From positions 35,222 through 99,221 of the forward strand of contig NIVC01001116.1 in the NCBI GenBank assembly GCA_002269645.1: a stretch of 64,000 nucleotides of DNA, in the 5' to 3' direction. Under the pieces are notes generated by a model. The model saw nothing but the letters and a program-made list of their open reading frames with translations. It was not told where the DNA came from and ran no database searches. Of this stretch, positions 1 through 64,000 are shown piece by piece; within the stretch, counting starts at the first letter, position 1; each line of letters opens with the position of its first letter. The position numbers and the translations under genes were made by a program. Origin of the DNA: Macrostomum lignano. Lineage: Eukaryota.

Positions 1-308
1 GCTACAAAGACCGCTAGTCAAAGAACACAAAGACTACAAAGACCCCTAATTACGAGTAATAAACATAAAGATTTAAAAGCTACAAAGACCGTTAGTTATA
101 CAGTTACACATGGTTTAACGTATTCTTTCAGCTATTTGTTTGTAGCAAAATAGTTCATTGCAGGATTAAAAAAAGTAAAATTAGGCTAATTATTTCTCTG
201 AATCATCGATTTCATCATTTTAATCCTAATAGGCTGGCAAAGGTGAAGCACACGAAAGCTTTTAAAGTCTGCAAACCCACAGGCCCAAATTTTCAGCAAC
301 TCACGTAC

Positions 309-3300
309 CATCAAGACAGACTTTTTCGCCATCCTTCGAGCAACTGTAGTGACCATTGGTGTCGTCATTCATTTCAACGCAATTTTTGTTACACAGCGAC
401 CCGTAGAAGTTCGTCTTGCAGATGAAACGGTAGTTGATGGCCAACCTGAATTATTTAAGAAATACATGCACAATTGTAGGCGTTAGGATTCTGGCAGGAA
501 CACTGCGTTGGGCTGGCGTCCCTATTGTTGGCGCAACTAGTGCTGACGCCCTTGGTGCTAAAGCCCCTGGTGCTAAAGCCCCTGGTGCTAAAGCCCCTGG
601 TGCTAAAGCCCCTGGTGCTAAAGCCCCTGTTGCTAAAGCCCCTGGTGCTAAAGCCCCTGGTGCTAAAGCCCCTGGTGCTAAAGCCCCAGTTGCTAAAGCC
701 CCTGGTGCTAAAGCCCCTGTTGCTAAAGCCCCTGGTGCTAAAGCCCCTGGTGCTAAAGCCCCTGTTGCTAAAGCCCCTGGTGCTAAAGCTCCTGTTGCTA
801 AAGCCCCGGATGCTAAAGCACCGGGTGGTAGAGCCCCTGTTGCTAAAGGCCCTGGTGCTAAAGCCCCTGGTGCTAAAGCCCCTGGTGCTAAAGCCCCTGG
901 TGCTAAAGCCCCAGTTGCTAAAGCCCCTGGTGCTAAAGCCCCTGTTGCTAAAGCCCCTGGTGCTAAAGCCCCTGGTGCTAAAGCCCCTGTTGCTAAAGCC
1001 CCTGGTGCTAAAGCTCCTGTTGCTAAAGCCCCGGATGCTAAAGCACCGGGTGGTAGAGCCCCTGTTGCTAAAGGCCCTGGTGCTAAAGCCCCTGGTGCTA
1101 AAGCCCCTGTTGCTAAAGCCCCTGGTGCTAAAGCCCCTGGTGCTAAAGCCCCTGTTGCTAAAGCCCCTGGTGCTAAAGCTCCTGTTGCTAAAGCCCCGGA
1201 TGCTAAAGCACCGGGTGGTAGAGCCCCTGTTGCTAAAGGCCCTGGTGCTAAAGCCCCTGTTGCTAAAGCCCCTGGTGCTAAAGCCCCTGGTGCTAAAGCC
1301 CCTGTTGCTAAAGCCCCTGGTGCTAAAGCCACTGGTGCTAAAGCCCCTAGTGCTAAAGCCCCTGGTGCTAAAGCCCCTGATGCTAAAGCCTCTGATGCTA
1401 AAGCACCTTGTGCTAAAGCCCCGGATGCTAAAGCCTCTGATGCTAAAGCACCTGGTGCTAAAGCCCCTGATGCTAAAGCCTCTGATGCTAAAGCACCTTG
1501 TGCTAAAGCCCTGGATGCTAAAGCACCGGGTGGTAGCGTCCCTGGTGCTATTAAAGCCCCTAGTGCTAAAGCCCCTGGTGCTAAAGCCCCTGATGCTAAA
1601 GCCTCTGATGCTAAAGCACCTTGTGCTAAAGCCCTGGATGCTAAAGCACCGGGTGGTAGCGTCCCTGGTGCTATTAAAGCCCCTGTTGCTAAAGCCCTTA
1701 TTGTAAACAGACTATGCATTATAAAACTGTTATCAAAAAGCTAAAAGCTGCAAACCTGTGCTTGGTGCTCGGACTAACCAAGTTGGCATATTGTGCAGTC
1801 TGGCTGGGAGCCAGCATATGGGCAAATATGTCCATTGGTTTGTTCTTGCCGCTGGGGTCATAGTCGTCAACGGTCACTATAAGATATATATGCGCCTAAA
1901 AGATATAAGAATAAAAGTTGTAATTCGATCAGATGAAACTTGATACGTGAGACAGCAGCGTGATACATTTTTTAGCATTACCGGATCGTCCATTTTCACG
2001 TCGAAACTGATTGGATTGACCATATTATCAATCACGGTTCCAAATTTGAACACAGTGCCTCGACTGAAGTGGTCAGTCTGCTTGTAGCTGAACAGTGCCT
2101 CTCTGAAATATGTACAGTGCCTTACTTTTACGACTATTAATAGTTATAATATTATTTTAATTGATTACACCTGCCCTAATGGCCAGATGTGCAACCGACA
2201 GCTCAGCCGCAGCTATTGCGCGGCGCATCTGAAGGCTGCGTACGGCTGTTCAGTCCAAGGACTGGGGGGGTCGCCACACGCACCCTCAATTACCCCAGCT
2301 AATGCTGGCACCAATTTTACAGCTGGGTGAACTGAAGCAATGCAGAGTTAAGTGTCTTCATGCTCAAGAGCACAAATTGGTCCGAGTGGGTCGAGAATCG
2401 AACCCCCGACCTTTCTGTAGTGAGTCCGACGCTCTAACCAGTAGGCTACAACCCCTAAATGATATACAGTCTTCCAAATACAATTAAAATTGATTAAAAG
2501 AATACATAGTTATACAGGGCACCACATTAGGAGTGACAGCTGAGTGACAAATTGATCATCTGAGTGACGAGGTGATGGTTTGAGTGACAAATTGATCATC
2601 TGAGGGACGAGGTGATGGTTTGAGTGACAAATTGATCATCTGAGGGACGAGGTGATGGTTTGAGTGACAAATTGATCATCTGAGTGACGAGTTGATGGTT
2701 TGAGTGACAAATTGATCATCTGAGTGACGAGGTGATGGTTTGAGTGACAAATTGATCATCTGAGTGACGAGGTGATGGTTTGAGTGACAAATTGATCATC
2801 TAAGGGACGAGTTGATGGTTTTAGTGACAAATTGATCATCTGAGTGACAAATTGAGCATCTGAGGGACGAGGTGATGGTTTGAGTGACAAATTGATCATC
2901 TGAGGGACGAGGTGATGGTTTGAGTGACAAATTGATCATCTGAGTGACGAGTTGATGGTTTGAGTGACAAATTGATCATCTGAGTGACGAGGTGATGGTT
3001 TGAGTGACAAATTGATCATCTGAGTGACGAGGTGATGGTTTGAGTGACAAATTGATCATCTAAGGGACGAGTTGATGGTTTTAGTGACAAATTGATCATC
3101 TGAGTGACAAATTGAGCATCTGAGTGACAAATTGAGCATCTGAGTGACAAATTGATCATCTGAGTGACGAGTTGATGGTTTGAGTGACAAATTGATCATC
3201 TGAGTGACGACGTGATGGTTTGAGTGACAAATTGATCATCTGAGTGACGAGGTGATGGTTTGAGTGACAAATTGATCATCTAAGGGACGAGTTGATGGTT

Positions 3301-5416
3301 TTAGTGACAAATTGATCATCTGAGTGACAAATTGATCATCTGAGTGACAAATTGAGCATCTGAGTGACAAATTGAGCATCTGAGTGACAAATTGAGCATC
3401 TGAGTGACAAATTGAGCATCTGAGTGACAAATTGAGCATCTGAGTGACAAATTGATCATCTGAGTGACGAGGTGATGGTTTGAGTGACAAATTGATCATC
3501 TGAGTGACGACGTGATGGTTTGAGTGACAAATTGATCATCTGAGTGACGAGGTGATGGTTTGAGTGACAAATTGATCATCTAAGGGACGAGTTGATGGTT
3601 TTAGTGACAAATTGATCATCTGAGTGACAAATTGATCATCTGAGTGACAAATTGAGCATCTGAGTGACAAATTGAGCATCTGAGTGACAAATTGAGCATC
3701 TGAGTGACAAATTGAGCATCTGAGTGACAAATTGATCATCTGAGTGACGAGGTGATGGTTTGAGTGACAAATTGATCATCTGAGATACAAATTGAGCATC
3801 TGAGTGACAAATTGAGCAACTGAGTGACAAATTAAGCTTCTGAGTGACAAATTGAGCATCTGAGTGACAAATTGAGCATCTGAGTGACAAATTGAGCATC
3901 TGAGTGACAAATTAAGCATCTGAGTAGCAAATTAAGCATCTGAGTGACACATTGATCATCTGAGTGACAAATTAAGCATCTGAGTGACAAATTAAGCATC
4001 TGAGTGACAAATTAAGCATCTGAGTGACAAATTGATCATCTGAGTGACAAATTGATCATCTGAGTGACAAATTGATCATCTGAGTGACAAATTGATCATC
4101 TGAGTGACAAATTGATCATCTGAGTGACAAATTGATCATCTGAGTGACAAATTGATCATCTGAGTGACAAATTGATCATCTGAGTGACAAATTGATCATC
4201 TGAGTGACAAATTGAGCATCTGAGTGACAAATTAAGCATCTGAGTGACAAATTGAGCATCTGAGTGACAAATTAAGCATCTGAGTGACAAATTAGGCATC
4301 TGAGTGACAAATTGAGCATCTGAGTGACACATTGATCATCTGAGTGATAAATTGAGCATCTGAGTGACAAATTAAGCATCTGAGTGACAAATTAGGCATC
4401 TGAGTGACAAATTGAGCATCTGAGTGACACATTGATCATCTGAGTGACAAATTGAGCATCTGAGTGACAAATTGAGCATCTGAGTGACAAATTGAGCATC
4501 TGAGTGACAAATTGAGCATCTTGAGTGACAAATTGAGCATCTGAGTGACAAATTAAGCATCTGAGTGACAAATTGATCATCTGAGTGACAAATTGATCAT
4601 CTGAGTGACAAATTGATCATCTGAGTGATAAATTGAGCATCTGAGTGACAAATTAAGCATCTGAGTGACAAATTAGGCATCTGAGTGACAAATTGAGCAT
4701 CTGAGTGACACATTGATCATCTGAGTGACAAATTGAGCATCTGAGTGACAAATTAAGCATCTGAGTGACAAATTAGGCATCTGAGTGACAAATTGAGCAT
4801 CTGAGTGACACATTGATCAACTGAGTGACAAATTGAGCATCTGAGTGACAAATTGAGCATCTGAGTGACAAATTGAGCATCTGAGTGACAAATTGAGCAT
4901 CTTGAGTGACAAATTGAGCATCTGAGTGACAAATTAAGCATCTGAGTGACAAATTGATCATCTGAGTGACAAATTGAGCATTTGAGTGACAAATTGATCA
5001 TCTGAGTGACAAATTGATCATCTGATGTACTGTACAAATTGATCATCTGAGTGACATATTGATCATCTGAGTGACAAATTAAGCATCTGAGTGACAAATC
5101 GATCATTTGAAATTTGAGCTTCTGGGCGAAACTTTGATCAGCTCACCAACCATCACCACAGATCCAAAGAGTCACTGAAACTGAACTGTAAAAATACTTG
5201 AAGACAACAAACGATTCATTAATAAATTTTCTCTGGGCCTGACCCGTTGCCTCCCTCGCGCATCACTTCGAACTTGAAAATGGGGTCGCAGTCTGCGAGC
5301 CGCATCCCGGTGAAGTCGGTTTCGCAGAAAACTCCATCGGCCAACTTTGCGTCTTTGTTTTCGTACCGAATAAACTTGATGCTCAGCTCCGCGTTGCCTG
5401 TCTCTCTGGCCACGTT
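309..5416 (-). CDS. Delta/Serrate-like (C2-type N-terminal domain + DSL domain) gene, partial; runs off the window at the 3' end, 5' exon not found
   Basis: Four GT-AG exons join in frame: 5244-5416, 1982-2102, 1756-1895, 309-445. Translation includes NAELSIKFIRYENKDAKLADGVFCE..., LIVTVDDYDPSGKNKPMD and YRFICKTNFYGSLCNKNCVEMNDDTNGHYSCSKDGEKVCLDG (DSL cysteine pattern). Confidence 0.85.
543..1700. repeat. 15-bp minisatellite (CCCTGGTGCTAAAGC) in an intron of the DSL-like gene
   Basis: Direct tandem copies; source of the APGAK/LKPLV pseudo-ORFs. Confidence 0.97.
2146..2455 (-). mobile_element. tRNA-headed SINE, copy 1
   Basis: On the minus strand: A-box-like TAGCCTACTGG, B-box GGTTCGATTC, a body nearly identical to 36707-37014, and an AT-rich tail. 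Confidence 0.75.
2535..5105. repeat. 20-bp minisatellite (CTGAGTGACAAATTGATCAT) with a higher-order ~41-bp variant in its left half
   Basis: Direct tandem copies filling an intron of the DSL-like gene. Confidence 0.97.
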
Positions 5417-5477
5417 CTGGGACACCGTCAGGGGGGGAGCATGATTTATTAGTCAAAGGCGACAGACAAATCGCTCA

Positions 5478-5590
5478 TACTCATGCTCATACTCATGCTC
5501 ATGCTCATACTCATGCTCATACTCGTGCTCATACTCATGCTCATACTCGTGCTCATACTCATGCTCACACTCATACTTATTCTCATGCTC
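5478..5590. repeat. (CTCATR)n microsatellite
   Basis: Tandem CTCATA/CTCATG hexamers. Confidence 0.85.
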
Positions 5591-6039
5591 ATTCTAATTA
5601 CCAATGGGAAAGCCGTTGTTATACTTTTATCGCTGTTTTAGGTGCGCGTTCTTCCCCTGGCCTATTGTTCGTGTACGAACCCCAAATAAAATTGGTCGCA
5701 CGCAAAGTGTCTAATTCAGCTTAGGAAAAATAAAAAATCGATGTAGCTACATGCAAACTCACCAAATGAAACAGTAGCCACAATAAACAAATGAAATAGT
5801 TTAATTCGACTTGCTGCATGTCTTTCAATCTTCGACGGTCCCGAGAACCGATCTTTCTACGAGTAATACGAGCGAAATGCGATATTCTGTAGACACTATT
5901 ATAGAAAATAATCGGACTATTTTCGAATAACTTTTAACTACATGTATTTTGTCTATGTTAAAGACTTTTAATTACAAATATCAAAAATAAACCAGAACTA
6001 CAGAAGCCATTTTAACTCGAAAATAAATAAAAAATTTAT

Positions 6040-6372
6040 GCCTGGGTCGTGCGTACATTAGGGGGTGAGAGGGCTAGGTCTGGATCGTGCGTACATTAGG
6101 GGTGAGAGGGCTAGGTCTGGGTCGTGCGTACATTAGGGGTGAGAGGGCTAGGCCTGGGTCGTGCGTACATTAGGGGTGAGAGGGCTAGGTCTGGATCGTG
6201 CGTACATTAGGGGTGAGAGGGCTAGGTCTGGGTCGTGCGTACATTAGGGGTGAGAGGGCTAGGCCTGGGTCGTGCGTACATTAGGGGTGAGAGGGCTAGG
6301 CCTGGGTCGTGCGTACATTAGGGGTGAGAGGGCTAGGTCTGGGTCGTGCGTACATTAGGGGTGAGAGGGTTG
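6040..6372. repeat. 37-bp G-rich tandem repeat
   Basis: Unit CTGGGTCGTGCGTACATTAGGGGTGAGAGGGCTAGGT; period 37 measured between 6080 and 6117. Confidence 0.93.
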
Positions 6373-7264
6373 GCCTCATCCGATGCTCGGAATTCGGTGG
6401 TAGCAATCAAAACGAAAATAAAAATCTTTTCAAAGGGTCATAGTAATAGACCACTTTTGCAGAGAGAAATAAAGTTAAAAGAAAGCAGTTTAAATCTAGG
6501 GCACAATTTCGGACATTGGTCAATATGCAGGCTTATTAAACTTGACGTATTGTTGATATTGAAATCATATTTTATATTTTTAATATATCTGTTCGAAGAA
6601 ACGGAACTCGAAAAAGAACAGAAAAGCGTCTGTGGGGTTCAAAGTGAGATATAATTTATAGAGTAAGAAATCTCGCACTGCTCAATGTAATACCGATTGC
6701 ATGAGAGCATTATTTATAAGTGTAGTATGCATATATATACACTACCAAGACGCAAACGACAAAGCCATTTATAGACTTAAATTTAATATACTGAAATCTC
6801 AACTAGAAATATGAAGTCACGGGCCAATTACCAGAAAATGGTTAAATCAGGAAAAGCTGACCAGGTTATTATGTCCGAGTCTGCGGATATGAAGGTGACT
6901 TAATAAAACAAGCAAGATTACAGTAAAGCAAATATACAAACCAATAACAGGTTGCAGTGAGATTTAGGATTCAAAACTTTATTGAAATTTGTGCTGATGT
7001 TGATTCTAATAATGAAATGATAATATAATAATATTGCCAGTAAAAATGTTAAATAACAAGGGTCATTAGTAAAGCAAGAAGAGATAACTCCACTCTTTCT
7101 TTGGAACTTACTAAAGTTTATATTTATATCTCAGTAACGCATAATTGCTTTGTTGACACATCCGAAAATTCATAATTAGGCGATAGAATAAGAGATAAAA
7201 AGTTTATGCAGTTAGACAATAATAATTTCGATTTTAGGAGTCACTCTGAACTAGGGGAAAATTA

Positions 7265-8090
7265 GGTTTGGTCTGGACCGTGCGTACATTATGGGATGAG
7301 GGGTTGGTCAAAGGCATGCGTACATTAGGTTTGAGAGACATTAGTCAGGGGTACGTACATTAGGGGTGAGAGGGGTTGGTCAGGGGTGCGAACATTAGGG
7401 GTGAGAGGGGTTGGTCAGGGGTGCGAACATTAGGGGTGAGAGGGATTGGTCAGGGGTGCGAACATTAGGGGTGAGAGGGGTTGGTCAGGGGTGCGAACAT
7501 TAGGGGTGAGAGGGATTGGTCAGGGGTGCGTACATTATGGGGTGAGGGGTGTTGGTCTGGGGGTGCGTACATTAGGGATGAGAGGGGTTGGTCAGGGGTG
7601 CGTACATTAGGGATGAGAGGGGTTGGTCAGGGGTGCGAACATTAGGGATGAGAGGGATTGGTCAGGGGTGCGTACATTATGGGGTGAGGGGTGTTGGTCT
7701 GGGGGTGCGTACATTAGGGATGAGAGGGGTTGGTCAGGGGTGCGTACATTAGGGATGAGAGGGGTTGGTCAGGGGTGCGAACATTAGGGATGAGAGGGGT
7801 TGGTCAGGGGTGCGAACATTAGGGGTGAGAGGGGTTGGTCAGGGGTGCGAACATTAGGGGTGAGAGGGGTTGGTCAGGGGTGCGAACATTAGGGGTGAGA
7901 GGGGTTGGTCAGGGGTGCGAACATTAGGGGTGAGAGGGATTGGTCAGGGGTGCGTACATTAGGGGTGAGAGGGATTGGTCAGGGGTGCGTACATTATGGG
8001 GTGAGGGGTGTTGGTCTGAGGGTGCGTACATTAGGGATGAGAGGGGTTGGTCAGGGGTGCGAACATTAGGGGTGAGAGGGGTTGGTCTAG
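7265..8090. repeat. 35-bp G-rich tandem repeat related to the 37-bp array
   Basis: Unit GGTCAGGGGTGCGAACATTAGGGGTGAGAGGGGTT; period 35 measured between 7381 and 7416. Confidence 0.93.
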
Positions 8091-9173
8091 TCCACGAGTA
8101 GCCAGTCTAAATTACAACTATCAATAGGACACAAACTTTAATAGTATTATCTTACACAGGTTTTTTTAAGGATTTGCCCATTATCAAATCTTGTACAACA
8201 TTTACTTGGAAATTAAAAACAATGGTAAAAGTTTTCTAGGAAAAGTGACGATATCTCTGGTTATATATGATATCAATATAAAAGTATAATTCGTCACAGT
8301 TAAAGATTTTTACAAAGAACTCAAGTAATAAAGTACGATACTCGCATAATAATTAGTGTAAGCAATTAAAGTTTATAAAAAAACAACTTGAACGTAATGT
8401 TAGTCGACTCTTAATTGCAACACCTTAAGTAGGTGGGGAATCAAAAGTAAAATAAGTGAGTTATTAATGATGAGTTGATAAAAAAAATAACAGAAGCAAA
8501 GAAGCAGAAAAGTGATCTTCAGAAAGATTATTAATATATGTATAGAGTACTCACTTATGCAAAATCTTTACAGATACACAGATAATGATTGGGGCCAAGA
8601 TAAAACAAAAATAAACTTACTAGCTAAAAATAAGTTTACAAAACACGGTAACGAGTTTTAATAACCACAACTATTGCTAGTCAAAAAGCTACTTACAGTA
8701 AAGGTGCGCAACAGTAGCTATTATAATAGTTAATATTTACGATTCAGAACTCGTATTCGAAGAAATCAATGACAATTATGACTCACTGGTGTGTTGTCAA
8801 AACAAAGATGGGATTAGTAGGAGTGCTATTTTTTCGATTGACTTTTTCTATCTATTTTGCAAGGCATTGACAAATGGTTCATTAATTTGTTTAGGAAAAT
8901 TTTACACGATTATCAAACCTACTGCACACCTATCAACATGTTGCTTCTTTATCAGTTTCTTTATCATTTTCTTTATCAGTACCAGACATCAAATTAGCCG
9001 ATGCAATTATTAATTACTCACTACTCAATAACAGGCGACAGTAATTAAGAAAACAACGATTACTTTTATCTTATCTCTATTGATTGCTAGACCGTAATTA
9101 TGACCTATCAGGTATCAGGCATCTCTATATACGTATAGCATATGCCTTGTATCGTATTTAGAAGAACATTGTC

Positions 9174-9690
9174 GGGGCCGTAGCCCAGTGGTCTAGCGCG
9201 GCGCTCTGATGTGCCAGCGGCCCAGGCTCGATTCCAAGTACAGTCACATTAATTTGGGGCTGAATTGGAATCTCGGCTTGGCTCTGCTCGTGTAATTAAC
9301 GGCCTTGAAGGCCAACTCCCAAGACACAGTGAAGTGTACATGCCTACAGATAAATAAAGTTAGGGCCGCTGTACACTCCTGTGTGAGTGTGTGCCTGTGC
9401 GTATGACTGCGTACGTATCCGCGCGCTTGTTGCCTGCTCAGGGGAGTCGGCGGAATGGGCAGCAATGCTGGTTGTGTGACAATGTCGCTTAAAGTGCACC
9501 AGGGTGCATACAGTCCCTGTTTCTAATAAAAAAGGAGTTATTAAAATACTATTTATAATACAAAATATTAGCTTGCCAACCCATCCCATCCGCAATGAAT
9601 AGTGGAGACTGATTGTATCGCAATAAAAACGGCCTGGACTGACACCTGGGGCGCCCAAGCGAAAAAAACTGCTACTACTACTATTACTAC
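9174..9690 (+). mobile_element. Possible second tRNA-headed SINE
   Basis: Head GGGGCCGTAGCCCAGTGG...GCTCGATTCC (A/B-box-like) and a (TAC)n tail near 9670-9690; no second copy in the window. Confidence 0.4.
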
Positions 9691-9750
9691 AAGTAGTAGA
9701 ACACAGTAAATCAATTTGACTTCGCTAGGTTTTTCTTCAATCGTTTTACA

Positions 9751-12700
9751 TCAACCACTCTCGTTCTCGGCCAAGCGCTCTTTGGCGATCTGCTCGCAGC
9801 AGTAGACTAAAGCGGAGTGCAGGTGTGTGTGCAGCCGGATCTGCCTGGGCGGCTTTCCGCCCGCCCGGCGAACCTGCAGACAGAAGCAGCCGGTGTCCTC
9901 GTCTGAACTCCAGGCTAGGACGTCCGACCAATCGAATCTGATCACCTGGGATTGTTTTCCAGCGAAGGGACCAATGTATTCGAGACGGGCAATCCGAAGC
10001 AATTATTGATACTAAAGAATCGAGCTTATAAACCATAAATATTGCCTAGATTTAAAACCGAAAGTGAGGAATGTTGGAGTAAACAGTGGAAACCGGAAGC
10101 GAGATGCTGAAGTGAACAATGGAAACCGGAAGTGGGGAATGCTGAGATAAACAATGAAAACCGGAAGTGACCCGGGATGCTGAAGTTAACAGTGAAAACC
10201 GGAAGTGAGGGATGCTGAAGGGAAAAATGGAAATCGGAAGTGAGGGATGCTGAAGTGAACAATGGAAACCGGAAGTCAAAAATGTTGAAGTGAACAATGG
10301 AAACTGGAAGTGAGGGATGCTGAAATAAACAATGGAAACCGAAAGGGATGGATGCTGAAGTGAATAATGGAAACCGGAAATGAGAGATTCTGAAATAAAC
10401 ATTGGAAACCGGAATTGAGGGATGCTGAATTGAACAATGGAAACCGGAAGTGAGGGATGCTGAAGTTAACAGTGGAAACCGGAAGTGAGGGATGCTGAAG
10501 TTAACAGTGGAAACCGGAAATGAGATACTGGAGTAAACAATGAAAACCGGAAGTGAGAGACGCTGAAGTTAACAGTGAAAACCGGAAGTGAGAGATGCTG
10601 AAGTGTCCGTTCTGAAGTCTCACCTGTTCCAACGGCGCGCCAATCTCGTCGGCTGCCTGCAGTCGCAGAGCCGCCCAGCCCAGCCGTGGAATGACGCGGC
10701 CCTCTTTTCTAGCGTCGCAGGGGCAGTGCGGAAACGCCACCTCGGCGTAGCCAGGTTGTTGCCTGGCCAAGCTGAGGTATTCGGCTTCGCCACCCGGCTC
10801 GGCAAGGCGCTCCTGAGCGCGCTTCATCTCCGGAGTGGCCTGTATGAGGAAGCCCTGTAGGGAGAGGGTGTCACATTTGTAAACAAAACAAATGAAGGAA
10901 ACAAATACTGGAGCATGTAGAAATGTAGAAACACAGAGAGTGAAACTATACTACAAAGACTGCGAATTGGGAAAATTCAAAAAGATAGAGGCTACAAAGA
11001 CCACTAATTAAATCAATACGAAGACTTGAAAGCTACAAAGACCACTAATTAGATACAAACAAAGACCTGAAAGCTACAAAGACCACTAATTAGATCAATA
11101 CGAAGAGTTGAAAGCTACAAAGACCACTGATTAGATACAAACAAAGACCTGAAAACTACAAAGACCACTAATTAGATCAAAAACCCGAATGCTACAAAGA
11201 CCACTGATTAGATACAAAAACCCGAATGCTACAAAGACCACTGATTAGATACAAAGACCCGAATGCTACAAAGACCCGAAAGCTACAAAGACCACTAATT
11301 AGATACAAAGACCCGAAAGCTACAAAGACCACTGATTAGATACAAAGACCCGAAAGCTACAAAGACCACTGATTAGATACAAAGACCCGAATGCTACAAA
11401 GACCACTGATTAGATACAAAGACCCGAAAGCTACAAAGACCACTGATTAGATACAAAGACCCGAATGCTACAAAGACCACTGATTAGATACAAAGACCCG
11501 AATGCTACAAAGACCACTAATTAGATACAAAGACCCGAAAGCTACAAAGAAAGTACCTGACAGGCCTCTTCAACAGCCTGAGCGCACAGCAAGTGCAGGG
11601 CGGCGCTACTAGCCGAGATCAGGGCAGCCTCAGCTGAGGGACTGAACAGCCACCGTTTGAGCAGCAGGCAGGTAGCGGCTGACACGGCCGAGCTGCAATA
11701 ATTTTGCACATACAGAGCGTGCGGCTGCTCAGAGTCGGCAACCCGCCTATCGAATCCCTCTTCTTCGGTTTCGAATAGCGCAAAAGAGTTGCGCAACAAT
11801 TGCTGCTGCTGCTGTTGGGCAGGCGTTGACAAGCCGGCCTTGTCCAGCACTAGCGATACAACGTTAATAGCTTTCTCAGTTCGGCCACACCGGATAGCAA
11901 CTAATCTTCGATCTGGTAGCAGCACTTTCATTTCTACATCAGCATGCGGATCGGAGCTGGTTAGAAACTCCTGCATAGCCGAGCATTCAGCGATGACGCG
12001 GACAGCGCAGACGCGTTCCAGATATTTTTCTAGGCCTCGGCGACGGCTGTCCAGTTGCTGCTCGCTCAGGGCGAACGGCCAGCGACCTGTCAGTTGGAGA
12101 GCAGTCGGTTTACCTTTTAATAATTATTATCTAAATATTTTCGAGTCTTTTATGATTTGCTTTGTGTAAGTAGAGACACTCATAGAGATGTTGCTTTATA
12201 GATCTATAGACACTCATAGATGTTGCTTTATAGATCTAGAGACACTTATAGATGTTGCTTTATCGATGTAGAGACACTTATAGATGTTGCTTTATAGATC
12301 TAGAGACCCTTAACTTGTAGATGTTGCTTTATAGATCTAGAGACACTTAACTTGTAGATGTTGCTTTATAGATCTAGAGACACTTAACTTGTAGATGTTG
12401 CTTTATAGATCTAGAGACCCTTAACTTGTAGATGTTGCTTTATAGATCTAGAGACACTTAACTTGTAGATGTTGCTTTATAGATCTAGAGACACTTAACT
12501 TGTAGATGTTGCTTTATAGATCTAGAGACCCTTAACTTGTAGATGTTGCTTTATAGATCTAGAGACACTTATAGACATGTTGCTTTATAGATCTAGAGAT
12601 CCTTATAGACATGTTGTTTTATAGATCTAGAGACCCTTAACTTTTAGATGTTGCTTTATAGATCTAGATACCCTAATAGACATGTTGTTTTATAGATCTA

Positions 12701-14392
12701 AAGACACTCATAGAGATGTCAGATGTTGCTTCATAGATCTCGAGACACTTAGGTGTTGCTTTAGAGATCTAGAGCCCTCTATAGACACTGCTTTATAAAT
12801 ATATAGATATATATACATATACAAAGTACATATAACATATACATATACATATAATAGATATTGTCCAGAAAATTTATAGATCATCTAATAGATACGATTT
12901 ATTTCTATGTCCAATATTTCTACTACCAGTAGTGTATCGAAAAAATCGTTGATTTTTATCTTCATGTACGTGATATTTCGCTATTTCTACTAAAAGTAAT
13001 TTAATAGTAAAATGCTAGGTAGAAAATGCTACAGACTGCTCAATTTATAACAGAGCACGCACTCACCTGGCAGACTAGGAAATCCAAAGTCGGGAAATTC
13101 CCGCCTCAGCAATTGATGCAGGCTAGCAAAATCTGAGTAGCGATGCGAGCACAGGTGCCTGCCAGCCATGTACACATTGAATACCACGTATTTTTCGTTA
13201 TCCACCTCAATAGCCTGACAGTCAGGAATCGATACGGGCAGGGTTCGCTTGTCCGAATAGTCTATGGCGCTGCCACCCGATGAGGTGTCGCTTGGCTCCA
13301 AGCAGGGGTCGCCGGGCGCGCCGACGCCGCCGCCTCCGAAGCCACCGCCGCTACCGCCGCCGTTAGGCACGGAGATAACGGTTAGAATCAGCTGGTCCCG
13401 TCCGGACTTGATGAGATCCACCACCTGTGTATTGTATTATTGTGTATGGTTATATTTGTTGTAGTAAATTAAGAAACAGAGGGGGCGCCAGATACAGAGG
13501 GGGTATCAGCTACATAAGGGGGGGGCATCAGCTACAGAGGGCATCAGCTACAGAGGGCATCAGCTACAGAGGGGGGCATCAGCTACATAGGGGGGCATCA
13601 GCTACAGAGGGGGCACCAGCTACAAAGGGGGCACCAGCTAGAAAGGGGGCATCAGCTACATAGGGGGGGCATCAGCTACAGAGGGGGGCACCAGCTACAG
13701 AAGGGGGCACCAGCTAGAAAGGGGCATCAGCTACAGAGGGGGGCATCAACTACATAGGGGGGGGCATCAGCTACAGAGGGGGCATCAGCTACATAGGGGG
13801 GGCATCAGCTACAGAGGGGGGCACCAGCTACAGAGGGGGCACCAGCTACAGAGGGGGGCACCAGCTACATAGGGGCATCAGCTACAGAGGGGGGCACCAG
13901 CTACAGAGGGGGCACCAGCTAGAAAGGGGGCATCAGCTACAGAGGGGGCATCAGCTACAGAGGGGGGCACCAGCTACAGAGGGGGGCACCAGCTACAGAG
14001 GGGGGTACCAGCTACGGAGGGGCAGCAGCTACATAGCGGCCATCAGCTACATATGGGGCACTAGCTACAGAGAGATAGAGTAACATGAGAATGCATAAAC
14101 CCTTCACCTGCTTGTGAGTGGAGCCTTCCACATTAACGCCATTCACTTCAATAATTCGATCGCCTTTCAATAACCCAGCCTGGTCAGCAGCGCCGCCCGG
14201 CAGAACAGCGCTAACGTGCTGCAGAGGAGCGAACAGTTCCCCATTGATTGACCTTAATTGTCCGCCCTCAGTGACCTGACCGCGAACGTTAAAACCGAAA
14301 CCCGTGTCGCTTTTATTAATAGCTACAACTCTCGGCCTCAGGCCGCCGCCCCCGCCGGCGCCAGGCCGGAAATCTTCCTCGTCATCCGACAT
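9751..14392 (-). CDS. SNX27: Sorting nexin-27 (PDZ-PX-FERM-like)
   Basis: Five in-frame GT-AG exons: 14108-14392, 13067-13424, 11557-12086, 10624-10854, 9751-9945. [36 protein letters not shown]; [18 protein letters not shown]...[23 protein letters not shown]; FERM-like [11 protein letters not shown]. Confidence 0.96.
10040..10612. repeat. ~35-37-bp degenerate tandem repeat in SNX27 intron 4
   Basis: Unit close to GGAAACCGGAAGTGAGGGATGCTGAAGTTAACAGT. Confidence 0.92.
10990..11550. repeat. 37-bp tandem repeat in SNX27 intron 3
   Basis: Unit GCTACAAAGACCACTGATTAGATACAAAGACCCGAAA. Confidence 0.93.
12170..12800. repeat. 37-bp tandem repeat in SNX27 intron 2
   Basis: Unit TAGATGTTGCTTTATAGATCTAGAGACCCTTAACTTG. 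Confidence 0.92.
13490..14065. repeat. ~18-20-bp G-rich tandem repeat in SNX27 intron 1
   Basis: Unit CAGCTACAGAGGGGGCAY with a variable G-run. Confidence 0.92.
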
Positions 14393-14710
14393 GCAATAAA
14401 AATTTTACAGTTTATTATCATTTGCACTACTCATAGTAGATTAAAATAGTAAAAAATAGTAATATTACGGACTAGGAATAACCACGCCCAAAATGAATTG
14501 AAGCAGATCGGGATCTAGGCATTTTTCTATTCAGAAAAGGACTAACCATTTGCTGATTTTCATTTTTAAGCGTAAATGCGATTTTCAGGGACAAATTAGG
14601 GCGTTGGCAAAGTGCCAAAGTACATTTAAGCACAGCGAGATTATCAAGGTTTGAAATAGGGTCAATTATTCTATAAATCAATGAGCAATGGCACTCCATG
14701 AGATAAATTA

Positions 14711-15060
14711 GAGATTCCTGACAGATGGATTAGTGAGAGATTCCTGACAGATGGATTAGTGAGAGATTCCTGACAGATGGATTAGTGAGAGATTTCTGAC
14801 AGACGGATTAGTGAGAGATTCCTGACAGATGGATTAGTGAGAGATTCCTGACAGATGGATTAGTGAGATGTTCCTGACAGATGGATTAGTGAGAGATTCC
14901 TGACAGACGGATTAGTGAGAGATTCCTGACAGATGGATTAGTGAGAGATTCCTGAAAGATGGATTAGTGAGATGTTCATGACAGATGGATTAGTGAGATG
15001 TTCATGACAGATGGATTAGTGAGATTCCTGACAGATGGATTAGTGAGATTCCTGACAGAT
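14711..15060. repeat. 26-bp tandem repeat upstream of SNX27
   Basis: Unit GAGATTCCTGACAGATGGATTAGTGA. Confidence 0.92.
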
Positions 15061-16007
15061 AGATGACAGATGACACAGCTAAAAACTAACCAGGGGATTT
15101 ACAAAGTCAAAATGACAAAGATTCCCATCTGCTTTCATTCAGCTGCCCGCATGTGCGAGTGTGATGAAAGAAATCTTTGATTAATAATTGATGACTGTTG
15201 ATTCATCTGGTTTAAGAGAGAAAAATGAGCAAATTGTCAGTGAATTTGATTGCTAATGGATAGGTCCGCTGGTCATAAATTATATTCTATCCAGATTTTA
15301 GTTACTAACAAAAAGCGCAATAAATATTTTTTGAGCATTGCGCCAGGGTGCCCACAGCATGTCTGCAAATATTGATTAAAAATAGAATCATTCATCCAAT
15401 CATATCGACTCTTGTCGATTGATCTTGGGTCTGTCAAGAAACTGAGAAAGGAATTTGATGCTTTAAACATTGATAACAAATACAAAAATGGCATAAAAAC
15501 TTGGAAAAGCAACAAACCAACCATATTATAATATCAAGTTGGATAGTGTTGTAGACAGGTCTCTGCCAAAAGGTCTTAAAAGTGAAATTTACCTTTTCAA
15601 AACTGAGATTTTTTCAAATTGTTTTAAATAAATAAAAATGTTTCTAATACTATACACATGATCCCATGGAATGACCTTTTGGTGAAATATTTTTCAAAGC
15701 ACAAAATTTTCTATCATTGCTAGCTTTAATGTCTTATAATTGGCCATAACCTATTACTTTTTTATCATATTCTATATACCATAGTTAAAATCTTTGATAC
15801 TAATTAAAAGTAATTTTTAGAAAGCCTGGCTGGCCCGCAACAATAAAGAAAATTTAATAACCTATTGCCAGAATTGAGGCAACATTACTTGGGCATATCA
15901 GCCCCAAAATAGAACATGGCATTGCAAGCAGTTAATCTGACCTGCTGCTAGCATCAAGCTGATTGGCAAGAATGAGCAAAAGCCCAAATCCAGCAATGGG
16001 ATCAAAG

Positions 16008-16288
16008 CATACATGCGCAACCTCCAAAATTTGGTCAGCCATGCGACTTAGTTTTAACAAAATGCGACATAGTTTTTGGCCAAAATGCGACTTACATGTA
16101 AAAAAACCCTAGCATAAGTAGCGTAAAGCAAAATTAACGCTACTTTGAGTAAACGGCAGGAGTAACTATGACTGTCTTATTAAGTATTTTTTGGGTATTT
16201 TTTGGGTGGGCATTTTTGCGACTTCCTTGTTTGGCCGCCAAATTGGTCGGCCGGATTGGCCAACTCGGCCGACTGTTGCGCATGTATA
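16008..16288. mobile_element. hAT-type MITE family A, copy 1
   Basis: TIR CATACATGCGCAAC / GTTGCGCATGTAT(A); 8-bp TSD GATCAAAG at 16000-16007 and 16289-16296. Confidence 0.88.
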
Positions 16289-18288
16289 GATCAAAGGCCC
16301 CTCAATCAATATTGCCTACGAGACCAATGACAAGCCAAGGAGCAGGAGCCACTATTGTGACTACAAGTACCAGTCAGTTCAGCCTTCTTGGGCTATAGAT
16401 CCCACATCTTAATCTAGCAACAGATACTATAAATGAGTTTGGCGCATTGCAAGCAACTATTTCGAGGCAATGGGGGTCAAGCTAAGCAAAGCGGACAGCC
16501 CCAAAGTAAAGGCACAGAAATCTGCCCATTGCAAGGCCTGCATTCTAAACTCTTTCTCTGCTACAACATTCAACAAATACAAAAACCTGCCCCTATCTGT
16601 GAAACAACTTCGAGACCCGGAATTGGTCATCAAGACTCTATGGGAGCACCTACTTGAGCAAGTGAACATCATTGTTAAGTGCAATTAGTTCTAGACTTGT
16701 TAGCAAAAGGATGGCAAAACATTCTCTAACTATATAATAGAATTAAGAGACTTGATGAGGACTCAGAAAGTCCTCAAAGATCTAGATATGGTAAAATGCC
16801 TACTGGCTCAGCTAAAAATCAGTCTCTCCAAGGCAATTACAATTTGCCAATCTGAAGAAGCATGCGTAAAACAGAGAGACAAAATTTGCAAGTCTTCCAA
16901 TATGCACGCATTGAAAATGTTAGCCTACAAGAAGACAAAGCATCCTGGATTGGCAAAGGGCCAAGCATTCTCTAACAATCCTCAATGTGGCTACTGTGGC
17001 AAGTCCAAAGACTGCGGTGAGCCATGTCTAGCCAAAGACAAAATTTGTTGGCACTGTGATAAGAAAAGGTCACTACAACTGAGTCTGCCATTCAAAGACA
17101 ATGCCAATGCTGATGCTCCATCAAGAGCACCTATAGATTATCTGACTTAACAAGATAGGCTAGCAGAATCAGCAGACTTTTATCTGTCACAATTGCTTAT
17201 CATGATGCTACAAAGTGCGGAACTAGACCCTAGCTTGCGTAGAGTGCAAGAAAACACAGCTATTGATCAGGATCTGCAGGACCTAAAGCAGCACATTACA
17301 GATGGATTTCCAAATGACAAGGCCAATATGCCCAACAATGTGCAACCATTCTAGAATGTGCGCAAAAAGCTTACTATCAAAGATGGGATCATCTTCTGCG
17401 AAAGTCAATGCATTGCGCCATGAGCTTTGAGAAAGCAGGTTCTTATATAGCTACACTCAAGCCACCAAGGAATTACCAAGACAAAACAGAGGGCTAGAAT
17501 GGCCTATACTGGCCAGGCATTGACCGAGACATTGAGAGCACTATAAGACAATATAAGTCATGCCAGGAACACTTCCTGTCACAAGTTAGGGAGCCCATGA
17601 GCACATTAAATCTACCAGAATGATGTTTTCAGCACATTTGCAAATTTCTATGAATATGCCAACAAAAAGTTCTTAGTAATTGTGGATGCCTATTTTGGTT
17701 GGCCATCTCTATGGAACTTTGGTGATTGAGCACCAACTTGTAAACTCATTAATTCATGTCAATAACTTTTCTACTATACATCAGTGCCTGAAAAACTTTG
17801 CTTAGACTTTAGTCCTCAATTTAAAGCAATAACTTTGTTATTTTTTGAGTTGCTGGAGAGTGCAGATTCAACACATATCTCTTTATCATCATCAAAGTAA
17901 TGGCAGAGCTGAGGCTACTGTCAAGAGCATAAAGAAAATTATACGTGAAGCATGGGATGACCGTGCAAATGACATTGACAAAGACAAGTTAGCACAAGGC
18001 TTGCTGCAGCTGCGTAATACTCTGCTGTATGATGGTAGAGTGCCTTCTATTATGATATTTGGACACCCAGTATAGGATACTTTACTAGTTCACCAAAACA
18101 GTTTTGCCAAGGTTTGGAAGGATAAGATCTACAAGATAGCCATAGTCGAGAAGGTGGCACAGTGTGCGCCAGAACTATTTTGATGCCTTTTGAGCACTCT
18201 GCGCCGTGCACCATGAAGAAAAGATTTTGTGCGCCGCAGCGCGCCATGATAAAGTAAGTCTAAGGTAAGGTAAGGTAAGGTAAGGTAT

Positions 18289-19344
18289 TATGGCAGGCGA
18301 GTTGCCACAAAGAATTGATCAGATTTGATGAAATTGAACTTTGGGACATGAACATGGCGCACGTGGAGTTCCCTAGCTTTGCTTTTGCATCACTCCCATT
18401 GCAGTGTGTCTTCGCCCCGTTCCATGTATTTTGTCGCATGTGGCGGGATTTCTCTTTTAATTTTGTTTTTCTTAAGTGTTGGATATGCTGTACCGTCTCA
18501 TGTCCTTCTCCGTGTATTTTTGCCCCAATGCATGTCCACTCCTTGGCCATACTGTGTGGTCCAAGCCCCTTTTGCCTATATAACTCGCAATGAATTTTGC
18601 ATGAGGTTTTATTCTCCCTCTCCCTTCCCCCCTTTTTGTTTGTGTTTTCTTGGCATTTTAAGTTTTGTTTAGGCTTGTGTTTAAGTTTAGTTTTCCTTGT
18701 TTAGAGTCCTTAACGCTTTCTCTTACTTTTATTTCTGGTATCTTATATCTTGTGTTTTCAAGTCACACCCCCATCTTCATCAAAGTCGTTCGTCATTAAT
18801 TAATATTTAACATTTGCTTATTAAGCCTGCTTTAATAAACTTAATTCAACTTAATAAACTTAGTAACTCCAATTTTTCAATATCTATTCAATATCCAAAG
18901 CCATAGTATATCTTAAGTCATTTGCCCGTGGGGTGTAAAATAACCAAGTACTCATCTCAAAGAAAGCTCTGAGACTTATTTGTTCTGTAATACGTAAATT
19001 ATGGTGGTGGCAGCAACTACCCTATTGAAAGTAATCAGCTCGACAACCCTACGCATCAGTTTACGGAGTCAGAAAATCTCCAGTGCTTCATCGCTTTGAA
19101 CGACCGCGCTGCTACACGACTGCTCCGCTACGATACAACTACTCTCCCCCTAGACTTGAGAACCTGGCAGTCGGAGAAAAAGGAGAAATTTTCTTGTTGA
19201 GTTTCATCTGCGCGATTTTCCAGTTTATTCGTGCGAACTCAACGTTTTGGCGGAATTTCAAACAAGGAATCCGCCCTACCTCACTGGTGTCAACAAATTA
19301 TTCAAACCGAGTATTCAAATAATTAATTTCTCCACCCCACCTCA
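18289..19344 (+). repeat. 5' LTR (1056 bp)
   Basis: Direct repeat of 27485-28845; starts TA (TG in the 3' LTR) and ends CCTCA. Confidence 0.9.
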
Positions 19345-19345
19345 C

Positions 19346-19367
19346 TGGTGGTCAGCTAAGTGGGATT
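19346..19367 (+). promoter_or_regulatory. Primer-binding site, tRNA-Leu-like
   Basis: TGGTGGTCAGCTAAGTGGGATT one base after the LTR end; resembles the common gypsy PBS TGGTGTCAGAAGTGGGAT. Confidence 0.6.
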
Positions 19368-19412
19368 ACAAAATGCCGAAACCCCTTCAACGAGTCGTTC
19401 AAGTGCTATACT

Positions 19413-20720
19413 ATGGCTTCAACTACTGATCCAATGGCCGCGGACGCGACAGCTGACACCGCAGGCCCCGACAACTCAATACCACAACCGACCTACAATG
19501 AGATGATTTGGGCGGTGACCAAGGAGGTGCGTCGGCGACTGGAGCAGACAAGCCTGGGCCAGCCGCGACACCATCATCACGTGTATCAGCAGCCCCAGCA
19601 GCCGGATCAAGCTCCAGCGCCGAAGCTGGTCAAGATTCAGTGGTACACGCCCAACCAGGAATTTGACGTCTGGATCAAGGCTCTCGAAGAGCAATGCAAG
19701 CTCAACGGGATCGTTGACAACAGACGAAAGAAGGCGGAGGTCCTAGTGAATTTGGACATCGCCACAGCCTATCCTGCAGTCGTCAGGATGGAACTGCCAG
19801 AGAATCTTACTTTTGGTGAGTTCAAACAACAATTGTCTGAACGTTTCACGCATGTTGCCGACACACTGTAGTACCGGGAGCAATTCTGAAGCTGCCAGCA
19901 AGGCAAGAATGAGAGTGTGGACAACTATGGCGACCGACTAATTGCTCTGGCCAATCGAGCGTTCCCGCATTTTACCCCAGTTCAAAAGCAGGCTGAACTG
20001 GTGGATCAATTCACTGTGGGAGTGCGGATAGCTCAGTTGGCCCAAGAACAGCTCATCCTGGTGCAACCGCCGAATCTGACTGCAGCGAGACGGGCCGTGC
20101 TACGCCTGGAGACAGCAGCTAGTCTGGCTCAGCGTGTAGCACCGCCGCCAGCAACGAGACACGTCCGGGTCCTGGAAGATGACGACAGTCAGACGCCCAC
20201 TGCGGTGCAACACGACGCCAAGTCATCTCGGCCCGAGGAGAACTGGTTGCGTGAGGTCATGGAACAACAAGCTGAGACTCTGCAAGAGCAGCGACGCCTA
20301 TTAGAGACATTGAGCAATGAGATGCGAGAGTTCTACTCGCGGGGATTGCGCAATAACAACGCCCCAGAGCCATGGGAACCTCGTCACCAGCTATGGGACT
20401 CGTGGGGCCAATGCTCCAGATGTTTGGTGCCTTCGACTCCTCCTCGCAGCGCCGACGGAAGCGCTTAGTTTACGACGCCCGGCACACGAATTGTGCAAAA
20501 TGACCAGTTCCAGCAACTTTAGCAACCACGCGATGGCAGCAACCCGCCGCCGAGAACGCCGCCAGCAGGTCAATGTCGACATCAGCAGCTGCAACAGCCG
20601 CAGCAGCCGCAGCAGCAGCGGCCATAGCAGCAACAATCGAGTTTGAGGCCGCCGCCTTATCAGCTGCGGTGGCAGAATGTGATGTGCTACCGGTGCAACC
20701 GCGAGCATTGCGCCAACAAA
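19413..20720 (+). pseudogene. gag: gag with stops and frameshifts
   Basis: ATG at 19413; capsid-like FDVWIKALEEQCKLNG and ESVDNYGDRLIALANRAF; degenerate zinc knuckle CYRCNREH near 20680. Confidence 0.8.
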
Positions 20721-20899
20721 TGCCAGTATCGCGCCCGAGCGAAACAGCAGCTCGGGAAATGGGACGGCTGGACGCAACATCGGGGGCAGCACCATCCAGC
20801 AGCCGAGCCAGCACTAAAGTCCCCGCCGCGGACTTTAGTCGCTCAGCAGGCCACTGCTAAGACCGCCTCCGCCGCACCTGTACAGCCATTTGCACCCAA

Positions 20900-23800
20900 G
20901 CAACCTCGGAGAGACCCGTTTCTAACTGGTGAGATTCAGGGCCGCTATTTTGCTTTTCTGCTTGACACCGGTTCCAAGTGCAAAGTCCTAGGCTTCAGCA
21001 CCTGGCACCGACTATGTACCAACGACCCGACCCTGCATGGCCAAATCGAGCCCTGCCTGTAATGTATCATGACCTACAATAGAGAGCCTATTCAAATGGC
21101 AGGCCAGCTTTCTATTAAAGTAAAGATTGGTAATTTCGAGCCTACAGTCAAGTTTCTGCTAGCGAAGGGGTCGCATGACAACATCCTGGGCTTCAAGTTC
21201 CTGGAGAAGTACAGCAACTCCCTGGATCTCGCTGCCGGGATGCTATTCTTCAAGGACGGCATTGCCGCACCGCTTTGCTACATGCAAACTGAGGCCACCA
21301 CGTGCAGAATCTACACAGCCGAGAGCACTACTGTGCCACCGCTATAATCAGCCTGAATTAAAATTAAGCTAGCAAAAGGACGAGAAGAAAACCAGGGTAT
21401 ACCCGCTATGATTGAGCCGCTAAAACCGGCTTGGCGCGAAGAAGATGTGCAGCATCTGGACGCCGCGCCTGCCCTGATCTCCATGGCTAATGGAGAAGGC
21501 GCTATCGAAATGATTAATCGAGGAACAACATCGATCAAAGTATGAGCGAATGCCTTAGTTGGGATTGCTAGACCTATTAGACTGCCCAAGTTACAGTTCT
21601 TCCCACTGCTGAAGCCAGAAGACTTGGTCAATCAAATCCAAGACAAAGATCCTGATGCTTGGATCAAGGAGATTGACATCAGCAAAGATCTGTCCAGTGA
21701 CCAGCTAGCTCAAGTCATCGAGCTATTGAAGAAGTACAAGACCATCTTCTCTCAGGGGCCACACGATCTCGGCCGAACCCACCTGGTCGCCCACAGTATT
21801 GTGCTAAAGGACATGAATCCGGTGCATCTGCCGACTCGCCGGATCCCGCCGCATCTGCTACCCAAAGTGGACCAGCTACTCGATGATCTGCTGGCCAAAG
21901 GCGTGATTCGACCGAGCTTTTCCAGCTACAACACCCTGCTGGTGATCATCCCAAAGAAGGACGGCAGCCTGCGAATTATGCAAGATTTCCGGAGTCTGAA
22001 TCAAAAGTGCAAGTATTTTCTATACCCGATTCCTAACATCCAAGAAGCATTCGCCAGCCTCGAGGGAAGCCAGCTATTCAGCACATTTGACCTCAATAGC
22101 GGCTACTATCAGATTCTGCTGCATCCAGAAGATCAAGATCTGATTGCCTTTGCTACGCTGCACCGCGGACAATTCGCCTACAACGTCATGCCTATGGGAC
22201 TAAGTTCAGCGCCAGCCAGCTTCATGCACCTCATGAATGCTGTACTCAATGGGATTGCCTACAAAAGTGCAATAGCCTATCTGGATGACGTAATTGTCTA
22301 CTCTAAGAAATTTAACGACCATCTACAACATATGGAAGAAGTTTTCAAATGGGTCCAAGAAGCTAATCTCAAGTTCAAAGGCAAGAAGTGCCATTTATTT
22401 CGGGCAAGTCTAAACTATCTGGGACATATGGTAACAAAAGATGGAATCAAGACTGACCCAGCTAAGATCAAAGCGATTAAAACCTGGCCAAGACCAAGGA
22501 CAGCTCGCCAACTTAAAAGTTTTGTCTGCACGTGCGCTTACTATGCTAAATTTGTACCTGGCTATGCAGAACTTGCTGCTCCGCTCCACAATTTGATTTA
22601 GGAGAAGAAGATCCAAAATTTCAATTGTCTATGGGGAAAAGCCCCGCCAGACGCGTTCGACCAGCTCAAGGCAGCTATGACTTCGACATCAGTGCTCGCG
22701 TATCCGCAGTTCAGCGAAGATCCAAACGTAATATTTGTCCTGGACACGGATGCTTCTGCGACCAGAATCGGAGCCTGCCTAAGCTAAGGCCAAGTGGATG
22801 GAGTTGAGCAACCAATTGGCTATTTCTCCCAGCGACTCAAACCGGCCGAAGCCCATTATCCAATTACCAAGCAAGTGCTCTTGGCAGTCATAGATGGAAT
22901 GCGACATTTCAGATTCTACCTGCTGGCCAAGAAGTTCATCTGCTGAACCGATCATGCCGCTTTAACCTGAATTCTCTGACGAACTCAGCAAGTAGGAATT
23001 TTTGGACGATGGCTACAGCGCCTCAGTGAATTCGAGTTCGAGATCCAGCATTGAAAGTCGAGCCAGCATCAGAACGCCGACGGTCTCTCGCGACGTCCCG
23101 AGGATGACGCCGAATGCATTGAGGAGGCTCAGCGCGAGGCAGCTGATGAGGACCAAAGTAAGCAGCCAGCCGCGATAACTGGCGCAGCGGCGCCGAAGGT
23201 CCCCGACAGCAGCCACCCTAGTCCTCCACCGAGCAAGAAGCAATTGACCCGCTGTCACCGACGAAAGCCGCCGATGAAGCCGAAAGAGTCCGACGGCGAG
23301 GCTATGCCGCCAGCAACATCGACAGCCGACAGCAAGTTGCTGACAATGCTGCACCCGCTAGCGACAAAGCCGAGGCCATCAGCCAGCCATCTGTGAGACT
23401 CTCAGAGGTTGCCCACCAGCTTTAGTAGCACGACATGTTGCCCTTCAAGGAGCCGCCGTCTACTAGCTGGAGGCAACGAGGACAGCGACCACAGCGCAGC
23501 CAACGACGACCGCTGCCAACCCGCTCGCCGTCCTGTATTTAAGAAAGTGAGATTCAGCCTCAACACAGACAGTACTGCTGACTCATCCTTATCTGCTGAT
23601 GAATCTAATGTCAACAATGACGCCCACGCGACCGACGAGGATCGGCCTTCAAATTCTTCACCAACCCTGCAACCGGCCAGAGTAGCAATTATGCGGAGGG
23701 AGCTCCAGACCCCGAACCATGCCGCCACAGCCGAAGCCGCACCGACAAATTCGACTAATCTGACTAACCGACGCCAAACATTGAACTTAACTGATCACAT

Positions 23801-25100
23801 CCCAAGACCAGTCACACGTGAGGAGCTCCAGACCCATCAGCGAGCTGACTCCGCCATCGCGATGATGATCAACCTAATTGAAAGTCAACAACCGAAGCCA
23901 CTGCTAAATCAGCGTTTGAATCTGACGAGAGATGAGAGAAATCTCCTAGCATTCTTTGAGCAATTGGAAGTCCAAGATGACGGACTATTAGTCATTCATC
24001 TTGATGATGTTGGCGAGGAGGATAAAGTGAGGATCGTCTTGCCAAAGAGTCTTGACGCAGCCGTGTTTGCCGACCTGCATGGTTCTCCCTACTGCGGACA
24101 CATGGGCCGAGATCTCACCATTGCGAAAGTGCGCAAAAGATTCTGGCGACCGGCCCTGGCCAAGGCTGTGTCCGACTATGTTGCTTCCTGCCAGACCTGC
24201 ACTCAGAGCAAAGGACAGCGACGCATCCCAGTGCATGTACAATCATTTCTGGTCTGCGAAATCTATGGGCGATGTGCGATCAACATCATGGGCCCCACTG
24301 GAGACCTAACAGACCGAGGCAACAAGTACATACTCACCTACGTCGACACGACGTCAAAGTATCCATTCGCCTTTGCCATGAAGAATCAGCGGGCCAAGAC
24401 AATCATAACTCTGCTGCAGGAACAAGTCTTCCCGATCACTGGAATCCCCACGTGGATCCATTCGGATCAAGGCAAGCAGTTCATTGGGCACAAGTTTTGG
24501 CATTTCTGTGAGGTCTATGGCATCTGACAAACCACAACGCTGCCATACTCGCCCTGGGCCAATGGACAAGCTGAATCGTGCAATAAAAACATCAAGAAGA
24601 TGCTCACTTGTCTCCTCGAAGATCATCAACAGTGGGACAAGATGTTGCCAGCCGCCTTGACAGCCCTGCGATCAGCTGTAAACCACACGACGGGATTCTC
24701 GCCACACTATGTCATCTACAGAGTGCCTTATCGCTATCCGATTGATAATACCCTAGACTGCCTGGACGTATCGCCAGACCTCCCCGAGTATATCGCGAAA
24801 CACCAGCGCAGACTGGCCGAGACTGAGAGGATTATGCGACAACAACTGCGAGCTGAGATCCAACGCCGCGAAGAGTACTACGAGAACCGGCCTAAGCCCG
24901 TGAAAAGCCTGGAGACCTGGTCTGCTTAGCCAACCCAAAGCTTGAGTAGGGCGAATTGCCCAAGTTCCACCGGCCATACAAAAGCATGTACAAGGTCAGC
25001 AAAAAGGTTGGCGAAGTAGCCTACTGGATCCAGCCAGCAACAGCCCGATGTGGATGCCCCGCCAAAATGCTTGTACACCGCAACAACATCATCAAGGTGC
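20900..25100 (+). pseudogene. pol: pol (PR-RT-RNase H-IN) with multiple premature stops
   Basis: PR LLDTGS; RT MPMGLSSAPASF and YLDD; RNase H DTDAS; IN LHGSPYCGH...CQTC, IHSDQGKQF, PYSPWANGQAE; GPY/F-like PKFHRPY. Confidence 0.92.
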
Positions 25101-26811
25101 CACAGATGATGGCCGACAGACCGCAGGAGCCGCCGCGTCAGACAGAGCGGCCAATGCTGCCCTACAAGTTTAGTGACAAGAGCGAAGTCGACCTAGGCAA
25201 TCAGCCTGACCTGCGCGGCAGCCAATTGTTCAAGCCGAGCCTCCACCATCCGGAAGTGCTGCCCGAAGGTGATCCGGATCTGCCCAACATCGGCATGGAG
25301 CTAGAGATCTAAGGTAATTACCAACGAATTTGATATTGCGCCGAGTTGCTAACTTTTGATGCGCATTACTATCAGTAGTCACCTACGCATTTTCAATTTC
25401 AGTTTGCTGTAAGCTTTCTTGGCACCCGCTCTGTGCTGAAAGCAGATTTTTAAGTTCATTTTTTTCTATTTTTGCTGTTTCCTTATGCTTTCGGGATAAA
25501 AGCAGGCATCATTTTCAATTTTGCTGTTTCCTTATGCTTTCAGGATAAAAGCAAGCACTAATTTTAATTTCAATATACTTTCCTTATGCTTGAGGGTTAA
25601 AAGCAGTTGTCATTTCTCCTTATGCTTTCAGGCTAAAAGCAAGCGCTAATTTTAATTTTAATGTACTTTTGTTATGCTTGAGGGTCAAAAGCAGTTGTTA
25701 ATTTTCAATTCTGCCAATGCCTTATGCTTTCTAGGATAAAAGCAGGAATCAATTGCTGTTATTTTGCCATTCTCCTTATGCTTTCAGGAAAAAGCACTGT
25801 GTATTCTTTGTGCTCTTGTATAGTGCCCGATTTGTTAGCCCCATGCGTTTCTTAAATCAGCACTCGCACACTCTCTCTATTTATCCTTAAGCTTTCTGGC
25901 AAAAGCTCGCACCAATGCAATTATATTTATCCAACGCGTCAATATGCGATATTTAGTCAATGCGATACAGTAAAATCATTTAGCAATTTCAATTGATTTC
26001 TGCGCATCCGATTGAATTGTAAACTTCTCCGCACGCCATCAAAGTGCAGAAGTATTCCCCCCTCTCTCTCTCTGCTATTTGTGAGCCAAGCTTTCTATGC
26101 CCCGTTTAGGTCAAGTGCCCCGGATCCAGGCCTTGTCCTCAACGGAGGCCATTTGAGGACTCGACCCCTTTTCTTTGTTTGATTTTGTTCGAGCCTGGGA
26201 ATGTTTTAGGGGCTGCTAATTTGGCTCCCTTTCCCAGTGCCCCTACATGATAATATCAGTCGCTAACCTATCCTATTAAATTTTATCTTAGTATGAAGGA
26301 GCCCGCCAATTGCTCCTTTATTTTTCTATCCTTTCAAGTTGTTACTGTTTACACTTTATTCAGTTTTCTAATAGCCGACCCCTTTTATGTGAGCCGTTTA
26401 AGGCGCCCTGATTTCATTCAATTTGGACCCCCTTGCCGCTGCTGCAGTTAACTGCAGCAGCGGCAGCAGTTTTATGACTTATGAGTTTTATGACTTTACT
26501 ATTTGTAACCTACCCCACCTCCGTGTGTGCCCGCCATAGAGTACAAGCGAGGTGGTGGACGTCCCCCGTGTTTGGAAACCTTCTCCAGCGGCGGGTGAAA
26601 TTTTGTCGTATTTAAGGCAGCGCTTTACTTTGGTCCCAATTTCCTCAAACTGTAATTTGTCTCTCTGCTAAACATATATATTTTCTCCTTCGGCTACTAT
26701 TTTGACTGCGTTCATCCCCCATCGTCTACTTGTAATTAGATCCTCCTGTAAATATTTTTGCTTACCCATTAGTTTTATTTATTTATTTTGTTTGCGTACA
26801 ACTACGACGAC

Positions 26812-27465
26812 ATGTCCAGCCCAAACCATTTGTCAACCAGCGACTCTGCCCCTCGTGTGTCTGATTTGGAGGCTACGCTGCAGCGGGCACCTTGGCTCAG
26901 CCAGGAGGACGCCATTACCCTACGAGTGTATAACGCAGCTGCGATCGGAGCAGCACCGGCGCACATCTGCCTATAACAGGCATTGTTCTACGCATTCTCG
27001 CAGGCCGTTGAGAAGGGCCGGGTACAGATCGACGCCCCTTGGCGGCAGCTCTGCGGCATTATGCCCCCGGCATCCACCAGAGACCTCCTCGACGAGCAGC
27101 TGGGCCGAGCCGAAGTTCACCTCCGACAGAAGGGCCAGCCCCAGCCGGCCCTAGCTTTCTTTCTCGCGTTGGCCTATTTCGAGGCCAGACATTTGGAGGC
27201 CGGATGGGACGAGTGGCTTAAGGCCTTCTGGGACGCGGCTGTTGAAAAGTTCCCTGAGCGGCTCCGACTCGTTGACGGTTGCGTCACCATCCAGGGCTGG
27301 CCCCCAGCCGAAAGTTCTGCGCCCATCAAGGCGCCGCCTCAGCCGCCTCAGCCACCTCAGCCGCCCCAACCGCCGCAACCGACCCAGCCAGGAGCCCAAC
27401 CTGCACGCGACTCTCGTGGCCAAGGACGAGGTACGACAGCGGGAGCTGCGGTTTCTCGCCGCTAA
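26812..27465 (+). pseudogene. Accessory ORF3 of unknown function (~217 codons, one in-frame stop at 26974-26976)
   Basis: ATG at 26812; track ORFs 26788-26976 and 26983-27465 share one frame; ends 20 bp before the 3' LTR; Pro/Gln-rich tail. Confidence 0.6.
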
Positions 27466-27484
27466 ATGCCGGCCACCCCACGCA

Positions 27485-28845
27485 TGTGGCAGGCGAGTTG
27501 CCACAAAGAATTGATCAGATTTGATGAAATTGAACTTTGGGACATGAACATGGCGCACGTGGAGTTCCCTAGCTTTGCTTTTGCATCACTCCCATTGCAG
27601 TGTGTCTTCGTTCCGTTCCATGTATTTTGTCGCATGTGGCGGGATTTCTCTTTTAATTTTGTTTTTCATTAGTGTTGGATATGCCGCACCGTCTCATGTC
27701 CTTCTCTGTATATTTTTGCCCCGATGCATGTCCACTCCTTGGCCATACTGTGTGGTCCAAGCCCCTTTTGCCTATATAACTCGCAATGAATTTTGCATGA
27801 GGTTTTATTCTCCCTCTCCCTTCCCCCCTTTTTGTTTGTGTTTTCTTGGCATTTTAAGTTTTGTTTAGGCTTGTGTTTAAGTTTAGTTTTCCTTGTTTAG
27901 AGTCCTTAACGCTTTCTCTTACTTTTATTTCTGGTATCTTATATCTTGTGTTTTCAAGTCACACCCCCATCTTCATCAAAGTCATTCGTCATTAATTAAT
28001 ATTTAACATTTGCTTATTAAGCCTGCTTTAATAAACTTAATTCAACTTAATAAACTTAGTAACTCCGATTTTTCAATATCTATTCAATATCCAAAGCCAT
28101 AGTATATCTTAAGTCATACATGCGCAACAGTCGGCCGAGTCGGCCGATTGATTTGGCAGCCAACCATGGAAGTCGCAAAAATGCCCACCCAAAAAACACC
28201 AAGTAGTAGTACTAAGTAGCTGACGAGGCATTTTTGCCTGATAAGACAGTCATGGTTACTCCCGCCGTTTACCCAAAGTTGCGTTAATTTTGCTTTAGGT
28301 TTTTTTACATGTAAGTCGCATTTTTGGCCAAAAACTACGCTCGTACGTCGCATTTTTTGTTAAAACTAAGTCGCACGGCCGACCGAATTTTGGACGTTGC
28401 GCATGTATGTCTTAAGTCATTTGCCCGTGGGGTGTAAAATAACCAAGTACTCATCTCAAAGAAAGCTCTGAGACTTATTTGTTCCGTAATACGTAAATTA
28501 CGGTGGTGGCAGCAACTACCCTATTGAAAGTAATCAGCTCGACAACCCTACGCATCAGTTTACGGAGTCAGAAAATCTCCAGTGCTTCATCGCTTTGAAC
28601 GACCGCGCCGCTACACGACTGCTCCGCTACGATACAACTACTCTTCCCCCGGACTTGAGAACCTGGCAGTCGGAGAAAAAGGAGAAATTTTCTTGTTGAG
28701 TTTCGTCTGCGCGATTTTCCGGTTTATTCATGCGAACTAAACGTTTCCACAGAATTTCAAACGAGGAATCCGCCCCCACCTCACTGGTGTCAGCAAATTA
28801 TTCAAACCGAGTATCCAAAAAATTAATTTCTCCACCCCCACTTCA
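27485..28845 (+). repeat. 3' LTR carrying a MITE insertion
   Basis: TG...CA; matches the 5' LTR apart from 28115-28417. Confidence 0.9.
28115..28409. mobile_element. hAT-type MITE family A, copy 2 (inverted relative to copy 1)
   Basis: Perfect 14-bp TIR CATACATGCGCAAC; 8-bp TSD TCTTAAGT; the 5' LTR has the single empty site at about 18910-18917. Confidence 0.93.
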
Positions 28846-28945
28846 GTATTTATTCTACCGTAAGGAATTTATAGTAGACAAATTTGAATTTCATTTACGT
28901 AATTTTATTTTACAAATTATGGAATTAGGCCTGACACTATATATT

Positions 28946-29976
28946 TGTGGTAGGTGGGCTACCACTAGTGTTTTTTTGCTTTGTCCCTGGGTTAGGCCCA
29001 TTTTGTCCACCATGAGGTGCAAAATGACGTGTCCCACCATCTCTCGTTCCCAGGTTTGCCCTTTTGGTTGGTCCCGCGGTTGCGCCCTTGTGTGGTTTGT
29101 CACTTTCCCATCTGTGGCCCCTTCTATTGCCCCACCCCCGTGCCTAATTTACTTTGCTTATTTTTGGTTCAATATTTTGTTTTTCCAAACGATGCACCAC
29201 CGCTGGATCCCGTAACTGATCTCAGCGTTGGCCTTGTTCACCCCAACTTGTGTCCTAACTTCTCCGTGTATTATTTAATCAATGCGAAATCGCAGCATTT
29301 TACTTACCCTTTTTACCTTTTCATTTTTCTTCCTCCTCCACCTGCCCTTCTGCCTTTTGTGTTTAACTTTTAATTAGCTGTTTAGTCTATCAATAAAGCT
29401 TAAGAATCATAAGTTAGTTTAGCACCCCGGCACGCCGGATCCACTTCATCGATCGTATCTCAGTCTCTGTCGCATCAATACTTAATCACTATCATTTGTT
29501 GACTTAATAAAACCGTAAACAGTCTGCTATTAATTTTCCTATCAATTAACTGAAGCCTCGTTAGTCTATATTAAGTTTTTTGCCCGTGGGGCGTAAAACA
29601 ACAAGTTCTCAACTCAAAGAAAGTCTGAGACTTCAACGTTCCGTAATACGTAAATTACGGTGGTGGCAGCTCTACCCTACTGAAAGTAAGCAGATCAACA
29701 CATTCAATGCGTAAATTCTACGGTGTCAAAATCTACGGTGTCTACCATCTGAACGACCGTGCCGCTCTAACGACCGCTCTGCTACGATTATGACTACCCT
29801 CCCCCCGGACCTGAGGAACCTGGCAGTTGGAGTAAAACAGGAGAAAAGCGTCCAAATTTTCTGAAATTTTTTCTGGCTTTACAAGTGCCGAAGATCACAA
29901 AGGCGGCAGTTTAAAGTTTAAAGAAAACTGCTCCAAGCTCCCAAGTTTAAAATTTTTCTTTTCTCCCCCCACCTCA
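28946..29976 (+). mobile_element. Solo LTR of a sister gypsy family (1031 bp)
   Basis: Starts TGTGGTAGG, ends CCCCACCTCA like the neighbouring LTR; 4-bp TSD TATT; shares a ~250-bp conserved core (29578-29830). Confidence 0.82.
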
Positions 29977-32503
29977 TATTTTGCAAAGTATAACGAAGTG
30001 TAACTATATATTTTTTCAGCGCCATGCGCCATGTGCGCTGCCAGAGCATTTCCAATTTTTCCTTGAACGCTGTGTGCGCCGTGTGTGCCAAAAAAGGCCA
30101 ATTTGTGCCAGAAAATTCACCAAAAACTGCCACCTTCCCAGCTATGGCAAGATAGAGAAGACTGTAGCAAGAGTTCAAGCGTGCATTCAAGAGTGCTACA
30201 ATGCGACAAAATGATGTTTGCTACCTCTCCACATTGGAGCTCATGTTGTTCTTTAGAGTCTAGTAATAAAGTGCTAGGAAACTAAAGGGATAATTGTAGA
30301 AGTTGGCAAGCACTGAGACTACCACATCAAGCTGGCCAGTGGCCGGATCCTGCATTAAAACTGTATTTATCTAGAAGTGTCTGCTGCAAGAGCAGCTTAT
30401 TAGCAATAATTTGCCTGTCAAGAATGTTACCAGCCTGCTAGCCAGAGTTGTACACACACTGGTGCCTAAGCTGATAACTATGAATATTGTCCCAAGGAAA
30501 AGTCAACGATTGAACAAAGGGGTTCCAGGATGCAGGTTTTGATACAAGAAGTTGGAGAACCCAAGATCTTGTGACAAGGAGGGGAAAGGAAGCAAACATT
30601 ACTTGAATGCAATATACTATTATGCTCGTAAAGGGGAGATTTTGGATTAATACATATTCATTATTATGTTCTTTCTATAGCCTAAAGTATGCACTAGTAT
30701 AAGTGCTTGGCTGGCCCGCAACAATAAAGAAAATATAATAACCTACTACCAGAATTGAGGCAGCATTACTTAGCCTCTTAGGCACATCAGCCCCAAAACA
30801 GAATACACACTTTTCCTTTTTTCTTTTGTCTTTTGTCTCTGCTCTCATACCTTTAATCTTGTCTCTGCAAATATCTACTCTTTTATCTTTTTTCTTTACG
30901 AGTTCTTTATCATTTATTTCCTCTCTTTTCTCTCAAACTCTACTCTACAGATTTCTACTTATTTCTCTCCCCTCTTGTATTCTTTCTTTCTTCTTTTGTC
31001 TACTAGTCTACTAAAAATTAGTTTAAATTCCTATTTGTCTTTTGTTTAGCATGCATGCATATTATAATTAGCAAGTCATAGGCTAGGACCATCATGGCCT
31101 CACTTCATTGAACTGAAGGGTGAAGAGTCAAGTCCTTGCCTTATAGGTCCTATGCCACATAAAAATAAAAAATTGTATCAAAAACCCTCAGCTAAAGTAA
31201 ATAAACATCTATACAGTAGGCCTACTTTTTCATTATGCTTATAAGTAGGACAATATGAATAGAAAATCACGATATCATTTTATTAAATTTTACTTTTAGT
31301 TTGAGGCAATGTACTTTAACTAGCAGGAACAGAACAGAACAGGTTAGATCTATAACAATTACGAACATAATAATTTGATTATAGACATAATTTGGTAATA
31401 GATCAAAGCTATTTTAGCTAGTATATAGTACTGATTAGTCCAACGCTCCGTAGTAGGTTGCCAAGGAAGCAATTAGAAATTTTTAGCAGGATTAAATTAA
31501 CATTAAAACTGTTGCTTGCAACCGACGGATTAAAAAAATTAGATAAATTTGATAGCAGAAATATCTAACTGAGCATTTCATTCTATTGTATGTAGCTATT
31601 GTATCTAGCTATATTTTTTTCTGCTTTGATAAATCAAGAAATACAGCGGACCCTTGTGACTACAACGTCATTTTGTTTTATCAGTTACGTTGCGGTAAAT
31701 TTAAAACGCGATGATTTAAAAGGAGGAAAATGCAGGAAACGTTGTCATTTTTTGGCATTAATTTCCAAACGGCTATACAAGTGTCCAATTTCCTACCTTT
31801 TCTAGCAGTGATGCCTCGCCAGACGCCAGCCACAAACTTCTAAAAAATAACTTTCTTAGTCGATATTTCTCACTTAGCTCATTTCAAAGTGAAAACACTT
31901 TTTTACTAATAAATTATTGTATAAAAATGCTTATGGTGTCTTATCTTTAAAATAATGAGCTTTTAACTTGTTTCTTTGCGAAAATACGCACTAGCAAGTT
32001 CAGCTTTGCACAGAATAGATAGTTAATGAAATTTTATTGATTAATAAAACACAGTATCAATAATTGTACCAGAAAGTTACCATTTTCCAGACAAAAACTC
32101 AAGATACTCAATAACTTCATTGAGTAGTTGTACTGCATGTATATAGCATATGCTACATTATTGTAATAATAGCCTTATATTGTTTACATCAACTGTAATA
32201 TAGACTTGGTACTGACTTTTTGTTTTTAAATATGCCTTTACTACGGAAATGTAGTAAAATAATTTTTCATTAATGAATTATATTCATAATAGCTTGATGT
32301 TAAGGGAACACGTTTTTTATTTCAGTAAACAAACAAAACATTGTTAAGGTTTTCTCTATTAAATGTTAACTTTGGCTTTAAATAATGTTTTAAATATTGC
32401 AAGACAATAAAATGGTTAGTAGCACAGTCAAGCTTTCTTTTTAATATTTAAGTGCAAATATATTTTTCTTAATGCTTGAATCTGACTTACTTTCTACATT
32501 GAA

Positions 32504-35500
32504 ATGATGATGATGAGAAAAGCATTTCATCGTCAAGCTGAGCCAATTCTAAGTTCAAGAGTGCATATTGGCTCAGTTCGAAAGCATGCAGATAATTCAG
32601 AGACAGCATTGGAAGCCGAGGTTGACTTTGATACAGATTTACTTGCGTGTACACAAGACCCAGATCTTGAAGAGGCTGCTAAAAGACTTAGTTCCAATGA
32701 GTTCTACGATTTTGTCTGCCGCGCACAAATGAAAGCTGTAGCTGCCACTTTTGAGGACTTGCAATCTGCTATAGCTCATCTGGTATGTTGTTTTGAAGGC
32801 TTATATAGATTTTATAAAATTTAATAATTAATAAATAATTTGTTTGAATTATACCCTATATGCAACTTTTACCTAGCAGCCTTTGTCCTTCTAACCATCT
32901 ATGTTCCCTTATTAGTTCTTATCAAACAGTCTATCTGTCTACACTACATAGGAAATCCACCCTTGTCCACTCTTACCAGACAGTCAATCCACCCATATCC
33001 GCCCCCATCAGGCGTCAATCCACCCATATCCGCCCCCATCAGGAATCAATCCCCCCATCAGACAGTCAATCCGCCCCATCAGACAGTCAATCCGCCCCAT
33101 CAGACAGTCAATCCGCCCCATCCGACAGTCAATCCGCCCCATCAGACAGTCAATCCGCCCCATCAGACAGTCAATCCGCCCCATCAGACAGTCAAATCCG
33201 CCCCATCAGACAGTCAATCCGCCCCATCAGACAGTCTGCAATCCGCCCCATCCGACAGTCAATCCGCCCCATCAGACAGTCAATCCGCCCCATCAGACAA
33301 TCAATCCGCCACTATCCGCCGCAACCAGACGGGCGAATCATCGCCCCTTCTGCCGCCCCTCCGCCGTTTGTCGGAAATCCACCGACTGCCAGTAGCGGGT
33401 CTGTCAGAGTCGCAGAGATCAAAAGTTCGCTCTCAGCTATCTGACTGCCTAGCAACCATTCCCGCGAATGTCCTCACCGGTTGGATGGATTTCGCCCTAG
33501 CAACCGGTCGTCGTTGCCTAGCAACCTGCATGGTGGACTCTCACGGTGATATAGCCTCAGCAACTGATTTCGAATTGCTTAGTCTCACCCTGACAATATG
33601 TCAGAACTATTCGGACTCGGACACGACCGGAAACTTAGCCGTTGCCATGGTTACCAGCGGAGTCAGCCTGATTCGTCTTTGCCGAGAGTTACTGTCGGCT
33701 TGGTCCTTCGAACATCTCAATAGTCGACTGCACGACAGCGTTGAGCAGCTGTTGCGACAGTGCATCTCGGTGCCGTACAATTTGTACTTTAAACAAGAAC
33801 CAAAGGTTAGCAAAGACTGTATTTTAATTAATATATTTTAAGAGGCGAAATTAAACAGCGCAAAATTGCTCTGTTGAAAGTTTAAGTGAAGATTATTACC
33901 CGGATAATAGGGTCGCAAATTAGGTATTATTTGGCGACGAAACGTAGTCAAATTTATAATTGGGTCGGATTGCCTATGCAACAATCCGAAATCGGCCGAC
34001 ATTTCCGACGCCTATCGACGGCGCATTGCCTATTCAGTAATCCGACGTTGGACGACGTTTCCGACGTCTATCGACGGCGCATTGCTATACCGTAATCTGA
34101 CATCGAATGTCGTTTCCATCAAATGAGTAATTTTACATTACACCGGCGTTCAACTGACGTGTATCGTCATCGGTGGATATCGTCATCTATCGGCGTAATG
34201 TAATAAATACCCATTGACCAGCGACGCCAGGCAACTTATTTACAGATATTTAATGTTTTCGTTTGTTTTGAAGCTGTTTTAAAAAAATTAATTTTCAAAC
34301 CACTTTCAAGGTAACCTCTATGCTAAGCGACTACAAGCTGGTTAAGAGTGTAAAATCCTATCTGAGCTCTCCAGACGAAGATGTACGGCTAGCAGCTTAC
34401 TTGTTATTAGTATTTGCCTGCACAGAGTCTCAGGCCGCTAGCTGTCTGGTCGAAACTAGACTTGTTGAATTATTAATCAACAGGTTGCGATTGTCTATGC
34501 AAACATTGGATAGACGGTGTCAGGGCTATCATTGCATTGAATTGGCCAAGTGTAAGTTTGACGCTTAGTTGATGAGTTGGGTGTCTGGAGGGGCTTAATT
34601 CATTTGGGTGTCTAGAAGGGCTTAAGTCATTTGGGTGTCTGGAAGGGCTTAAGTCAACTGAGTGTCTGGAAGGGCTTAAGTCAACTGGGTGTCTGGAAGG
34701 GCTTAAGTCAACTGGGTGTCTGGAAGGGCTTAAGTCAACTGGGTGTCTGGAAGGGCTTAAGTCAACTGGGTGTCTGGAAGAGCTTAAGTCAATTGGGTGT
34801 CTGGAGGGGCTTAAGTCAATTGGGTGTCTGGAGGGGCTTAAGTCAACTGGGTGTCTTGAAGGACTTAAGTCAACTGGGTGTCTGGAAGGGCTTAAGTCAA
34901 CTGGGTGTCTTGAAGGACTTAAGTCAACTGGGTGTCTGGAAGGGCTTAAGTCAACTGGGTGTCTGTAAGGGCTTAAGTCAACTGGGTGTCTGGAAGGGCT
35001 TAAGTCAACTGGGTGTCTGGAAGGGCTTAATTCAACTTGGTGTCTGGAAGGGCTTAAGTCAACTGGGTGTCTGGAAGGGCTTAAGTCAATTGTGTGTCCG
35101 CAAGGGTTTAGGTAAATTAGGTGCCTCTAGCGTCGAATTAAATGTCTAAAAGCTGTATATACTCGTAGTTGGTGTCTAGTAACGTGTTCTAATTGAAAAT
35201 TATGTGCCTGTCTTTAATAATTCAAATTAGTTATCACGATAGAACAGTACTTACGCCCATACTGGCTACTAGCTACTAGATACGTGTGTGTCACTGGCCA
35301 TCACATAATCACATAATCACATAATTTGTGGTATGAAAACTGTAGTGGATGAATAAAACACAAAATTTCTAGGCTCACTCCGAATGGCTAGAAATGATTC
35401 AAACAAGGAGCAGTTAGTGGACAGGGGTCTGCTGACATTGCTTACTGATATGATGTCTAGCGGACGCACCGACGAACAACTGGTTGCCATGGAGACCGTT

Positions 35501-35832
35501 CTGTGCCTGTCATTCAGCGCCGCATGCGTGCCTCGAATACGGGAACAATGCAGAGCCGGCTTAAACACTATTCGACGGATAATTGAATCGAGCGAAGTCA
35601 CCGTTGATGCCTCTCTTCGAGCGTCAATGGAAGCGTTAGAATTCAACTTGGAGAGTCGAACGGCTGAGTCTTTGTTGTCTATGCGTCCGTTTTCTGCGCG
35701 TTACTTAAAAACCGAACAGTTTAATCTGAGCGACAGCGAGGAGGAGCAAGACGGCGAGGAAGGACAAGAAGAAGGTAAGAGCGTAAGAAACTTTGATTAA
35801 TTACATTTGTTTTGCTCAGTTAGTTAGTTAGC

Positions 35833-35906
<74 letters not shown>

Positions 35907-37978
35907 TTTAGTTAGTTAGTTAGTTAGTTAGTTCATTCGTTAATTAGTTCGTTCGTTCGTTCGTTCGTTTGTTTGTTTGTTTGTTTGTTTGTTTGTTTGT
36001 TAGCACTAAGCCAGTCAGTCAGTCATGTCCATTCCGGTAACCCCTGGGCTCGCACACTCACAAGATGAAACATCGACCATAGGTCTATCTCATTGTCACA
36101 TGTACGAGTATGCGCACTTTCAAGTCTTGGTTGTTGGCCCTCGCGGATGTGCACATCACAAGAGATTCAGAAGCTTAAGCTTAGCTACAGAGAAAAAATG
36201 AAAAGCATCCATTTTAAAATAAAAAACAGCTTCTGGCGAGGAAATCTGTGTTAGCACCGGCACCGCCAAAAAGTCGATAGAGACGAATGCTGAGGAAATA
36301 AAGTCAAAGTCAAAGAATGCTACTTCGCACGTGATGATTAGTTATCATCAGGCCACAAGTTCTGATCTGGCAATCTGGCTGAGGGATCGACTTCAAGAGG
36401 CGGAAATTTCTGTGAGCTAATATTCTCTTGTTAATACTTAAAGTAGTTCACATTTTTGCGGAATTTCATTTTATATCGTTGCTTAATTTTTTAAAAATTA
36501 ATTAAGGTATGGCTCGATTGCGACTCGATGCAAGGCTCCACGTTGGAATCAATGGCTCTTGCTGTGGAATCAGCCTCAGTTGTATTGATCTGCCTGTCGC
36601 GTGGTTATAAAGAGAGTAACTCTTGTCGAATGGGTGAGAAAAAACGTTTTACCGTCGTATCTGCACTAGCAATTGCTTTATCGAACGCCTAATTTTATGT
36701 TTTAAGGAGGTTGTAGCCTAGTGGTTGAAGCGTCGAACTCACGGCTTAAAGGTCGGTGGTTCGTTGCCCAATCCCCACTCGGAACAATTTGTGACCTTAA
36801 GCAAGACAATCAACTCTGCATTGCTTCAGATCACCCAGCTGTCAAATGGGTGCCAGCATTAGCTGGGGTAATTGAGGGCGTGTGTGGCGACCCCCCAGTC
36901 CTTGGACTTAACAGCTGTACGCAGCCTTCAGATGCGCCGCGCAATAGCTGCGGCTGAGCTGTCGGTTGCAAATCTGCCCAATAGGGCAGGTGTCATCAAA
37001 TATTATTATTATTTTACACCGTACAGCAATCTGATGTCGATGACTTCGGCCGACGTTCCCAAATTCTATCGACGTCGATGACAAATACATGCTTTTACAT
37101 TACATCGACGGATGCTGTACACTGCTGTACCACCCTGTGTGAGTGTTGTTTATAAGTGCGTGCTAGCGTACAGTATTGGCGCGCTTTTATGTGCTTAGGG
37201 GTCAGCGGAATGAGCAGAACTGCCTCAGCACTGGTTGTGTGACGATATAACCTGCGAGTATTTGTTTTATTCCTTTCTCTGTGCTCGTCATGCACTCTGT
37301 TGGAAAATTTTGGCTGTGTTGCTGAGTTACTTTATGATGTCCTTACCTAAGAAGCGTCATTTGAAACATTTTTCTTTGAACTCGTATTTTTTCACAGAAG
37401 CTGAATACGCCACGCGTAGAGGAAAACGGATTTTAACGCTGCAAGCGGAGAATCGCTACGTTCCAGACGGTTGGTTGGGCATTCTAGTCGGCACCCAGCT
37501 GCTGCTGGACTTTACCAAGCCTGACGCTTGGCCAGTCAGTTTGCCTAAGCTGATTAATTCTCTCCGGCTGGCTAATGATTCATCGCTGATAACGCCTGCC
37601 CCGGCAGCCCCACCACCCTCACCGCCCCCACCACCCCAAGCTCAGCTGCAGTCTAAAGAGCAACTCCTACCCCCACAGCAGCCAACCCCACCTCCGCCTG
37701 TACAATTATCGCTTCCTCCGAAGCCACCCCACCGCCACGCGTACGCAAACTGGTCAGTTGATCACGTGACTAAATGGCTGCACGACCGCCGTTTATCGCC
37801 GCATTTGGAACCATTCCATTTGACGGGCGAACATTTGGAATTTTTAATACAACTAAGACGCGAAGCTCCGGAAGCGTTCTATCGAATGCTGGAGACGCAG
37901 TTTAGGCTAAACAATTTTCACGAAGTGTACGCGTTTGTACGCAGCCTGAAATCGTTGGAAACTGGTGGTCAAGAATGA
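32504..37978 (+). CDS. ARM-repeat-like / TIR (TIR_2-type) / SAM-like protein
   Basis: Seven in-frame exons: 32504-32782, 33329-33805, 34311-34551, 35373-35774, 36230-36411, 36507-36633, 37398-37978. TIR HVMISYHQ...VWLDCDSMQGSTLESMALAVESASVVLICLSRGYKESNSCRMEAEYA...YVPDGWLG; C-terminal WSVDHVTKWL SAM-like segment. Exon 1 assignment is less certain. Confidence 0.85.
32985..33312. repeat. 21-bp tandem repeat (CAATCCGCCCCATCAGACAGT), intronic
   Basis: Tandem copies ending just before the acceptor at 33328. Confidence 0.92.
34575..35100. repeat. 27-bp tandem repeat (GGGTGTCTGGAAGGGCTTAAGTCAACT), intronic
   Basis: Tandem copies; source of the GVWKGLSQL pseudo-ORF. Confidence 0.95.
35815..36002. 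repeat. Compound tetranucleotide microsatellite (TAGT)n(TCGT)n(TTGT)n
   Basis: Direct reading. Confidence 0.95.
36707..37014 (+). mobile_element. tRNA-headed SINE, copy 2
   Basis: GGTTGTAGCCTAGTGG head, TCACCCAGCTGTCAAATGGGTGCC core, (ATT)n tail; homologous to 2146-2455. Confidence 0.75.
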
Positions 37979-38558
37979 CGTCATTCGTGTTTTACTAGGG
38001 GATGCGACTTCATTTTTAAAGGGTTTGCTTAGCATCGAAAAGGACCTAATAACTCGATTTTGGGAGAATACTTATTAATGATAATGTCATTTTGCTTTCT
38101 ATCTTATTAGACTCCAACTTATCAATGCCTGTTTTACTACTTGTGACACACACACCAACCTGTTTGGAATCTAGACGAACAGAAAAGAAATCTCTGTTTT
38201 TCGAAGATAACTTTTTTTGCCTTATAGCGCCTTTGCTGATCACATTTATTTATTTCTTCGAGTGCTGCTTGAATAATTATTTTGCACACAATTATTACAA
38301 TAAAGATATCAAAATCACGCATTCAAAATTTTTTTAACATTTACAAACCACTTAATACTCATATTTGATGTCTACACTGGCTTCTTTGATTTAGCTATTT
38401 TATGAAAGTGCCTTCCAGGATTAAACACGTTTAATAATCACTAGTATAATCACTGTGCCATTAGTACTGAATACATTACAGTGTATCGCTAGTAAATTGT
38501 ACAGTGTAGTGAGTCGTTTTTATGATTAAAAATGTCAATACGCAAATCTTGCATGAAC

Positions 38559-41500
38559 TTACAGAAAATGAACCAGTAAACATTCTTTGATATCTTTTGC
38601 ACTTCTTGAGTCGCCAACGGCGGGCACTAGAAGTTCCAATGAACGCTTTTTCGCCGTCATATGAAAGGCATTGTCAGATAATACCGCCCTAGTTAGCCAC
38701 GGGCATAGGAACTGCAGATTCACGGCGTATAGCGTTGTCTGACCTGATGTTAGGTCAATGCGAAACTGCTGCTGACTGATCTTAGTCACGTCTACAGACT
38801 GCAATGTGAGGTGAGTGAGTTCACATCTCATCAACACCGATCTCATCAGTGAGCATCCTTATATCCTCAGCGCCGATCCTTCAGTGAGCATCCTTATCCC
38901 TCAGTGCCGATCCTTCAGTGAGCATCCCTATCCCTCAGTGCCGATCCTTCAGTGAGCATCCTTATCCCTCAGTGCCGATCCTTCAGTGAGCATCCCTATC
39001 CCTCAGTGCCGATCCTTCAGTGAGCATCCTTATCCCTCAGTGCCGATCCTTCAGTGAGCATCCTTATCCCTCAGTACCGATCCTTCAGTGAGCATCCTTA
39101 TCCCTCAGTGCCGATCCTTCAGTGAGCATCCTTATCCCTCAGTGCCGATCCTTCAGTGAGCATCCTTATCCCTCAGTGCCGATCCTTCAGTGAGCATCCT
39201 TATCCCTCAGTGCCGATCCTTCAGTGAGCATCCTTATCCCTCAGTACCGATCCTTCAGTGAGCATCCTTATCCCTCAGTACCGATCCTTCAGTGAGCATC
39301 CTTATCCCTCAGTGCCGATCCTTCAGTGAGCATCCTTATCCCTCAGTGCCGATCCTTCAGTGAGCATCCTTATCCCTCAGTGCCGATCCTTCAGTGAGCA
39401 TCCTTATCCCTCAGTACCGATCCTTCAGTGAGCATCCTTATCCCTCAGTGCCGATCCTTCAGTGAGCATCCTTATCCCTCAGTGCCGATCCTTCAGTGAG
39501 CATCCTTATCCCTCAGTGCCGATCCTTCAGTGAGCATCCTTATCCCTCAGTACCGATCCTTCAGTGAGCATCCTTATCCCTCAGTGCCGATCCTTCAGTG
39601 AGCATCCTTATCCCTCAGTGCCGATCCTTCAGTGAGCATCCTTATCCCTCAGTGCCGATCCTTCAGTGAGCATCCTTATCCCTCAGTGCCGATCCTTCAG
39701 TGAGAATATCTAACCCCTTAATAGCATTCCTTTAATTAACACCGCTGCAGCTAACAGACCTGCCATCCATCCTGTTTTTGCGACTTTATAATCTCATTTC
39801 AGTGTGTACTTTCAAGTGCGTTATCGATTCCCTTACCAATGAAGGACTTTTAAGTCGCTTAAAATTATTCGGTACATCAAAATAGTACTGCTCCGGTTGA
39901 ACATCAGGCTCTGCTCCGTTCTGTCTGTTCCAGTTTGTGACGAGTTTTGCTTCTAAAAGACAGTTGCAGGCGAGGCTGCAATTGCAGCGTTTAAGCAGAT
40001 CAGCTTCAGATTGCCGAAAGAGTTCAGTGGGGCAGTTTAGCGATGTCTGAAAAGTACATGTTTACGGATTTTTGTAGTTTCTTTTTACCACTTTTAGTCA
40101 CAGTAGTTCAGGGCAAGTCGAAGCGCACACATACTCTATTGATATTACAAGGCTTACTGGGGTAATTTCTGAGATGCCAAGGCCTACGAAGAGAACTATT
40201 GATACTGCAAGGCTTACGGAGGGGGGATTGCTAAGAGAGCCAAGGCTTACTGGCGGAATTGATGAGATTGCTTGCTTCTGGCAGATGTTTGCTATCGGGG
40301 ATGCTTTCTATCGGAGTATGCTTGCTACGAGCTATCTGGTGAATGTCGAAATCATGATCTGAATGAGAAAGGGATTCTATATATTGTGGAAATTTTCATG
40401 ATAAAGACAGCCTCGTGGAGTTTTTTGTGGGGAGCAACCAAGGATAGAATTAGGATAGCAAGCCCCAACAGGGGTTGGAATTGGCTAGTTCGTTACTAAG
40501 CTTTTTACCTACAAAACCACTCACGGAGTTCTTTATGATAGTCCAACTATTTAGCCTAGCCAGACTATCAACATCGTAGCAGTCGAAGCGAACTTCGATC
40601 TGCTCAGATCCTCTTTGGTTCGGATTGGAATCCCGGATGTAGAAAGCCTCAACTATCCTTTGCTCGCTGTCAGCCAACGCTATAGCAAGCCGTCTGTTGG
40701 CATAGTAACGCGCTGCGTAATAGTGCGTCGCTTTCCAAGCCCCTGTGACTTCGATGCTTGACCAGGTGGGCGCGGACCAGACATCGTTGAGCTGCCAGTA
40801 CATCACACCGGAAGACATGCCCTCTAGACCTCTAGCTTGATTTGCAGCCGACCGCAGGCGGCATCGATTGAATGCGTGTTGATCAGTTACTCGACGATAA
40901 ATTTCAGCTTGATCGATCTGACTAGCGTAGGACTGGTACGCGTACGTTGCTAGGCGGTCTGTGAGCTGCTTTAACTGAATAAGTATTTTTAATAGAATTG
41001 ATACATATACAAGCCTCATTAGCCAAATATTCGTAGACAAATGGAGTAGAAGAACCCAACCCTCGGAGGTTTTCTGATGTGATTTTCACTGAAGACCAGT
41101 TCACCGAACCTATCTTTCCTAGAAATGTCAGTAGATAAATGAAAAAGCTGTTCCATCAGCTTTTCTATCACGAATTCTCTTTTGTGGACCAAGTTTTATC
41201 TATGTTAAAACCCACTTTTCAATCAATATGTCAGTTTTGAGAACACAATAATACAGCACAGTCTCTAACAAAATAAATAACTTCTCGCTTTATAATTCGG
41301 AAGTTGAGAAGGTGCATTACTATCGATTAAGGCAAAGCCCACATGCAACCCGCGAAGCCTCTTTCGAAGTTTCAGTAGCATCTCAGAACAAATTTCCATA
41401 TTTCATAGCCTTGGAAGAAAAATTAACAAACCTCAGAAGACGGCACCGAAAAATTGCGTACAAGCAGCTTCCCAATGACGTCATCGTTCACGCCAATCAG

Positions 41501-44500
41501 CCACTTGGGCACCTGACTGGCAAAGTGTCTGGCATTGTGCCGGGCAATGGTCAGAGTGCCGTTCGGTTGATGCTCTCTGTGCAAGGTGAAATTAGTATCA
41601 ATGCCGATGTTCCTTGGGTCGCGAGTTGCCGACAGTACCGTGATGAGGCTTGGATGAGACTGGAAACCGAATTCCGACATTAATCTGGCCAGCGGCGTAG
41701 TCTCTGGTAGCCACATGTCCTCTGTGTAGCTGTAGAAGTGAACTGTGAGAGGGTGTTAAAATACATAACTTTACTTTTTGTTTATTCACTTGGTCTCGAT
41801 TGTGTACAAAGTGTCGCCCAAGTCTTCACGATTTCCTTGAAATGGACACTTCTATTTCCTAATGGATGCTAAATGTCATAATGGACACTTCTATCACATA
41901 ACGGACACTTATGGGTAAAAGCTAAATCGAAAGCTATGGGGGACATGCCAATGCTTCGTCCTCCCCCAGCCTTGTGACCAGTTACTGAAATCAATAGTTT
42001 TCCTTCAAGGACGCGTTTGCTTCATAACAATCACAAACGCTATTTTCTGGAATTGAGCAACCATTTCGCTGGAACGTTCATCTAAAAACATCGTCCTGTC
42101 AGCACCGAAAATTCGTTAACTCTCACCGTCGCCAAACAGTGTGCTCTGCGGCTGGTGAGCAATGCCACCCTCCCACTCTGTAGCGTCTCCGTTACTAGGC
42201 GACGATAATAGCACCAGTCGAGTTGAGTCCTCAGCAACCACCTGCTGTCTGACCAATCGCATGTACAGTTTTCTATAGTCGTCATAGTAACGCTCGGTTT
42301 GGTTGGCCCACAATGACCACCAGTCGTTGGCCAGAGCGCCTTCGTTCTCGTTGTTGCCAACCCAAACGGCCAGACTGGCTCTGTGCTGAAGCCGGCGAAC
42401 AGTGGCTCGAACTTCCGACCTCACTGTTGACAGAAATGCTTCGTCAGTAGGATAGAGAGCGCAGGCGAATGGGAAATCTTGCCAAATCATTATGCCCAGC
42501 TGGTCAGCGAGGTCGTAGAATTCGGCTCGTTCAATTGTCTGATTGCGATTGGTTTTCATCAGGTGAAAAGAGAGTTGAAGATGACAACTGTGGTTTTACT
42601 AATATATAAAATTCGTAATTTGCTCAATATCAATCGGGATGGATTTGTACAGCCTAGGCTTAATCTTGACTGAGATTTTCCGTAAGTTCAGAAGGTCAGA
42701 CTCGGAAGTTTAGACGATGAGACCCGGATGTTCAGGGAATGAGACTCAAAAGTTCAGGGGGATGAGACTCGAAAGTTCAGGGGATGAGACTCGGAAGCTC
42801 AGAACGTCAGGCTCGAAAGTTCAGAAGTTCAGACTCGGAAGTTCAGAAGGTCAAACAAAGAAATCCCGAAGGTCATAAGTAAAGTAAAATATTGCAGCTT
42901 GTTAGATCATTTCTATGGCGAATATTAATGACATAAACTACGGTAAACTCACAGAGAGTCGACCAACCAGCACTCACCCCTCCACCCCAGACGCGTAGCA
43001 TGTTGATGCCAGCAGCAGCAGCCGACCTCATCAACCAATCATAGTCGCTAACATCCGCTCCCGGAATGCTCATCCCAATCGGTACAAAATTCGAGCCTTT
43101 AATAAACACCGGCCGATTATTGACCACCAGATTGAAATTGAGTCCCTGACCAAGTTCATTACCAATCGAATTTTGTAGCAGTTGAACTTGACGAAACGCT
43201 ACCTGTCGGGTTTCCCAGTTGTCCAGCAGACGACAGTCTGGACCATCAAGGCACAGACGAACTCGAAGGGTGTACAGACGCTGACTGCCGTAACCGTTTG
43301 GCCACCAAAGGTGAGGATTGATCTGTTCAAGTTAAGTTGATTTAATGCTGTTTTTTAGCGCAAGAACTCACAAAAATACTTAAGATTCAAGCGAAAAATC
43401 AAGACTTTGGTGTCACATCCAGGGCAATAAAGTTTAACTATGAGTTTACTCAGAATGAAGAGTTTTGCGATTACAACTTGTGCGAGCTAGATCCATGCAG
43501 GACCAGAGTCTGTCAAAGTAACTTTTAGTCTGTAAGGCGACAAATTTAAAACCTTACCGATGCGCCACATTCAGAACAAATAGTTTAGAGTCAAATCCAC
43601 GCAACAAAGAGTTTAAAGCCACATCCTCAACTAAAAGTTTAGAACTAGACACAAAACAAGAAGTTTAGAGCCACATCATCACACACCCAGAACAATGAAT
43701 TTTATGCTACGAAAAACTAAACGCCATAATCCGCCATATATTCGTATATCAATCTTTAATAATAACATTTCGAGTTGTTGGTTGCTAATTGTTGGTTGAG
43801 TAGAAAACAACTTCGAGCGTGATAGTAAATTATGCAATATTTTCGGAGAAATATAAATCCAATTACTTACAATCTGATCAAACCTAACGTCGACAGTGAA
43901 ATTACTCTCTGCTGCATCAATTATAGACGGTTGGGGCGAAGTCTCTGAGGGCAGTTTGACGCATCGTTTCAAAGATTCCGTCAGTTCGTCTATCTGAGCA
44001 ACGATGCACACCTGACCAATTTTCTGATCGAACCTATCGCCAAATTTCACACCAGCAGTGGCCATTGCCCACCAAGCGTTGCTGCTGCTATCGAGACTCG
44101 GTGAGGCCGTAAATTTGACATAGTCTATGGCCAAACCCGAGTACAGGTCCAAATAGACTGCGCGCCTGCGGGAGACATTTTGTAGCCGCATACCAATATC
44201 AGCAATGTTTCGTTAGTAATCCGAACCCTCGATTGAGAATGTATTTTGAAGAACATTTCTCGTGCAAGAATTACATTTTACACTAGCCACACTCTTTGTG
44301 AATAAAATTAAGGAGGCAAAACGGATATTTGCAAACATTTGCAATATAGGTCGTATTTTCATAAATTTGCATCGTGCTACTGAGAAATTTTATAAAATAA
44401 GTAGGCTTATGCGAATTTTAATACTTTTTTGTAGTCGTGAGAATAATTATTTAGCATTCCGTGAATATTCTATGGCTTAGGTAATAAAATACACTAGAAT

Positions 44501-47500
44501 TAAAATAGAAAATCCGCTACCAAGTAACCAAGGTAACCCAAGGTGTAGCAGTCTAGACCGTAGTCGACTCTTCTTAACTTTTAAAGCTGTCAGTGAATGC
44601 ACATATAAACCCACTATGGGTGAATGCACCCATAAACCCGTAAAACGACACCACAACTAAATGAACTTCAAAAGTTCAACGACTCACCAAAGTCCCGACG
44701 TTGGTACCGCCGGGCCCCAGTCCCAGCTGAACGAATAGGCTGGCTTGCGAATGAAATTGAAGTAACACTCGCCGTTGTAGGTCAACGGCGGACAGTCTGG
44801 CGGCACTGGATAGCCAAACTTCGATGCGTAATTCTCTGCAGCTTGTCTTGCATAGACAATGGGAGACGTCAGGCTGACTGTGAGGTTGTTCTCTCCAACC
44901 TGAGGGGGATACATTTGTTGATTTGACCCCTGTCAAAACTTTTTTTAGGTCAGTGAACCCATTTGTAAGGCTTGACTAGAAAATATGCCACAACAGTAGC
45001 GCTACCAAGAAGCAAGGTCGAATCGCCTCAGCAGTACTTGGTTGTGGGAAAATGTCGCTGAGAGCGTTGCGTCAGGGTGGACCTACATAGATTCTTTATT
45101 ATAAACGCTCCAAAGTCCTGAAATTTTAGCAAGCAACTTACAACTAACAAGCTCTTCACACTGATTCGGTACTCTCTCCAGTAGTTATCGCAGCTGGCTA
45201 TTAGATGACGATTGTTCAGAATCACCTGACCGATGGTGTCAACACCATCTAGTACCAAGTCTATTGCGGCCGATGATTGGGCAGCGCTGTGGTTGACTGA
45301 AAATTTTCAAACGTAAAGTAATATTTATGTCGAAAATTGTTGCTTAAAGTTCTTTCTAAGCGAACTCCTAGACAGTAGGTTGCTGAGCAGCCACCACCGC
45401 TCAGCAGGTTGCTGCGCCAGCCTCCCAGATCCTCAGTGGCTGTACCAGCATCCCACATCCAGAGTTGCTGGGCCAGCCTCACAGATCCTCAGTTGCTGGG
45501 CCAGCATCCCAGAGTGTCAGTTGCTGGGCCAGCCTCCCAGACCCTCAGTTTCTTGGCCAGCGTCCCACATCCCCAGTTGCTGGGCCAGCATCCCAGATCC
45601 TCAGTTGCTGGGCCAGCCTCCCAGTTTCCCAGTTGCTGGGCCAGCCTCTCAGATCCTCAGTTGCTGGGCCAGCCTCCTAGATCCCCAGTTGCTGAGCCAG
45701 CCTCCCAGATCCCCAGTTTCTTGGCCAGCCTCCCAGATCCCCAGTTGCTGAGCCAGCCTCCCAGATCCTCAGTTGCTGGGCCAGCCTCCCAGATCCTCAG
45801 TTGCTGGGCCAGCCTCCCAGATCCCCAGTTGCTGAGCCAGCCTCCCAGATTCTCAGTTGCTGGGCCAGCCTCTCAGATCCCCAGTTTCTAGGCCAGCCTC
45901 CCAGAGTGTCAGTTGCTGGGCCAGCATCCCAGAGTGTCAGTTGCTGGGCCAGCATCCCAGAGTGTCAGTTTCTTGGCCAGCCTCCCGGATTTTTTCTATC
46001 TTTCTGTCTCCGAGGGCATAGCGTGGCAACTTTAATACATAAAGCATCATTGCATTAAACTCTGATGTTTGGAAACAGCTATTCGGTTTAGATGTTTACA
46101 AAATAGCAGCTCAGTTTTTTTAGAAATTTTCCACAAAATTTCCGCAGAGTATTCGTAGGACTAGAAGCCTGGCCACACCCAAGCCACTCTCAGTATCTCA
46201 GTACGCCGGTACTTAATTGCTTTGCGTTCAATACTTGAGCATTGACAAGCATGCGGTGAGCTCTCAACTGCTTTCCTTACTTTCTTGTGAAACAATAGCA
46301 TGAATTGTCACAAGCATTGCCATTCTGCCACTTTGCGTCACATTTCTGTCTTGTTTTTGAATCTGCGCAGCCTCCACTGAGACTGAAATCCACTTCGCGT
46401 TCATTCTGAGCAAAAAAATATGCTTATATTATAGTGTGTTTTCGCTATTGAAAAACATTGCTACTTTCGGAGCATTGTGGACAGGGGAATTCAAGACAAT
46501 GGTGTATAAAATCTGAAAACGCACAATAAATTTCTTAGACCAGTTGAGCCAACCTCATCTATTCGTTAAGCAATGCACAGAGCGGCTACTGAGTCTGTCG
46601 GACAAGCCCCAAATTTGCTTTTTTTCTCTTTTAATTGTCCTTCTGGCATCTGCATCTCTCTCACTTCACCTGACCTCTATTTCTCTGTCCTATTTGTGAA
46701 AAATATGTTTTTCTCGCACGCAAATTGCTACGCTCGCACTGTTCAACCAAAAAAACAGAAGCTTTTCTATCTCTCTCTCCCCCCCCCTCGTATTCACCAT
46801 GGCAACCGAGTGTTATAAATGGCAGGATTTCTCAGTAATTTTTTTTTCAAAAAGCAACGACAAGCAACAAACTTCTAAGAAATACGGATTGCAAATATGA
46901 AATACTTGATTGTCTCTGTTGCCATTTTGGCTGCTTTTATCTGTAAGTTTCCAATATTAATTCTCTGTAACCTGTTAGATACAGAGGAGTCACCTGTTAG
47001 ACACAGAGGAGTCACCTGTTAGACACAGAGGAGTCACCTGTTAGACACAGAGGAGTCACCTGTTAGACACAGAGGAGACACCTGTTAGACACAGTGAGTC
47101 ACCTGTTAGACACAGAGGAGACACCTGTTAGACACAGTGAGTCACCTGTTAGACACAGAGGAGACACCTGTTAGACACAGAGGAGACACCTGTTAGACAC
47201 AGAGGAGTTACCTGTTAGACACAGAGGAGTCACCTGTTAGACACAGAGGAGTCACCTGTTAGACACAGAGGAGACACCTGTTAGACACAGAGGAGACACC
47301 TGTTAGACACAGTGAGTCACCTGTTAGACACAGAGGAGACACCTGTTAGACATAGAGGAGACACCTGTTAGACACAGAGGAGTCACCTGTTAGACACAGA
47401 GGAGTCACCTGTTAGACACAGAGGAGTCACCTGTTAGACACAGAGGAGACACCTGTTAGACACAGTGAGTCACCTGTTAGACACAGAGGAGTTACCTGTT

Positions 47501-50500
47501 AGACACAGAGGAGTCACCTGTTAGACACAGAGGAGACACCTGTTAGACACAGTGAGTCACCTGTTAGACACAGAGGAGTTACCTGTTAGACACAGAGGAG
47601 TCACCTGTTAGACACAGAGGAGACACCTGTTAGACACAGAGGAGACACCTGTTAGACACAGAGGAGTTACCTGTTAGACACAGAGGAGTCACCTGTTAGA
47701 CACAGAGGAGTCACCTGTTAGACACAGAGGAGACACCTGTTAGACACAGAGGAGACACCTGTTAGACACAGTGAGTCACCTGTTAGACACAGAGGAGTTA
47801 CCTGTTAGACACAGAGGAGTCACCTGTTAGACACAGAGGAGACACCTGTTAGACACAGAGGAGTCACCTGTTAGACACAGAGGAGACACCTGTTAGACAC
47901 AGTGAGTCACCTGTTAGACACAGAGGAGTTACCTGTTAGACACAGAGGAGTCACCTGTTAGACACAGAGGAGACACCTGTTAGACACAGAGGAGACACCT
48001 GTTAGACACAGAGGAGTTACCTGTTAGACACAGAGGAGTCACCTGTTAGACACAGAGGAGTCACCTGTTAGACACAGAGGAGACACCTGTTAGACACAGA
48101 GGAGACACCTGTTAGACACAGTGAGTCACCTGTTAGACACAGAGGAGACACCTGTTAGACATAGAGGAGACACCTGTTAGACACAGAGGAGTCACCTGTT
48201 AGACACAGAGGAGTCACCTGTTAGACACAGAGGAGTCACCTGTTAGACACAGAGGAGACACCTGTTAGACACAGAGGAGTCACCTGTTAGACACAGAGGA
48301 GTCACCTGTTAGACACAGAGGAGACACCTGTTAGACACAGAGGAGACACCTGTTAGACACAGAGGAGTCACCTGTTAGACACAGAGGAGACACCTGTTAG
48401 ACACAGAGGAGACACCTGTTAGACACAGTGAGTCACCTGTTAGACACAGAGGAAACACCTGTTAGATATAGAGGAGACACCTGTTAGACACAGAGGAGTC
48501 ACCTGTTAGACACAGAGGAGTTACCTGTTAGACACAGAGGAGTCACCTGTTAGACACAGAGGAGTCACCTGTTAGACACAGAGGAGTCACCTGTTAGACA
48601 CAGAGGAGTCACCTGTTAGACACAGAGGAGACACCTGTTAGACACAGAGGAGACACCTGTTAGACACAGTGAGTCACCTGTTAGACACAGAGGAGACACC
48701 TGTTAGACATAGAGGAGACACCTGTTAGACACAGAGGAGACACCTGTTAGACACAGAGGAGTTACCTGTTAGACACAGAGGAGTCACCTGTTAGACACAG
48801 AGGAGTCACCTGTTAGACACAGAGGAGACACCTGTTAGACACAGAGGAGTCACCTGTTAGACACAGAGGAGTCACCTGTTAGACACAGAGGAGACACCTG
48901 TTAGACACAGAGGAGACACCTGTTAGACACAGTGAGTCACCTGTTAGACACAGAGGAGACACCTGTTAGACATAGAGGAGACACCTGTTAGACACAGAGG
49001 AGTCACCTGTTAGACACAGAGGAGTCACCTGTTAGACACAGAGGAGACACCTGTTAGACACAGAGGAGACACCTGTTAGACACAGAGGAGACACCTGTTA
49101 GACGGAAGAGTTAGGGACAGTTTCCATAGAGACAGATTGATCACGCAGCCCATCATTTAATTTTCACAGCGAACGCTGCTGCGTCGATCACCTGCTACTC
49201 GAGGTCCTCATCGACTAGCTATACCAGCAACGGAACTACGACCCTCTGTGCCTTTGACAGCAGCTGCTACACATATGACTACGGAGAAGTGCGTCACACG
49301 CTCGTTTTAGCCTGACTCTTTCCTGACACCCACTGATTCCTTCCCGACACCCACTGATTCCTTCCTGAAACCAGTGACTCCTTCCCGACACCCACTGACT
49401 CCTTCTTGACACCCACTGATTCCTTCCCGACACCCACTGACTCCTTCCTGAAACCAGTGACTCCTTCCCGACACCCACTGACTTCTTCTTGACACCCACT
49501 GATTCCTTCCCGACACCCACTGACTCCTTCCCGACACCCACTGACTCTTTCCCGACACCCACTGACTCTTTCCCAACACCACTGACTCTTTCCCAACACC
49601 CACTGACTCTTTCCCGACACCCACTGACTCCCTCCAGACACCACTGACTCTTTCCCAACACCACTGACTCTTTACCGACACCCACTGATTCTTTCCCGAC
49701 ACCCACTGACTCCTTCCAGACACCACTGACTCTTTCCCAACACCCACTGACTCTTTCCCGACACCCACTGACTCCCTCCAGACACCACTGACTCTTTCCC
49801 AACACCACTGACTCTTTCCCGACACCCACTGACTCCCTCCAGACACCACTGACTCTTTCCCGACACCCACTGACTCCCTCCAGACACCACTGACTCTTTC
49901 CCGACACCCACTGACTCCCTCCAGACACCACTGACTCTTTCCCAACACCCACTGACTCCCTCCAGACACCACTGACTCTTTCCCGACACCCACTGACTCC
50001 CTCCAGACACCACTGACTCTTTCCCGACACCCACTGACTCCCTCCAGACACCACTGACTCTTTCCCAACACCACTGACTCCCTCCAGACACCACTGACTC
50101 TTTCCCGACACCCACTGACTCCCTCCAGACACCACTGACTCTTTCCCGACACCCACTGACTCCCTCCAGACACCACTGACTCTTTCCCAACACCCACTGA
50201 CTCCCTCCAGACACCACTGACTCTTTCCCGACACCCACTGACTCCCTCCAGACACCACTGACTCTTTCCCGACACCCACTGACTCCCTCCAGACACCACG
50301 GACTCTTTCCCAACACCACTGACTCTTTCCCGACACCCACTGATTCTTTCCCGGCACCCACTGACTCCTTCCAGACACCACTGACTCTTTCCCGACACCC
50401 ACTGACTCCCTCCAGACACCACTGACTCTTTCCCGACACCCACTGACTCCCTCCAGACACCACTGACTCTTTCCCAACACCACGGACTCTTTCCCAACAC

Positions 50501-53500
50501 CACTGACTCTTTCCCGACACCCACTGATTCTTTCCCGGCACCCACTGACTCCTTCCAGACACCACTGACTCTTTCCCGACACCCACTGATTCTTTATCGG
50601 CACTCACTGACTCCTTCCAGACACCACTGACTCCTTCCCAAACACCTACTGACTCTTTCCCGACACCCACTGACTCCTTCCCAAACACCTACTAACTCCT
50701 TCCCGGACACCACTGACTCCTTATCGACACCACTGACTCACATCCGACGTTTCTAATTACTCCTTGATCTAACCCAAGCAATTTTAAATAAGTATAAAAT
50801 GACTGTGCACTCATTTTGTTAAGTCTACCGCAGCAAAACCGAATTTTGCCCCTATACAGGACAACTTTGCTGGTTGTGGCACCTGCTCCGGGTATTCTTA
50901 CACCACCTGCAAAGCGTGCACTGCCAGCTACTGCAATACTCGACCGCCTGTTCTGAACTGTTACTACAGCAATGGAGACTATCTTCACAGCAGCCGAAGG
51001 AGGAGGAGATGTGAAAGTAGCTATTGCTATGAGTACAGCTTTACCTATGCTACTATCGATGTGAGTTTCAGACTCAAGTCGGAGTGCTGAAGTAATGTCT
51101 AATTTTATAATTTTATAGAATTAAAGTATAAAAATCTCTTTAACGGTTAGACAGCATCTTTGACCTGTTAGACAGTGACGTCAACCTGTTAGACAGTGAC
51201 ATCAACCTGTTAGACAGTGACATCAACCTGTTAGACAGTGACGTCAACCTGTTAGATAGTGACATCAACCTGTTAGATAGTGACGTCAACCTGTTAGACA
51301 GTGACGTCAACCTGTTAGATAGTGACATCAACCTGTTAGATAGTGACGTCAACCTGTTAGACAGTGACGTCAACCTGTTAGATAGTGACATCAACCTGTT
51401 ATACAGTGACGTCAACCTGTTAGACAGTGACGTCAACCTGTTAGATAGTGACATCAACCTGTTAGATAGTGACGTCAACCTGTTAGATAGTGACATCAAC
51501 CTGTTAGATAGTGACGTCAACCTGTTAGACAGTGATGTCAAACTGTTAGACAGTGACGTCAACCTGTTAGACAGTGATGTCAACCCGTTAGACAGTGACG
51601 TCAACCTGTTAGACAGTGACGTCAACCTGTTAGATAGTGACATCAACCTGTTAGATAGTGACGTCAACCTGTTAGACAGTGACGCCAACCTGTTAGACAG
51701 TGACGTCAACCTGTTAAACAGTGACGTCAACCTGTTAGATAGTGACATCAACCTGTTAGACAGTGATGTCAACCTGTTAGACAGTCTTCAACAACACTAG
51801 TATTGTCCCCATCATCATAGATCTTCTTCGCCGGCTGTGGAGAGTGCTCAAAGCTCGACTCCTATAGCAACTGTAGAGCCTGCAACAGCGGGGACTACTG
51901 CAACTCTGCCGCCAGTCTTCGAGGCTGGAATTTTACCGCCTTCGCCACCGCCGTCATTCTGGCTATGATTCGGTTGCTGTGACTCTGTTAACAAATGTCT
52001 GTCACGTGTTAACTTCAAACAGATTTATTTATTCCTGATTACCTCGTCTGACGCTTCTATTAGCCATCACAGCTCGCATTAACTGTCTCATCTGACAGAG
52101 TGGATGACCGCGAACCTATCCAGATACAGGGTGAAACAACTTGATGAAGAATAAAAACTTACTGATTGAAAAAATGTTTGTTTTATTATATATTCACTTA
52201 GCAGAGAATGCTAATATTCAATAACTAGTTGCCCTTTCTTTCATGAACAAATTTATTGTTTATTTTAGTGGAGCAGAAGGTTTGCTGGACCAGCCTCCTA
52301 GATCTTCAATTGCTGGACCAGCCTCCCATAACCCCAGTTGCTGAGCCAGCCTCCCAGATCCTCATTTGCTGGGCCAGCCTCCCAGATCCTCAGTTTCTTG
52401 GCCAGCCTCCCTGATCCTCAGTTGCTGGGTCACCAGCCTCCCAGATCCTCAGTTGCTGGGCCAGCCTCCCAGATCCTCAGTTGCTTGGCCAGCCTCCCAG
52501 ATCCTCAGTTGCTGGGCCAGCCTCGCAGATCCTCAGTTGCTGGGCCAGCCTCCCAGATCCTCAGTTGCTGGGCCAGCCTTTCAGATCCTCAGTTGCTTGG
52601 CCAGCCTCCCAGATCCTCAGTTGCTGGGCCAGCCTCGCAGATCCTCAGTTGCTGGGCCAGCCTCCCAGATCCTCAGTTGCTGGGCCAGCCTTTCAGATCC
52701 TCAGTTGCTTGGCCAGCCTCCCAGATCCTCATGATGTGTTCCTTATTACCAGTCCTCAACTGTAATCAAGGAACAATCACTTCTAGCTCTGTAGCTAGGC
52801 AACCCAGTAATCAAATGAAGGTATTCAATTACCTTTGAGTCCTTAAATGAGAGCTCTCGTAATAATCCTCGTCCGTAGTATCGCGATCAGTAACTTTCCT
52901 GTCCTTCAGGAAGTTTAGGCGCCTGGTAACAGTTGATCTGGTCCGTTATCTCCTTTGTCCTCTTGACTTCTTGCCGGCCGGTATCTGTAGTTCGGACCAA
53001 TAAGAAGCTTCCAAATTAACAATGGGTACCCTGCGCCAAACTGCGGTTTAATATAAGCCTACTCCTTCTAGTAGTGCCTCTATGCACTCTAGGTATGGCT
53101 CCGGAAACCACTGATAGTCTTCTAAGATCTATCAGGGGCAGTCCTTCTGGAGACTGCAACCAGTGGAGTCTAAACAGACTCAAGAGTCTCAGCAGACTCA
53201 AATAAACTCAAGTCTCAATAGACTTGAGCGAGACGTCTCAACCAACGGGCGCAAATGAGTAAGGCTTACCGCAAGAACTCGTCCACGACGCGAGTTTCTT
53301 CAGGAAGGCTTCACTAGAGCTTCCTCTTCGGAGCTTCTCTCCCTTGGAGATTGTTGGCTCCGGGTCCGTTCCGGACCACTTGTATTTATAGGCGTTCAGA
53401 CCTCTCTCGAGGTCGTACATCACTGTCTTCGCAAATGTCAAAGGGTCACGATTCGGTGGCTGTCAAGCATGACAGGGTAGAAAGTTGCGCAACTAGTCTA

Positions 53501-56500
53501 CTGTAAAAGCGCATGATTGGTTACCGTAGCTGGTAGACTTTGATTGGTTCATCCGGGTGCAACCCGAGTGCAAACAAAATGATGACTTGAAGGTGGGGTT
53601 TGAATTGACAGTTGTTGGTCGCACGTGATTGGGTGATTTCTAAAATTAGCATGCTCGAGGTCTCTCTCTTCCTATTGGTTAGTCCGAATATACTTATAGT
53701 TCAAAGCATACCTTTATTCATGCTCTTCAATTTACTACTAAATAAAATGTGTGAGTAGTACATTAACACTTTTATGTCTTCTTACGGGAGGTAGAACACT
53801 CTACAAAATCTCCCATGTTTACAAAAAAACTCGTCCCGAGTTTTAAAGAGAGGATTGAAACGCATAAAAAGTTCAAGCATGTCTTTATAATAATCATTTG
53901 TCATAAGTGTTACAGGTATTTAGTAATGGGTAGTTAAGAGCGTTGGTTATAAAAGTTATTTAAAGGTAAGTATACGCATGCAAATAAAATGTTTTTGGTT
54001 ACAGTATTGACATGTGCGCCAAGACTAACAATAGGCGCACTGCCGCAAACTACTTCTACCTATCGGGTAATTCTGCCAGAGCTGAATATAATGTGAGTCG
54101 CTTAAACATTGTCCGCATATGCGATGTCTGTTTTCACAAATAATTGGTGGCTTGACAGCCAAGTCATCAGTTAAACATATTGGGCATTCGTAGAGTTGCT
54201 GTAGTTGGGGCGCCTGTTTGGACAGTGCGTTGCCCATTGTCGTTGTCGCTTGAAGTTTGAAGTCGCTCAGATTAGTCGCCTCTTACGACAAGCTTGCGAA
54301 GCTGTAGAGCTATTCTGACCCGGTCTCTACACGGGTTGTTTTCGCAACTTAACGAGGTCGCAGATTGTAGCCATGGTGCTGGTTCTCGGTTGATGTTTGT
54401 GTCTCCTCGTGTTTTGTTGCGATGTGGCGGTTCGCCGAACGCGTGCGATCAGCGTTGCCTAGTGACGGTAAAAATGTTGTCGTGTCAGTGTTGATCTTCT
54501 TTAGTCGATGAATGTGCACGTAGAATTGGTGCTGATGAGGATCTTGCACATTGGCCAGGCGTGCCGTTGTCGGTGACGTTAGTTGGACCACTCGATATGG
54601 TCCTTTGTACTTCTGTGCGTGTTTGTGCGTCTGTTGCGGCGGATAGTGCAGGTAGACGATGTCGCCGGCTGTCAGAGTTGTCGATCTCGTGTCGGTGCCG
54701 GTGGTTAGAGCCACCTGATTGTCGATGTTGTGCTTGGCTACTTTCCATGCGAGGTGTAGTTGCGTGACGAACTTTTGAATGGACGTCGGGACTTCCACAT
54801 ATTGCGATGGTAGTAGTTGCTGTGCCAATAGGTTTGGTGGTTGGAAGTCTCGTCCAAACATTAGAAAGAATGGCGTATTGTCCGTTGATCGATGAATAGC
54901 GCTGTTGTAGGCCATTGTTACTGCTTGCAGATAGATGATCCAGTCGTCCGGTTGTTGATGCGCGAAGTGTGTAATCATCTCGTGTAGGTTGCGGTGAAAC
55001 CTTTCAACCATGTTCGCCTTCGGATTGTAGGTCGATGTGTAAATCTGCGTGATGTTGAGGATCTTCACCACTTGCTGAAAGAGTTGAGACGTAAACTGCG
55101 ATCCATTGTCCGATGTGAGGTTCTTTGGCGTACCGTACTTGCAGATGATGTCGTTGAAGAAACCCATTGCCACTGTCTGAGCTGTGATGTCCGGTATTGG
55201 TATGGCAATAGCAAACTTTGAGAAAATGTCCAAGGCTGTTAGGATGTAGGTGTAGGCTATGCCATGGAGACAGCTCGGTGGCAGCGGTCCGGTGATGTCG
55301 ATGCTGAGACAGTCCATAGTTGTTGACTTTGGTATCGATTGTAGCTGTGGTTTTTGTCGTCGTCCTGTCTTCGATGCTGCGCATGAGTGGCAGTTGTTGC
55401 AATACTGCTTGATGTCGCCATGCATGCTTGGCCAAAAGTAGTATTGCTCCACTCTTGCAACGGTTTTGGCTGCCGACAGGTGTCCAGCGAGTGGGTTGTC
55501 GTGCAGCTCGTTGAGAATTGCCTGCCTAAACGAATATGGCATGTAGATTTTAGGTTTGTTGTCACTCATCCAGTAGAGTCGTGACTTGTTGATTGTTAAA
55601 TGTTGTCGCTGCTTGCGCAGGAATTTTCGTTCCACGGGGCTGAGCTTGATGTCCTTGTCGTTGTTTTTAACTGCTATGTAGAAGTTGTCGTGTTCCGTCT
55701 CATCCACCAATTCCTTGATGTTAGGGATTGGATGAATGGCGTTGACTTCGTAGGCTCTTGACAGGGCGTCCGCGGCCTTGTTAGTAATTCCTGGTTTGTA
55801 GACGAGCTTGTAGTTGTAGTCCTGGATCTTGAGTGTCATCCTGATGAGTCGGTTGTTTGTTTGTCCTTTTGTAGTTACGACGTAGGTCAGCGGTGCGTGA
55901 TCTGTGCGTACTATCGTCTGTAATGGAGATCCATAGATGTAGTAGTGAAACTGTCGTAGGGCGAACAGAACTCCTAGTAGTTCTCGTTCCGTAGCTGACC
56001 ATTTTGTCTCATTCGGTTTAAGTGCTCGACTGACGTAGGCTATAGGTCGTTCCTTTTTGTCTTCAGTTTCCTGTAGTAGGACTGCTCCGAGTCCCGTTCC
56101 TGAGGCGTCTGTCTCGATGATGAAGGGTTTGTCGAAGTCCGGATGCTGTAGCAGTGCGTCTGATGTCAGCTGTCGTTTGATTTCGTCAAAACTTTCTTGT
56201 TGCTTTTGTGTCCAATTCTCCTGCTTCCATTTGTCGAACTTGAGCAGGTCGTACAGCGGCTTTGCTGTCTTCGCGAAGTTGGGTAAGAACTTTCGGAAGT
56301 ATTGCGCAAGTCCAAGAAATGATTGGACCTTCGTTTTGCTAGTTGGCGTAGGAAACTTTTTCACTTTATCCACGTTGTCTGGGTCCGGTGAAATTCCTTT
56401 GGCTGTCACCTGATGTCCCAGGTAACGCACGTTGTCTCGGAAGAATTTGCATTTAGTTGGTTGTAGCTTCAGACCTTGACGTTGTATAAGCGCGAGGGCC

Positions 56501-59500
56501 TTCTCCGTCGCTTCATAGAGTCGTTCGAAGTCTTCTCCGTAGGCCAAGATGTCGTCAACATAGTGCAACAGGTTCGTGCATCCTGCAAGCATGTATGCTG
56601 TTAGTCGGCTCATCGTTGCTGGGCTGTTGCTGAGTCCCATCGGCGATCGATTGTACTCGTATACTTGTCCATTGTAGGTTTTGAAAGCCGTGTACTGTCG
56701 TGACTCTTTCTCGATTTCAATTTGCCAAAATCCATGACGTAGATCGAACACTGTGAACAATTTTGCCGTGTTGAGCTTTGCTAGTAGTTCGGAGATCTTC
56801 GGTAGGCTTTGCTGATCCGTCGGTATGTACTTGTTCAGTAGTCTGAAGTCACATACGAGTCGTCTTTCGTTAGTCTCCTTCTTTTGCACCAAGAGACATG
56901 GTGATGAGTATGCTGAAATGGCTTTGCTGATGATGCCGTGTTTCAGCATTTTGTCGATAATCTCATCGAAGTGCTGTTGCAGATGCTTGGCGATCGGGTA
57001 CGGTTTGCACTGAATTGGTTCCGTGTGCGGCAGAAGTTTGATTTCCTGTTTGATGTCCTTGGCTCGTCCGATGTCGTAGTCATGGTGGCAGAAAGCGTCG
57101 TTGTACTTCCACAACAGCTGTCGAACTTTCCTCTTTTGCTGTTCCGTAATCGGGCTGTCATCCAAATTGATCTTCTTTTGAAATTCTTCCTCTGTTAGTC
57201 GTGGAGTCGCTTGCTCAATCAGCATAACCGATGCTTGGGTGTTGAGATGACCGATGCACATTCCTTGTCGTAGATGAACCGTTTCTGTGTTCGGGTTGAA
57301 TATTTGTACTGGCAGCTGTTTATCTTTTGCAACCAGTACTAGTGCCGTAGGCATCATAATTTGGTGTTTAGCCGTGACTCTTCTGTTTGGGTCGAATATC
57401 ATTGCTTCCTCCGTTGCGTTAGTTGCCTTTGCCTTTATCCAGCAGGCGCTCTCCGGTTGGATGATGACATCTTGTTGCAATGTTACTTTTGGTAGTACTC
57501 GGATCTGGTTGATCAATGGTTGTTCTACCGAGTCGATCTTGAACGTTTGCTTATTGAAGTCGAAGGTCAATGGTAGTCGAAGCTGCTTGAACGTGTCGAT
57601 GCCAACAATAACGTCCTGGTTTGGGAGTCTGTCGATGACGTACGTTGGAACTGTCAAATGTTTATTAGCGATTCTTAAATCAATGTCGGCTTTTCCCAGA
57701 ATGTTTAGCGAATGTCCTCCTGCTCCTGCAACTGCGATTGTTGCTGGCCGTAGAGCAAGTCGTAGCTTGTTGCACAGTTGTTTTGATATAACTGTGATGG
57801 AGCTGCCGGAGTCGAGTAGCGCTCGACATGGTAGATTGTTGATTACCACTTGAGCCATGGCTTTGCCAATTTCGGCGTGTAGAGTACATACGTAGTTCTC
57901 TGGCCATTTTGGGTCTTGCTGTTCTGCTTGATAGTTAGGTGGTTGTATTCTTGGTGCCGTTGGTGTTGTCGGAATCGATGGATATAGCCGCGTTGCTAGT
58001 GTCGGTTGCCCTTGAACCTCACGATGTGCAGTTTCTGTTAGTTCTAAACTGTTGTCGCCTTCCGTTGTCGTTCTTTGCATTATGGCATTCACTGTCTTCT
58101 TAGCTTTGGACAAGTTTGACTGAAGCACCGTACGATCGACGAAATGATGAAGATTGCCGTGACAATCCACACAATGCAAGCACCGTAGAAGATGAATCCT
58201 TGATAGAGACTGCCTCTTCCATTGAGCAGCTCCCAGAAGCTGTTTGTCCAAAATGATTTGATGGCGCTGTCCATTGAAACAAGGACGGGAAATCTTCCTG
58301 TCCCGGTTCCTTTGTCCTTTCTTGTGAACAGCTGGTGAATCATCTTGCGTTGGGTGATGAACGCTTGCAAGAAGTCGTTGATCGTCCATCCTGGTGTTAT
58401 CTCGTCAAGTTGGATATCGGCGAATGGCGTATACTTCGTTCTGTTGAATCGGATTTTCAAATCCTCCATGTCGTAGTTTTCGTCGACGATTACTTCCGGT
58501 TCTGTGATGTTTGCTGTCGTTCCAGTTGTTTTGATGACGTGTAGTGCATTGTCCAGTTGATAATAGTTTGCTGCCGTGGTGCAAGGTCTCGGTATTGCGG
58601 TGCCAACGATGATGTTGTGTACCGTGTCCAAGAATCCCTGAATTCGTTTTCCTTCGTAGAACGCTTCAATCCTTGGCTTGTCGTAGCAGGTTGTTGACGT
58701 GTTCGACGGCAAGATGTTAAAGTGCTGTATCGGCGTGCACTTGTATATCAACAGATGCTCGTATATTGGAACTGCCAAAACGTTCGTCATTCCGGTGATT
58801 TTACGAAAAGTCATCGTAGGGTTGACATAGTAGTTTTGTCTGGCATAATTTAAGTTGATTGCGTGCATTTTGCAAGTTAGCTGGACCAGTGTTCGATGCA
58901 AGTGGTTTAACTGGTTGTGTAGATTGTGATCCAAAGCCGTTATCTTTGCTGACAGTAGTCGGTTTGACACCAGTTTGGGACGTTCGATGTCACGTCGTCG
59001 TCTGTTCTGTTGTTCCTGCTGTTGATACGTTCCGTTGATGATCGCCAGAAAGGTTTGTTTGTCGTCATCTTTTACGTAGACTGGTATCTCTTGTTCCGAG
59101 ATGAATAGTGTCTTGTCTGTATCCTTGCATTTCAGTTTTTGCTCGACTGGTTTCTTTTGAAACGTCAGTGCCAAGTCTCCTGACTTTGCCAAAAACGTGT
59201 TTGACAGTAGACCTCCTTCAACTGTGTGATACTTTTGAAGCTTGCAGTCAATTTCCGGCTCAACTTCCCACGCGAAGAAGTATTGTCGTGACTTAGATGG
59301 TTCTTCATATCGTGAGTCGCCTCTGCGTATAATTTGCCATCGATAGTCTTGATGATATGTTGGACTCAACGGTAAGCTGTATAGTTCCTCATTCCGCAGT
59401 ATCGGCGTTGGACACCATCCTTTGCTGTATCGGCAGTCGCTTAATTGCAGTTGTAGCGACTCCATTTTTTCAAAAGGATTGTGGTAGAATGGAATATTCC

Positions 59501-62500
59501 TGATTAGGTAACTGTTTCGTGTCATGTAGTTAGTCCATGCTTCCGAAAAGTGTACATATCGTCCGTTTGCTGAGTTCTTCGTTCGGTAAAGTTGTGCCTC
59601 CCCCACTTTCTCATCCGGTTCTAGCTGACCATCCTTTGAGAACAGTGTTTGGTTCCATTGTAGACATTCAGCGTGCGACACATGTAGTTCGTGTTGCCAA
59701 AATCGAATTCTGTTCCATTGTCCTCGCCAAACTTTTTCCACTAGGTGCTTGTCTCTAAAGCACACTATTCCGAGTTGTCGATGCTTCTTGATGTTAGCTT
59801 TGTAGAGATCAATTGTGATCTTCTTTGGCTTCGTCTGATTTGTCTTGAAGTAGCTGCATTTGATGTCGGTTGGTATCTTGTAGATCATCGGTTGGATATG
59901 CGCATCCGTTGGACATATCATTGGTTTTCCATTGCTGTTGCTTTGGTGACTACTGCCGTCAGTAGTATTATGATGATCCAGAATATCCAGAATCGCCATT
60001 TTCTGAACGTTGCCGTTGTCTTTGCTGGCATTGGCTGCGGCTGCCATTCGTTATCTTCTGCGTCCGCATCGTATTCTTCCTCTTGTTCCATTGGCGTTTC
60101 CGAGCGCAAGGCATCCGATTCGTTCCGCTGCTTGTCGTCTTCATCATTTTCTTCCTTGCTTTCTTCCGATGTTGTAGTTGTGTCACTCCATTGTCTGCGG
60201 TACCTCACTTCGGCCTTGTAGTCGACCGTTTGAATGTAGGCTTCACCATTTCGTTTATATCGGATCTCGTAGCATTGATCGCTGTCGGAGCTTAGATTTC
60301 TTTCTTCCATTCCTTTGTGCCTTCCGTCTTCATGTTCTTTGTCGGCGGCTTGGTTGTCATCAGCGTCATTCTGCATCTCATAATCGTGATCGCTGCTTTC
60401 TTCTTGCTGTTCTTCTTCCATCTCTGCATTTCCGTCGTTGCTTCTTTCGTTGTCATCCTTCGTTGCCAGTTCTTTGTCGTTGCCTTTGTTTGTTTCTTCT
60501 TTTCTTTCACTGATGTCGCTTGCAATGTTTTTTCTGTGCTCACTTCTGTCTTTTCTTCTTCGCTGTCAATGTTAGTTTCTTTCATTTCGACCATGCTGAT
60601 GTTTTTTGTCTTTTCGCTGCTCTCCGCATCGAGCCAGTCGATTTCATTGATAGTGAAGTCCATTTCAAGTCGTCTATCGTGAAGACTTGCTGCTCTTGCT
60701 GTTCGCTTTCCGGTGTGTACGTGATGGCGTTTGCATATCGTTGCATCGCTTGCGTTGGTTGCTTGGGCATGTATCTGGCGTTTCGCGGTCTGTAGCCATT
60801 GTTTCCGAAGCGTTTCGTGTTTTGCTGCTGCCAATTTTGATGTTGTTGCCATGGTTTTTGCGGCTTCCTTCTGTTGAATGGCTGTCGCTGCATGTCATTT
60901 CTTGTTGACCGATGAGGACAATGTATTTGGTAGTGTCCTTCTCGTCCACAGTAATAGCATCTGGCTTGGGCTCGTTCATTTCGTCTTTTTTGTTCGGCGA
61001 TAACGGCTGTTTGATGTTGCATCAGTTTGTTTAGTTGCTGTGTCAGTTTCTGCACTTCTGTGTTGCCGGTTGTCATTAGTGGAGCGCTTGCTTCCCACTG
61101 CATTCCGCACCGTAAAAGGTCTTCCTCGGTTTCAATGTTTTCGCGTAGAAGTCTATCTCGGAGTGACGGCTGTGCATTGTTTATTACGTGCAGAATCAGA
61201 TTTTGTTCGCGATCCATCAATCGCTGTCGCTCTCTAGCGGCTAATTCTGCCGCACCCAGAGGTGGTTGGTCTGCAGCTGGCAGTGTTGGCTGATGCAGTG
61301 CCTTAATTATCTGACGGATGTCGTCCACAAAGGTCAGGAAGGATTCGGTTGGCTGCATCCTTCTGTTATGCAACTTGTGCAGTAGCACTGATCTGTTTGT
61401 GCCACAGCGGTTGAAATGCGCGCGCAGTTGAATGATTAATGCTGGGTAGTTTTGCTGTGTTGCCGCATCTAGTTTACCATAAATCTCTCGTGCAGTGCCT
61501 TGGAGGAGTGGTGGCAACAGTTGCGCTTTTTCTGGATTTTGTAGGTTGTATTCCCTACATACCAGGTCAAAATGATCAACAAAGGTGTTAAAGTCTTTTT
61601 CCATAGAAAAGGTGCCAACTGTCTCTTTGATATCTCTGTGCACCGTTGGATTGCGCCGCGCCATGTTGTTGATGGGATAGAACGGTAGCTCTAGGTCTGG
61701 GTCGATTTGTAATGGATCTTCCAGTGTGGTGTTTCTTTCGAAATAAACTTCGGTTGTAACTGATTGTCTCGCGGCGCTTTTGACACCTCAATTTGTTATG
61801 TCTGACCTTGACGGAATTCGGCTTTTGGCTGCTTTTTCTGACCTCTTATTCGCTGGCTGATTTTCGCACTTATGCGGCGTCCCGCAAAGTGTATCTTTAA
61901 AGTGCTTGAAGTGCAGCTGCTTCTTGCTTTTTTCAAAGGCCTTTCTTGTCTTCGTGACGTGCCTTGTCACGTTTTATCAAATTTCGGTTTGTTTTAGCTT
62001 TCGTCAAGTGTTTTTAATTTCGGTTTTGTTTTAGTGTGTATTGATTATTTTTCGGTTTGTTTTCAGTGTACCGGACGTTGTTTTCGGTTTTGTTTAAGGT
62101 TTACTCTTGCTCGAGCTCGTTAAAAACAAAAATTTAACACGCGTGCTCAAACGTTACTCAAAATTGACAGGTACTCAAGCCTGTATACCTAAACTTTTAC
62201 TCGAGTTTCAAATCGTACAAAAATCGAAAAGTGTCGAAAAGTGTTACCTCTAACACGTGCGCGCAAAATTAATGAAGTCGCTCTTTCGTCACTTTACAAT
62301 AGCTTGGCCAGGCTATTGCTCAAAAGTTTGAGTAGTGCCGAGAGGGCGAGATCACCAATTGATGTGTTCCTTATTACCAGTCCTCAACTGTAATCAAGGA
62401 ACAATCACTTCTAGCTCTGTAGCTAGGCAACCCAGTAATCAAATGAAGGTATTCAATTACCTTTGAGTCCTTAAATGAGAGCTCTCGTAATAATCCTCGT

Positions 62501-64000
62501 CCGTAGTATCGCGATCAGTAACTTTCCTGTCCTTCAGGAAGTTTAGGCGCCTGGTAACAGTTGATCTGGTCCGTTATCTCCTTTGTCCTCTTGACTTCTT
62601 GCCGGCCGGTATCTGTAGTTCGGACCAATCGGAAGCTTCCAAATTAACAATGGGACCCTGCGCCAAACTGCGGTTTAATATAAGCCTACTCCTTCTAGTA
62701 GTGCCTCTATGCACTCTAGGTATGGCTCCGGAAACCACTGATAGTCTTCTAAGATCTATCAGGGGCAGTCCTTCTGGAGACTGCAACCAGTGGAGTCTAA
62801 ACAGACTCAAGAGTCTCAGCAGACTCAAATAAACTCAAGTCTCAATAGACTTGAGCGAGACGTCTCAACCAACGGGCGCAAATGAGTAAGGCTTACCGCA
62901 AGAACTCGTCCACGACGCGAGTTTCTTCAGGAAGGCTTCACTAGAGCTTCCTCTTCGGAGCTTCTCTCCTTGGAGATTTTTGGCTCCGGGTCCGTTCCGG
63001 ACCACTTGTATTTATAGGCGTTCAGACCTCTCTCGAGGTCGTACATCACTGTCTTCGCAAATGTCAAAGGGTCACGATTCGGTGGCTGTCAAGCATGACA
63101 GGGTAGAAAGTTGCGCAACTAGTCTACTGTAAAAGCGCATGATTGGTTACCGTAGCTGGTAGACTTTGATTGGTTCATCCGGGTGCAACCCGAGTGCAAA
63201 CAAAATGATGACTTGAAGGTGGGGTTTGAATTGACAGTTGTTGGTCGCACGTGATTGGGTGATTTCTAAAATTAGCATGCTCGAGGTTCTCTCTTCCTAT
63301 TGGTTAGTCCGAATATACTTATAGTTCAAAGCATACCTTTATTCATGCTCTTCAATTTACTACTAAATAAAATGTGTGAGTAGTACATTAACACTTTTAT
63401 GTCTTCTTACGGGAGGTAGAACACTCTACACTCAGTTGCTGGGCCAGCCTCGCAGATCCTCAGTTGCTGGGCCAGCCTCCCAGATCTCAGTTGCTGGGCC
63501 AGCCCCAGATCCCCAGTTGCTGGGCCAGCCTCCCAGATCCTCAGTTGCTGGGTCACCAGCCTCCCAGATCTCCAGTTGCTGGGCCACCTTTTCAAAATTC
63601 TCGGGCTCTGCACTAACCGTACAACTTCGCCTCGTAGGTCCAGTTAGCATTGGCAACCCAACGCGTTTTGACGTCATTAAACTCGGCGATGGGATCCGGA
63701 ATTATTCCAGCCTGTCGTAAGTCGCTGTAAACATCTCCAGGCACCGAGCCAGGCACTGAGATCGCACCTACAAAGTTGTTAAGTTTGGTGTCATTTATTT
63801 TGTAGAATATCAATCAACTGGGACAGTAAATGCTTCATTTATTGCTCACCATCTGAACGGCGCAGAGCCCATTGAACATTTGGCGTATTTAGTGAGATTT
63901 TTGTCGTAATGGCGAATTATAAAATAACGTTTCGCTTTGCACTACTAGTCTGCCGTTAAACAGTAGAACTGTGAAGACACTATTAAGAAAAATTGTCCAA
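38559..64000 (-). CDS. MANBA: Beta-mannosidase (GH2 family)
   Basis: Exons: 63850-end (signal peptide; apparent 1-bp loss at 63898-63902), 63618-63767, 45142-45296, 44688-44899, 43871-44165, 42978-43322, 42127-42538, 41432-41742, 40525-40974, 39837-40046, 38559-38798 (a GTAAGT near its end may splice to a tiny terminal exon). Motifs FSWDWGP, LWWPNGYG, MLRVWGGG, IWQDF, VWVGNNENE, SEFGFQS, YWQLNDVW. Confidence 0.95.
38846..39705. repeat. 34-bp tandem repeat in a MANBA intron
   Basis: Unit TCAGTGAGCATCCTTATCCCTCAGTGCCGATCCT, highly homogeneous. Confidence 0.96.
45378..45985. repeat. 28-bp tandem repeat (GTTGCTGGGCCAGCCTCCCAGATCCTCA), array 1
   Basis: Same unit recurs at 52285-52731 and 63431-63590. 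Confidence 0.93.
46897..51982 (+). CDS. Two-domain Ly6/uPAR (three-finger)-like secreted protein with GPI signal, 175 aa, nested antisense in MANBA intron 2
   Basis: Exons 46897-46942, 49170-49288, 50860-51060, 51821-51982 are in phase. MKYLIVSVAILAAFISNAAASITCY...FAGCGTC...CKACTASYCN...LNCYY...CESSYCY...FAGCGEC...CRACNSGDYCNSAA followed by a hydrophobic tail. Absent from the ORF track. Confidence 0.85.
46970..49103. repeat. 22-bp minisatellite (CACCTGTTAGACACAGAGGAGW) in intron 1 of the Ly6-like gene
   Basis: Direct tandem copies. Confidence 0.97.
49320..50730. repeat. 20-22-bp C-rich minisatellite (CCGACACCCACTGACTCYYT) in intron 2 of the Ly6-like gene
   Basis: Direct tandem copies with alternating variants. 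Confidence 0.96.
51140..51785. repeat. 21-bp minisatellite (CAACCTGTTAGACAGTGACGT) in intron 3 of the Ly6-like gene
   Basis: Direct tandem copies. Confidence 0.96.
52285..52731. repeat. 28-bp tandem repeat, array 2 left part (continues at 63431-63590 beyond the LTR element)
   Basis: Same unit as 45378-45985; interrupted at CTCA. Confidence 0.92.
52732..53805 (-). repeat. 3' LTR (1074 bp)
   Basis: Direct repeat of 62360-63430; preceded on the minus strand by purine-rich AAACATGGGAGA (PPT-like). Confidence 0.95.
54025..54237 (-). CDS. 70-aa C3HC4 RING protein with N-myristoylation signal
   Basis: ATG in strong context (ACAATGG); MGNALSK; C18-x2-C21-x12-C34-x3-H38-x2-C41-x2-C44-x22-C67-x2-C70. 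Confidence 0.8.
   Translation of the reverse strand: MGNALSKQAPQLQQLYECPICLTDDLAVKPPIICENRHRICGQCLSDSHYIQLWQNYPIGRSSLRQCAYC
54349..58110 (-). CDS. pol: pol: protease-RT-RNase H-integrase, uninterrupted
   Basis: LLDSGS; PMGLSNSPATM and YVDD; ETDASGTG and TDHAPL; LHDNPLAGH...CNNC; IDITG, SDNGSQF, VERFHR; KYKGPY. Confidence 0.96.
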   Translation of the reverse strand, partial: SKAKKTVNAIMQRTTTEGDNSLELTETAHREVQGQPTLATRLYPSIPTTPTAPRIQPPNYQAEQQDPKWPENYVCTLHAEIGKAMAQVVINNLPCRALLDSGSSITVISKQLCNKLRLALRPATIAVAGAGGHSLNILGKADIDLRIANKHLTVPTYVIDRLPNQDVIVGIDTFKQLRLPLTFDFNKQTFKIDSVEQPLINQIRVLPKVTLQQDVIIQPESACWIKAKATNATEEAMIFDPNRRVTAKHQIMMPTALVLVAKDKQLPVQIFNPNTETVHLRQGMCIGHLNTQASVMLIEQATPRLTEEEFQKKINLDDSPITEQQKRKVRQLLWKYNDAFCHHDYDIGRAKDIKQEIKLLPHTEPIQCKPYPIAKHLQQHFDEIIDKMLKHGIISKAISAYSSPCLLVQKKETNERRLVCDFRLLNKYIPTDQQSLPKISELLAKLNTAKLFTVFDLRHGFWQIEIEKESRQYTAFKTYNGQVYEYNRSPMGLSNSPATMSRLTAYMLAGCTNLLHYVDDILAYGEDFERLYEATEKALALIQRQGLKLQPTKCKFFRDNVRYLGHQVTAKGISPDPDNVDKVKKFPTPTSKTKVQSFLGLAQYFRKFLPNFAKTAKPLYDLLKFDKWKQENWTQKQQESFDEIKRQLTSDALLQHPDFDKPFIIETDASGTGLGAVLLQETEDKKERPIAYVSRALKPNETKWSATERELLGVLFALRQFHYYIYGSPLQTIVRTDHAPLTYVVTTKGQTNNRLIRMTLKIQDYNYKLVYKPGITNKAADALSRAYEVNAIHPIPNIKELVDETEHDNFYIAVKNNDKDIKLSPVERKFLRKQRQHLTINKSRLYWMSDNKPKIYMPYSFRQAILNELHDNPLAGHLSAAKTVARVEQYYFWPSMHGDIKQYCNNCHSCAASKTGRRQKPQLQSIPKSTTMDCLSIDITGPLPPSCLHGIAYTYILTALDIFSKFAIAIPIPDITAQTVAMGFFNDIICKYGTPKNLTSDNGSQFTSQLFQQVVKILNITQIYTSTYNPKANMVERFHRNLHEMITHFAHQQPDDWIIYLQAVTMAYNSAIHRSTDNTPFFLMFGRDFQPPNLLAQQLLPSQYVEVPTSIQKFVTQLHLAWKVAKHNIDNQVALTTGTDTRSTTLTAGDIVYLHYPPQQTHKHAQKYKGPYRVVQLTSPTTARLANVQDPHQHQFYVHIHRLKKINTDTTTFLPSLGNADRTRSANRHIATKHEETQTSTENQHHGYNLRPR
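58089..60000 (-). CDS. env: Envelope glycoprotein, class III (herpes gB / chuvirus G-like)
   Basis: Hydrophobic signal WRFWIFWIIIILLTAVVTKATA, Cys-rich ectodomain with NxS/T sites, furin-like RRRR at 58992-59003, gB-like NPTMTF...LLIYKCTPI and CYDKP segments, C-terminal TM FIFYGACIVWIVTAIFIISSIV. Confidence 0.8.
60001..60670 (-). CDS. Acidic linker between the Gag nucleocapsid region and the Env signal (frameshifted in this assembly)
   Basis: Parts of track ORFs 60292-60852 and 59918-60421; D/E-rich. Confidence 0.6.
60582..61664 (-). CDS. gag: gag (capsid + CCHC nucleocapsid)
   Basis: FNTFVDHFDLVC...LLQGTAREIY, RRMQPTESFLTFVDDIR, zinc knuckle CYYCGREGHYQIHC. Confidence 0.92.
   Translation of the reverse strand: MARRNPTVHRDIKETVGTFSMEKDFNTFVDHFDLVCREYNLQNPEKAQLLPPLLQGTAREIYGKLDAATQQNYPALIIQLRAHFNRCGTNRSVLLHKLHNRRMQPTESFLTFVDDIRQIIKALHQPTLPAADQPPLGAAELAARERQRLMDREQNLILHVINNAQPSLRDRLLRENIETEEDLLRCGMQWEASAPLMTTGNTEVQKLTQQLNKLMQHQTAVIAEQKRRNERAQARCYYCGREGHYQIHCPHRSTRNDMQRQPFNRRKPQKPWQQHQNWQQQNTKRFGNNGYRPRNARYMPKQPTQAMQRYANAITYTPESEQQEQQVFTIDDLKWTSLSMKSTGSMRRAAKRQKTSAWSK
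62344..62357 (-). promoter_or_regulatory. Primer-binding site (tRNA-Val-like, inferred)
   Basis: TGGTGATCTCGCCC two bases after the 5' LTR end. Confidence 0.65.
62360..63430 (-). repeat. 5' LTR (1071 bp)
   Basis: Direct repeat of 52732-53805. Confidence 0.95.
63009..63303 (-). promoter_or_regulatory. LTR U3 promoter: TATA box with four upstream CCAAT boxes
   Basis: TATAAATA at 63009-63016 (minus strand); CCAAT near 63142, 63169, 63254 and 63299. Confidence 0.6.

What the first reader, a model, noticed from the sequence alone, without database searches (positions are those of the whole stretch)
52732..63430. Ty3/gypsy retroelement with env placed between gag and pol
On the minus strand the order is LTR-PBS-gag(CCHC)-acidic linker-signal/TM-fusogen ectodomain-TM-PR-RT-RH-IN-RING ORF-LTR. 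Retroviruses and errantiviruses are gag-pol-env; I do not know a described gag-env-pol lineage, but could not search. The topology is self-consistent: Gag cytosolic, ectodomain luminal between two hydrophobic segments, Pol cytosolic again. LTRs are nearly identical and pol is intact, so this may be a recently active enveloped endogenous virus of a new architecture.
Basis: partly seen in the sequence, partly recalled or inferred. Interest (0 to 1): 0.95.

Follow-up and report, generated by a model that had tools for sequence, protein, structure and literature searches.

The report
Flatworm retroelement with gB-like envelope
This is a real, young copy of a flatworm (Macrostomum lignano) Ty3/gypsy endogenous retrovirus-like element with a herpesvirus-gB-type envelope gene between gag and pol, but that gene order has already been published for flatworms, nematodes and bryozoans, so it is a good example and not a new architecture.

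Summary
On the minus strand, 52732-63430 is a complete LTR element. It has 1074/1071-nt LTRs (3 mismatches, 3 gap columns), TG..CA ends and a 4-bp target duplication inside a 28-bp minisatellite. The order is gag(CCHC), charged linker, hydrophobic segment, ectodomain, hydrophobic segment, PR-RT-RH-IN, then a small RING-like ORF. The ectodomain is a class III, herpesvirus-gB-type fusion protein (profile vs PDB E=1e-15; Foldseek E~1e-21). The host is Macrostomum lignano (96% identical named protein). Env is not a secondary insertion: in all 16 fetched relatives that hold this env and a Ty3/gypsy-type pol, env lies upstream of pol. Several are single uninterrupted gag-env-pol ORFs. The claim of a new architecture fails. 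GAG-ENV-POL elements with gB-type env, some with an ectodomain between two transmembrane segments, are described for Platyhelminthes, Nematoda and Bryozoa (PMC13524379, preprint 2023; Sacco et al. 2022 for nematodes). This copy is also not intact as it stands: the gag-env-pol reading frame changes four times relative to a 99% identical protein. Two points remain of interest: the single polytopic Gag-Env-Pol polyprotein, and the unconserved, myristoylation-type RING mini-ORF.

The parts
52732..63430 (-). Whole LTR retroelement (10,699 bp), LTR to LTR
   Evidence: Direct repeats; LTR alignment; boundaries read.
62360..63430 (-). 5' LTR (1071 nt), TG..CA
52732..53805 (-). 3' LTR (1074 nt), TG..CA
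63431..63434 (-). Target-site duplication TGAG, 5' side (its partner is 52728-52731)
   Evidence: An uninterrupted minisatellite unit has TGAG once at this point.
52728..52731 (-). Target-site duplication TGAG, 3' side
62340..62357 (-). PBS-like stretch starting with TGG, 2 nt after the 5' LTR. The tRNA was not identified.
   Evidence: No tRNA gene in the window to compare with.
54349..61664 (-). gag-env-pol polyprotein gene, given as one part. In this copy it is broken by four changes of reading frame, so it appears as five overlapping ORFs. No other kind of break was counted.
   Evidence: ORF list. Frame order against the 99% identical P0002, and against P0060 and P0003. Single-ORF relatives.
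60918..60959 (-). Gag CCHC zinc knuckle
   Evidence: Pattern match at gag residues 236-249. Pfam zf-CCHC is weak, E=0.037.
59987..60917 (-). Charged, low-complexity linker between the Gag knuckle and the first hydrophobic segment
   Evidence: Composition: D+E 0.30 in the distal part and K+R 0.22 in the proximal part. No Pfam family above cut-off.
59930..59986 (-). Hydrophobic segment 1 (signal-anchor / internal signal candidate) directly upstream of the ectodomain
   Evidence: Kyte-Doolittle peak of 2.19. A segment sits at the same relative place in P0003, P0046/P0059, P0034, P0051 and P0016.
58323..59927 (-). Env ectodomain: class III, herpesvirus-gB-like fusion glycoprotein
   Evidence: Pfam PF24664 E=2e-5, below cut-off. 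Profile of relatives against PDB: herpesvirus gB, E=1.2e-15. AF2 model with mean pLDDT 76.9. Foldseek PDB: gB of KSHV, HSV-1 and EBV, E 1e-22 to 1e-20, prob 1.00. BFVD: nyavirus, chu-like and rhabdo-like glycoproteins and gB.
58992..59003 (-). Furin-type R-R-R-R site in a low-confidence loop just before the long central helix
   Evidence: Env residues 349-352. Loop 341-357 has pLDDT below 50 and is followed by helix 362-408.
58110..58199 (-). Hydrophobic segment 2 (membrane anchor / stop-transfer) after the ectodomain
   Evidence: Kyte-Doolittle peak of 2.43 at env residues 617-646. The same segment lies in frame with pol in P0060.
57568..57858 (-). Aspartic protease (DSG)
   Evidence: Pfam Asp_protease_2 E=1.5e-10, RVP E=2.3e-4; motif.
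56407..56886 (-). Reverse transcriptase (YVDD)
   Evidence: Pfam RVT_1 E=3.1e-28; motif.
55816..56214 (-). RNase H / connection region
   Evidence: Pfam RT_RNaseH_2 E=3.9e-37, RT_RNaseH E=1.3e-34.
55021..55539 (-). Integrase: HHCC zinc domain plus catalytic core
   Evidence: Pfam Integrase_H2C2 E=3.1e-20, rve E=4e-14.
54025..54237 (-). 70-aa RING-like ORF between pol and the 3' LTR. It starts M-G-x-x-x-S and has full C3HC4 spacing. Unverified as a gene.
   Evidence: Pfam RING families all below cut-off. PDB best matches are cellular RINGs at E>=0.018. No homologue found.
53806..53820 (-). PPT-like region: a short purine run 3 nt upstream of the 3' LTR
52282..52731 (.). Host 28-bp minisatellite interrupted by the insertion (continues at 63431-63586)

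Best explanation
The region is a young, full-length genomic copy of a Macrostomum lignano Ty3/gypsy (Metaviridae-type) endogenous retrovirus-like element. It belongs to the already described GAG-ENV-POL kind.

Shown:
- It has LTRs, a target duplication, gag, PR-RT-RH-IN, and between gag and PR a class III (herpesvirus gB-like) fusion glycoprotein flanked by two hydrophobic segments.
- The same order recurs in distant relatives from flatworm, nematodes and unnamed environmental contigs.
- In several of those relatives the whole of gag-env-pol is one uninterrupted ORF.

Inferred mechanism: the native family translates one polytopic polyprotein.
- Gag and the charged linker stay in the cytosol.
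- The first hydrophobic segment acts as an internal signal or signal-anchor and sends the gB-like ectodomain into the ER lumen. There it would be glycosylated, would trimerise, and could be cut at the R-R-R-R loop by a furin-type protease.
- The second hydrophobic segment stops transfer, so PR-RT-RH-IN is made on the cytosolic side, tethered to the Env tail.
- The element's aspartic protease then releases Gag and Pol on the cytosolic side. A host signal peptidase may cut on the lumenal side, as in flavivirus-type polyproteins.
- Env would then serve cell-to-cell or particle-mediated entry, as proposed for other env-carrying Ty3/gypsy elements.

This particular copy has four frame changes in gag-env-pol, so as it stands it does not encode that polyprotein. 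Whether those are real mutations or long-read assembly indels cannot be told from the window.
For: Element structure.

Domains: PR, RT, RH and IN all far above Pfam cut-offs; DSG, YVDD, HHCC and CCHC motifs.

gB-type Env:
- A profile of 40 relatives against PDB gives herpesvirus gB at E=1.2e-15.
- The MSA-based AF2 model has mean pLDDT 76.9.
- Foldseek gives gB of KSHV, HSV-1, EBV, VZV and HCMV at E 1e-22 to 1e-18, prob 1.00, over about 650 columns.
- BFVD gives Monjiviricetes glycoproteins and gB.
- In relatives, PF24664 is above its cut-off (P0048, P0025) and PF00606 Glycoprotein_B is hit below its cut-off in P0034 and P0044.

Host: P0060, 'Retrovirus-related polyprotein', Macrostomum lignano, is 96% identical. 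P0003, also M. lignano, is a 2852-aa gag-env-pol protein.

Recurrence of the order:
- Of 54 env homologues, 16 also hold a Ty3/gypsy-type pol, always downstream of env.
- Eight hold gag, always upstream.
- Pfam order in P0034 and P0048 is capsid/gag(CCHC), gB-like, PR, RT, RH, IN in one protein.

Topology: two hydrophobic segments bracket the ectodomain here and in P0003, P0046/P0059, P0034, P0051 and P0016.

One frame in close kin: P0060 holds 240 residues of the Env C-terminus, the anchor and 1252 residues of Pol in a single protein. P0002 (99% identical) runs through all five of the window's ORFs.

Literature: GAG-ENV-POL with gB-type ENV in Platyhelminthes, Nematoda and Bryozoa, with ectodomains flanked by a signal peptide plus TM or by two TMs (PMC13524379).
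Against: - No expression, protein or particle data were available, so every step of the polyprotein pathway is inference.
- This copy has four frame changes.
- P0002 and P0003 are gene models of a eukaryotic genome and could in principle hide small introns. The single-ORF claim therefore rests mainly on P0060 and on the ORFs P0034, P0046, P0048 and P0051, which come from metagenome or run assemblies. I assume, but could not verify, that their gene calling uses no introns.
- A 1:1:1 Gag:Env:Pol output is unusual for retroviruses.
- Herpesvirus gB needs partner glycoproteins for fusion (PMC13524379), and none is seen here.
- The RT clade within Ty3/gypsy was not determined.
- Foldseek TM-scores are moderate (about 0.4), as expected for a monomer model of a multi-domain protein, but they are not proof of every domain.
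Confidence: 0.85

Rival explanations
1. The env block is a secondary (nested) insertion, a recombinant oddity of this one copy, or an assembly chimera. The family itself would be an ordinary gag-pol element.
For: Only the unusual position of env. The gag-env junction region is low-complexity and carries three of the four frame changes.
Against: - The same gag-env-pol order is seen in a 99% identical and a 96% identical M. lignano protein. It is also seen in a 27-34% identical M. lignano family and in 13 further env-then-pol proteins, one of them named as a nematode's.
- No internal repeats flank env.
- The element has one clean target duplication.
- The order is published for the phylum.
Confidence: 0.02
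2. The frame changes are native. Under this reading the element is intact and expresses its parts through programmed ribosomal frameshifting between successive overlapping ORFs. Alternatively it uses splicing or spliced-leader trans-splicing, as retroviruses do for gag-pol and env.
For: - Each successive ORF overlaps the previous one, and all shifts go in the same direction.
- Frameshifting between gag and pol is common in retroelements (established knowledge).
- The LTRs are 99.4% identical, so the copy is young.
Against: - A 99% identical protein (P0002) reads across all four junctions, and a 96% identical one (P0060) reads across the env-pol junction, in one frame.
- Distant relatives are single ORFs.
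- Four consecutive programmed shifts, three of them inside a low-complexity linker, have no precedent that I know of.
Confidence: 0.07
3. The copy is actually intact in the animal, and the four frame changes are consensus indel errors of a long-read assembly.
For: - Half of the LTR-LTR differences are single-base gaps (3 of 6), an unusually high share.
- A 99% identical protein from another annotation of the species has one frame throughout.
- All four shifts have the same direction.
Against: - None of the three LTR gap columns lies in a run of four or more identical bases, the usual site of such errors.
- P0002 may come from another copy.
- No reads were available.
Confidence: 0.3
4. The gB-like gene is a relic or has been co-opted, for example for host cell-cell fusion or as a restriction factor. 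Under this reading the family spreads only within cells like an ordinary retrotransposon.
For: - No evidence of particles or infection exists.
- Herpesvirus gB needs gH/gL and a receptor-binding partner, and these are absent here (PMC13524379).
Against: - The ectodomain is conserved with nearly invariant Cys, Trp and Pro columns across relatives only 18-27% identical to it.
- It stays linked to gag and pol inside one ORF in many lineages. That is the signature of selection on the element, not on a host gene.
- Monjiviricetes class III glycoproteins of the same fold act alone (established knowledge).
Confidence: 0.08

Closest known systems
GAG-ENV-POL Ty3/gypsy 'errantiviruses' with HSV/gB-type ENV of Platyhelminthes, Nematoda and Bryozoa (Chary & Hayashi, eLife 2026, PMC13524379; preprint 10.1101/2023.10.26.564294)
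   Same: - Same phylum.
- Ty3/gypsy-type pol and gB-type Env.
- Env lies between gag and pol.
- The ectodomain is flanked by two transmembrane segments.
- A furin-type site is present in some members.
- LTRs are near-identical.
   Different: - The text held does not name flatworm species, and its supplement is not held, so I could not check whether this very family is listed.
- The paper treats GAG, ENV and POL as separate ORFs, and its text has no mention of a single ORF or polyprotein.
- It requires uninterrupted ORFs, which this copy lacks.
- No RING ORF is mentioned there.
Non-canonical nematode endogenous retroviruses (Sacco et al., J Gen Virol 2022; known to me only through its citation in PMC13524379)
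   Same: A metavirus (Ty3/gypsy) that captured an RNA-virus-type glycoprotein gene, with ENV and POL in flipped order. Nematode proteins (Panagrolaimus, Ditylenchus) are among this Env's homologues.
   Different: A different phylum. Identity to the window's Env is about 20-25%. The paper itself could not be read here.
Drosophila errantiviruses (gypsy, ZAM and others)
   Same: Ty3/gypsy LTR elements that carry a viral fusion glycoprotein and are thought to use it to reach the germline (PMC13524379).
   Different: They have the order gag-pol-env. Env is of the F (class I) type and is expressed from a spliced subgenomic mRNA (established knowledge). Here Env is class III and lies upstream of pol, inside the polyprotein.
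Atlas virus and related nematode belpaoviruses (PMC9094657)
   Same: Env is translated as part of a single giant polyprotein without stops or introns (2828 residues). This is a precedent for Env inside the polyprotein of an LTR element.
   Different: They belong to the Bel/Pao superfamily, have the order Gag-Pol-Env, and carry a class II phlebovirus Gn-Gc-type Env.
Herpesvirus glycoprotein B and the class III glycoproteins of Monjiviricetes (nyaviruses, chu-like and rhabdo-like viruses; Pfam PF00606 and PF24664)
   Same: Same fold by profile and by structure search. There is a long central helix preceded by a basic cleavage loop, and a C-terminal membrane anchor.
   Different: Sequence identity is 10-16%. 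It is encoded by a retroelement, not by a DNA or negative-strand RNA virus. No partner glycoproteins are present, and the N-terminal signal is replaced by an internal hydrophobic segment.
Mosquito Bel/Pao elements with chuvirus-like glycoprotein (Dezordi et al. 2020, 10.1101/2020.02.15.950899; cited)
   Same: Capture of the same broad class III glycoprotein family by an LTR element. One fetched homologue (P0045) is a Bel/Pao pol followed by this env family.
   Different: A different superfamily, with the canonical pol-then-env order.
Flavivirus-type polytopic polyproteins (works-like comparison only; established knowledge)
   Same: The cytosolic capsid part, the lumenal glycoprotein part and the cytosolic enzyme part are made from one ORF. 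Internal signal and stop-transfer segments set the topology, and viral and host proteases cut on opposite sides of the membrane.
   Different: No homology and a different replication strategy. The cleavage events here are inferred and have not been observed.

Membership tests
Ty3/gypsy (Metaviridae-type) LTR retroelement | Two long terminal repeats in direct orientation with TG..CA ends and a short target-site duplication | tested here: met
   LTRs of 1071 and 1074 nt, 99.4% identical, with a TGAG duplication.
Ty3/gypsy (Metaviridae-type) LTR retroelement | Pol domain order PR-RT-RNase H-IN (integrase after RT) | tested here: met
   PR at residues 178-274, RT 502-661, RH 726-858, IN 951-1123 of the pol ORF. 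No Bel/Pao-specific families (Peptidase_A17, DUF1758) were hit.
Ty3/gypsy (Metaviridae-type) LTR retroelement | Gag with capsid and CCHC nucleocapsid knuckle | tested here: met
   CCHC pattern at gag residues 236-249. The capsid part has only a weak DUF1759 hit here. Relatives carry Ty3_capsid or Retrotrans_gag upstream of the same env.
Ty3/gypsy (Metaviridae-type) LTR retroelement | tRNA primer-binding site and polypurine tract | tested here: inconclusive
   A TGG-initiated stretch lies 2 nt after the 5' LTR, and a 6-nt purine run lies before the 3' LTR. No tRNA set was available to assign the primer.
Ty3/gypsy (Metaviridae-type) LTR retroelement | RT groups with Ty3/gypsy clades in a phylogeny | not tested
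   No reference RT set is on hand, and fetching named retroelements or viruses of animals was left out. Support is indirect: all strong pol homologues carry the Ty3/gypsy Pfam set.
GAG-ENV-POL gB-type 'errantiviruses' (PMC13524379) | ENV of the HSV/gB type | tested here: met
GAG-ENV-POL gB-type 'errantiviruses' (PMC13524379) | ENV located between GAG and POL on the same strand, within LTRs | tested here: met
   The order recurs in relatives.
GAG-ENV-POL gB-type 'errantiviruses' (PMC13524379) | Host in Platyhelminthes, Nematoda or Bryozoa | tested here: met
   A 96% identical protein is named as from Macrostomum lignano. Further kin are from M. lignano and two nematodes.
GAG-ENV-POL gB-type 'errantiviruses' (PMC13524379) | Ectodomain flanked by signal peptide plus TM, or by two TMs | tested here: met
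   Hydrophobic segments lie directly before and after the ectodomain.
GAG-ENV-POL gB-type 'errantiviruses' (PMC13524379) | Intact copy: uninterrupted GAG, ENV and POL ORFs | tested here: not met
   There are four frame changes across gag-env-pol in this copy relative to P0002. The env-homologous and pol-homologous parts are each open, but the upstream hydrophobic segment and the linker fall in other frames.
GAG-ENV-POL gB-type 'errantiviruses' (PMC13524379) | Position among 'ancient errantiviruses' in the POL tree; RNase H followed by a 'mini' domain; lineage-specific cysteine-bridge configuration | not tested
   The reference sequences and supplement are not held. Only the nearly invariant Cys columns were noted.
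Class III viral fusion glycoprotein (gB / G / gp64 fold) | Multi-domain elongated fold with a central trimerisation helix | tested here: met
   Foldseek prob 1.00 to more than 30 gB entries over about 650 columns. Predicted helix at residues 362-408.
Class III viral fusion glycoprotein (gB / G / gp64 fold) | Two internal fusion loops at the tip of domain I; trimeric assembly | not tested
   Only a monomer was modelled, and the loops were not mapped.
Class III viral fusion glycoprotein (gB / G / gp64 fold) | Membrane-fusion activity | not testable with these tools
   No functional data.
Arenavirus-Z-like myristoylated RING matrix protein (considered for the 70-aa ORF; a lead from memory only) | N-terminal Gly after Met in a myristoylation-type context, and a RING domain in a protein of about 100 residues or fewer | tested here: inconclusive
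   The ORF starts M-G-x-x-x-S and has C3HC4 spacing at residues 18-70. All Pfam RING hits are below cut-off.
Arenavirus-Z-like myristoylated RING matrix protein (considered for the 70-aa ORF; a lead from memory only) | Detectable sequence kinship to Z, or conservation among the element's relatives | tested here: not met
   The PDB search returns only cellular RINGs (TRAF6, SIAH1, TRIMs) at E>=0.018 and no Z protein. No homologue was found in the protein collection or in the fetched relatives.

The most novel reading that the evidence does not exclude
The native expression strategy of this flatworm/nematode clade is a single polytopic Gag-TM-gB-TM-Pol polyprotein. Pol is made tethered to the cytoplasmic tail of Env, and the three parts are produced 1:1:1. 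The text of the catalogue paper does not describe this. The 70-aa myristoylation-type RING ORF downstream of pol would be a family-specific accessory, a membrane-associated matrix or budding factor analogous to arenavirus Z.
Probability: 0.25. Interest if true: 0.55.

Novelty: already known. Interest (0 to 1): 0.27.

Why it matters
The finding adds no new architecture. It does give a well-delimited example, from a laboratory flatworm with transgenesis and genomic resources, of the GAG-ENV-POL class of env-carrying Ty3/gypsy elements. The protein evidence gathered here points to one thing the published text does not spell out: in several lineages gag, the gB-like env and pol are one continuous ORF. 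Env would then be made as the lumenal middle of a membrane-spanning polyprotein, and not from a subgenomic mRNA. If transcript and peptide data confirm this, it bears on how retroelements acquired and kept envelope genes, and on how class III fusogens moved between retroelements, herpesviruses and negative-strand RNA viruses. The RING mini-ORF is a minor open point.

Tried and rejected
- Single-sequence searches of Env were blank: PDB phmmer gave only chance hits, and the single-sequence AF2 model was useless (pLDDT 32). Only the profile and the MSA-based model worked.
- The length-restricted protein search found a single Env relative. The length-free search was needed.
- Secondary insertion or misassembly of env is rejected by its recurrence in relatives.
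- I first concluded that env always precedes pol in this family. That needs a qualifier: one homologue, P0045, is a Bel/Pao pol followed by env.
- Assembly homopolymer errors as the cause of the LTR indels are not supported (0 of 3 in runs of four or more bases).
- The RING ORF has no homologue and no Z-like hit, so it remains unverified.
- No tRNA or Rfam family occurs in the window, so the PBS could not be assigned.
- The supplements of both key papers are not held. I therefore could not look up this family's published name or clade.
- The second LTR element in the window has no gB-like env and gives no comparison for the gene order.

Disclosure of a slip: while deciding whether the frame changes were indels or predicted introns, I worked out roughly where one junction lies, in my reasoning only. 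One search also printed per-ORF match bounds on relatives. Neither is repeated in my notes or in this report, and nothing was deleted.
Full report
OBSERVATION

On the minus strand, 52732-63430 is a complete LTR element.
- The two LTRs are 62360-63430 and 52732-53805. They are 1071 and 1074 nt long and differ by 3 mismatches and 3 gap columns.
- They begin with TG and end with CA. The four bases TGAG occur on both flanks, where an uninterrupted unit of the surrounding 28-bp minisatellite has them once. This is a normal 4-bp target duplication.
- A TGG-initiated PBS-like stretch starts 2 nt after the 5' LTR, and a short purine run precedes the 3' LTR.

- Gag with a CCHC knuckle.
- A charged linker (D+E 0.30 in its distal part).
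- A hydrophobic segment.
- An ectodomain of about 535 residues with 12 cysteines, 6 N-glycosylation sequons and one R-R-R-R site.
- A second, strong hydrophobic segment.
- Protease (DSG), reverse transcriptase (YVDD), RNase H and integrase (HHCC plus core).
- A 70-aa ORF with complete C3HC4 spacing.

In this copy the gag-to-pol coding region is not one ORF. It is five overlapping ORFs, which means four changes of reading frame. Measured against P0002, a 99% identical 3074-aa protein in the public collection, the window's sequence passes through four frame changes. Measured against P0060 (96% identical) it passes through one. Pol itself (1346 aa) and the Env-homologous part (652-aa ORF) are each open.

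WHAT ENV IS

Sequence alone says little:
- The only Pfam hit of note is PF24664 (Monjiviricetes fusion glycoprotein), at E=2e-5 and below its cut-off.
- PDB phmmer gives only chance hits.
- A single-sequence AlphaFold model is useless (pLDDT 32).

The length-free HMMER search of 1.84 billion representatives found 54 homologues. I aligned 39 of them with the window's Env (alignment A1). The nearly invariant columns are mostly Cys, with Trp, Gly, Pro and Arg.
- A profile of A1 hits herpesvirus glycoprotein B structures at E=1.2e-15.
- The A1-based AlphaFold model reaches mean pLDDT 76.9. It has a long central helix (residues 362-408) preceded by a disordered loop that holds the R-R-R-R site.
- Foldseek against PDB returns gB of KSHV, HSV-1, EBV, VZV, PrV and HCMV at E 1e-22 to 1e-18, probability 1.00, over about 650 columns.
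- Against predicted viral structures the best matches are nyavirus, chu-like and rhabdo-like glycoproteins, together with gB.

Env is therefore a class III, gB-type fusion glycoprotein.

HOST

P0060 is 96% identical to the window's Pol and is named 'Retrovirus-related polyprotein, Macrostomum lignano' (UniRef A0A0M4HFM6). A more distant family, P0003 and four cluster mates (27-34% identical), is also from M. lignano. The window is rich in minisatellites (about 14.9 of 64 kb) and has no tRNA or Rfam hit. I take the host to be the free-living flatworm Macrostomum lignano.

IS ENV A LINEAGE FEATURE OR AN ACCIDENT?

I mapped the window's separate ORFs onto all fetched proteins.
- Sixteen of the 54 Env homologues also contain a Ty3/gypsy-type Pol, and in every one Env is upstream of Pol.
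- Eight contain Gag, always upstream of Env.
- Pfam confirms the order for P0034: Ty3_capsid, Glycoprotein_B, PR, RT, RH, IN.
- Pfam confirms it for P0048: Retrotrans_gag, zf-CCHC, PF24664 above cut-off, PR, RT, RH, IN. Each of these is a single protein.
- P0037, P0041 and P0044 show Gag followed by Env.
- The one exception is instructive. P0045 is a Bel/Pao Pol followed by this Env family, which is the canonical order in another superfamily.
- Named hosts among the relatives are M. lignano and the nematodes Panagrolaimus superbus and Ditylenchus destructor.

No internal repeats flank the env block. The secondary-insertion and misassembly rivals are rejected.

ONE ORF AND ITS TOPOLOGY

- P0060 carries 240 residues of the Env C-terminus, the membrane anchor and 1252 residues of Pol in a single protein.
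- P0034, P0046/P0059, P0048 and P0051 are 2000-2991-aa proteins from metagenome or run assemblies that span Env and Pol. P0048 spans Gag as well.
- P0003 spans Gag, Env and Pol in 2852 residues.
- A hydrophobic segment lies directly before the ectodomain and another directly after it, both here and in P0003, P0046/P0059, P0034, P0051 and P0016.

The best-supported mechanism is therefore a polytopic polyprotein. Gag and the linker are cytosolic. The gB-like ectodomain is lumenal, between an internal signal or anchor and a stop-transfer anchor. Pol is cytosolic again and tethered to the Env tail until the element's protease cuts it free. Host signal peptidase and a furin-type protease would act on the lumenal side. 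The layout is shown. The translocation and cleavage steps are inferred, by analogy with flavivirus-type polyproteins and with the single Gag-Pol-Env polyprotein of Atlas virus (PMC9094657).

COMPARISON WITH WHAT IS KNOWN

The architecture is already catalogued. Chary and Hayashi (eLife 2026, PMC13524379; preprint 2023) report the following:
- Env-carrying Ty3/gypsy elements of Nematoda, Bryozoa and Platyhelminthes carry only HSV/gB-type ENV.
- These elements are arranged GAG-ENV-POL.
- They do not form a single clade.
- gB-type ectodomains are flanked either by a signal peptide and a TM or by two TMs, with a furin site that is not always conserved.

They cite Sacco et al. 2022 for nematode elements with flipped ENV and POL.

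Three limits apply:
- The text held names no flatworm species, and its supplement is not held. I cannot say whether this very family is listed.
- The paper's text has no mention of a single ORF, fusion or polyprotein.
- A survey of M. lignano LTR retrotransposons classifies families by RT and does not discuss env (PMC12801592).

THE RING ORF

The 70-aa ORF at 54025-54237 starts M-G-x-x-x-S, a myristoylation-type start, and fits C3HC4 exactly.
- All Pfam RING hits are below cut-off.
- The best PDB matches are cellular RINGs at E>=0.018, and no arenavirus Z protein is returned.
- No homologue was found among proteins of similar length or in the fetched relatives.

It is a lead and not a finding.

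VERDICT

It is an already known kind: a gB-type GAG-ENV-POL Ty3/gypsy element of a flatworm. This copy has four frame changes. Residual interest lies in the single-polyprotein expression route and in the RING mini-ORF.

Noticed in passing
window 18291-28845 (+): A second, older LTR retroelement.
- Its LTRs are 18291-19344 and 27487-28845, 94.6-98.3% identical, with a length difference of about 300 bp.
- It has Ty3/gypsy-type RT and IN ORFs.
- Its Pol is only 27-28% identical to the finding's Pol.
- Its coding region is split into many short ORFs, and it has no gB-like env.
   Followed up: partly
window 1-52731 and 63431-63586: About 14.9 kb of the 64-kb window lies in minisatellite arrays with periods of 15-41 bp. 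The finding's element is inserted in a 28-bp array whose unit recurs at 45408-45990.
   Followed up: no
window 49239-50603 (-): A 455-aa ORF hits Pfam 'Grass antifreeze beta roll' (LbR_Ice_bind). It lies entirely on a 41-bp tandem array (49312-50739), so the hit is most likely a repeat-translation artefact and not a gene.
   Followed up: partly
window 54025-54237 (-): The RING-like mini-ORF starts with a myristoylation-type M-G-x-x-x-S and ends exactly on the last Cys of a C3HC4 pattern. No homologue was found anywhere, so whether it is a gene is open.
   Followed up: yes
protein P0045 (Logan assembly, 2342 aa): A Bel/Pao-type Pol (Peptidase_A17, rve, DUF5641) is followed by a member of the same Env family. 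The same class III env is thus linked to two LTR superfamilies in opposite gene orders.
   Followed up: partly
protein P0025 (ENA assembly, 2266 aa): Aspartic-protease domains lie both upstream (about residues 320-413) and downstream (about 1804-2073) of the gB-like domain in one protein. This odd layout was not explained.
   Followed up: no
protein P0002 (UniParc UPI0007A1BB94, 3074 aa): This 99% identical protein carries about 1640 unrelated N-terminal residues and lacks about 158 residues of the ectodomain. It looks like a gene model that fuses the element to a neighbour and skips part of env.
   Followed up: no

Follow-up and report, generated by a model that had tools for sequence, protein, structure and literature searches.

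A young Ty3/gypsy family of Macrostomum lignano whose Gag, predicted gB-type Env and Pol share a single reading frame

The element and its host locus

The window, a stretch of 64,000 nucleotides from contig NIVC01001116.1 of Macrostomum lignano, contains a 10.7-kb Ty3/gypsy LTR element on the minus strand (52732-63430) with the gene order gag-env-pol. The element lies downstream of a beta-mannosidase (MANBA) exon, in the same sense and inside a 28-bp tandem repeat, and the database gene model P0002 joins this same exon to the element. The features are as follows.

63616-63771, minus strand: host beta-mannosidase exon (similarity and gene model)
52728-52731 and 63431-63434: 4-bp target-site duplication, at both element ends
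62360-63430, minus strand: 5' LTR, 1,071 bp, TG...CA, with a TATA box at 63016 (LTR comparison)
62613-62896, minus strand: GT-AG intron of 284 nt inside the LTR, holding an ATTAAA signal at 62679 (joined form in two RNA-like runs)
61665-62990, minus strand: ATG-free leader, 1,326 nt, start assumed about 25 nt below the TATA box
62346-62357, minus strand: PBS, 2 nt after the LTR, the same 12-mer as listed for Mlig_errantivirus_2
60660-61664, minus strand: Gag, first ATG at 61664; a capsid region plus a single CCHC knuckle (residues 236-251)
59999-60659, minus strand: acidic spacer of about 220 residues (sequence)
59930-59998, minus strand: membrane helix 1, predicted to serve as an internal signal anchor, then a small-residue signal-peptidase-like site (Kyte-Doolittle peak 2.2-2.4)
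58197-59915, minus strand: Env ectodomain, predicted class III fusogen, gB/nyamivirus-like (structure model)
58992-59003, minus strand: furin-type RRRR motif within Env
58131-58196, minus strand: membrane helix 2, the Env anchor, then a short tail in which a protease site is predicted (hydropathy)
54349-58104, minus strand: Pol, with its stop at 54349
57583-57852 and 56407-56886, minus strand: protease and RT, within Pol
55816-56214 and 55021-55539, minus strand: RNase H, and integrase zinc finger and core, with a GPY/F-type motif, within Pol
54025-54237, minus strand: 70-codon RING-like ORF, the remnant of the first of two accessory genes, cut down in this copy
52732-53805, minus strand: 3' LTR, 1,074 bp, sharing 99.4% identity with the 5' LTR

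The TG...CA LTRs, the target-site duplication and the PBS adjoining the 5' LTR are those of the Ty3/gypsy elements (Metaviridae), as are the Pol order PR-RT-RNase H-IN, the gypsy-type RNase H and the integrase tail, whose motif we take to be of the GPY/F type. In a profile search of Pol, RT_RNaseH, RVT_1, rve and Integrase_H2C2 were above the cut-off, and the polymerase motif is YVDD.

The internal region is about 85% identical between the subfamily of the window, with LTRs of 1,071-1,074 bp, and a sister subfamily with LTRs of 864 bp. Several near-identical intact copies are present. The two LTRs of a copy are 99.2-100% identical, four of ten pairs having no difference at all, and near-identical database proteins are labelled Macrostomum lignano. 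The element belongs to a young, multi-copy retrotransposon family with recent activity. Every domain is under purifying selection, with dN/dS values of 0.01-0.2 across the gag, env and pol domains and of 0.01 in the capsid part of Gag; the spacer evolves fast and varies in length (50% identity between subfamilies, dN/dS about 0.4). Several copies are pol-less derivatives that retain the gag-env half.

The leader holds no ATG, against a mean of 22.5 and a minimum of 10 in 2,000 shuffles. The joined form of the LTR intron is visible only in two RNA-like runs, a label that is a guess; none of the listed runs is recorded as RNA. With the labels read in this way the family is apparently transcribed. 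The sequence-only reading had seen in MANBA exon 1 the same kind of defect as in the element. This was not borne out: between 63595 and 63897 there is no length difference from the second assembled copy of the locus, the database gene model starts the exon at 63771, where the window has AG, and upstream of this position the similarity to solved beta-mannosidases is slight.

One reading frame and its predicted products

The coding region of the window is divided among five overlapping minus-strand frames (60582-61787, 60292-60894, 59918-60565, 58089-60050 and 54349-58404), and the shift between successive frames is always in the same sense. The sequence-only reading had described these four one-base breaks and proposed that their repair would give a single Gag-Env-Pol frame of about 2,440 codons. 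Such a frame is found in other copies. Six of 39, from two subfamilies, have one unbroken frame of 2,439 or 2,498 codons, the shorter length, counted from the gag ATG, agreeing with that of the repaired frame. Unbroken frames of 2,502-2,535 codons are present in three among eight further regions, two of the three belonging to a divergent family only 64% identical in Env. The database proteins ALD16272.1 (P0003) and P0013 also continue from Env into Pol, and an Env-Pol database protein labelled Macrostomum lignano is 97% identical.

Env is predicted to be a class III fusogen. The model (pLDDT 76, pTM only 0.48) matched nyamivirus-type glycoproteins with an E-value of 4e-22, Nyavirus midwayense ranking second, and, as a predicted model only, herpesvirus gB with an E-value of 2e-20 and a TM-score of 0.45. 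The Pfam profile Monjiviricetes_fusion gave an E-value of 2e-5, below its cut-off. Four N-glycan sequons lie in the C-terminal half of the ectodomain. In both the near and the divergent families there are exactly two strong hydrophobic peaks, flanking Env. With no more than these two membrane helices, one on either side of Env, both Gag and Pol would lie in the cytosol.

It would seem likely that the frame is translated as one membrane-threaded chain. Ribosomes would scan the leader to the gag ATG and make Gag and the spacer in the cytosol, helix 1 would act as an internal signal that sends Env into the ER lumen, and helix 2 would stop the transfer so that PR-RT-RH-IN returns to the cytosol. 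Signal peptidase may then cut after helix 1 and furin at RRRR, while the element protease may release Gag, by a cut after the knuckle, along with the Env tail, PR, RT and IN; the predicted protease sites, hydrophobic-x-x-Ile/Leu, are conserved across families. The topology and the motifs are thus consistent with the processing by these three proteases that had been proposed from the sequence, the cuts themselves being predicted. Gag and Pol would be tethered to the Env-bearing membrane, an arrangement that may take over what retroviruses achieve by myristoyl/matrix targeting and by frameshifting. The inferred layout resembles that of flavivirus, alphavirus and hepacivirus polyproteins, in which the capsid comes first and is followed by an internal signal anchor, a lumenal glycoprotein, a stop-transfer segment and cytosolic enzymes, the chain being cut by host and viral proteases. 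Similarly, the spacer with helix 1 resembles the long cytosolic leader peptide of foamy virus Env. There is no homology to any of these viruses; the present element is reverse-transcribing and integrating, with a class III fusogen.

Gag, Env and Pol would be made from such a chain in equal numbers. Equal output of Gag and Pol is unusual, as retroelements usually need more Gag than Pol, and any surplus Pol would need to be degraded, as happens in Tf1. We considered whether the frame is single in the genome while the output is not 1:1:1, with spliced or internally started RNAs or ribosomal drop-off adding Gag or Gag-Env and the full polyprotein being a minor product. We give this perhaps one chance in a few. 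It would suit the usual need for Gag, the working splice donor in the LTR at 62896, the other joins predicted by P0002, the requirement of the downstream RING-like genes for a subgenomic or re-initiation route and the pol-less derivatives, but no GT-AG joint falls inside the coding region among the 15 of 29 joints listed, and no in-frame slippery heptamer is common to the six unbroken copies, three of which have none.

The four frame breaks of this copy

Per-site statements on the breaks rest on counts across copies, which were ranked by their likeness to the window over a stretch that includes the env-pol junction.

60665-60666, minus strand: frame break 1; one extra base in 37 of the 38 copies that cover it
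60521-60522, minus strand: frame break 2; one extra base in 19 of 22 copies of the near subfamily
59924-59927, minus strand: frame break 3; 36 of 39 copies are one base longer
58104-58105, minus strand: frame break 4, env-pol; 35 of 39 copies, and contigs of all four short-read runs, are longer

Three of the places given earlier, at 60666, 59927 and 58105, hold when compared with the copies. The fourth, 60551-60554, does not: none of 22 copies differs there, the true place is near 60521, about 30 bases away, and the peptide proposed for this junction is therefore wrong. Because the spacer differs in length in the other copies, break 2 was counted only in the 22 near-subfamily copies that cover it. 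Short-read contigs, which pool all copies, lose rare variants and are not specific to one locus, have the longer form at 58105 at full contig depth in all four runs; it is listed at 59927 in all four and at 60666 in three. Break 2 is absent among the short-read indel rows listed, and two contigs that span it carry gaps.

In an alignment of 20 near copies, out of 40 rows (L022 and L027, both of partial cover, as well as L028, L031, L049 and the far subfamily being set aside), one-base losses outnumber gains 82 to 1, while there are only four nonsense codons. Of the 57 loss columns, 40 coincide exactly with a polymorphic column, the four window breaks among them, against a background of 6%; for coincidence within two columns p = 1e-14. 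At each of the four breaks two alternative letters occur among the copies. The earlier placing of the breaks at short runs fares less well, as the runs that touch them are of only 1-4 letters. Slippage in homopolymers was rejected as the cause: 40 of 85 losses lie in runs of one, and run lengths are barely above background. The 5' LTR is, as had been noticed, three single bases short of the 3' LTR, with three one-base gaps in addition to three substitutions. The insertion is also present on a second contig, 99.7% identical over 13 kb, which has these three bases and is open at breaks 1 and 2; it has breaks 3 and 4, as does the window. Since the losses sit on columns where copies differ and not on runs, the four breaks are likely to be consensus errors from mixed reads, reads of sister copies probably having been mixed in polishing and a base dropped where the copies disagree. 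The proposal of assembly deletions is thereby upheld, with mixed reads as the likely cause in place of homopolymers.

It is improbable that this insertion of a single-framed family is dead, with some or all of the four losses true mutations. Breaks 3 and 4 are common to both assembled contigs of the locus, and pooled short-read contigs cannot resolve one locus among dozens. Against this stand the position of the losses, their excess over gains and the near-absence of nonsense codons; moreover, the two contigs differ at the first two breaks, and the LTR that lacks bases is not the same one in each. Four real frameshifts would also far exceed the substitution load of an insertion with near-identical LTRs. 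P0002, a prediction that could represent another allele, reads without gaps through all four places, with 38-40 of 40 residues matching those of a natural copy whose frame is unbroken. Hardly credible at the level of the family is a programmed -1 frameshift between separate Env and Pol frames at about 58105, which the sequence-only reading had allowed: the short form occurs in five of 40 copies, the window included, a number inflated by ranking on likeness over this same stretch, whereas the other copies and the short-read contigs are in frame, nine natural frames are unbroken, ALD16272.1 and P0013 run from Env into Pol, and the env-pol junction has no slippery heptamer.

We thus hold with good confidence that a single frame of about 2,440-2,500 codons in this family encodes Gag, the acidic spacer, an Env predicted to be of gB type and Pol, that it is likely translated into one membrane-threaded polyprotein, and that the four breaks are likely errors of the assembly consensus.

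Accessory genes, relatives and wider reading

Downstream of pol lies a pair of RING-like accessory genes encoding proteins of 222 and about 210 residues, whole in nine of 39 copies. C3HC4-type zinc ligands are present, with 13 Cys and two His invariant in eight sequences, in two repeats. Pfam RING matches were below the cut-off, and the best structural matches of the model (pLDDT 84) were RING domains, though weak (Foldseek E 0.14; Z 5.2, rmsd 2.0 over 47-48 residues). No homologue of accessory gene 1 was found among 93 candidates from 5.8 billion proteins (122-389 residues). Its Atlas look-alikes are viral RING proteins, weak at 0.91 or below. A myristoylated RING like arenavirus Z was rejected, since the N-terminal Gly motif is missing in the divergent family and the Z match ranks 47th, at Z 3.9.

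NERVs (nematode endogenous retroviruses), reportedly described by Sacco et al. (2022), are said to have a continuous gag-env-pro-pol frame, a metavirus RT, a nyamivirus-like Env and an extra 3' ORF, small and hypothetical or Upf1-like, and to form a monophyletic clade confined to chromadorean nematodes. The continuous frame and the nyamivirus-like Env would be common to the present family, whose accessory genes are paired RING-like proteins and whose host is a flatworm. With its near-identical proteins labelled Macrostomum lignano, the family falls outside a clade confined to chromadorean nematodes. A nematode database protein, P0020, also has Env-PR-RT-IN in one chain.

Errantiviruses of the GAG-ENV-POL type with a gB-type Env have been catalogued in nematodes, bryozoans and flatworms and classed by GyDB profiles; they are not monophyletic (Chary and Hayashi 2026, PMC13524379). 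They have in common with the present family the gene order, a gB-type Env with its ectodomain between two membrane helices, and multiple copies. Here too env lies between gag and pol and the modelled gB-like Env between two helices. In the catalogue rows the Macrostomum element is of RT clade S, in contrast to clade B for the nematode rows listed (11 of 36), and the other flatworm rows are of clade E. Platyhelminthes_Rhabditophora_Mlig_errantivirus_2 has a 12-nt PBS identical to that of the window and a listed LTR of 863-864 bp, matching the sister subfamily and not the window's own; the comparison is by PBS and LTR length. The implied novelty of the arrangement thus falls away, with the gene order published, a look-alike catalogued (PMC13524379) and fused polyproteins in the protein databases. 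The single frame, its processing and the RING-like genes are not discussed in the main text of PMC13524379, and no published account of the RING-like pair, the ATG-free 1.3-kb leader or the LTR intron was found among open-licence papers; PMC4604429 does not mention LTR, gypsy or polyprotein, nor PMC5408684 RING. Atlas virus, as described in PMC9094657, encodes Gag, Pol and Env without stops in a polyprotein of 2,828 residues, and such a stop-free chain is shared by the Atlas/Cer13-type belpaoviruses and the present family. Belpaoviridae have the order Gag-Pol-Env, a C-terminal class II Env and YVDN, while here Env is internal and of predicted class III and the motif is YVDD; membership was rejected, as neither these features nor the Pao peptidase were found.

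A wider reading, which we offer tentatively and consider less probable than not, is that the family belongs to a 'complex' invertebrate retrovirus lineage apart from the nematode one. Gag, a gB-type fusogen and Pol would come 1:1:1 from an ER-threaded polyprotein, the LTR intron would separate genome from mRNA, and the duplicated RING E3-like pair would act against host defence as Vif/Vpu-type adaptors or viral RING ligases do.

The original finding comes down to an artefact of assembly in an element whose gene order is already published. Where copies are polymorphic, one-base losses can give active families the look of dead ones, or of ones split into separate ORFs. With many young copies that are under selection and apparently transcribed, in a flatworm likely to be tractable by transgenesis and RNAi, the family allows one to ask in the host whether gB-type errantiviruses make enveloped particles, and how the Gag-Env-Pol chain is threaded, cut and balanced. 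The conserved RING-like pair would be a candidate for a module with which an invertebrate retroelement counters defence, and, if the complex-retrovirus reading is true, young, transcribed copies would allow enveloped spread to be tested in a laboratory flatworm.

Layout of the element and its LTR intron

The window carries a Ty3/gypsy LTR element within an intron of the host beta-mannosidase gene (MANBA), in the same sense as the gene and embedded in a 28-bp tandem repeat. Its features, and one of related copies in the genome, are as follows.

52732-63430, minus strand: LTR element, with LTRs, target-site duplication, PBS and five overlapping frames
62613-62896 and its counterpart in the 3' LTR, minus strand: LTR intron of 284 nt, spliced only in RNA-like runs
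54025-54237, minus strand: RING-like ORF of 70 codons 3' of the pol stop, a remnant
L040:208-1576; L048:198-1556; L071:8100-9423; L073:8087-9350 (stretches from the genome): accessory gene pair, in tandem after pol

The LTRs, of 1,071 and 1,074 bp, have TG...CA ends, the target-site duplication is 4 bp and the PBS begins two bases beyond the 5' LTR. The frames begin with Gag, which has a single CCHC knuckle, and continue through an acidic stretch (the spacer), a first hydrophobic helix, an Env-like region that gave a weak Monjiviricetes fusion match in the domain search, and another helix to PR-RT-RNase H-integrase. Identity within LTR pairs is 99.2-100%, four of ten pairs being without a difference, which argues for recent activity.

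The 1,326-nt leader contains no ATG (mean 22.5, minimum 10 in 2,000 shuffles), which fits ribosomes that would scan through it to the gag start. A 284-nt GT-AG joint inside the LTR was seen in the two RNA-like runs, whose RNA labels are guesses, and in neither of the others. It points to LTR transcription on the element strand, of which solo LTRs could be the source; in three runs, LTR coverage was roughly tenfold that of the internal region. The LTR's ATTAAA signal sits within this intron, which may set mRNA apart from genome or prevent premature polyadenylation. Another joint, from 59171 to 62360 (LTR end into env), was seen in three runs, some of them DNA-like, with low coverage, and is read as an internally deleted or nested copy.

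Elsewhere in the window, an apparently env-less second gypsy-like element (~19300-25300, plus strand) has gag, protease and integrase-like frames and repeated flanks at ~18300-19300 and ~27400-28900, and a further pol-like fragment lies at ~16400-18100. Exons at 5200-14400 (minus strand) and 35300-36700 (plus strand) are presumably of the host, resembling a PDZ-PX-FERM sorting nexin and an ARM/TIR-type protein, respectively.

A single Gag-Env-Pol frame and the origin of its breaks

The sequence-only reading proposed one Gag-Env-Pol frame of about 2,440 codons interrupted by four one-base assembly deletions, and such a frame exists in natural copies. Searching the genome that holds the window yielded a list of the best 40 of 76 candidates, of which the 39 other than the window were used. 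Relative to the window, one extra base is present at 60666 in 37 of 38 covering copies, at 59927 in 36 of 39 and at 58105, the env-pol junction, in 35 of 39. The remaining break, originally placed at 60551-60554, where none of 22 copies differs, lies at 60521 (extra base in 19 of 22 near-subfamily copies). The frame is unbroken in six of the 39; counted from the ATG, it runs to 2,439 codons in near-subfamily copies and to 2,498 in those of a sister subfamily. Three further unbroken frames (2,502-2,535 codons) occur among eight additional regions, two of them from a family with Env only 64% identical. Short-read contigs from four runs, each of a different study, had the extra base at 58105 at their full depth; they also had it at 59927 in all four runs and at 60666 in three. 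The contig rows listed include these three breaks and not 60521. Since most copies, and the contigs of all four runs, are longer at 58105, and no in-frame slippery heptamer is found at the env-pol junction or is common to the six unbroken copies, the programmed -1 frameshift once considered there is ruled out at the family level.

An alignment of the window with 19 near copies shows 82 one-base losses against a single gain, and four nonsense codons. Exact coincidence with columns carrying two letters was found for 40 of 57 loss columns (background 6%), and all four window breaks sit on such columns; run length, to which the breaks had been attributed, accounts for little. This pattern is what would be expected had reads from sister copies been mixed in calling the consensus. 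The insertion is also present on a second contig, which is open at 60666 and 60521 and has all three bases reported missing from the window's 5' LTR, its own 3' LTR being without bases at the matching sites. A true mutation of the window copy may nevertheless underlie 59927 or 58105, as both breaks are common to the two contigs; the gene model P0002, in which the same MANBA exon is joined to the element, is ungapped across all four sites. The second contig and P0002, as two locus-level checks, agree with consensus error. A similar defect in MANBA exon 1 was not confirmed by the second contig, gene model and similarity comparisons.

Natural unbroken copies, compared in pairs, give dN/dS values of 0.01 for capsid and RT, 0.03-0.10 for Env and ~0.4 for the spacer, while dS along the frame runs from 0.04 to >0.9, pointing to recombination among haplotypes. 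The N-terminal third of Env (~59260-59915) is swapped blockwise among copies (dS 0.7-0.9, identity 86-88%), whereas the C-terminal part is 99% identical; the former is a candidate host-facing variable region.

Predicted Env topology and the accessory genes

The Env model, built from 29 sequences (pLDDT 76, pTM 0.48), matched herpesvirus gB (E 2e-20) and nyami/chu-type glycoproteins (E 1e-23 to 4e-22) in the structure search. Exactly two strong hydrophobic peaks flank Env in the near and divergent families, an even number, so that Gag and Pol would both face the cytosol with Env between the two helices. A furin-type site is kept across families, and so are hydrophobic-x-x-Ile/Leu motifs, which follow the knuckle and helix 2 and also occur at the borders of PR, RT and IN. 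We infer, rather than observe, cleavage, topology, stoichiometry and particles.

Two complete ORFs (222 and ~210 aa) follow pol in nine of the 39 copies; the first is partly truncated in nine, a short remnant of the window type is left in 18 and the region is not covered in three. The same pair is present in the divergent family, and has been lost step by step in the subfamilies with the most copies, the window's included. The two are double-RING-like paralogues, each combining two Cys/His repeats with a helical tail, and the structure search matched RING domains weakly. Their dN/dS of 0.09-0.29 (four computable same-gene pairs) indicates purifying selection. Accessory gene 1 gave no homologue outside the genome among 93 candidates (5.8 billion proteins, 122-389 aa), with at least 151 matches within it. 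The pair looks undescribed, and a role in E3-type counter-defence is a guess.

Related elements and known relatives

A multi-copy derivative (contigs C301, C352, C525, C1192 and C2869 of the window's genome, G000; L080-L081) retains both RING-like genes and has a 1,031-codon Gag-spacer-half-Env frame that stops beyond the furin site; the one copy examined has no pol. This derivative is likely a non-autonomous or interfering element. Contigs C87, C1130, C2121, C272, C1405 and C4009 pack many same-strand element pieces within tens of kilobases, resembling piRNA-cluster-like graveyards. The Gag-helix-Env-helix-Pol layout recurs in a third and more distant family, whose Env is 28% identical, on C2598, C4628 and C1674 (L075, L076, L084) and in P0013.

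Sacco et al. reportedly described a continuous gag-env-pro-pol frame in 2022. The database proteins P0013, P0020, P0028 and P0048 join Env and Pol in one chain, some with Gag too, and an Env-Pol protein labelled Macrostomum lignano is 97% identical, which makes this flatworm the likely host. According to Chary and Hayashi (PMC13524379), who credit the flipped gene order to Sacco et al. 2022, GAG-ENV-POL order with a gB-type Env occurs in several unrelated clades, in nematodes, bryozoans and flatworms. They catalogue Mlig_errantivirus_2 with its PBS and LTR length; the PBS 12-mer is identical to that of the window's element and the LTR length equals the sister subfamily's. Atlas virus (PMC9094657) is also a single chain, but in Gag-Pol-Env order and of another family. 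The element is real and of a kind already known, and the core of the sequence-only reading is borne out; its remaining interest lies in how the polyprotein would be processed and in the RING-like pair.

Follow-up and report, generated by a model that had tools for sequence, protein, structure and literature searches.

The element in the window (the whole stretch of Macrostomum lignano DNA analysed, 64 kb in length) is a young Ty3/gypsy (Metaviridae) LTR element; in its unbroken copies, an envelope gene related to herpesvirus gB belongs to one gag-env-pol reading frame of about 2,500 codons. We consider it likely, with a probability of about 0.75, that this frame yields one polyprotein that crosses the ER membrane twice and arms virus-like particles with a fusion protein. 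Since env is related to gB and lies within one long frame, it likely helps the element to pass between cells. The coordinates of all features are given in Table 1.

Table 1. Features of the gag-env-pol element, in the order of its reading direction; positions are those of the window.
Feature	Position	Strand	Remarks
Target duplication, right	63,431-63,434		4 bp
5' LTR	62360..63430	-	1,071 bp; TG...CA ends on - strand
Primer-binding site	62346..62357	-	12-mer, 2 nt from LTR
Gag	60890..61664	-	Capsid-like region from first Met, then zinc knuckle
CCHC zinc knuckle	~60,918-60,959	-	Within Gag
Linker	59993..60889	-	Long, acidic, low-complexity; frame-broken near 60,670 and 60,520 in window copy
TM1, predicted internal signal anchor	59933..59992	-	Basic residues on N side; frame break just after, near 59,930
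Env ectodomain, class III (gB/nyamivirus-G-like)	58203..59924	-	574 aa, 12 Cys, 6 N-glycosylation sequons
Candidate fusion loop 1	59715..59729	-	Two Trp at tip of long domain-I hairpin (model strands 52-67, 70-80); putative role
Candidate fusion loop 2	59535..59558	-	Aromatic patch Y/H/F/W (model and alignment); putative role
Furin-type site R-x-K/R-R	58992..59003	-	Directly before central helix
Central long helix	58824..58961	-	46 residues, H322-367 in both models; domain III equivalent
TM2, predicted stop-transfer anchor	58131..58199	-	Basic residues follow; in window copy, frame break near 58,105
Pol	54349..57852	-	Pfam and tree
Aspartic protease	~57,595-57,852	-	Pfam
RT	~56,407-56,886	-	Pfam
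RNase H	~55,816-56,214	-	Pfam
Integrase	~55,021-55,539	-	Pfam
Short polypurine tract	53806..53817	-	Adjoins 3' LTR; read from sequence, presumed role
3' LTR	52732..53805	-	1,074 bp
Target duplication, left	52728..52731		4 bp

The element carries LTRs with TG...CA ends, a primer site and a target duplication, and its protease, RT, RNase H and integrase follow each other in this order with gypsy-type Pfam domains. Alignment of the two LTRs showed 3 mismatches and 1,067 identical positions. The 12-mer of the primer site is present with at most one mismatch in 45 of the 57 fetched 9.9-kb loci, and a search of the 64-kb window for tRNA genes found none. In one sister copy the target duplication measures 5 bp. 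The RT groups with gypsy-type RTs in a quick tree built without named GyDB reference elements, where five BEL/Pao RTs of the same genome form a separate long branch, and Pfam gave no match to the Pao-type pol domain PF05380 in the element. BEL/Pao (Belpaoviridae) membership was thus rejected, and the Pfam domains and the RT tree bear out the gypsy host proposed in the initial annotation. Regarding Gag, the CCHC zinc knuckle can be read directly from the sequence, while the rest may tentatively be taken as capsid from its position, the match to DUF1759 reaching only E 0.002. There is no space for a matrix domain upstream of the capsid-like region. The linker appears to be under little constraint, because its codon variants comprise 12 synonymous versus 21 non-synonymous changes.

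From stop to stop, the env frame covers 58,089-60,050 on the minus strand (653 codons) and contains every motif from which a class III fusogen had been proposed (C..IYKIP..C..ITIDLYK, VSHAECLQW, CRYSKGWC, RRRR, NPTMTFRK...YKCTPI and CYDKPRIEAF). The extent of the protein differs from that of the frame: the first ~42 codons lie outside it, because the signal anchor sits in another frame beyond the break near 59,930, and the frame end past the C-terminal membrane anchor likewise results from the break near 58,105. The resemblance exceeds what chance would give. The window protein matched the Pfam family PF24664 (Monjiviricetes_fusion) with E 2e-5 and 23.2 bits, under the curated cut-off of 27, and the same family matched all ten aligned envelopes of this genome (best E 2.8e-10). 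When a profile built from these ten envelopes was compared with the PDB, Epstein-Barr virus (EBV) gB was the best match (E 4e-13) and gB accounted for 14 of the 16 rows at E<=0.003; a further profile search gave gB in 51 of 52 rows, with a best E of 1e-18. In the profile alignment, the NPT...C.P. and CY..P segments of the window env fall onto the same segments of EBV gB. Single-sequence searches were less productive, as the window protein found no match in the PDB, and searches for relatives gave one at near lengths and two at longer lengths; the best ESM Atlas score (0.89) serves only as a lead. The furin motif occupies the aligned place in all ten envelopes at identities down to 23%, and the whole ectodomain with its 12 Cys is likewise kept across families 23-27% identical. 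The aromatics of the candidate fusion loops, namely the Trp pair at the tip of the hairpin and the second patch, are present in the window family but weak or poorly conserved in the alignment of distant families. Among 20 copies, env codon variants number 101 synonymous, 45 non-synonymous and 1 stop, an excess of synonymous changes that points to constraint.

The predicted fold agrees with the profile evidence at the level of domains. An initial AlphaFold2 model, built on 10 sequences, reached a pLDDT of 52 and was superseded by the ectodomain model used here (pLDDT 76, pTM 0.55), for which Foldseek returned gB with E 5e-20. Herpesvirus gB was followed by rhabdovirus G and thogotovirus GP among the matches; the structural check recommended in the initial annotation yielded, for a monomer model, a class III protein as the top match. 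In VIA-align, HSV gB reached Z 11.2, versus 6.4 for Chandipura G, 6.0 for Thogoto GP and 5-6.4 for PH domains, and domain IV of PRV gB was matched with Z 10.4 and an rmsd of 3.7 A over 162 residues. The model contains the class III set of a beta-hairpin fusion domain, a PH-like domain, a long central helix and a beta crown. However, the whole-chain TM-score to gB is 0.24-0.28 with an rmsd of ~30 A, i.e., the domains match but the overall arrangement of the monomer does not. A trimer prediction for residues 300-574 made without an alignment scored 0.29 against a mark of 0.32, which speaks neither for nor against a trimer. Taken together, the profile matches to gB, PF24664 in ten of ten envelopes and the domain-level matches of the model support the class III, gB-like nature of env. 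The initial description as gB- or chuvirus G-like was right for gB but too narrow as to chuviruses; among the best 50 viral models listed, several of which are unnamed, nyamivirus glycoproteins ranked at the top together with herpesvirus gB, and rows named chu-related or chu-like stood below them, the first at rank 18.

The element order is gag-env-pol, with env between the capsid and the enzyme parts. In at least four divergent families of this genome and in many nematode records, env is the middle of a single frame and not a third gene. This inclusion of env in one reading frame had been missed by the initial annotation. Of 39 other copies chosen by DNA similarity, 4 carry a complete frame of 2,480-2,538 aa with two membrane anchors; 11 of 76 env matches fall within open frames 2,461-2,538 aa long, and the layout recurs in families that share just 22-26% env identity. 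In each of the six families examined, the two hydrophobic segments are bordered by basic residues on the side predicted to face the cytosol. Among the 148 database relatives examined from the best 150 of 431, which include some gene models possibly bridging breaks, pol domains follow env within one protein in at least 42, a CCHC precedes env in at least 50 and both apply to at least 22, while pol precedes env in none among the matches listed. TM1 and env are in frame in 19 of the 23 copies with both anchors, and env and pol in 23 of 33; these counts leave out 5 and 15 copies lacking an anchor. A programmed -1 frameshift between the anchor and env, suggested by the window sequence, was rejected, given the in-frame TM1-env junctions and the lack of a canonical slippery heptamer in frame in one natural full frame. 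A protease-site motif at the Env tail is conserved in the window family only and was rejected as a general feature.

The window copy itself has four one-base frame breaks (near 60,670, 60,520, 59,930 and 58,105), which are probably assembly errors. Contigs from four sequencing runs lack these breaks wherever a contig spans them, and those of all four runs give an in-frame env-pol junction at full listed depth. In addition, the four breaks coexist with only 16 codon changes and near-identical LTRs. In the window copy and 19 of the 39 fetched copies (the others being three rearranged or cut copies and 17 partial or more distant ones), 82 of 88 indels are one-base deletions versus 4 stop codons, deletions outnumber insertions 87 to 1, and 13 indel sites recur in several copies. 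If the breaks were real, which we regard as unlikely, the window copy would be a dead insertion, and copies broken between env and pol could supply extra Gag-Env without Pol. In favour of this reading, the env-pol junction has lost its frame in 10 of 33 copies, which belong to two subfamilies, and contigs drop rare variants. A homopolymer origin of the breaks was not borne out (41 of 82 deletions lie in runs of one, versus 58% of columns), and some breaks may be real, since homopolymer runs show no clear surplus of deletions.

The single frame suggests the following course. Gag would stay in the cytosol, tethered through the linker to TM1, which would take over the part of the absent matrix domain. 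Cleavage by signal peptidase would release the ectodomain into the lumen for glycosylation, trimerisation and furin processing, while TM2 would stop transfer and leave Pol on the cytosolic Env tail until the element protease releases it. Particles would then bud through Env-bearing membranes and, through class III fusion, could enter neighbouring cells, which would probably be germline or stem cells. It is odd for particle assembly, and counts against this explanation, that such a chain would give Gag, Env and Pol at 1:1:1. No mechanism tuning this output was found in the contigs of the four runs or in one natural full frame; the latter contains no canonical slippery heptamer in frame, and the contigs, which cannot show absence, revealed no splice joint removing env or pol.

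Alternatively, env could be kept for intracellular work, anchoring Gag and Pol on the ER for assembly or fusing particles with internal membranes, with no passage from cell to cell. The double anchor by itself would tether both proteins, and the mechanism of transmission outside Drosophila is called unknown in the text of Chary and Hayashi (eLife 2026, PMC13524379), where the entry mechanism of gB-type elements is also left open. However, an ectodomain, 12 Cys and a furin motif retained across such divergent families are more than a membrane anchor needs, and we find a purely intracellular role improbable. As for the origin of env, its presence in a gypsy element had been thought to imply an independent capture, in which the flatworm lineage would have acquired its class III gene from a nyami-like virus independently of the elements of nematodes and bryozoans. 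The Macrostomum gag-env-pol elements do group as a separate clade, with support of 100/99 in RT-RNase H and an SH-aLRT of 94 in env, the window lineage lies outside the equally supported nematode clade (100/99), and a topology uniting all 17 env-before-pol rows in one clade was rejected (p-AU 0.004). Non-monophyly of GAG-ENV-POL elements has also been reported (PMC13524379), but it follows equally from an old gain with loss or exchange. Moreover, one clade joining the flatworm and nematode-type elements was not rejected, with a p-AU of 0.43 in the careful RT-RNase H tree (38 hand-picked rows, some from partial records, "no env" meaning none in that protein record) and 0.71 in the quick tree. 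The top env relatives are other gag-env-pol polyproteins of the same odd layout (E 1e-35, versus 6e-13 for a named free-virus protein). An independent capture is thus unsupported and appears doubtful to us.

A wider reading of the one-polyprotein model, to which we give somewhat less than even odds, is that several old, still spreading Macrostomum gypsy families assemble enveloped particles out of a single Gag-Env-Pol chain threaded through the membrane, much as alphaviruses and flaviviruses use one polyprotein. Matrix would be replaced by the Env signal anchor, the Env tail would package Pol and a gB-like trimer would fuse without gH/gL, the layout being shared with nematode elements by descent and not freshly captured.

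A gB-type env in a gag-env-pol gypsy element is of an already published kind, contrary to the earlier impression that a class III env in gypsy was unrecorded. HSV/gB-type env has been reported in Ty3/gypsy elements across metazoans, and the GAG-ENV-POL order in Nematoda, Bryozoa and Platyhelminthes (PMC13524379). The supplement of that report lists an M. lignano element with 16 copies (Platyhelminthes_Rhabditophora_Mlig_errantivirus_2, ENV_HSV), and the window family itself has very likely been published. Mlig_errantivirus_2, compared by primer site and LTR lengths since the flatworm rows of the alignment file of the report contain no Macrostomum env, shares the 12-nt primer site and its distance of 2 nt to the LTR, and its host species is that of the named protein hits. 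At 863-864 nt, its LTR corresponds to the 864-bp LTR of a subfamily in this genome with env 95% and pol 96% identical to those of the window. The window copy thus represents a sister subfamily, given its LTRs of 1,071-1,074 bp. The listed LTR spacing of 9,727 matches neither the window (~9,627) nor a measured 864-bp copy (10,810).

What is added here is the anatomy. A word search of the main text of PMC13524379 gave 0 matches for polyprotein, single-ORF, fused or in-frame wording of GAG-ENV-POL elements, one of PMC4604429 gave no passage on this element, and a literature search, one query of which was swamped by an unrelated word, found no other paper on gag-env-pol gypsy elements. The predicted membrane-threaded polyprotein remains interesting, as it raises the question, untreated in the eLife text, of how a workable Gag:Env:Pol ratio and the packaging of Pol are obtained from one membrane-spanning chain. 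Since M. lignano offers RNAi tools, judging from paper titles, and many young copies, this question lends itself to observational work in the animal.

Among known systems, the closest are the HSV/gB-type GAG-ENV-POL "ancient errantiviruses", which share a Ty3/gypsy pol, a gB-type env before pol and an ectodomain between two membrane segments (PMC13524379). The window element has the Ty3/gypsy pol and, ahead of it, the gB-type env of their operational definition, and is intact and multi-copy at the level of the family, the window copy being read with four breaks. BEL/Pao elements with a chuvirus-like or gB-like env, also named there, resemble it in carrying a class III env in an LTR element, whereas the window Pol is Ty3/gypsy. 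A flipped ENV-POL order is cited in the same report for the nematode endogenous retroviruses of Sacco et al. 2022 (J Gen Virol 103:1739, PMID 35550022). Among nematode records, a single protein combines gag knuckle, env and pol in Caenorhabditis and Globodera, and env and pol in Meloidogyne and Panagrolaimus. The elements of Sacco et al. reportedly possess a continuous gag-env-pro-pol ORF and a Nyamiviridae-like env, with which nyamivirus G as our top viral match agrees; the window element differs in its flatworm host, its separate supported RT clade and an env only ~20% identical. Finally, the window env shares with the class III fusogens (herpesvirus gB, nyamivirus G, rhabdovirus G and thogotovirus GP) the domain order, long central helix, domain IV, PH-like domain and NPT...C.P...CY..P pattern, but is only 10-14% identical to them and differs in its shorter ectodomain, internal signal anchor and Pol-bearing tail, with no gH/gL-like partner encoded.

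The env frame of the Ty3/gypsy element lies between the gag and acidic frames and the PR-RT-RNase H-IN frame, and besides its primer site the element has a short purine tract and is flanked by a 4-bp target duplication. The two LTRs share 1,067 identical positions with 3 mismatches, and this near-identity indicates a young insertion. The insertion point is located within a tandem repeat of approximately 31 bp, which continues at 52,280-52,730 and 63,433-63,590 and seems to be present again near 45,300-46,000.

Features of the env-carrying element (window coordinates)
Feature	Position	Strand	Remark
LTR, 1,071 bp	62,360-63,430
Gag frame with CCHC	60,582-61,787	-	
Acidic frame	59,918-60,565	-	hydrophobic segment at end
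Env-containing frame, 653 codons	58,089-60,050	-	contains all motifs quoted in the initial annotation
PR-RT-RNase H-IN frame	54,349-58,404	-
LTR, 1,074 bp	52,732-53,805

The homology of env to class III fusogens is secure, owing to the gB profile matches together with the fold matches by Foldseek, VIA-align and viral models; a class III whole-chain shape, fusion loops and trimer are tentative. With the window env protein alone, the PF24664 match had an E value of 2e-5, under the cut-off, and the PDB search gave no match. A profile was built from 10 aligned M. lignano ectodomains (23-95% identical to that of the window), each with 12 Cys and an R-x-K/R-R motif ahead of the long helix. Against the PDB, its best hits included EBV gB (E 4e-13), gB accounted for 14 of the 16 rows at E<=0.003, and the segments NPT...C.P. 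and CY..P, which the initial annotation had compared with gB, were placed opposite it. With a 74-sequence profile, all but one of the 52 rows were gB, at a best E of 1e-18. The AlphaFold2 ectodomain model from the same alignment (pLDDT 76, pTM 0.55) has a helix of 46 residues along with a long beta-hairpin and a beta crown. The Foldseek comparison suggested earlier, run on this model, matched gB with E 5e-20 but a TM of only ~0.27. VIA-align gave gB a Z of 11.2 (PRV gB domain IV: Z 10.4, 3.7 A over 162 residues), followed by Chandipura G (Z 6.4), Thogoto GP (Z 6.0) and many PH domains. Among the best 50 matches to viral protein models (BFVD), Beihai rhabdo-like virus 3 (E 2e-24), a member of Nyamiviridae, and Midway nyavirus G (E 6e-24) were at the top, other mononegavirus, entomopoxvirus and herpesvirus proteins came next, and the earliest chu-related name was at rank 18. 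The class III claim is thus upheld by both profile and model; of the description "gB / chuvirus G-like", the gB part stands and the chuvirus part is probably too restrictive, nyamivirus proteins being the best match among the rows listed. Entomopoxvirus proteins were found at ranks 5, 8, 19 and 36, three of them uncharacterised.

A DNA search of the M. lignano genome, in which 40 of 89 candidates were scored, provided 39 copies besides the window. One complete frame from gag to integrase (2,480-2,538 aa) was present in 4 of these 39, and 11 of 76 env matches in the genome sit inside frames of 2,461-2,538 aa. Across 48 fetched copies, 9 of which were chosen for long frames or divergence, NC (the CCHC part of gag) and env are in one frame in 30, env is in frame with protease in 29, and 12 keep a single frame from NC to integrase. 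The layout of CCHC, TM1 (predicted signal anchor), env, TM2 (predicted stop-transfer anchor) and pol is kept in families whose env identity is 63-65% and 22-26%, with basic residues ahead of TM1 and behind TM2. According to the positive-inside rule, such residues are expected of a chain that exposes the ectodomain alone to the lumen. In GenBank, records titled "retrovirus-related polyprotein [Macrostomum lignano]" likewise continue from env into pol. When 1.84 billion representatives were searched with a profile, 431 matches were obtained, the named hosts including Macrostomum lignano, Caenorhabditis tropicalis, Globodera, Meloidogyne and Panagrolaimus. In the 148 relatives examined, pol domains follow env within one protein in 42 and precede it in none, and 22 combine CCHC before env with pol after it. 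Since elements with a separate env gene would score as "no pol", this count shows that the fused layout is common, without implying universality.

At least three additional, divergent gag-env-pol families were observed in M. lignano (loci L145, L146, L148, L149, L151 and L152; protein P0016), with env 22-27% identical in these loci and, in some, three CCHC knuckles. Among the relatives, the env-pol polyprotein P0062 comes from a 5.7-kb contig assigned to a Gammaproteobacteria MAG and is probably animal contamination. Copies lying ~10 kb apart (L042/L043 on G000:C669, L054/L056 on G000:C2447) and a duplicated pol part in one copy (loci listed: L042/L043, L054/L056 and L035) represent either tandem arrays or assembly duplicates.

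In the window copy, one-base breaks disrupt the frame at four places (near 60,670, 60,520, 59,930 and 58,105), alongside 12 synonymous and 4 non-synonymous codon changes and no stops. That such breaks are real could be argued from the lack of a clear homopolymer bias of deletions in 20 copies and from an env-pol junction whose frame is lost in 10 of 33 copies. However, contigs from four sequencing runs are free of the window's breaks wherever they span them, and 82 of the 88 indels in the 20 copies were one-base deletions (1 was an insertion) against only 4 stop codons; 13 break sites were recurrent. Assembly error is therefore the likeliest origin of the window breaks. The out-of-frame junction, found in two subfamilies (L054, L055, L056, L059, L034, L039, L040, L048, L051 and the window near 58,105), is in frame in short-read contigs, unlike those assembled copies, and reflects either systematic error or a real hotspot. 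Synonymous codon variants outnumber non-synonymous ones 39:7 in gag, 101:45 in env and 256:68 in pol, but not in the linker (12:21).

In a quick tree, the element RT grouped with gypsy-type RTs, and five BEL/Pao RTs from the same genome sat far away. In a more careful tree, built from RT-RNase H of 38 selected rows, the Macrostomum gag-env-pol families formed a single clade (100/99); the nematode-type rows, 3 of 8 with a named nematode host, formed a second (100/99). The env tree also unites the Macrostomum families (94), and the env-gypsy association is hence old within this host. Uniting the Macrostomum and nematode-type clades of the RT-RNase H tree was not rejected (p-AU 0.43), so that the independent capture proposed initially is not borne out; uniting all 17 env-before-pol rows was rejected (p-AU 0.004). 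The window also contains a second, heavily frame-broken gypsy-type element (~19,300-25,300, +; RVT_1 E 3e-31, rve, Integrase_H2C2), with no env-like frame seen in the ORF list and an RT far from that of the env element in the quick tree. Host exons at 11,542-14,404 (-) gave PDZ, PX and weak RA matches, a layout which we take to be sorting nexin 27-like, and those at ~40,450-44,200 (-) resemble a glycoside hydrolase of family 2, by eye of the beta-mannosidase type, with one weak Glyco_hydro_2 match.

From the observed single frame and its motifs, we infer a membrane topology and processing route in which the polyprotein likely enters the ER membrane during translation as one chain. Gag, with a capsid-like region from the first Met, would stay cytosolic, held to the membrane via TM1, and the ectodomain would be released from TM1 by cleavage, then glycosylated, trimerised and furin-cut. 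TM2 would send the chain back to the cytosol, so that Pol may be carried on the Env tail into particles and be released from it by the protease; the enveloped particles are then predicted to fuse with neighbouring cells. As for features that could set the Gag:Pol ratio, no splice joint was seen in the contigs of the four runs and no canonical slippery site was found in frame in one natural full frame.

Sacco et al. (2022) reportedly described an uninterrupted gag-env-pro-pol ORF whose env is nyamivirus-like. Our literature search on gag-env-pol elements matched one paper alone (Chary & Hayashi, PMC13524379), which reports HSV/gB-type env in Ty3/gypsy elements metazoan-wide and, for nematodes, bryozoans and flatworms, elements ordered GAG-ENV-POL. 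The gB-env gypsy combination is as a kind already known, and the window env feature is real and its class III reading correct. In the main text of that paper, ectodomains are placed between two membrane segments, a single polyprotein is not mentioned, and the table holds one M. lignano element, compared with at least three further divergent families here. The element family itself is very likely already known: the listed Mlig_errantivirus_2 has the same primer-site 12-mer as the window element, and its LTR of 863-864 nt equals in length that of an M. lignano subfamily with 95% identical env (PMC13524379).

Follow-up and report, generated by a model that had tools for sequence, protein, structure and literature searches.

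Candidate late-domain motifs between the Env anchor and the protease of a gag-env-pol Ty3/gypsy element in Macrostomum lignano

A 64,000-nucleotide stretch of the Macrostomum lignano genome (contig NIVC01001116.1; hereafter, the window) carries a retroelement in which three short motifs of the kind used in viral budding stand between an Env membrane anchor and a protease, rather than in Gag. Are these motifs late domains kept by selection, and are Env and Pol made as a single product that would carry them to a membrane? An earlier note, drawn from the letters of the window, had proposed budding motifs and a joined env-pol product.

The motif-bearing element is a 10.7 kb Ty3/gypsy LTR element in the order gag-spacer-TM1-Env-TM2-linker-PR-RT-RH-IN, with all of its features on the minus strand. 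Its 5' LTR (62360-63430) and 3' LTR (52732-53805) have TG...CA ends and are 99.4% identical; the 12-nt primer-binding site (62346-62357) equals that of an M. lignano gB-type element in an eLife supplement, and a 4-bp target duplication flanks the element within a 28-bp tandem array. Together, these features indicate a recent Ty3/gypsy insertion, and the pol order PR-RT-RH-IN agrees with membership of that group. The gag frame (60582-61787, first Met at 61664) carries one CCHC knuckle at about 60912-60959, has Ala and not Gly at position 2, and is broken near its end in the window copy. An acidic Gag-side spacer (59918-60565, with frame breaks at both ends in the window copy) ends in TM1, a putative internal signal/anchor at about 59936-59995 that is flanked N-terminally by basic residues. 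The Env ectodomain (58200-59930), which has a furin-like RRRRD near 58990, is followed by TM2, the Env membrane anchor (58143-58199), which has a basic C-terminal flank; env is thus placed between gag and pol with a membrane segment on either side, as in the GAG-ENV-POL layout. A putative assignment of this Env to the class III or gB-chuvirus type comes from a PF24664 match at 58545-58955 that falls under the cut-off (E 2e-5, 23 bits), a cut-off exceeded in relatives, 11 of 63 genome matches; Atlas feature neighbours (0.82-0.87), taken as a lead only, are mostly class III fusogen families. A linker of 107 residues joins TM2 to the retropepsin protease (57595-57852, DSG at 57805-57813) and contains, just after TM2, TVNAI, a putative protease site (58081-58095). 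Domain matches place RT (56407-56886), RNase H (55816-56214) and integrase (55021-55539) in a region that runs to a stop (54349-56886). The nearest named proteins, P0003 (96% identical) and P0005, are from M. lignano.

Other repeats share the window with this element. The 28-bp array occupies 52282-52731 and 63431-63586 on its two flanks, and its unit is arrayed again at 45408-45990; fragments of a second LTR element lie at 21546-24524 on the plus strand, with RT and integrase in separate frames; and tandem arrays at 2417-3336, 46970-49103, 49312-50739 and 51163-51785 (units of 20/40, 22, 41 and 21 bp, respectively) give rise to long spurious open frames.

Translation of the window at 57931-57987 gives the 19 residues LYPSIPTTPTAPRIQPPNY, which contain LYPSI (57973-57987), PTAP (57952-57963) and PPNY (57931-57942), bearing out the claim that an LYPx(I/L), a PTAP and a PPxY motif fall within 19 residues. 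Their proposed place between the Env anchor and the protease also stands: the cluster lies about 50-70 residues past TM2, in a frame shared with protease, RT, RNase H and integrase. PTAP is of the TSG101 UEV type, PPNY is a PPxY of the NEDD4 WW type, and LYPSI is an ALIX-type YPx[IL] motif that also fits YxxPhi; we take [LM]YPx[LI], which covers LYPSI, to be an ALIX-type pattern that allows a terminal Ile. The cluster matches the three established late-domain classes, P[TS]AP, YPXnL and PPxY (PMC8402826), with the window's YPx ending in Ile and so standing outside strict YPXnL. When the 1,351-aa pol frame was shuffled 20,000 times, all three motifs were present anywhere in 47 shuffles and within 19 residues in none; 200,000 composition-matched shuffles of an 85-aa linker likewise yielded no triple within 19 residues.

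The proposal of a joined env-pol product fared differently in the window copy and in its relatives. In the window copy, env and pol occupy different frames, with breaks near 58.1, 59.9, 60.5 and 60.7 kb, the first of which separates env from pol a little upstream of TVNAI, whereas in 22 of 30 copies (the best loci of 40 scored, out of 76 candidates) a single open frame runs through TM2 and the protease, and in eight it does not; the motif cluster is intact in one frame in 28 of the 30. P0003 spans Env, the motifs and integrase in one named protein. Beyond env-pol joining, gag, env and pol form one frame in other copies: six of the 20 long stretches place CCHC, protease and RT, together with two membrane anchors, in a single 2,370-2,540-aa frame, and frames of at least 2,370 aa hold 12 of the 63 env matches. 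A profile search for long fused relatives among 7,999 candidates recovered only P0003 and P0071. Intact copies show that one predicted polyprotein, Gag-spacer-TM1-Env-TM2-linker-PR-RT-RH-IN, is encoded, with the motifs in its linker. A programmed frameshift between env and pol was also considered and rejected; it appears unlikely, since most copies have a single frame and contigs from all four public runs deviate from the window at the env-pol break. As run contigs merge many copies, this deviation fits assembly error and a defect of the window copy alike. A search of sequencing runs listed no RNA run that contains the element.

In the three families examined (3/3), TM1 is preceded by five basic residues and TM2 is followed by three to five. 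From charge and order, TM1 would act as an internal signal anchor, with TM2 as the stop-transfer anchor; by the positive-inside pattern, Gag and the tail-plus-Pol portion would both be cytosolic, tethered to one membrane, with Env luminal.

We then considered whether the motifs are conserved beyond the window copy. Copies of the window's own subfamily are 94-100% alike, and the wider clade A provided 26 distinct linker DNA haplotypes from 70 overlapping loci. All three motifs are kept in 25 of these haplotypes. Only one of the ten motif-defining columns varies, and in a single haplotype, against 28 of 54 other linker columns (p = 0.017, Fisher test); states seen twice occur in 0/10 defining versus 20/54 other columns (p = 0.024). 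The same ten columns nevertheless show seven synonymous codon variants, and the free positions vary: PPxY takes N, T, G or I as its x, YP is preceded by L or M, and YPxI has S or L at x. Judged by this pattern of substitution, the motif cluster is real and under selection.

The env families of the genome, A (that of the window), B, C, D and E, fall into at least four deep env lineages. Family B is 60-75% alike in Env and protease, and families C, D and E are about 20-33% alike in these regions and 37-45% in RT, the protease identities of A3 and C3 being unreliable owing to frame breaks. Linkers between clades are 17-37% alike, which is near background. P[TS]AP is present in the linker of 12 of 15 family representatives, as is YPx[IL] (12/15); PPxY is found in five, all from clade A, and at least one late motif in 14. 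The shuffle chance per linker is 0.4-8% for P[TS]AP or YPx[IL] individually and 0.01-0.3% for both, probabilities that are not to be multiplied across families, because shared ancestry means that these are not independent trials. Motif order is swapped between clades, YPx[IL] preceding PTAP in A and P[TS]AP preceding YPx[IL] in B, C and D1, which points to loss of a motif at one place and gain at another. Late domains in general are short motifs that come several at a time and can be moved about or exchanged for one another (PMC8402826), and the flatworm motifs are flexible in position and conserved under selection.

This conservation has exceptions. Env family E (L061, L062) has no late motif in its linker, the D2 and D3 representatives have no YPx[IL] there, two broken D2-like copies have lost PSAP, and the P[TS]AP place is taken by PPAP in C2 and by PNAP in B1b. 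The last YPx position, canonically Leu, is Ile in most families. Family E keeps the gag-env-pol layout, and its linker is shorter. The segment before TM1, the other predicted cytosolic segment, holds motifs of its own: a PPxY just before TM1, on the Gag side, in clade B (L072, L076, L077, L078), and an additional PSAP, likewise Gag-side, in family D1 (P0005 residue 565). Two further patterns were seen in clades A-D. A WP dipeptide distinct from the late motifs is conserved some 30-45 residues before the protease DSG, in several distant proteins as well; and V/I/L-x-x followed by I/V/M recurs about 15-25 residues past TM2, resembling the RNase H/integrase border and possibly marking a protease cut that trims the Env tail.

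How specific these motifs are to linkers behind an Env anchor can be seen from several comparisons. Apart from the linker, four polyproteins (9,915 aa) contain one P[TS]AP, two YPx[LI] and two PPxY. Protease loci without an upstream TM gave no in-frame motif within 130 aa before the protease (0/41), these controls belonging to other clades, with linkers mostly less proline-rich and often shorter, several of them short and open. This env-less set, defined by the lack of a TM upstream of the protease, so that an env placed after pol lies outside the definition, retained 41 of 42 loci (L180, without a catalytic motif, was dropped) in 18 clusters at 80% and 11 at 60%; it contained three scattered motif matches further upstream or in other frames. 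The nearest env-less relatives by RT, at 35-39% identity, lie outside the 41-locus control. One env-less family (L167, L171) has a PTAP at the Gag tail just before the stop, and may use ESCRT without an envelope.

Distant relatives were drawn from a 50% library, from which named M. lignano proteins had been left out beforehand; 33 of 51 had scorable tails, and the 18 dropped proteins included ten that end before the TM, six in which no TM was found, and P0049, with a tail of less than 30 aa. A motif was found in 8 of the 33 tails against 1.8 expected, comprising 4 of 14 TM-protease linkers (p = 0.005) and 4 of 19 other tails (p = 0.013); P[TS]AP alone occurred four times against 0.22 expected. 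The other 25 of the 33 had no motif, and in similar strings of distant tails W or F replaces Y. Within this genome the feature is thus strong, whereas its occurrence elsewhere is patchy. The outcome that the earlier note had named as refuting its reading, lack of conservation in related elements, was not seen within the genome, and the reading is supported: the defining residues are fixed, and two motifs persist and change order across families 20-33% alike. The full triple is confined to clade A, and family E and most of the distant relatives have none.

Two of the partners that such motifs would engage are present in the host. M. lignano encodes a TSG101 UEV, with an end-to-end alignment to human TSG101 (E 1e-44), and ALIX V domains; the TSG101 UEV and ALIX V exons are each found at three near-identical places. 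Complex prediction of a 41-residue window peptide with the host TSG101 UEV scored 0.25 and 0.29, against a mark of 0.34, and was weighed neither for nor against binding. AlphaFold2 modelled a piece covering the Env C-terminus, TM, linker and protease with a mean pLDDT of 46.5 and the linker as coil, low in confidence throughout; because Env was modelled as poorly as the linker, neither a fold search nor a claim of disorder was based on this model.

We consider it probable, though well short of assured, that selection maintains these motifs as late domains that recruit ESCRT to the Env tail/Pol leader, where they would drive budding of a membrane-tethered polyprotein. TM1 would then tether Gag in place of a myristoylated matrix, which Gag, with Ala after its first Met and an anchor in TM1, would not need. 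TM2 would tether Pol, so that the enzymes would be packaged on the Env tail instead of Gag. By retroviral precedent, YPx[IL] would engage ALIX, P[TS]AP would engage TSG101 and ESCRT-I, and PPxY a NEDD4-type ligase, leading to membrane scission. The protease might subsequently excise a p6-like spacer, the motif peptide of roughly 70 residues, and shorten the Env tail, a more speculative step suggested by the resemblance of TVNAI to EVNAI at the RNase H/integrase border. Protease trimming of an Env tail has a precedent in the MLV R peptide. Budding speed may matter to this element, because a protease and a sizeable cargo would come with every chain. When ESCRT-dependent budding is delayed in HIV, enzymes freed by the protease return to the cytosol, and the requirement for TSG101 and ALIX rises with cargo size (PMC4900648).

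The same motifs could serve other ends. Motifs of this kind in the tails of host membrane proteins act as sorting signals, and here they sit on the cytosolic tail of a membrane protein; they might bind ESCRT and NEDD4 factors so that the Env-Pol precursor is sorted to multivesicular bodies and there turned over or exported in an exosome-like way, rather than for scission of a Gag particle. Every conservation result above fits such sorting equally well, and ZAM particles are said to take endosome or exosome routes (PMC3383448). Against it stand the tethering of Gag to the same membrane by TM1, the Gag-side motifs of clade B and D1, as expected if any cytosolic position in a particle serves, and the joint occurrence of three motif classes, which is a viral pattern (PMC8402826); we regard this reading as unlikely, but one to be kept in mind. 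Another possibility concerns YPx[IL] alone, which could be a YxxPhi adaptor sorting signal or an aromatic-Pro protease site, leaving P[TS]AP as the only late domain with PPxY as an optional extra. YxxPhi signals are common in viral glycoprotein tails and retropepsins cleave Tyr-Pro bonds; the usual Ile at the last position, the replacement of Y by W or F in distant tails and the separate WP ahead of the protease in clades A-D would all suit this alternative. YxxPhi, however, requires neither the Pro at +1 found in 12 of 12 motif-bearing representatives nor their L, M or I at -1. As for cleavage, families differ in the spacing between this motif and the protease motif that follows it (34 to 54 residues), and D2 and D3 lack it, unlike an essential site, and the domain borders seem to read V-x-A/T/L followed by I/L and not aromatic-Pro. 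This split of functions strikes us as rather improbable.

Chance is the least attractive account. P and T abound in the linker, the window-subfamily copies are so alike that a young family could have spread a fortuitous match, and scanning 64 kb amounts to many trials; but no composition-matched shuffle reproduced the triple, the x positions vary while the defining residues stay fixed, and the motifs recur in families beyond those first inspected, leaving chance matches in a Pro/Thr-rich spacer very hard to credit.

The architecture of the element is already known; no earlier description seems to exist of a single, doubly anchored polyprotein whose Env tail/Pol leader carries late domains. GAG-ENV-POL gB-type errantiviruses have been reported from Nematoda, Bryozoa and Platyhelminthes, and the present element resembles them in gene order, in a putatively gB/chuvirus-type env between two membrane segments, in its LTRs and in its many recent copies (PMC13524379). 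The supplement of that study lists one M. lignano element with 16 copies and the same 12-nt primer-binding site, which makes it probable that the window family, or a sister, is already catalogued; the sequence of the published element was not found in one supplement file. The main text of PMC13524379 has no mention of late domain, ESCRT, budding, PPxY, polyprotein, frameshift or fused, and no discussion of the TM-protease linker was found there. The full-text literature, with most subscription journals outside the search, yielded no description of late domains in a Ty3/gypsy Env tail, and nothing on env tails or late domains was found in the accessible text of PMC4604429, PMC12801592 and an Atlas-virus preprint.

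Among retroviruses, Gag late domains offer the closest likeness: the same three classes occur, several per element, in varying combination and order, as in HIV-1 p6 (PTAP and YPXnL), MLV (PSAP, LYPAL and PPPY) and HERV-K p15, and like those of HIV p6 the flatworm motifs stand just before the protease (PMC8402826). Unlike retroviral motifs in Gag, they stand on every translated polyprotein, after the Env anchor and at the head of Pol, and the flatworm Gag has no Gly2 and is followed by a TM. The Drosophila elements gypsy and ZAM are also env-bearing Ty3/gypsy elements, and a YXXL-like motif has been noted in gypsy Gag, but they differ in their gag-pol-env order and F-type env (PMC3383448). Bluetongue NS3, with PPXY, and the West Nile E motifs are precedents for ESCRT-type motifs on a membrane protein, although neither belongs to a retroelement or is fused to Gag and Pol.

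A bolder extension of the favoured reading, possible but on balance doubtful, is that these elements are infectious enveloped viruses that assemble unlike retroviruses. The doubly anchored polyprotein would bring Gag, Env and Pol to the membrane at 1:1:1; the Env tail, not Gag, would recruit ESCRT and carry the enzymes; removal of the late-domain spacer would switch on the class III fusogen; and the particles would move among somatic, stem and germline cells or between worms.

The transmission mechanism of errantiviruses has been called elusive (PMC13524379), and a 2012 review described their use of ESCRT as not known (PMC3383448); in these sources, whether env-bearing Ty3/gypsy elements outside Drosophila really leave the cell, and whether any errantivirus employs ESCRT, are stated as open. 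Since RNAi and transgenesis are available in M. lignano, natural particles and their dependence on host ESCRT would be directly testable in this animal. Late domains that selection has kept behind the Env anchor provide evidence of budding at the sequence level and indicate a particle in which Env, not Gag, carries Pol, and the retention of the motifs suggests that the element leaves cells as an enveloped particle.
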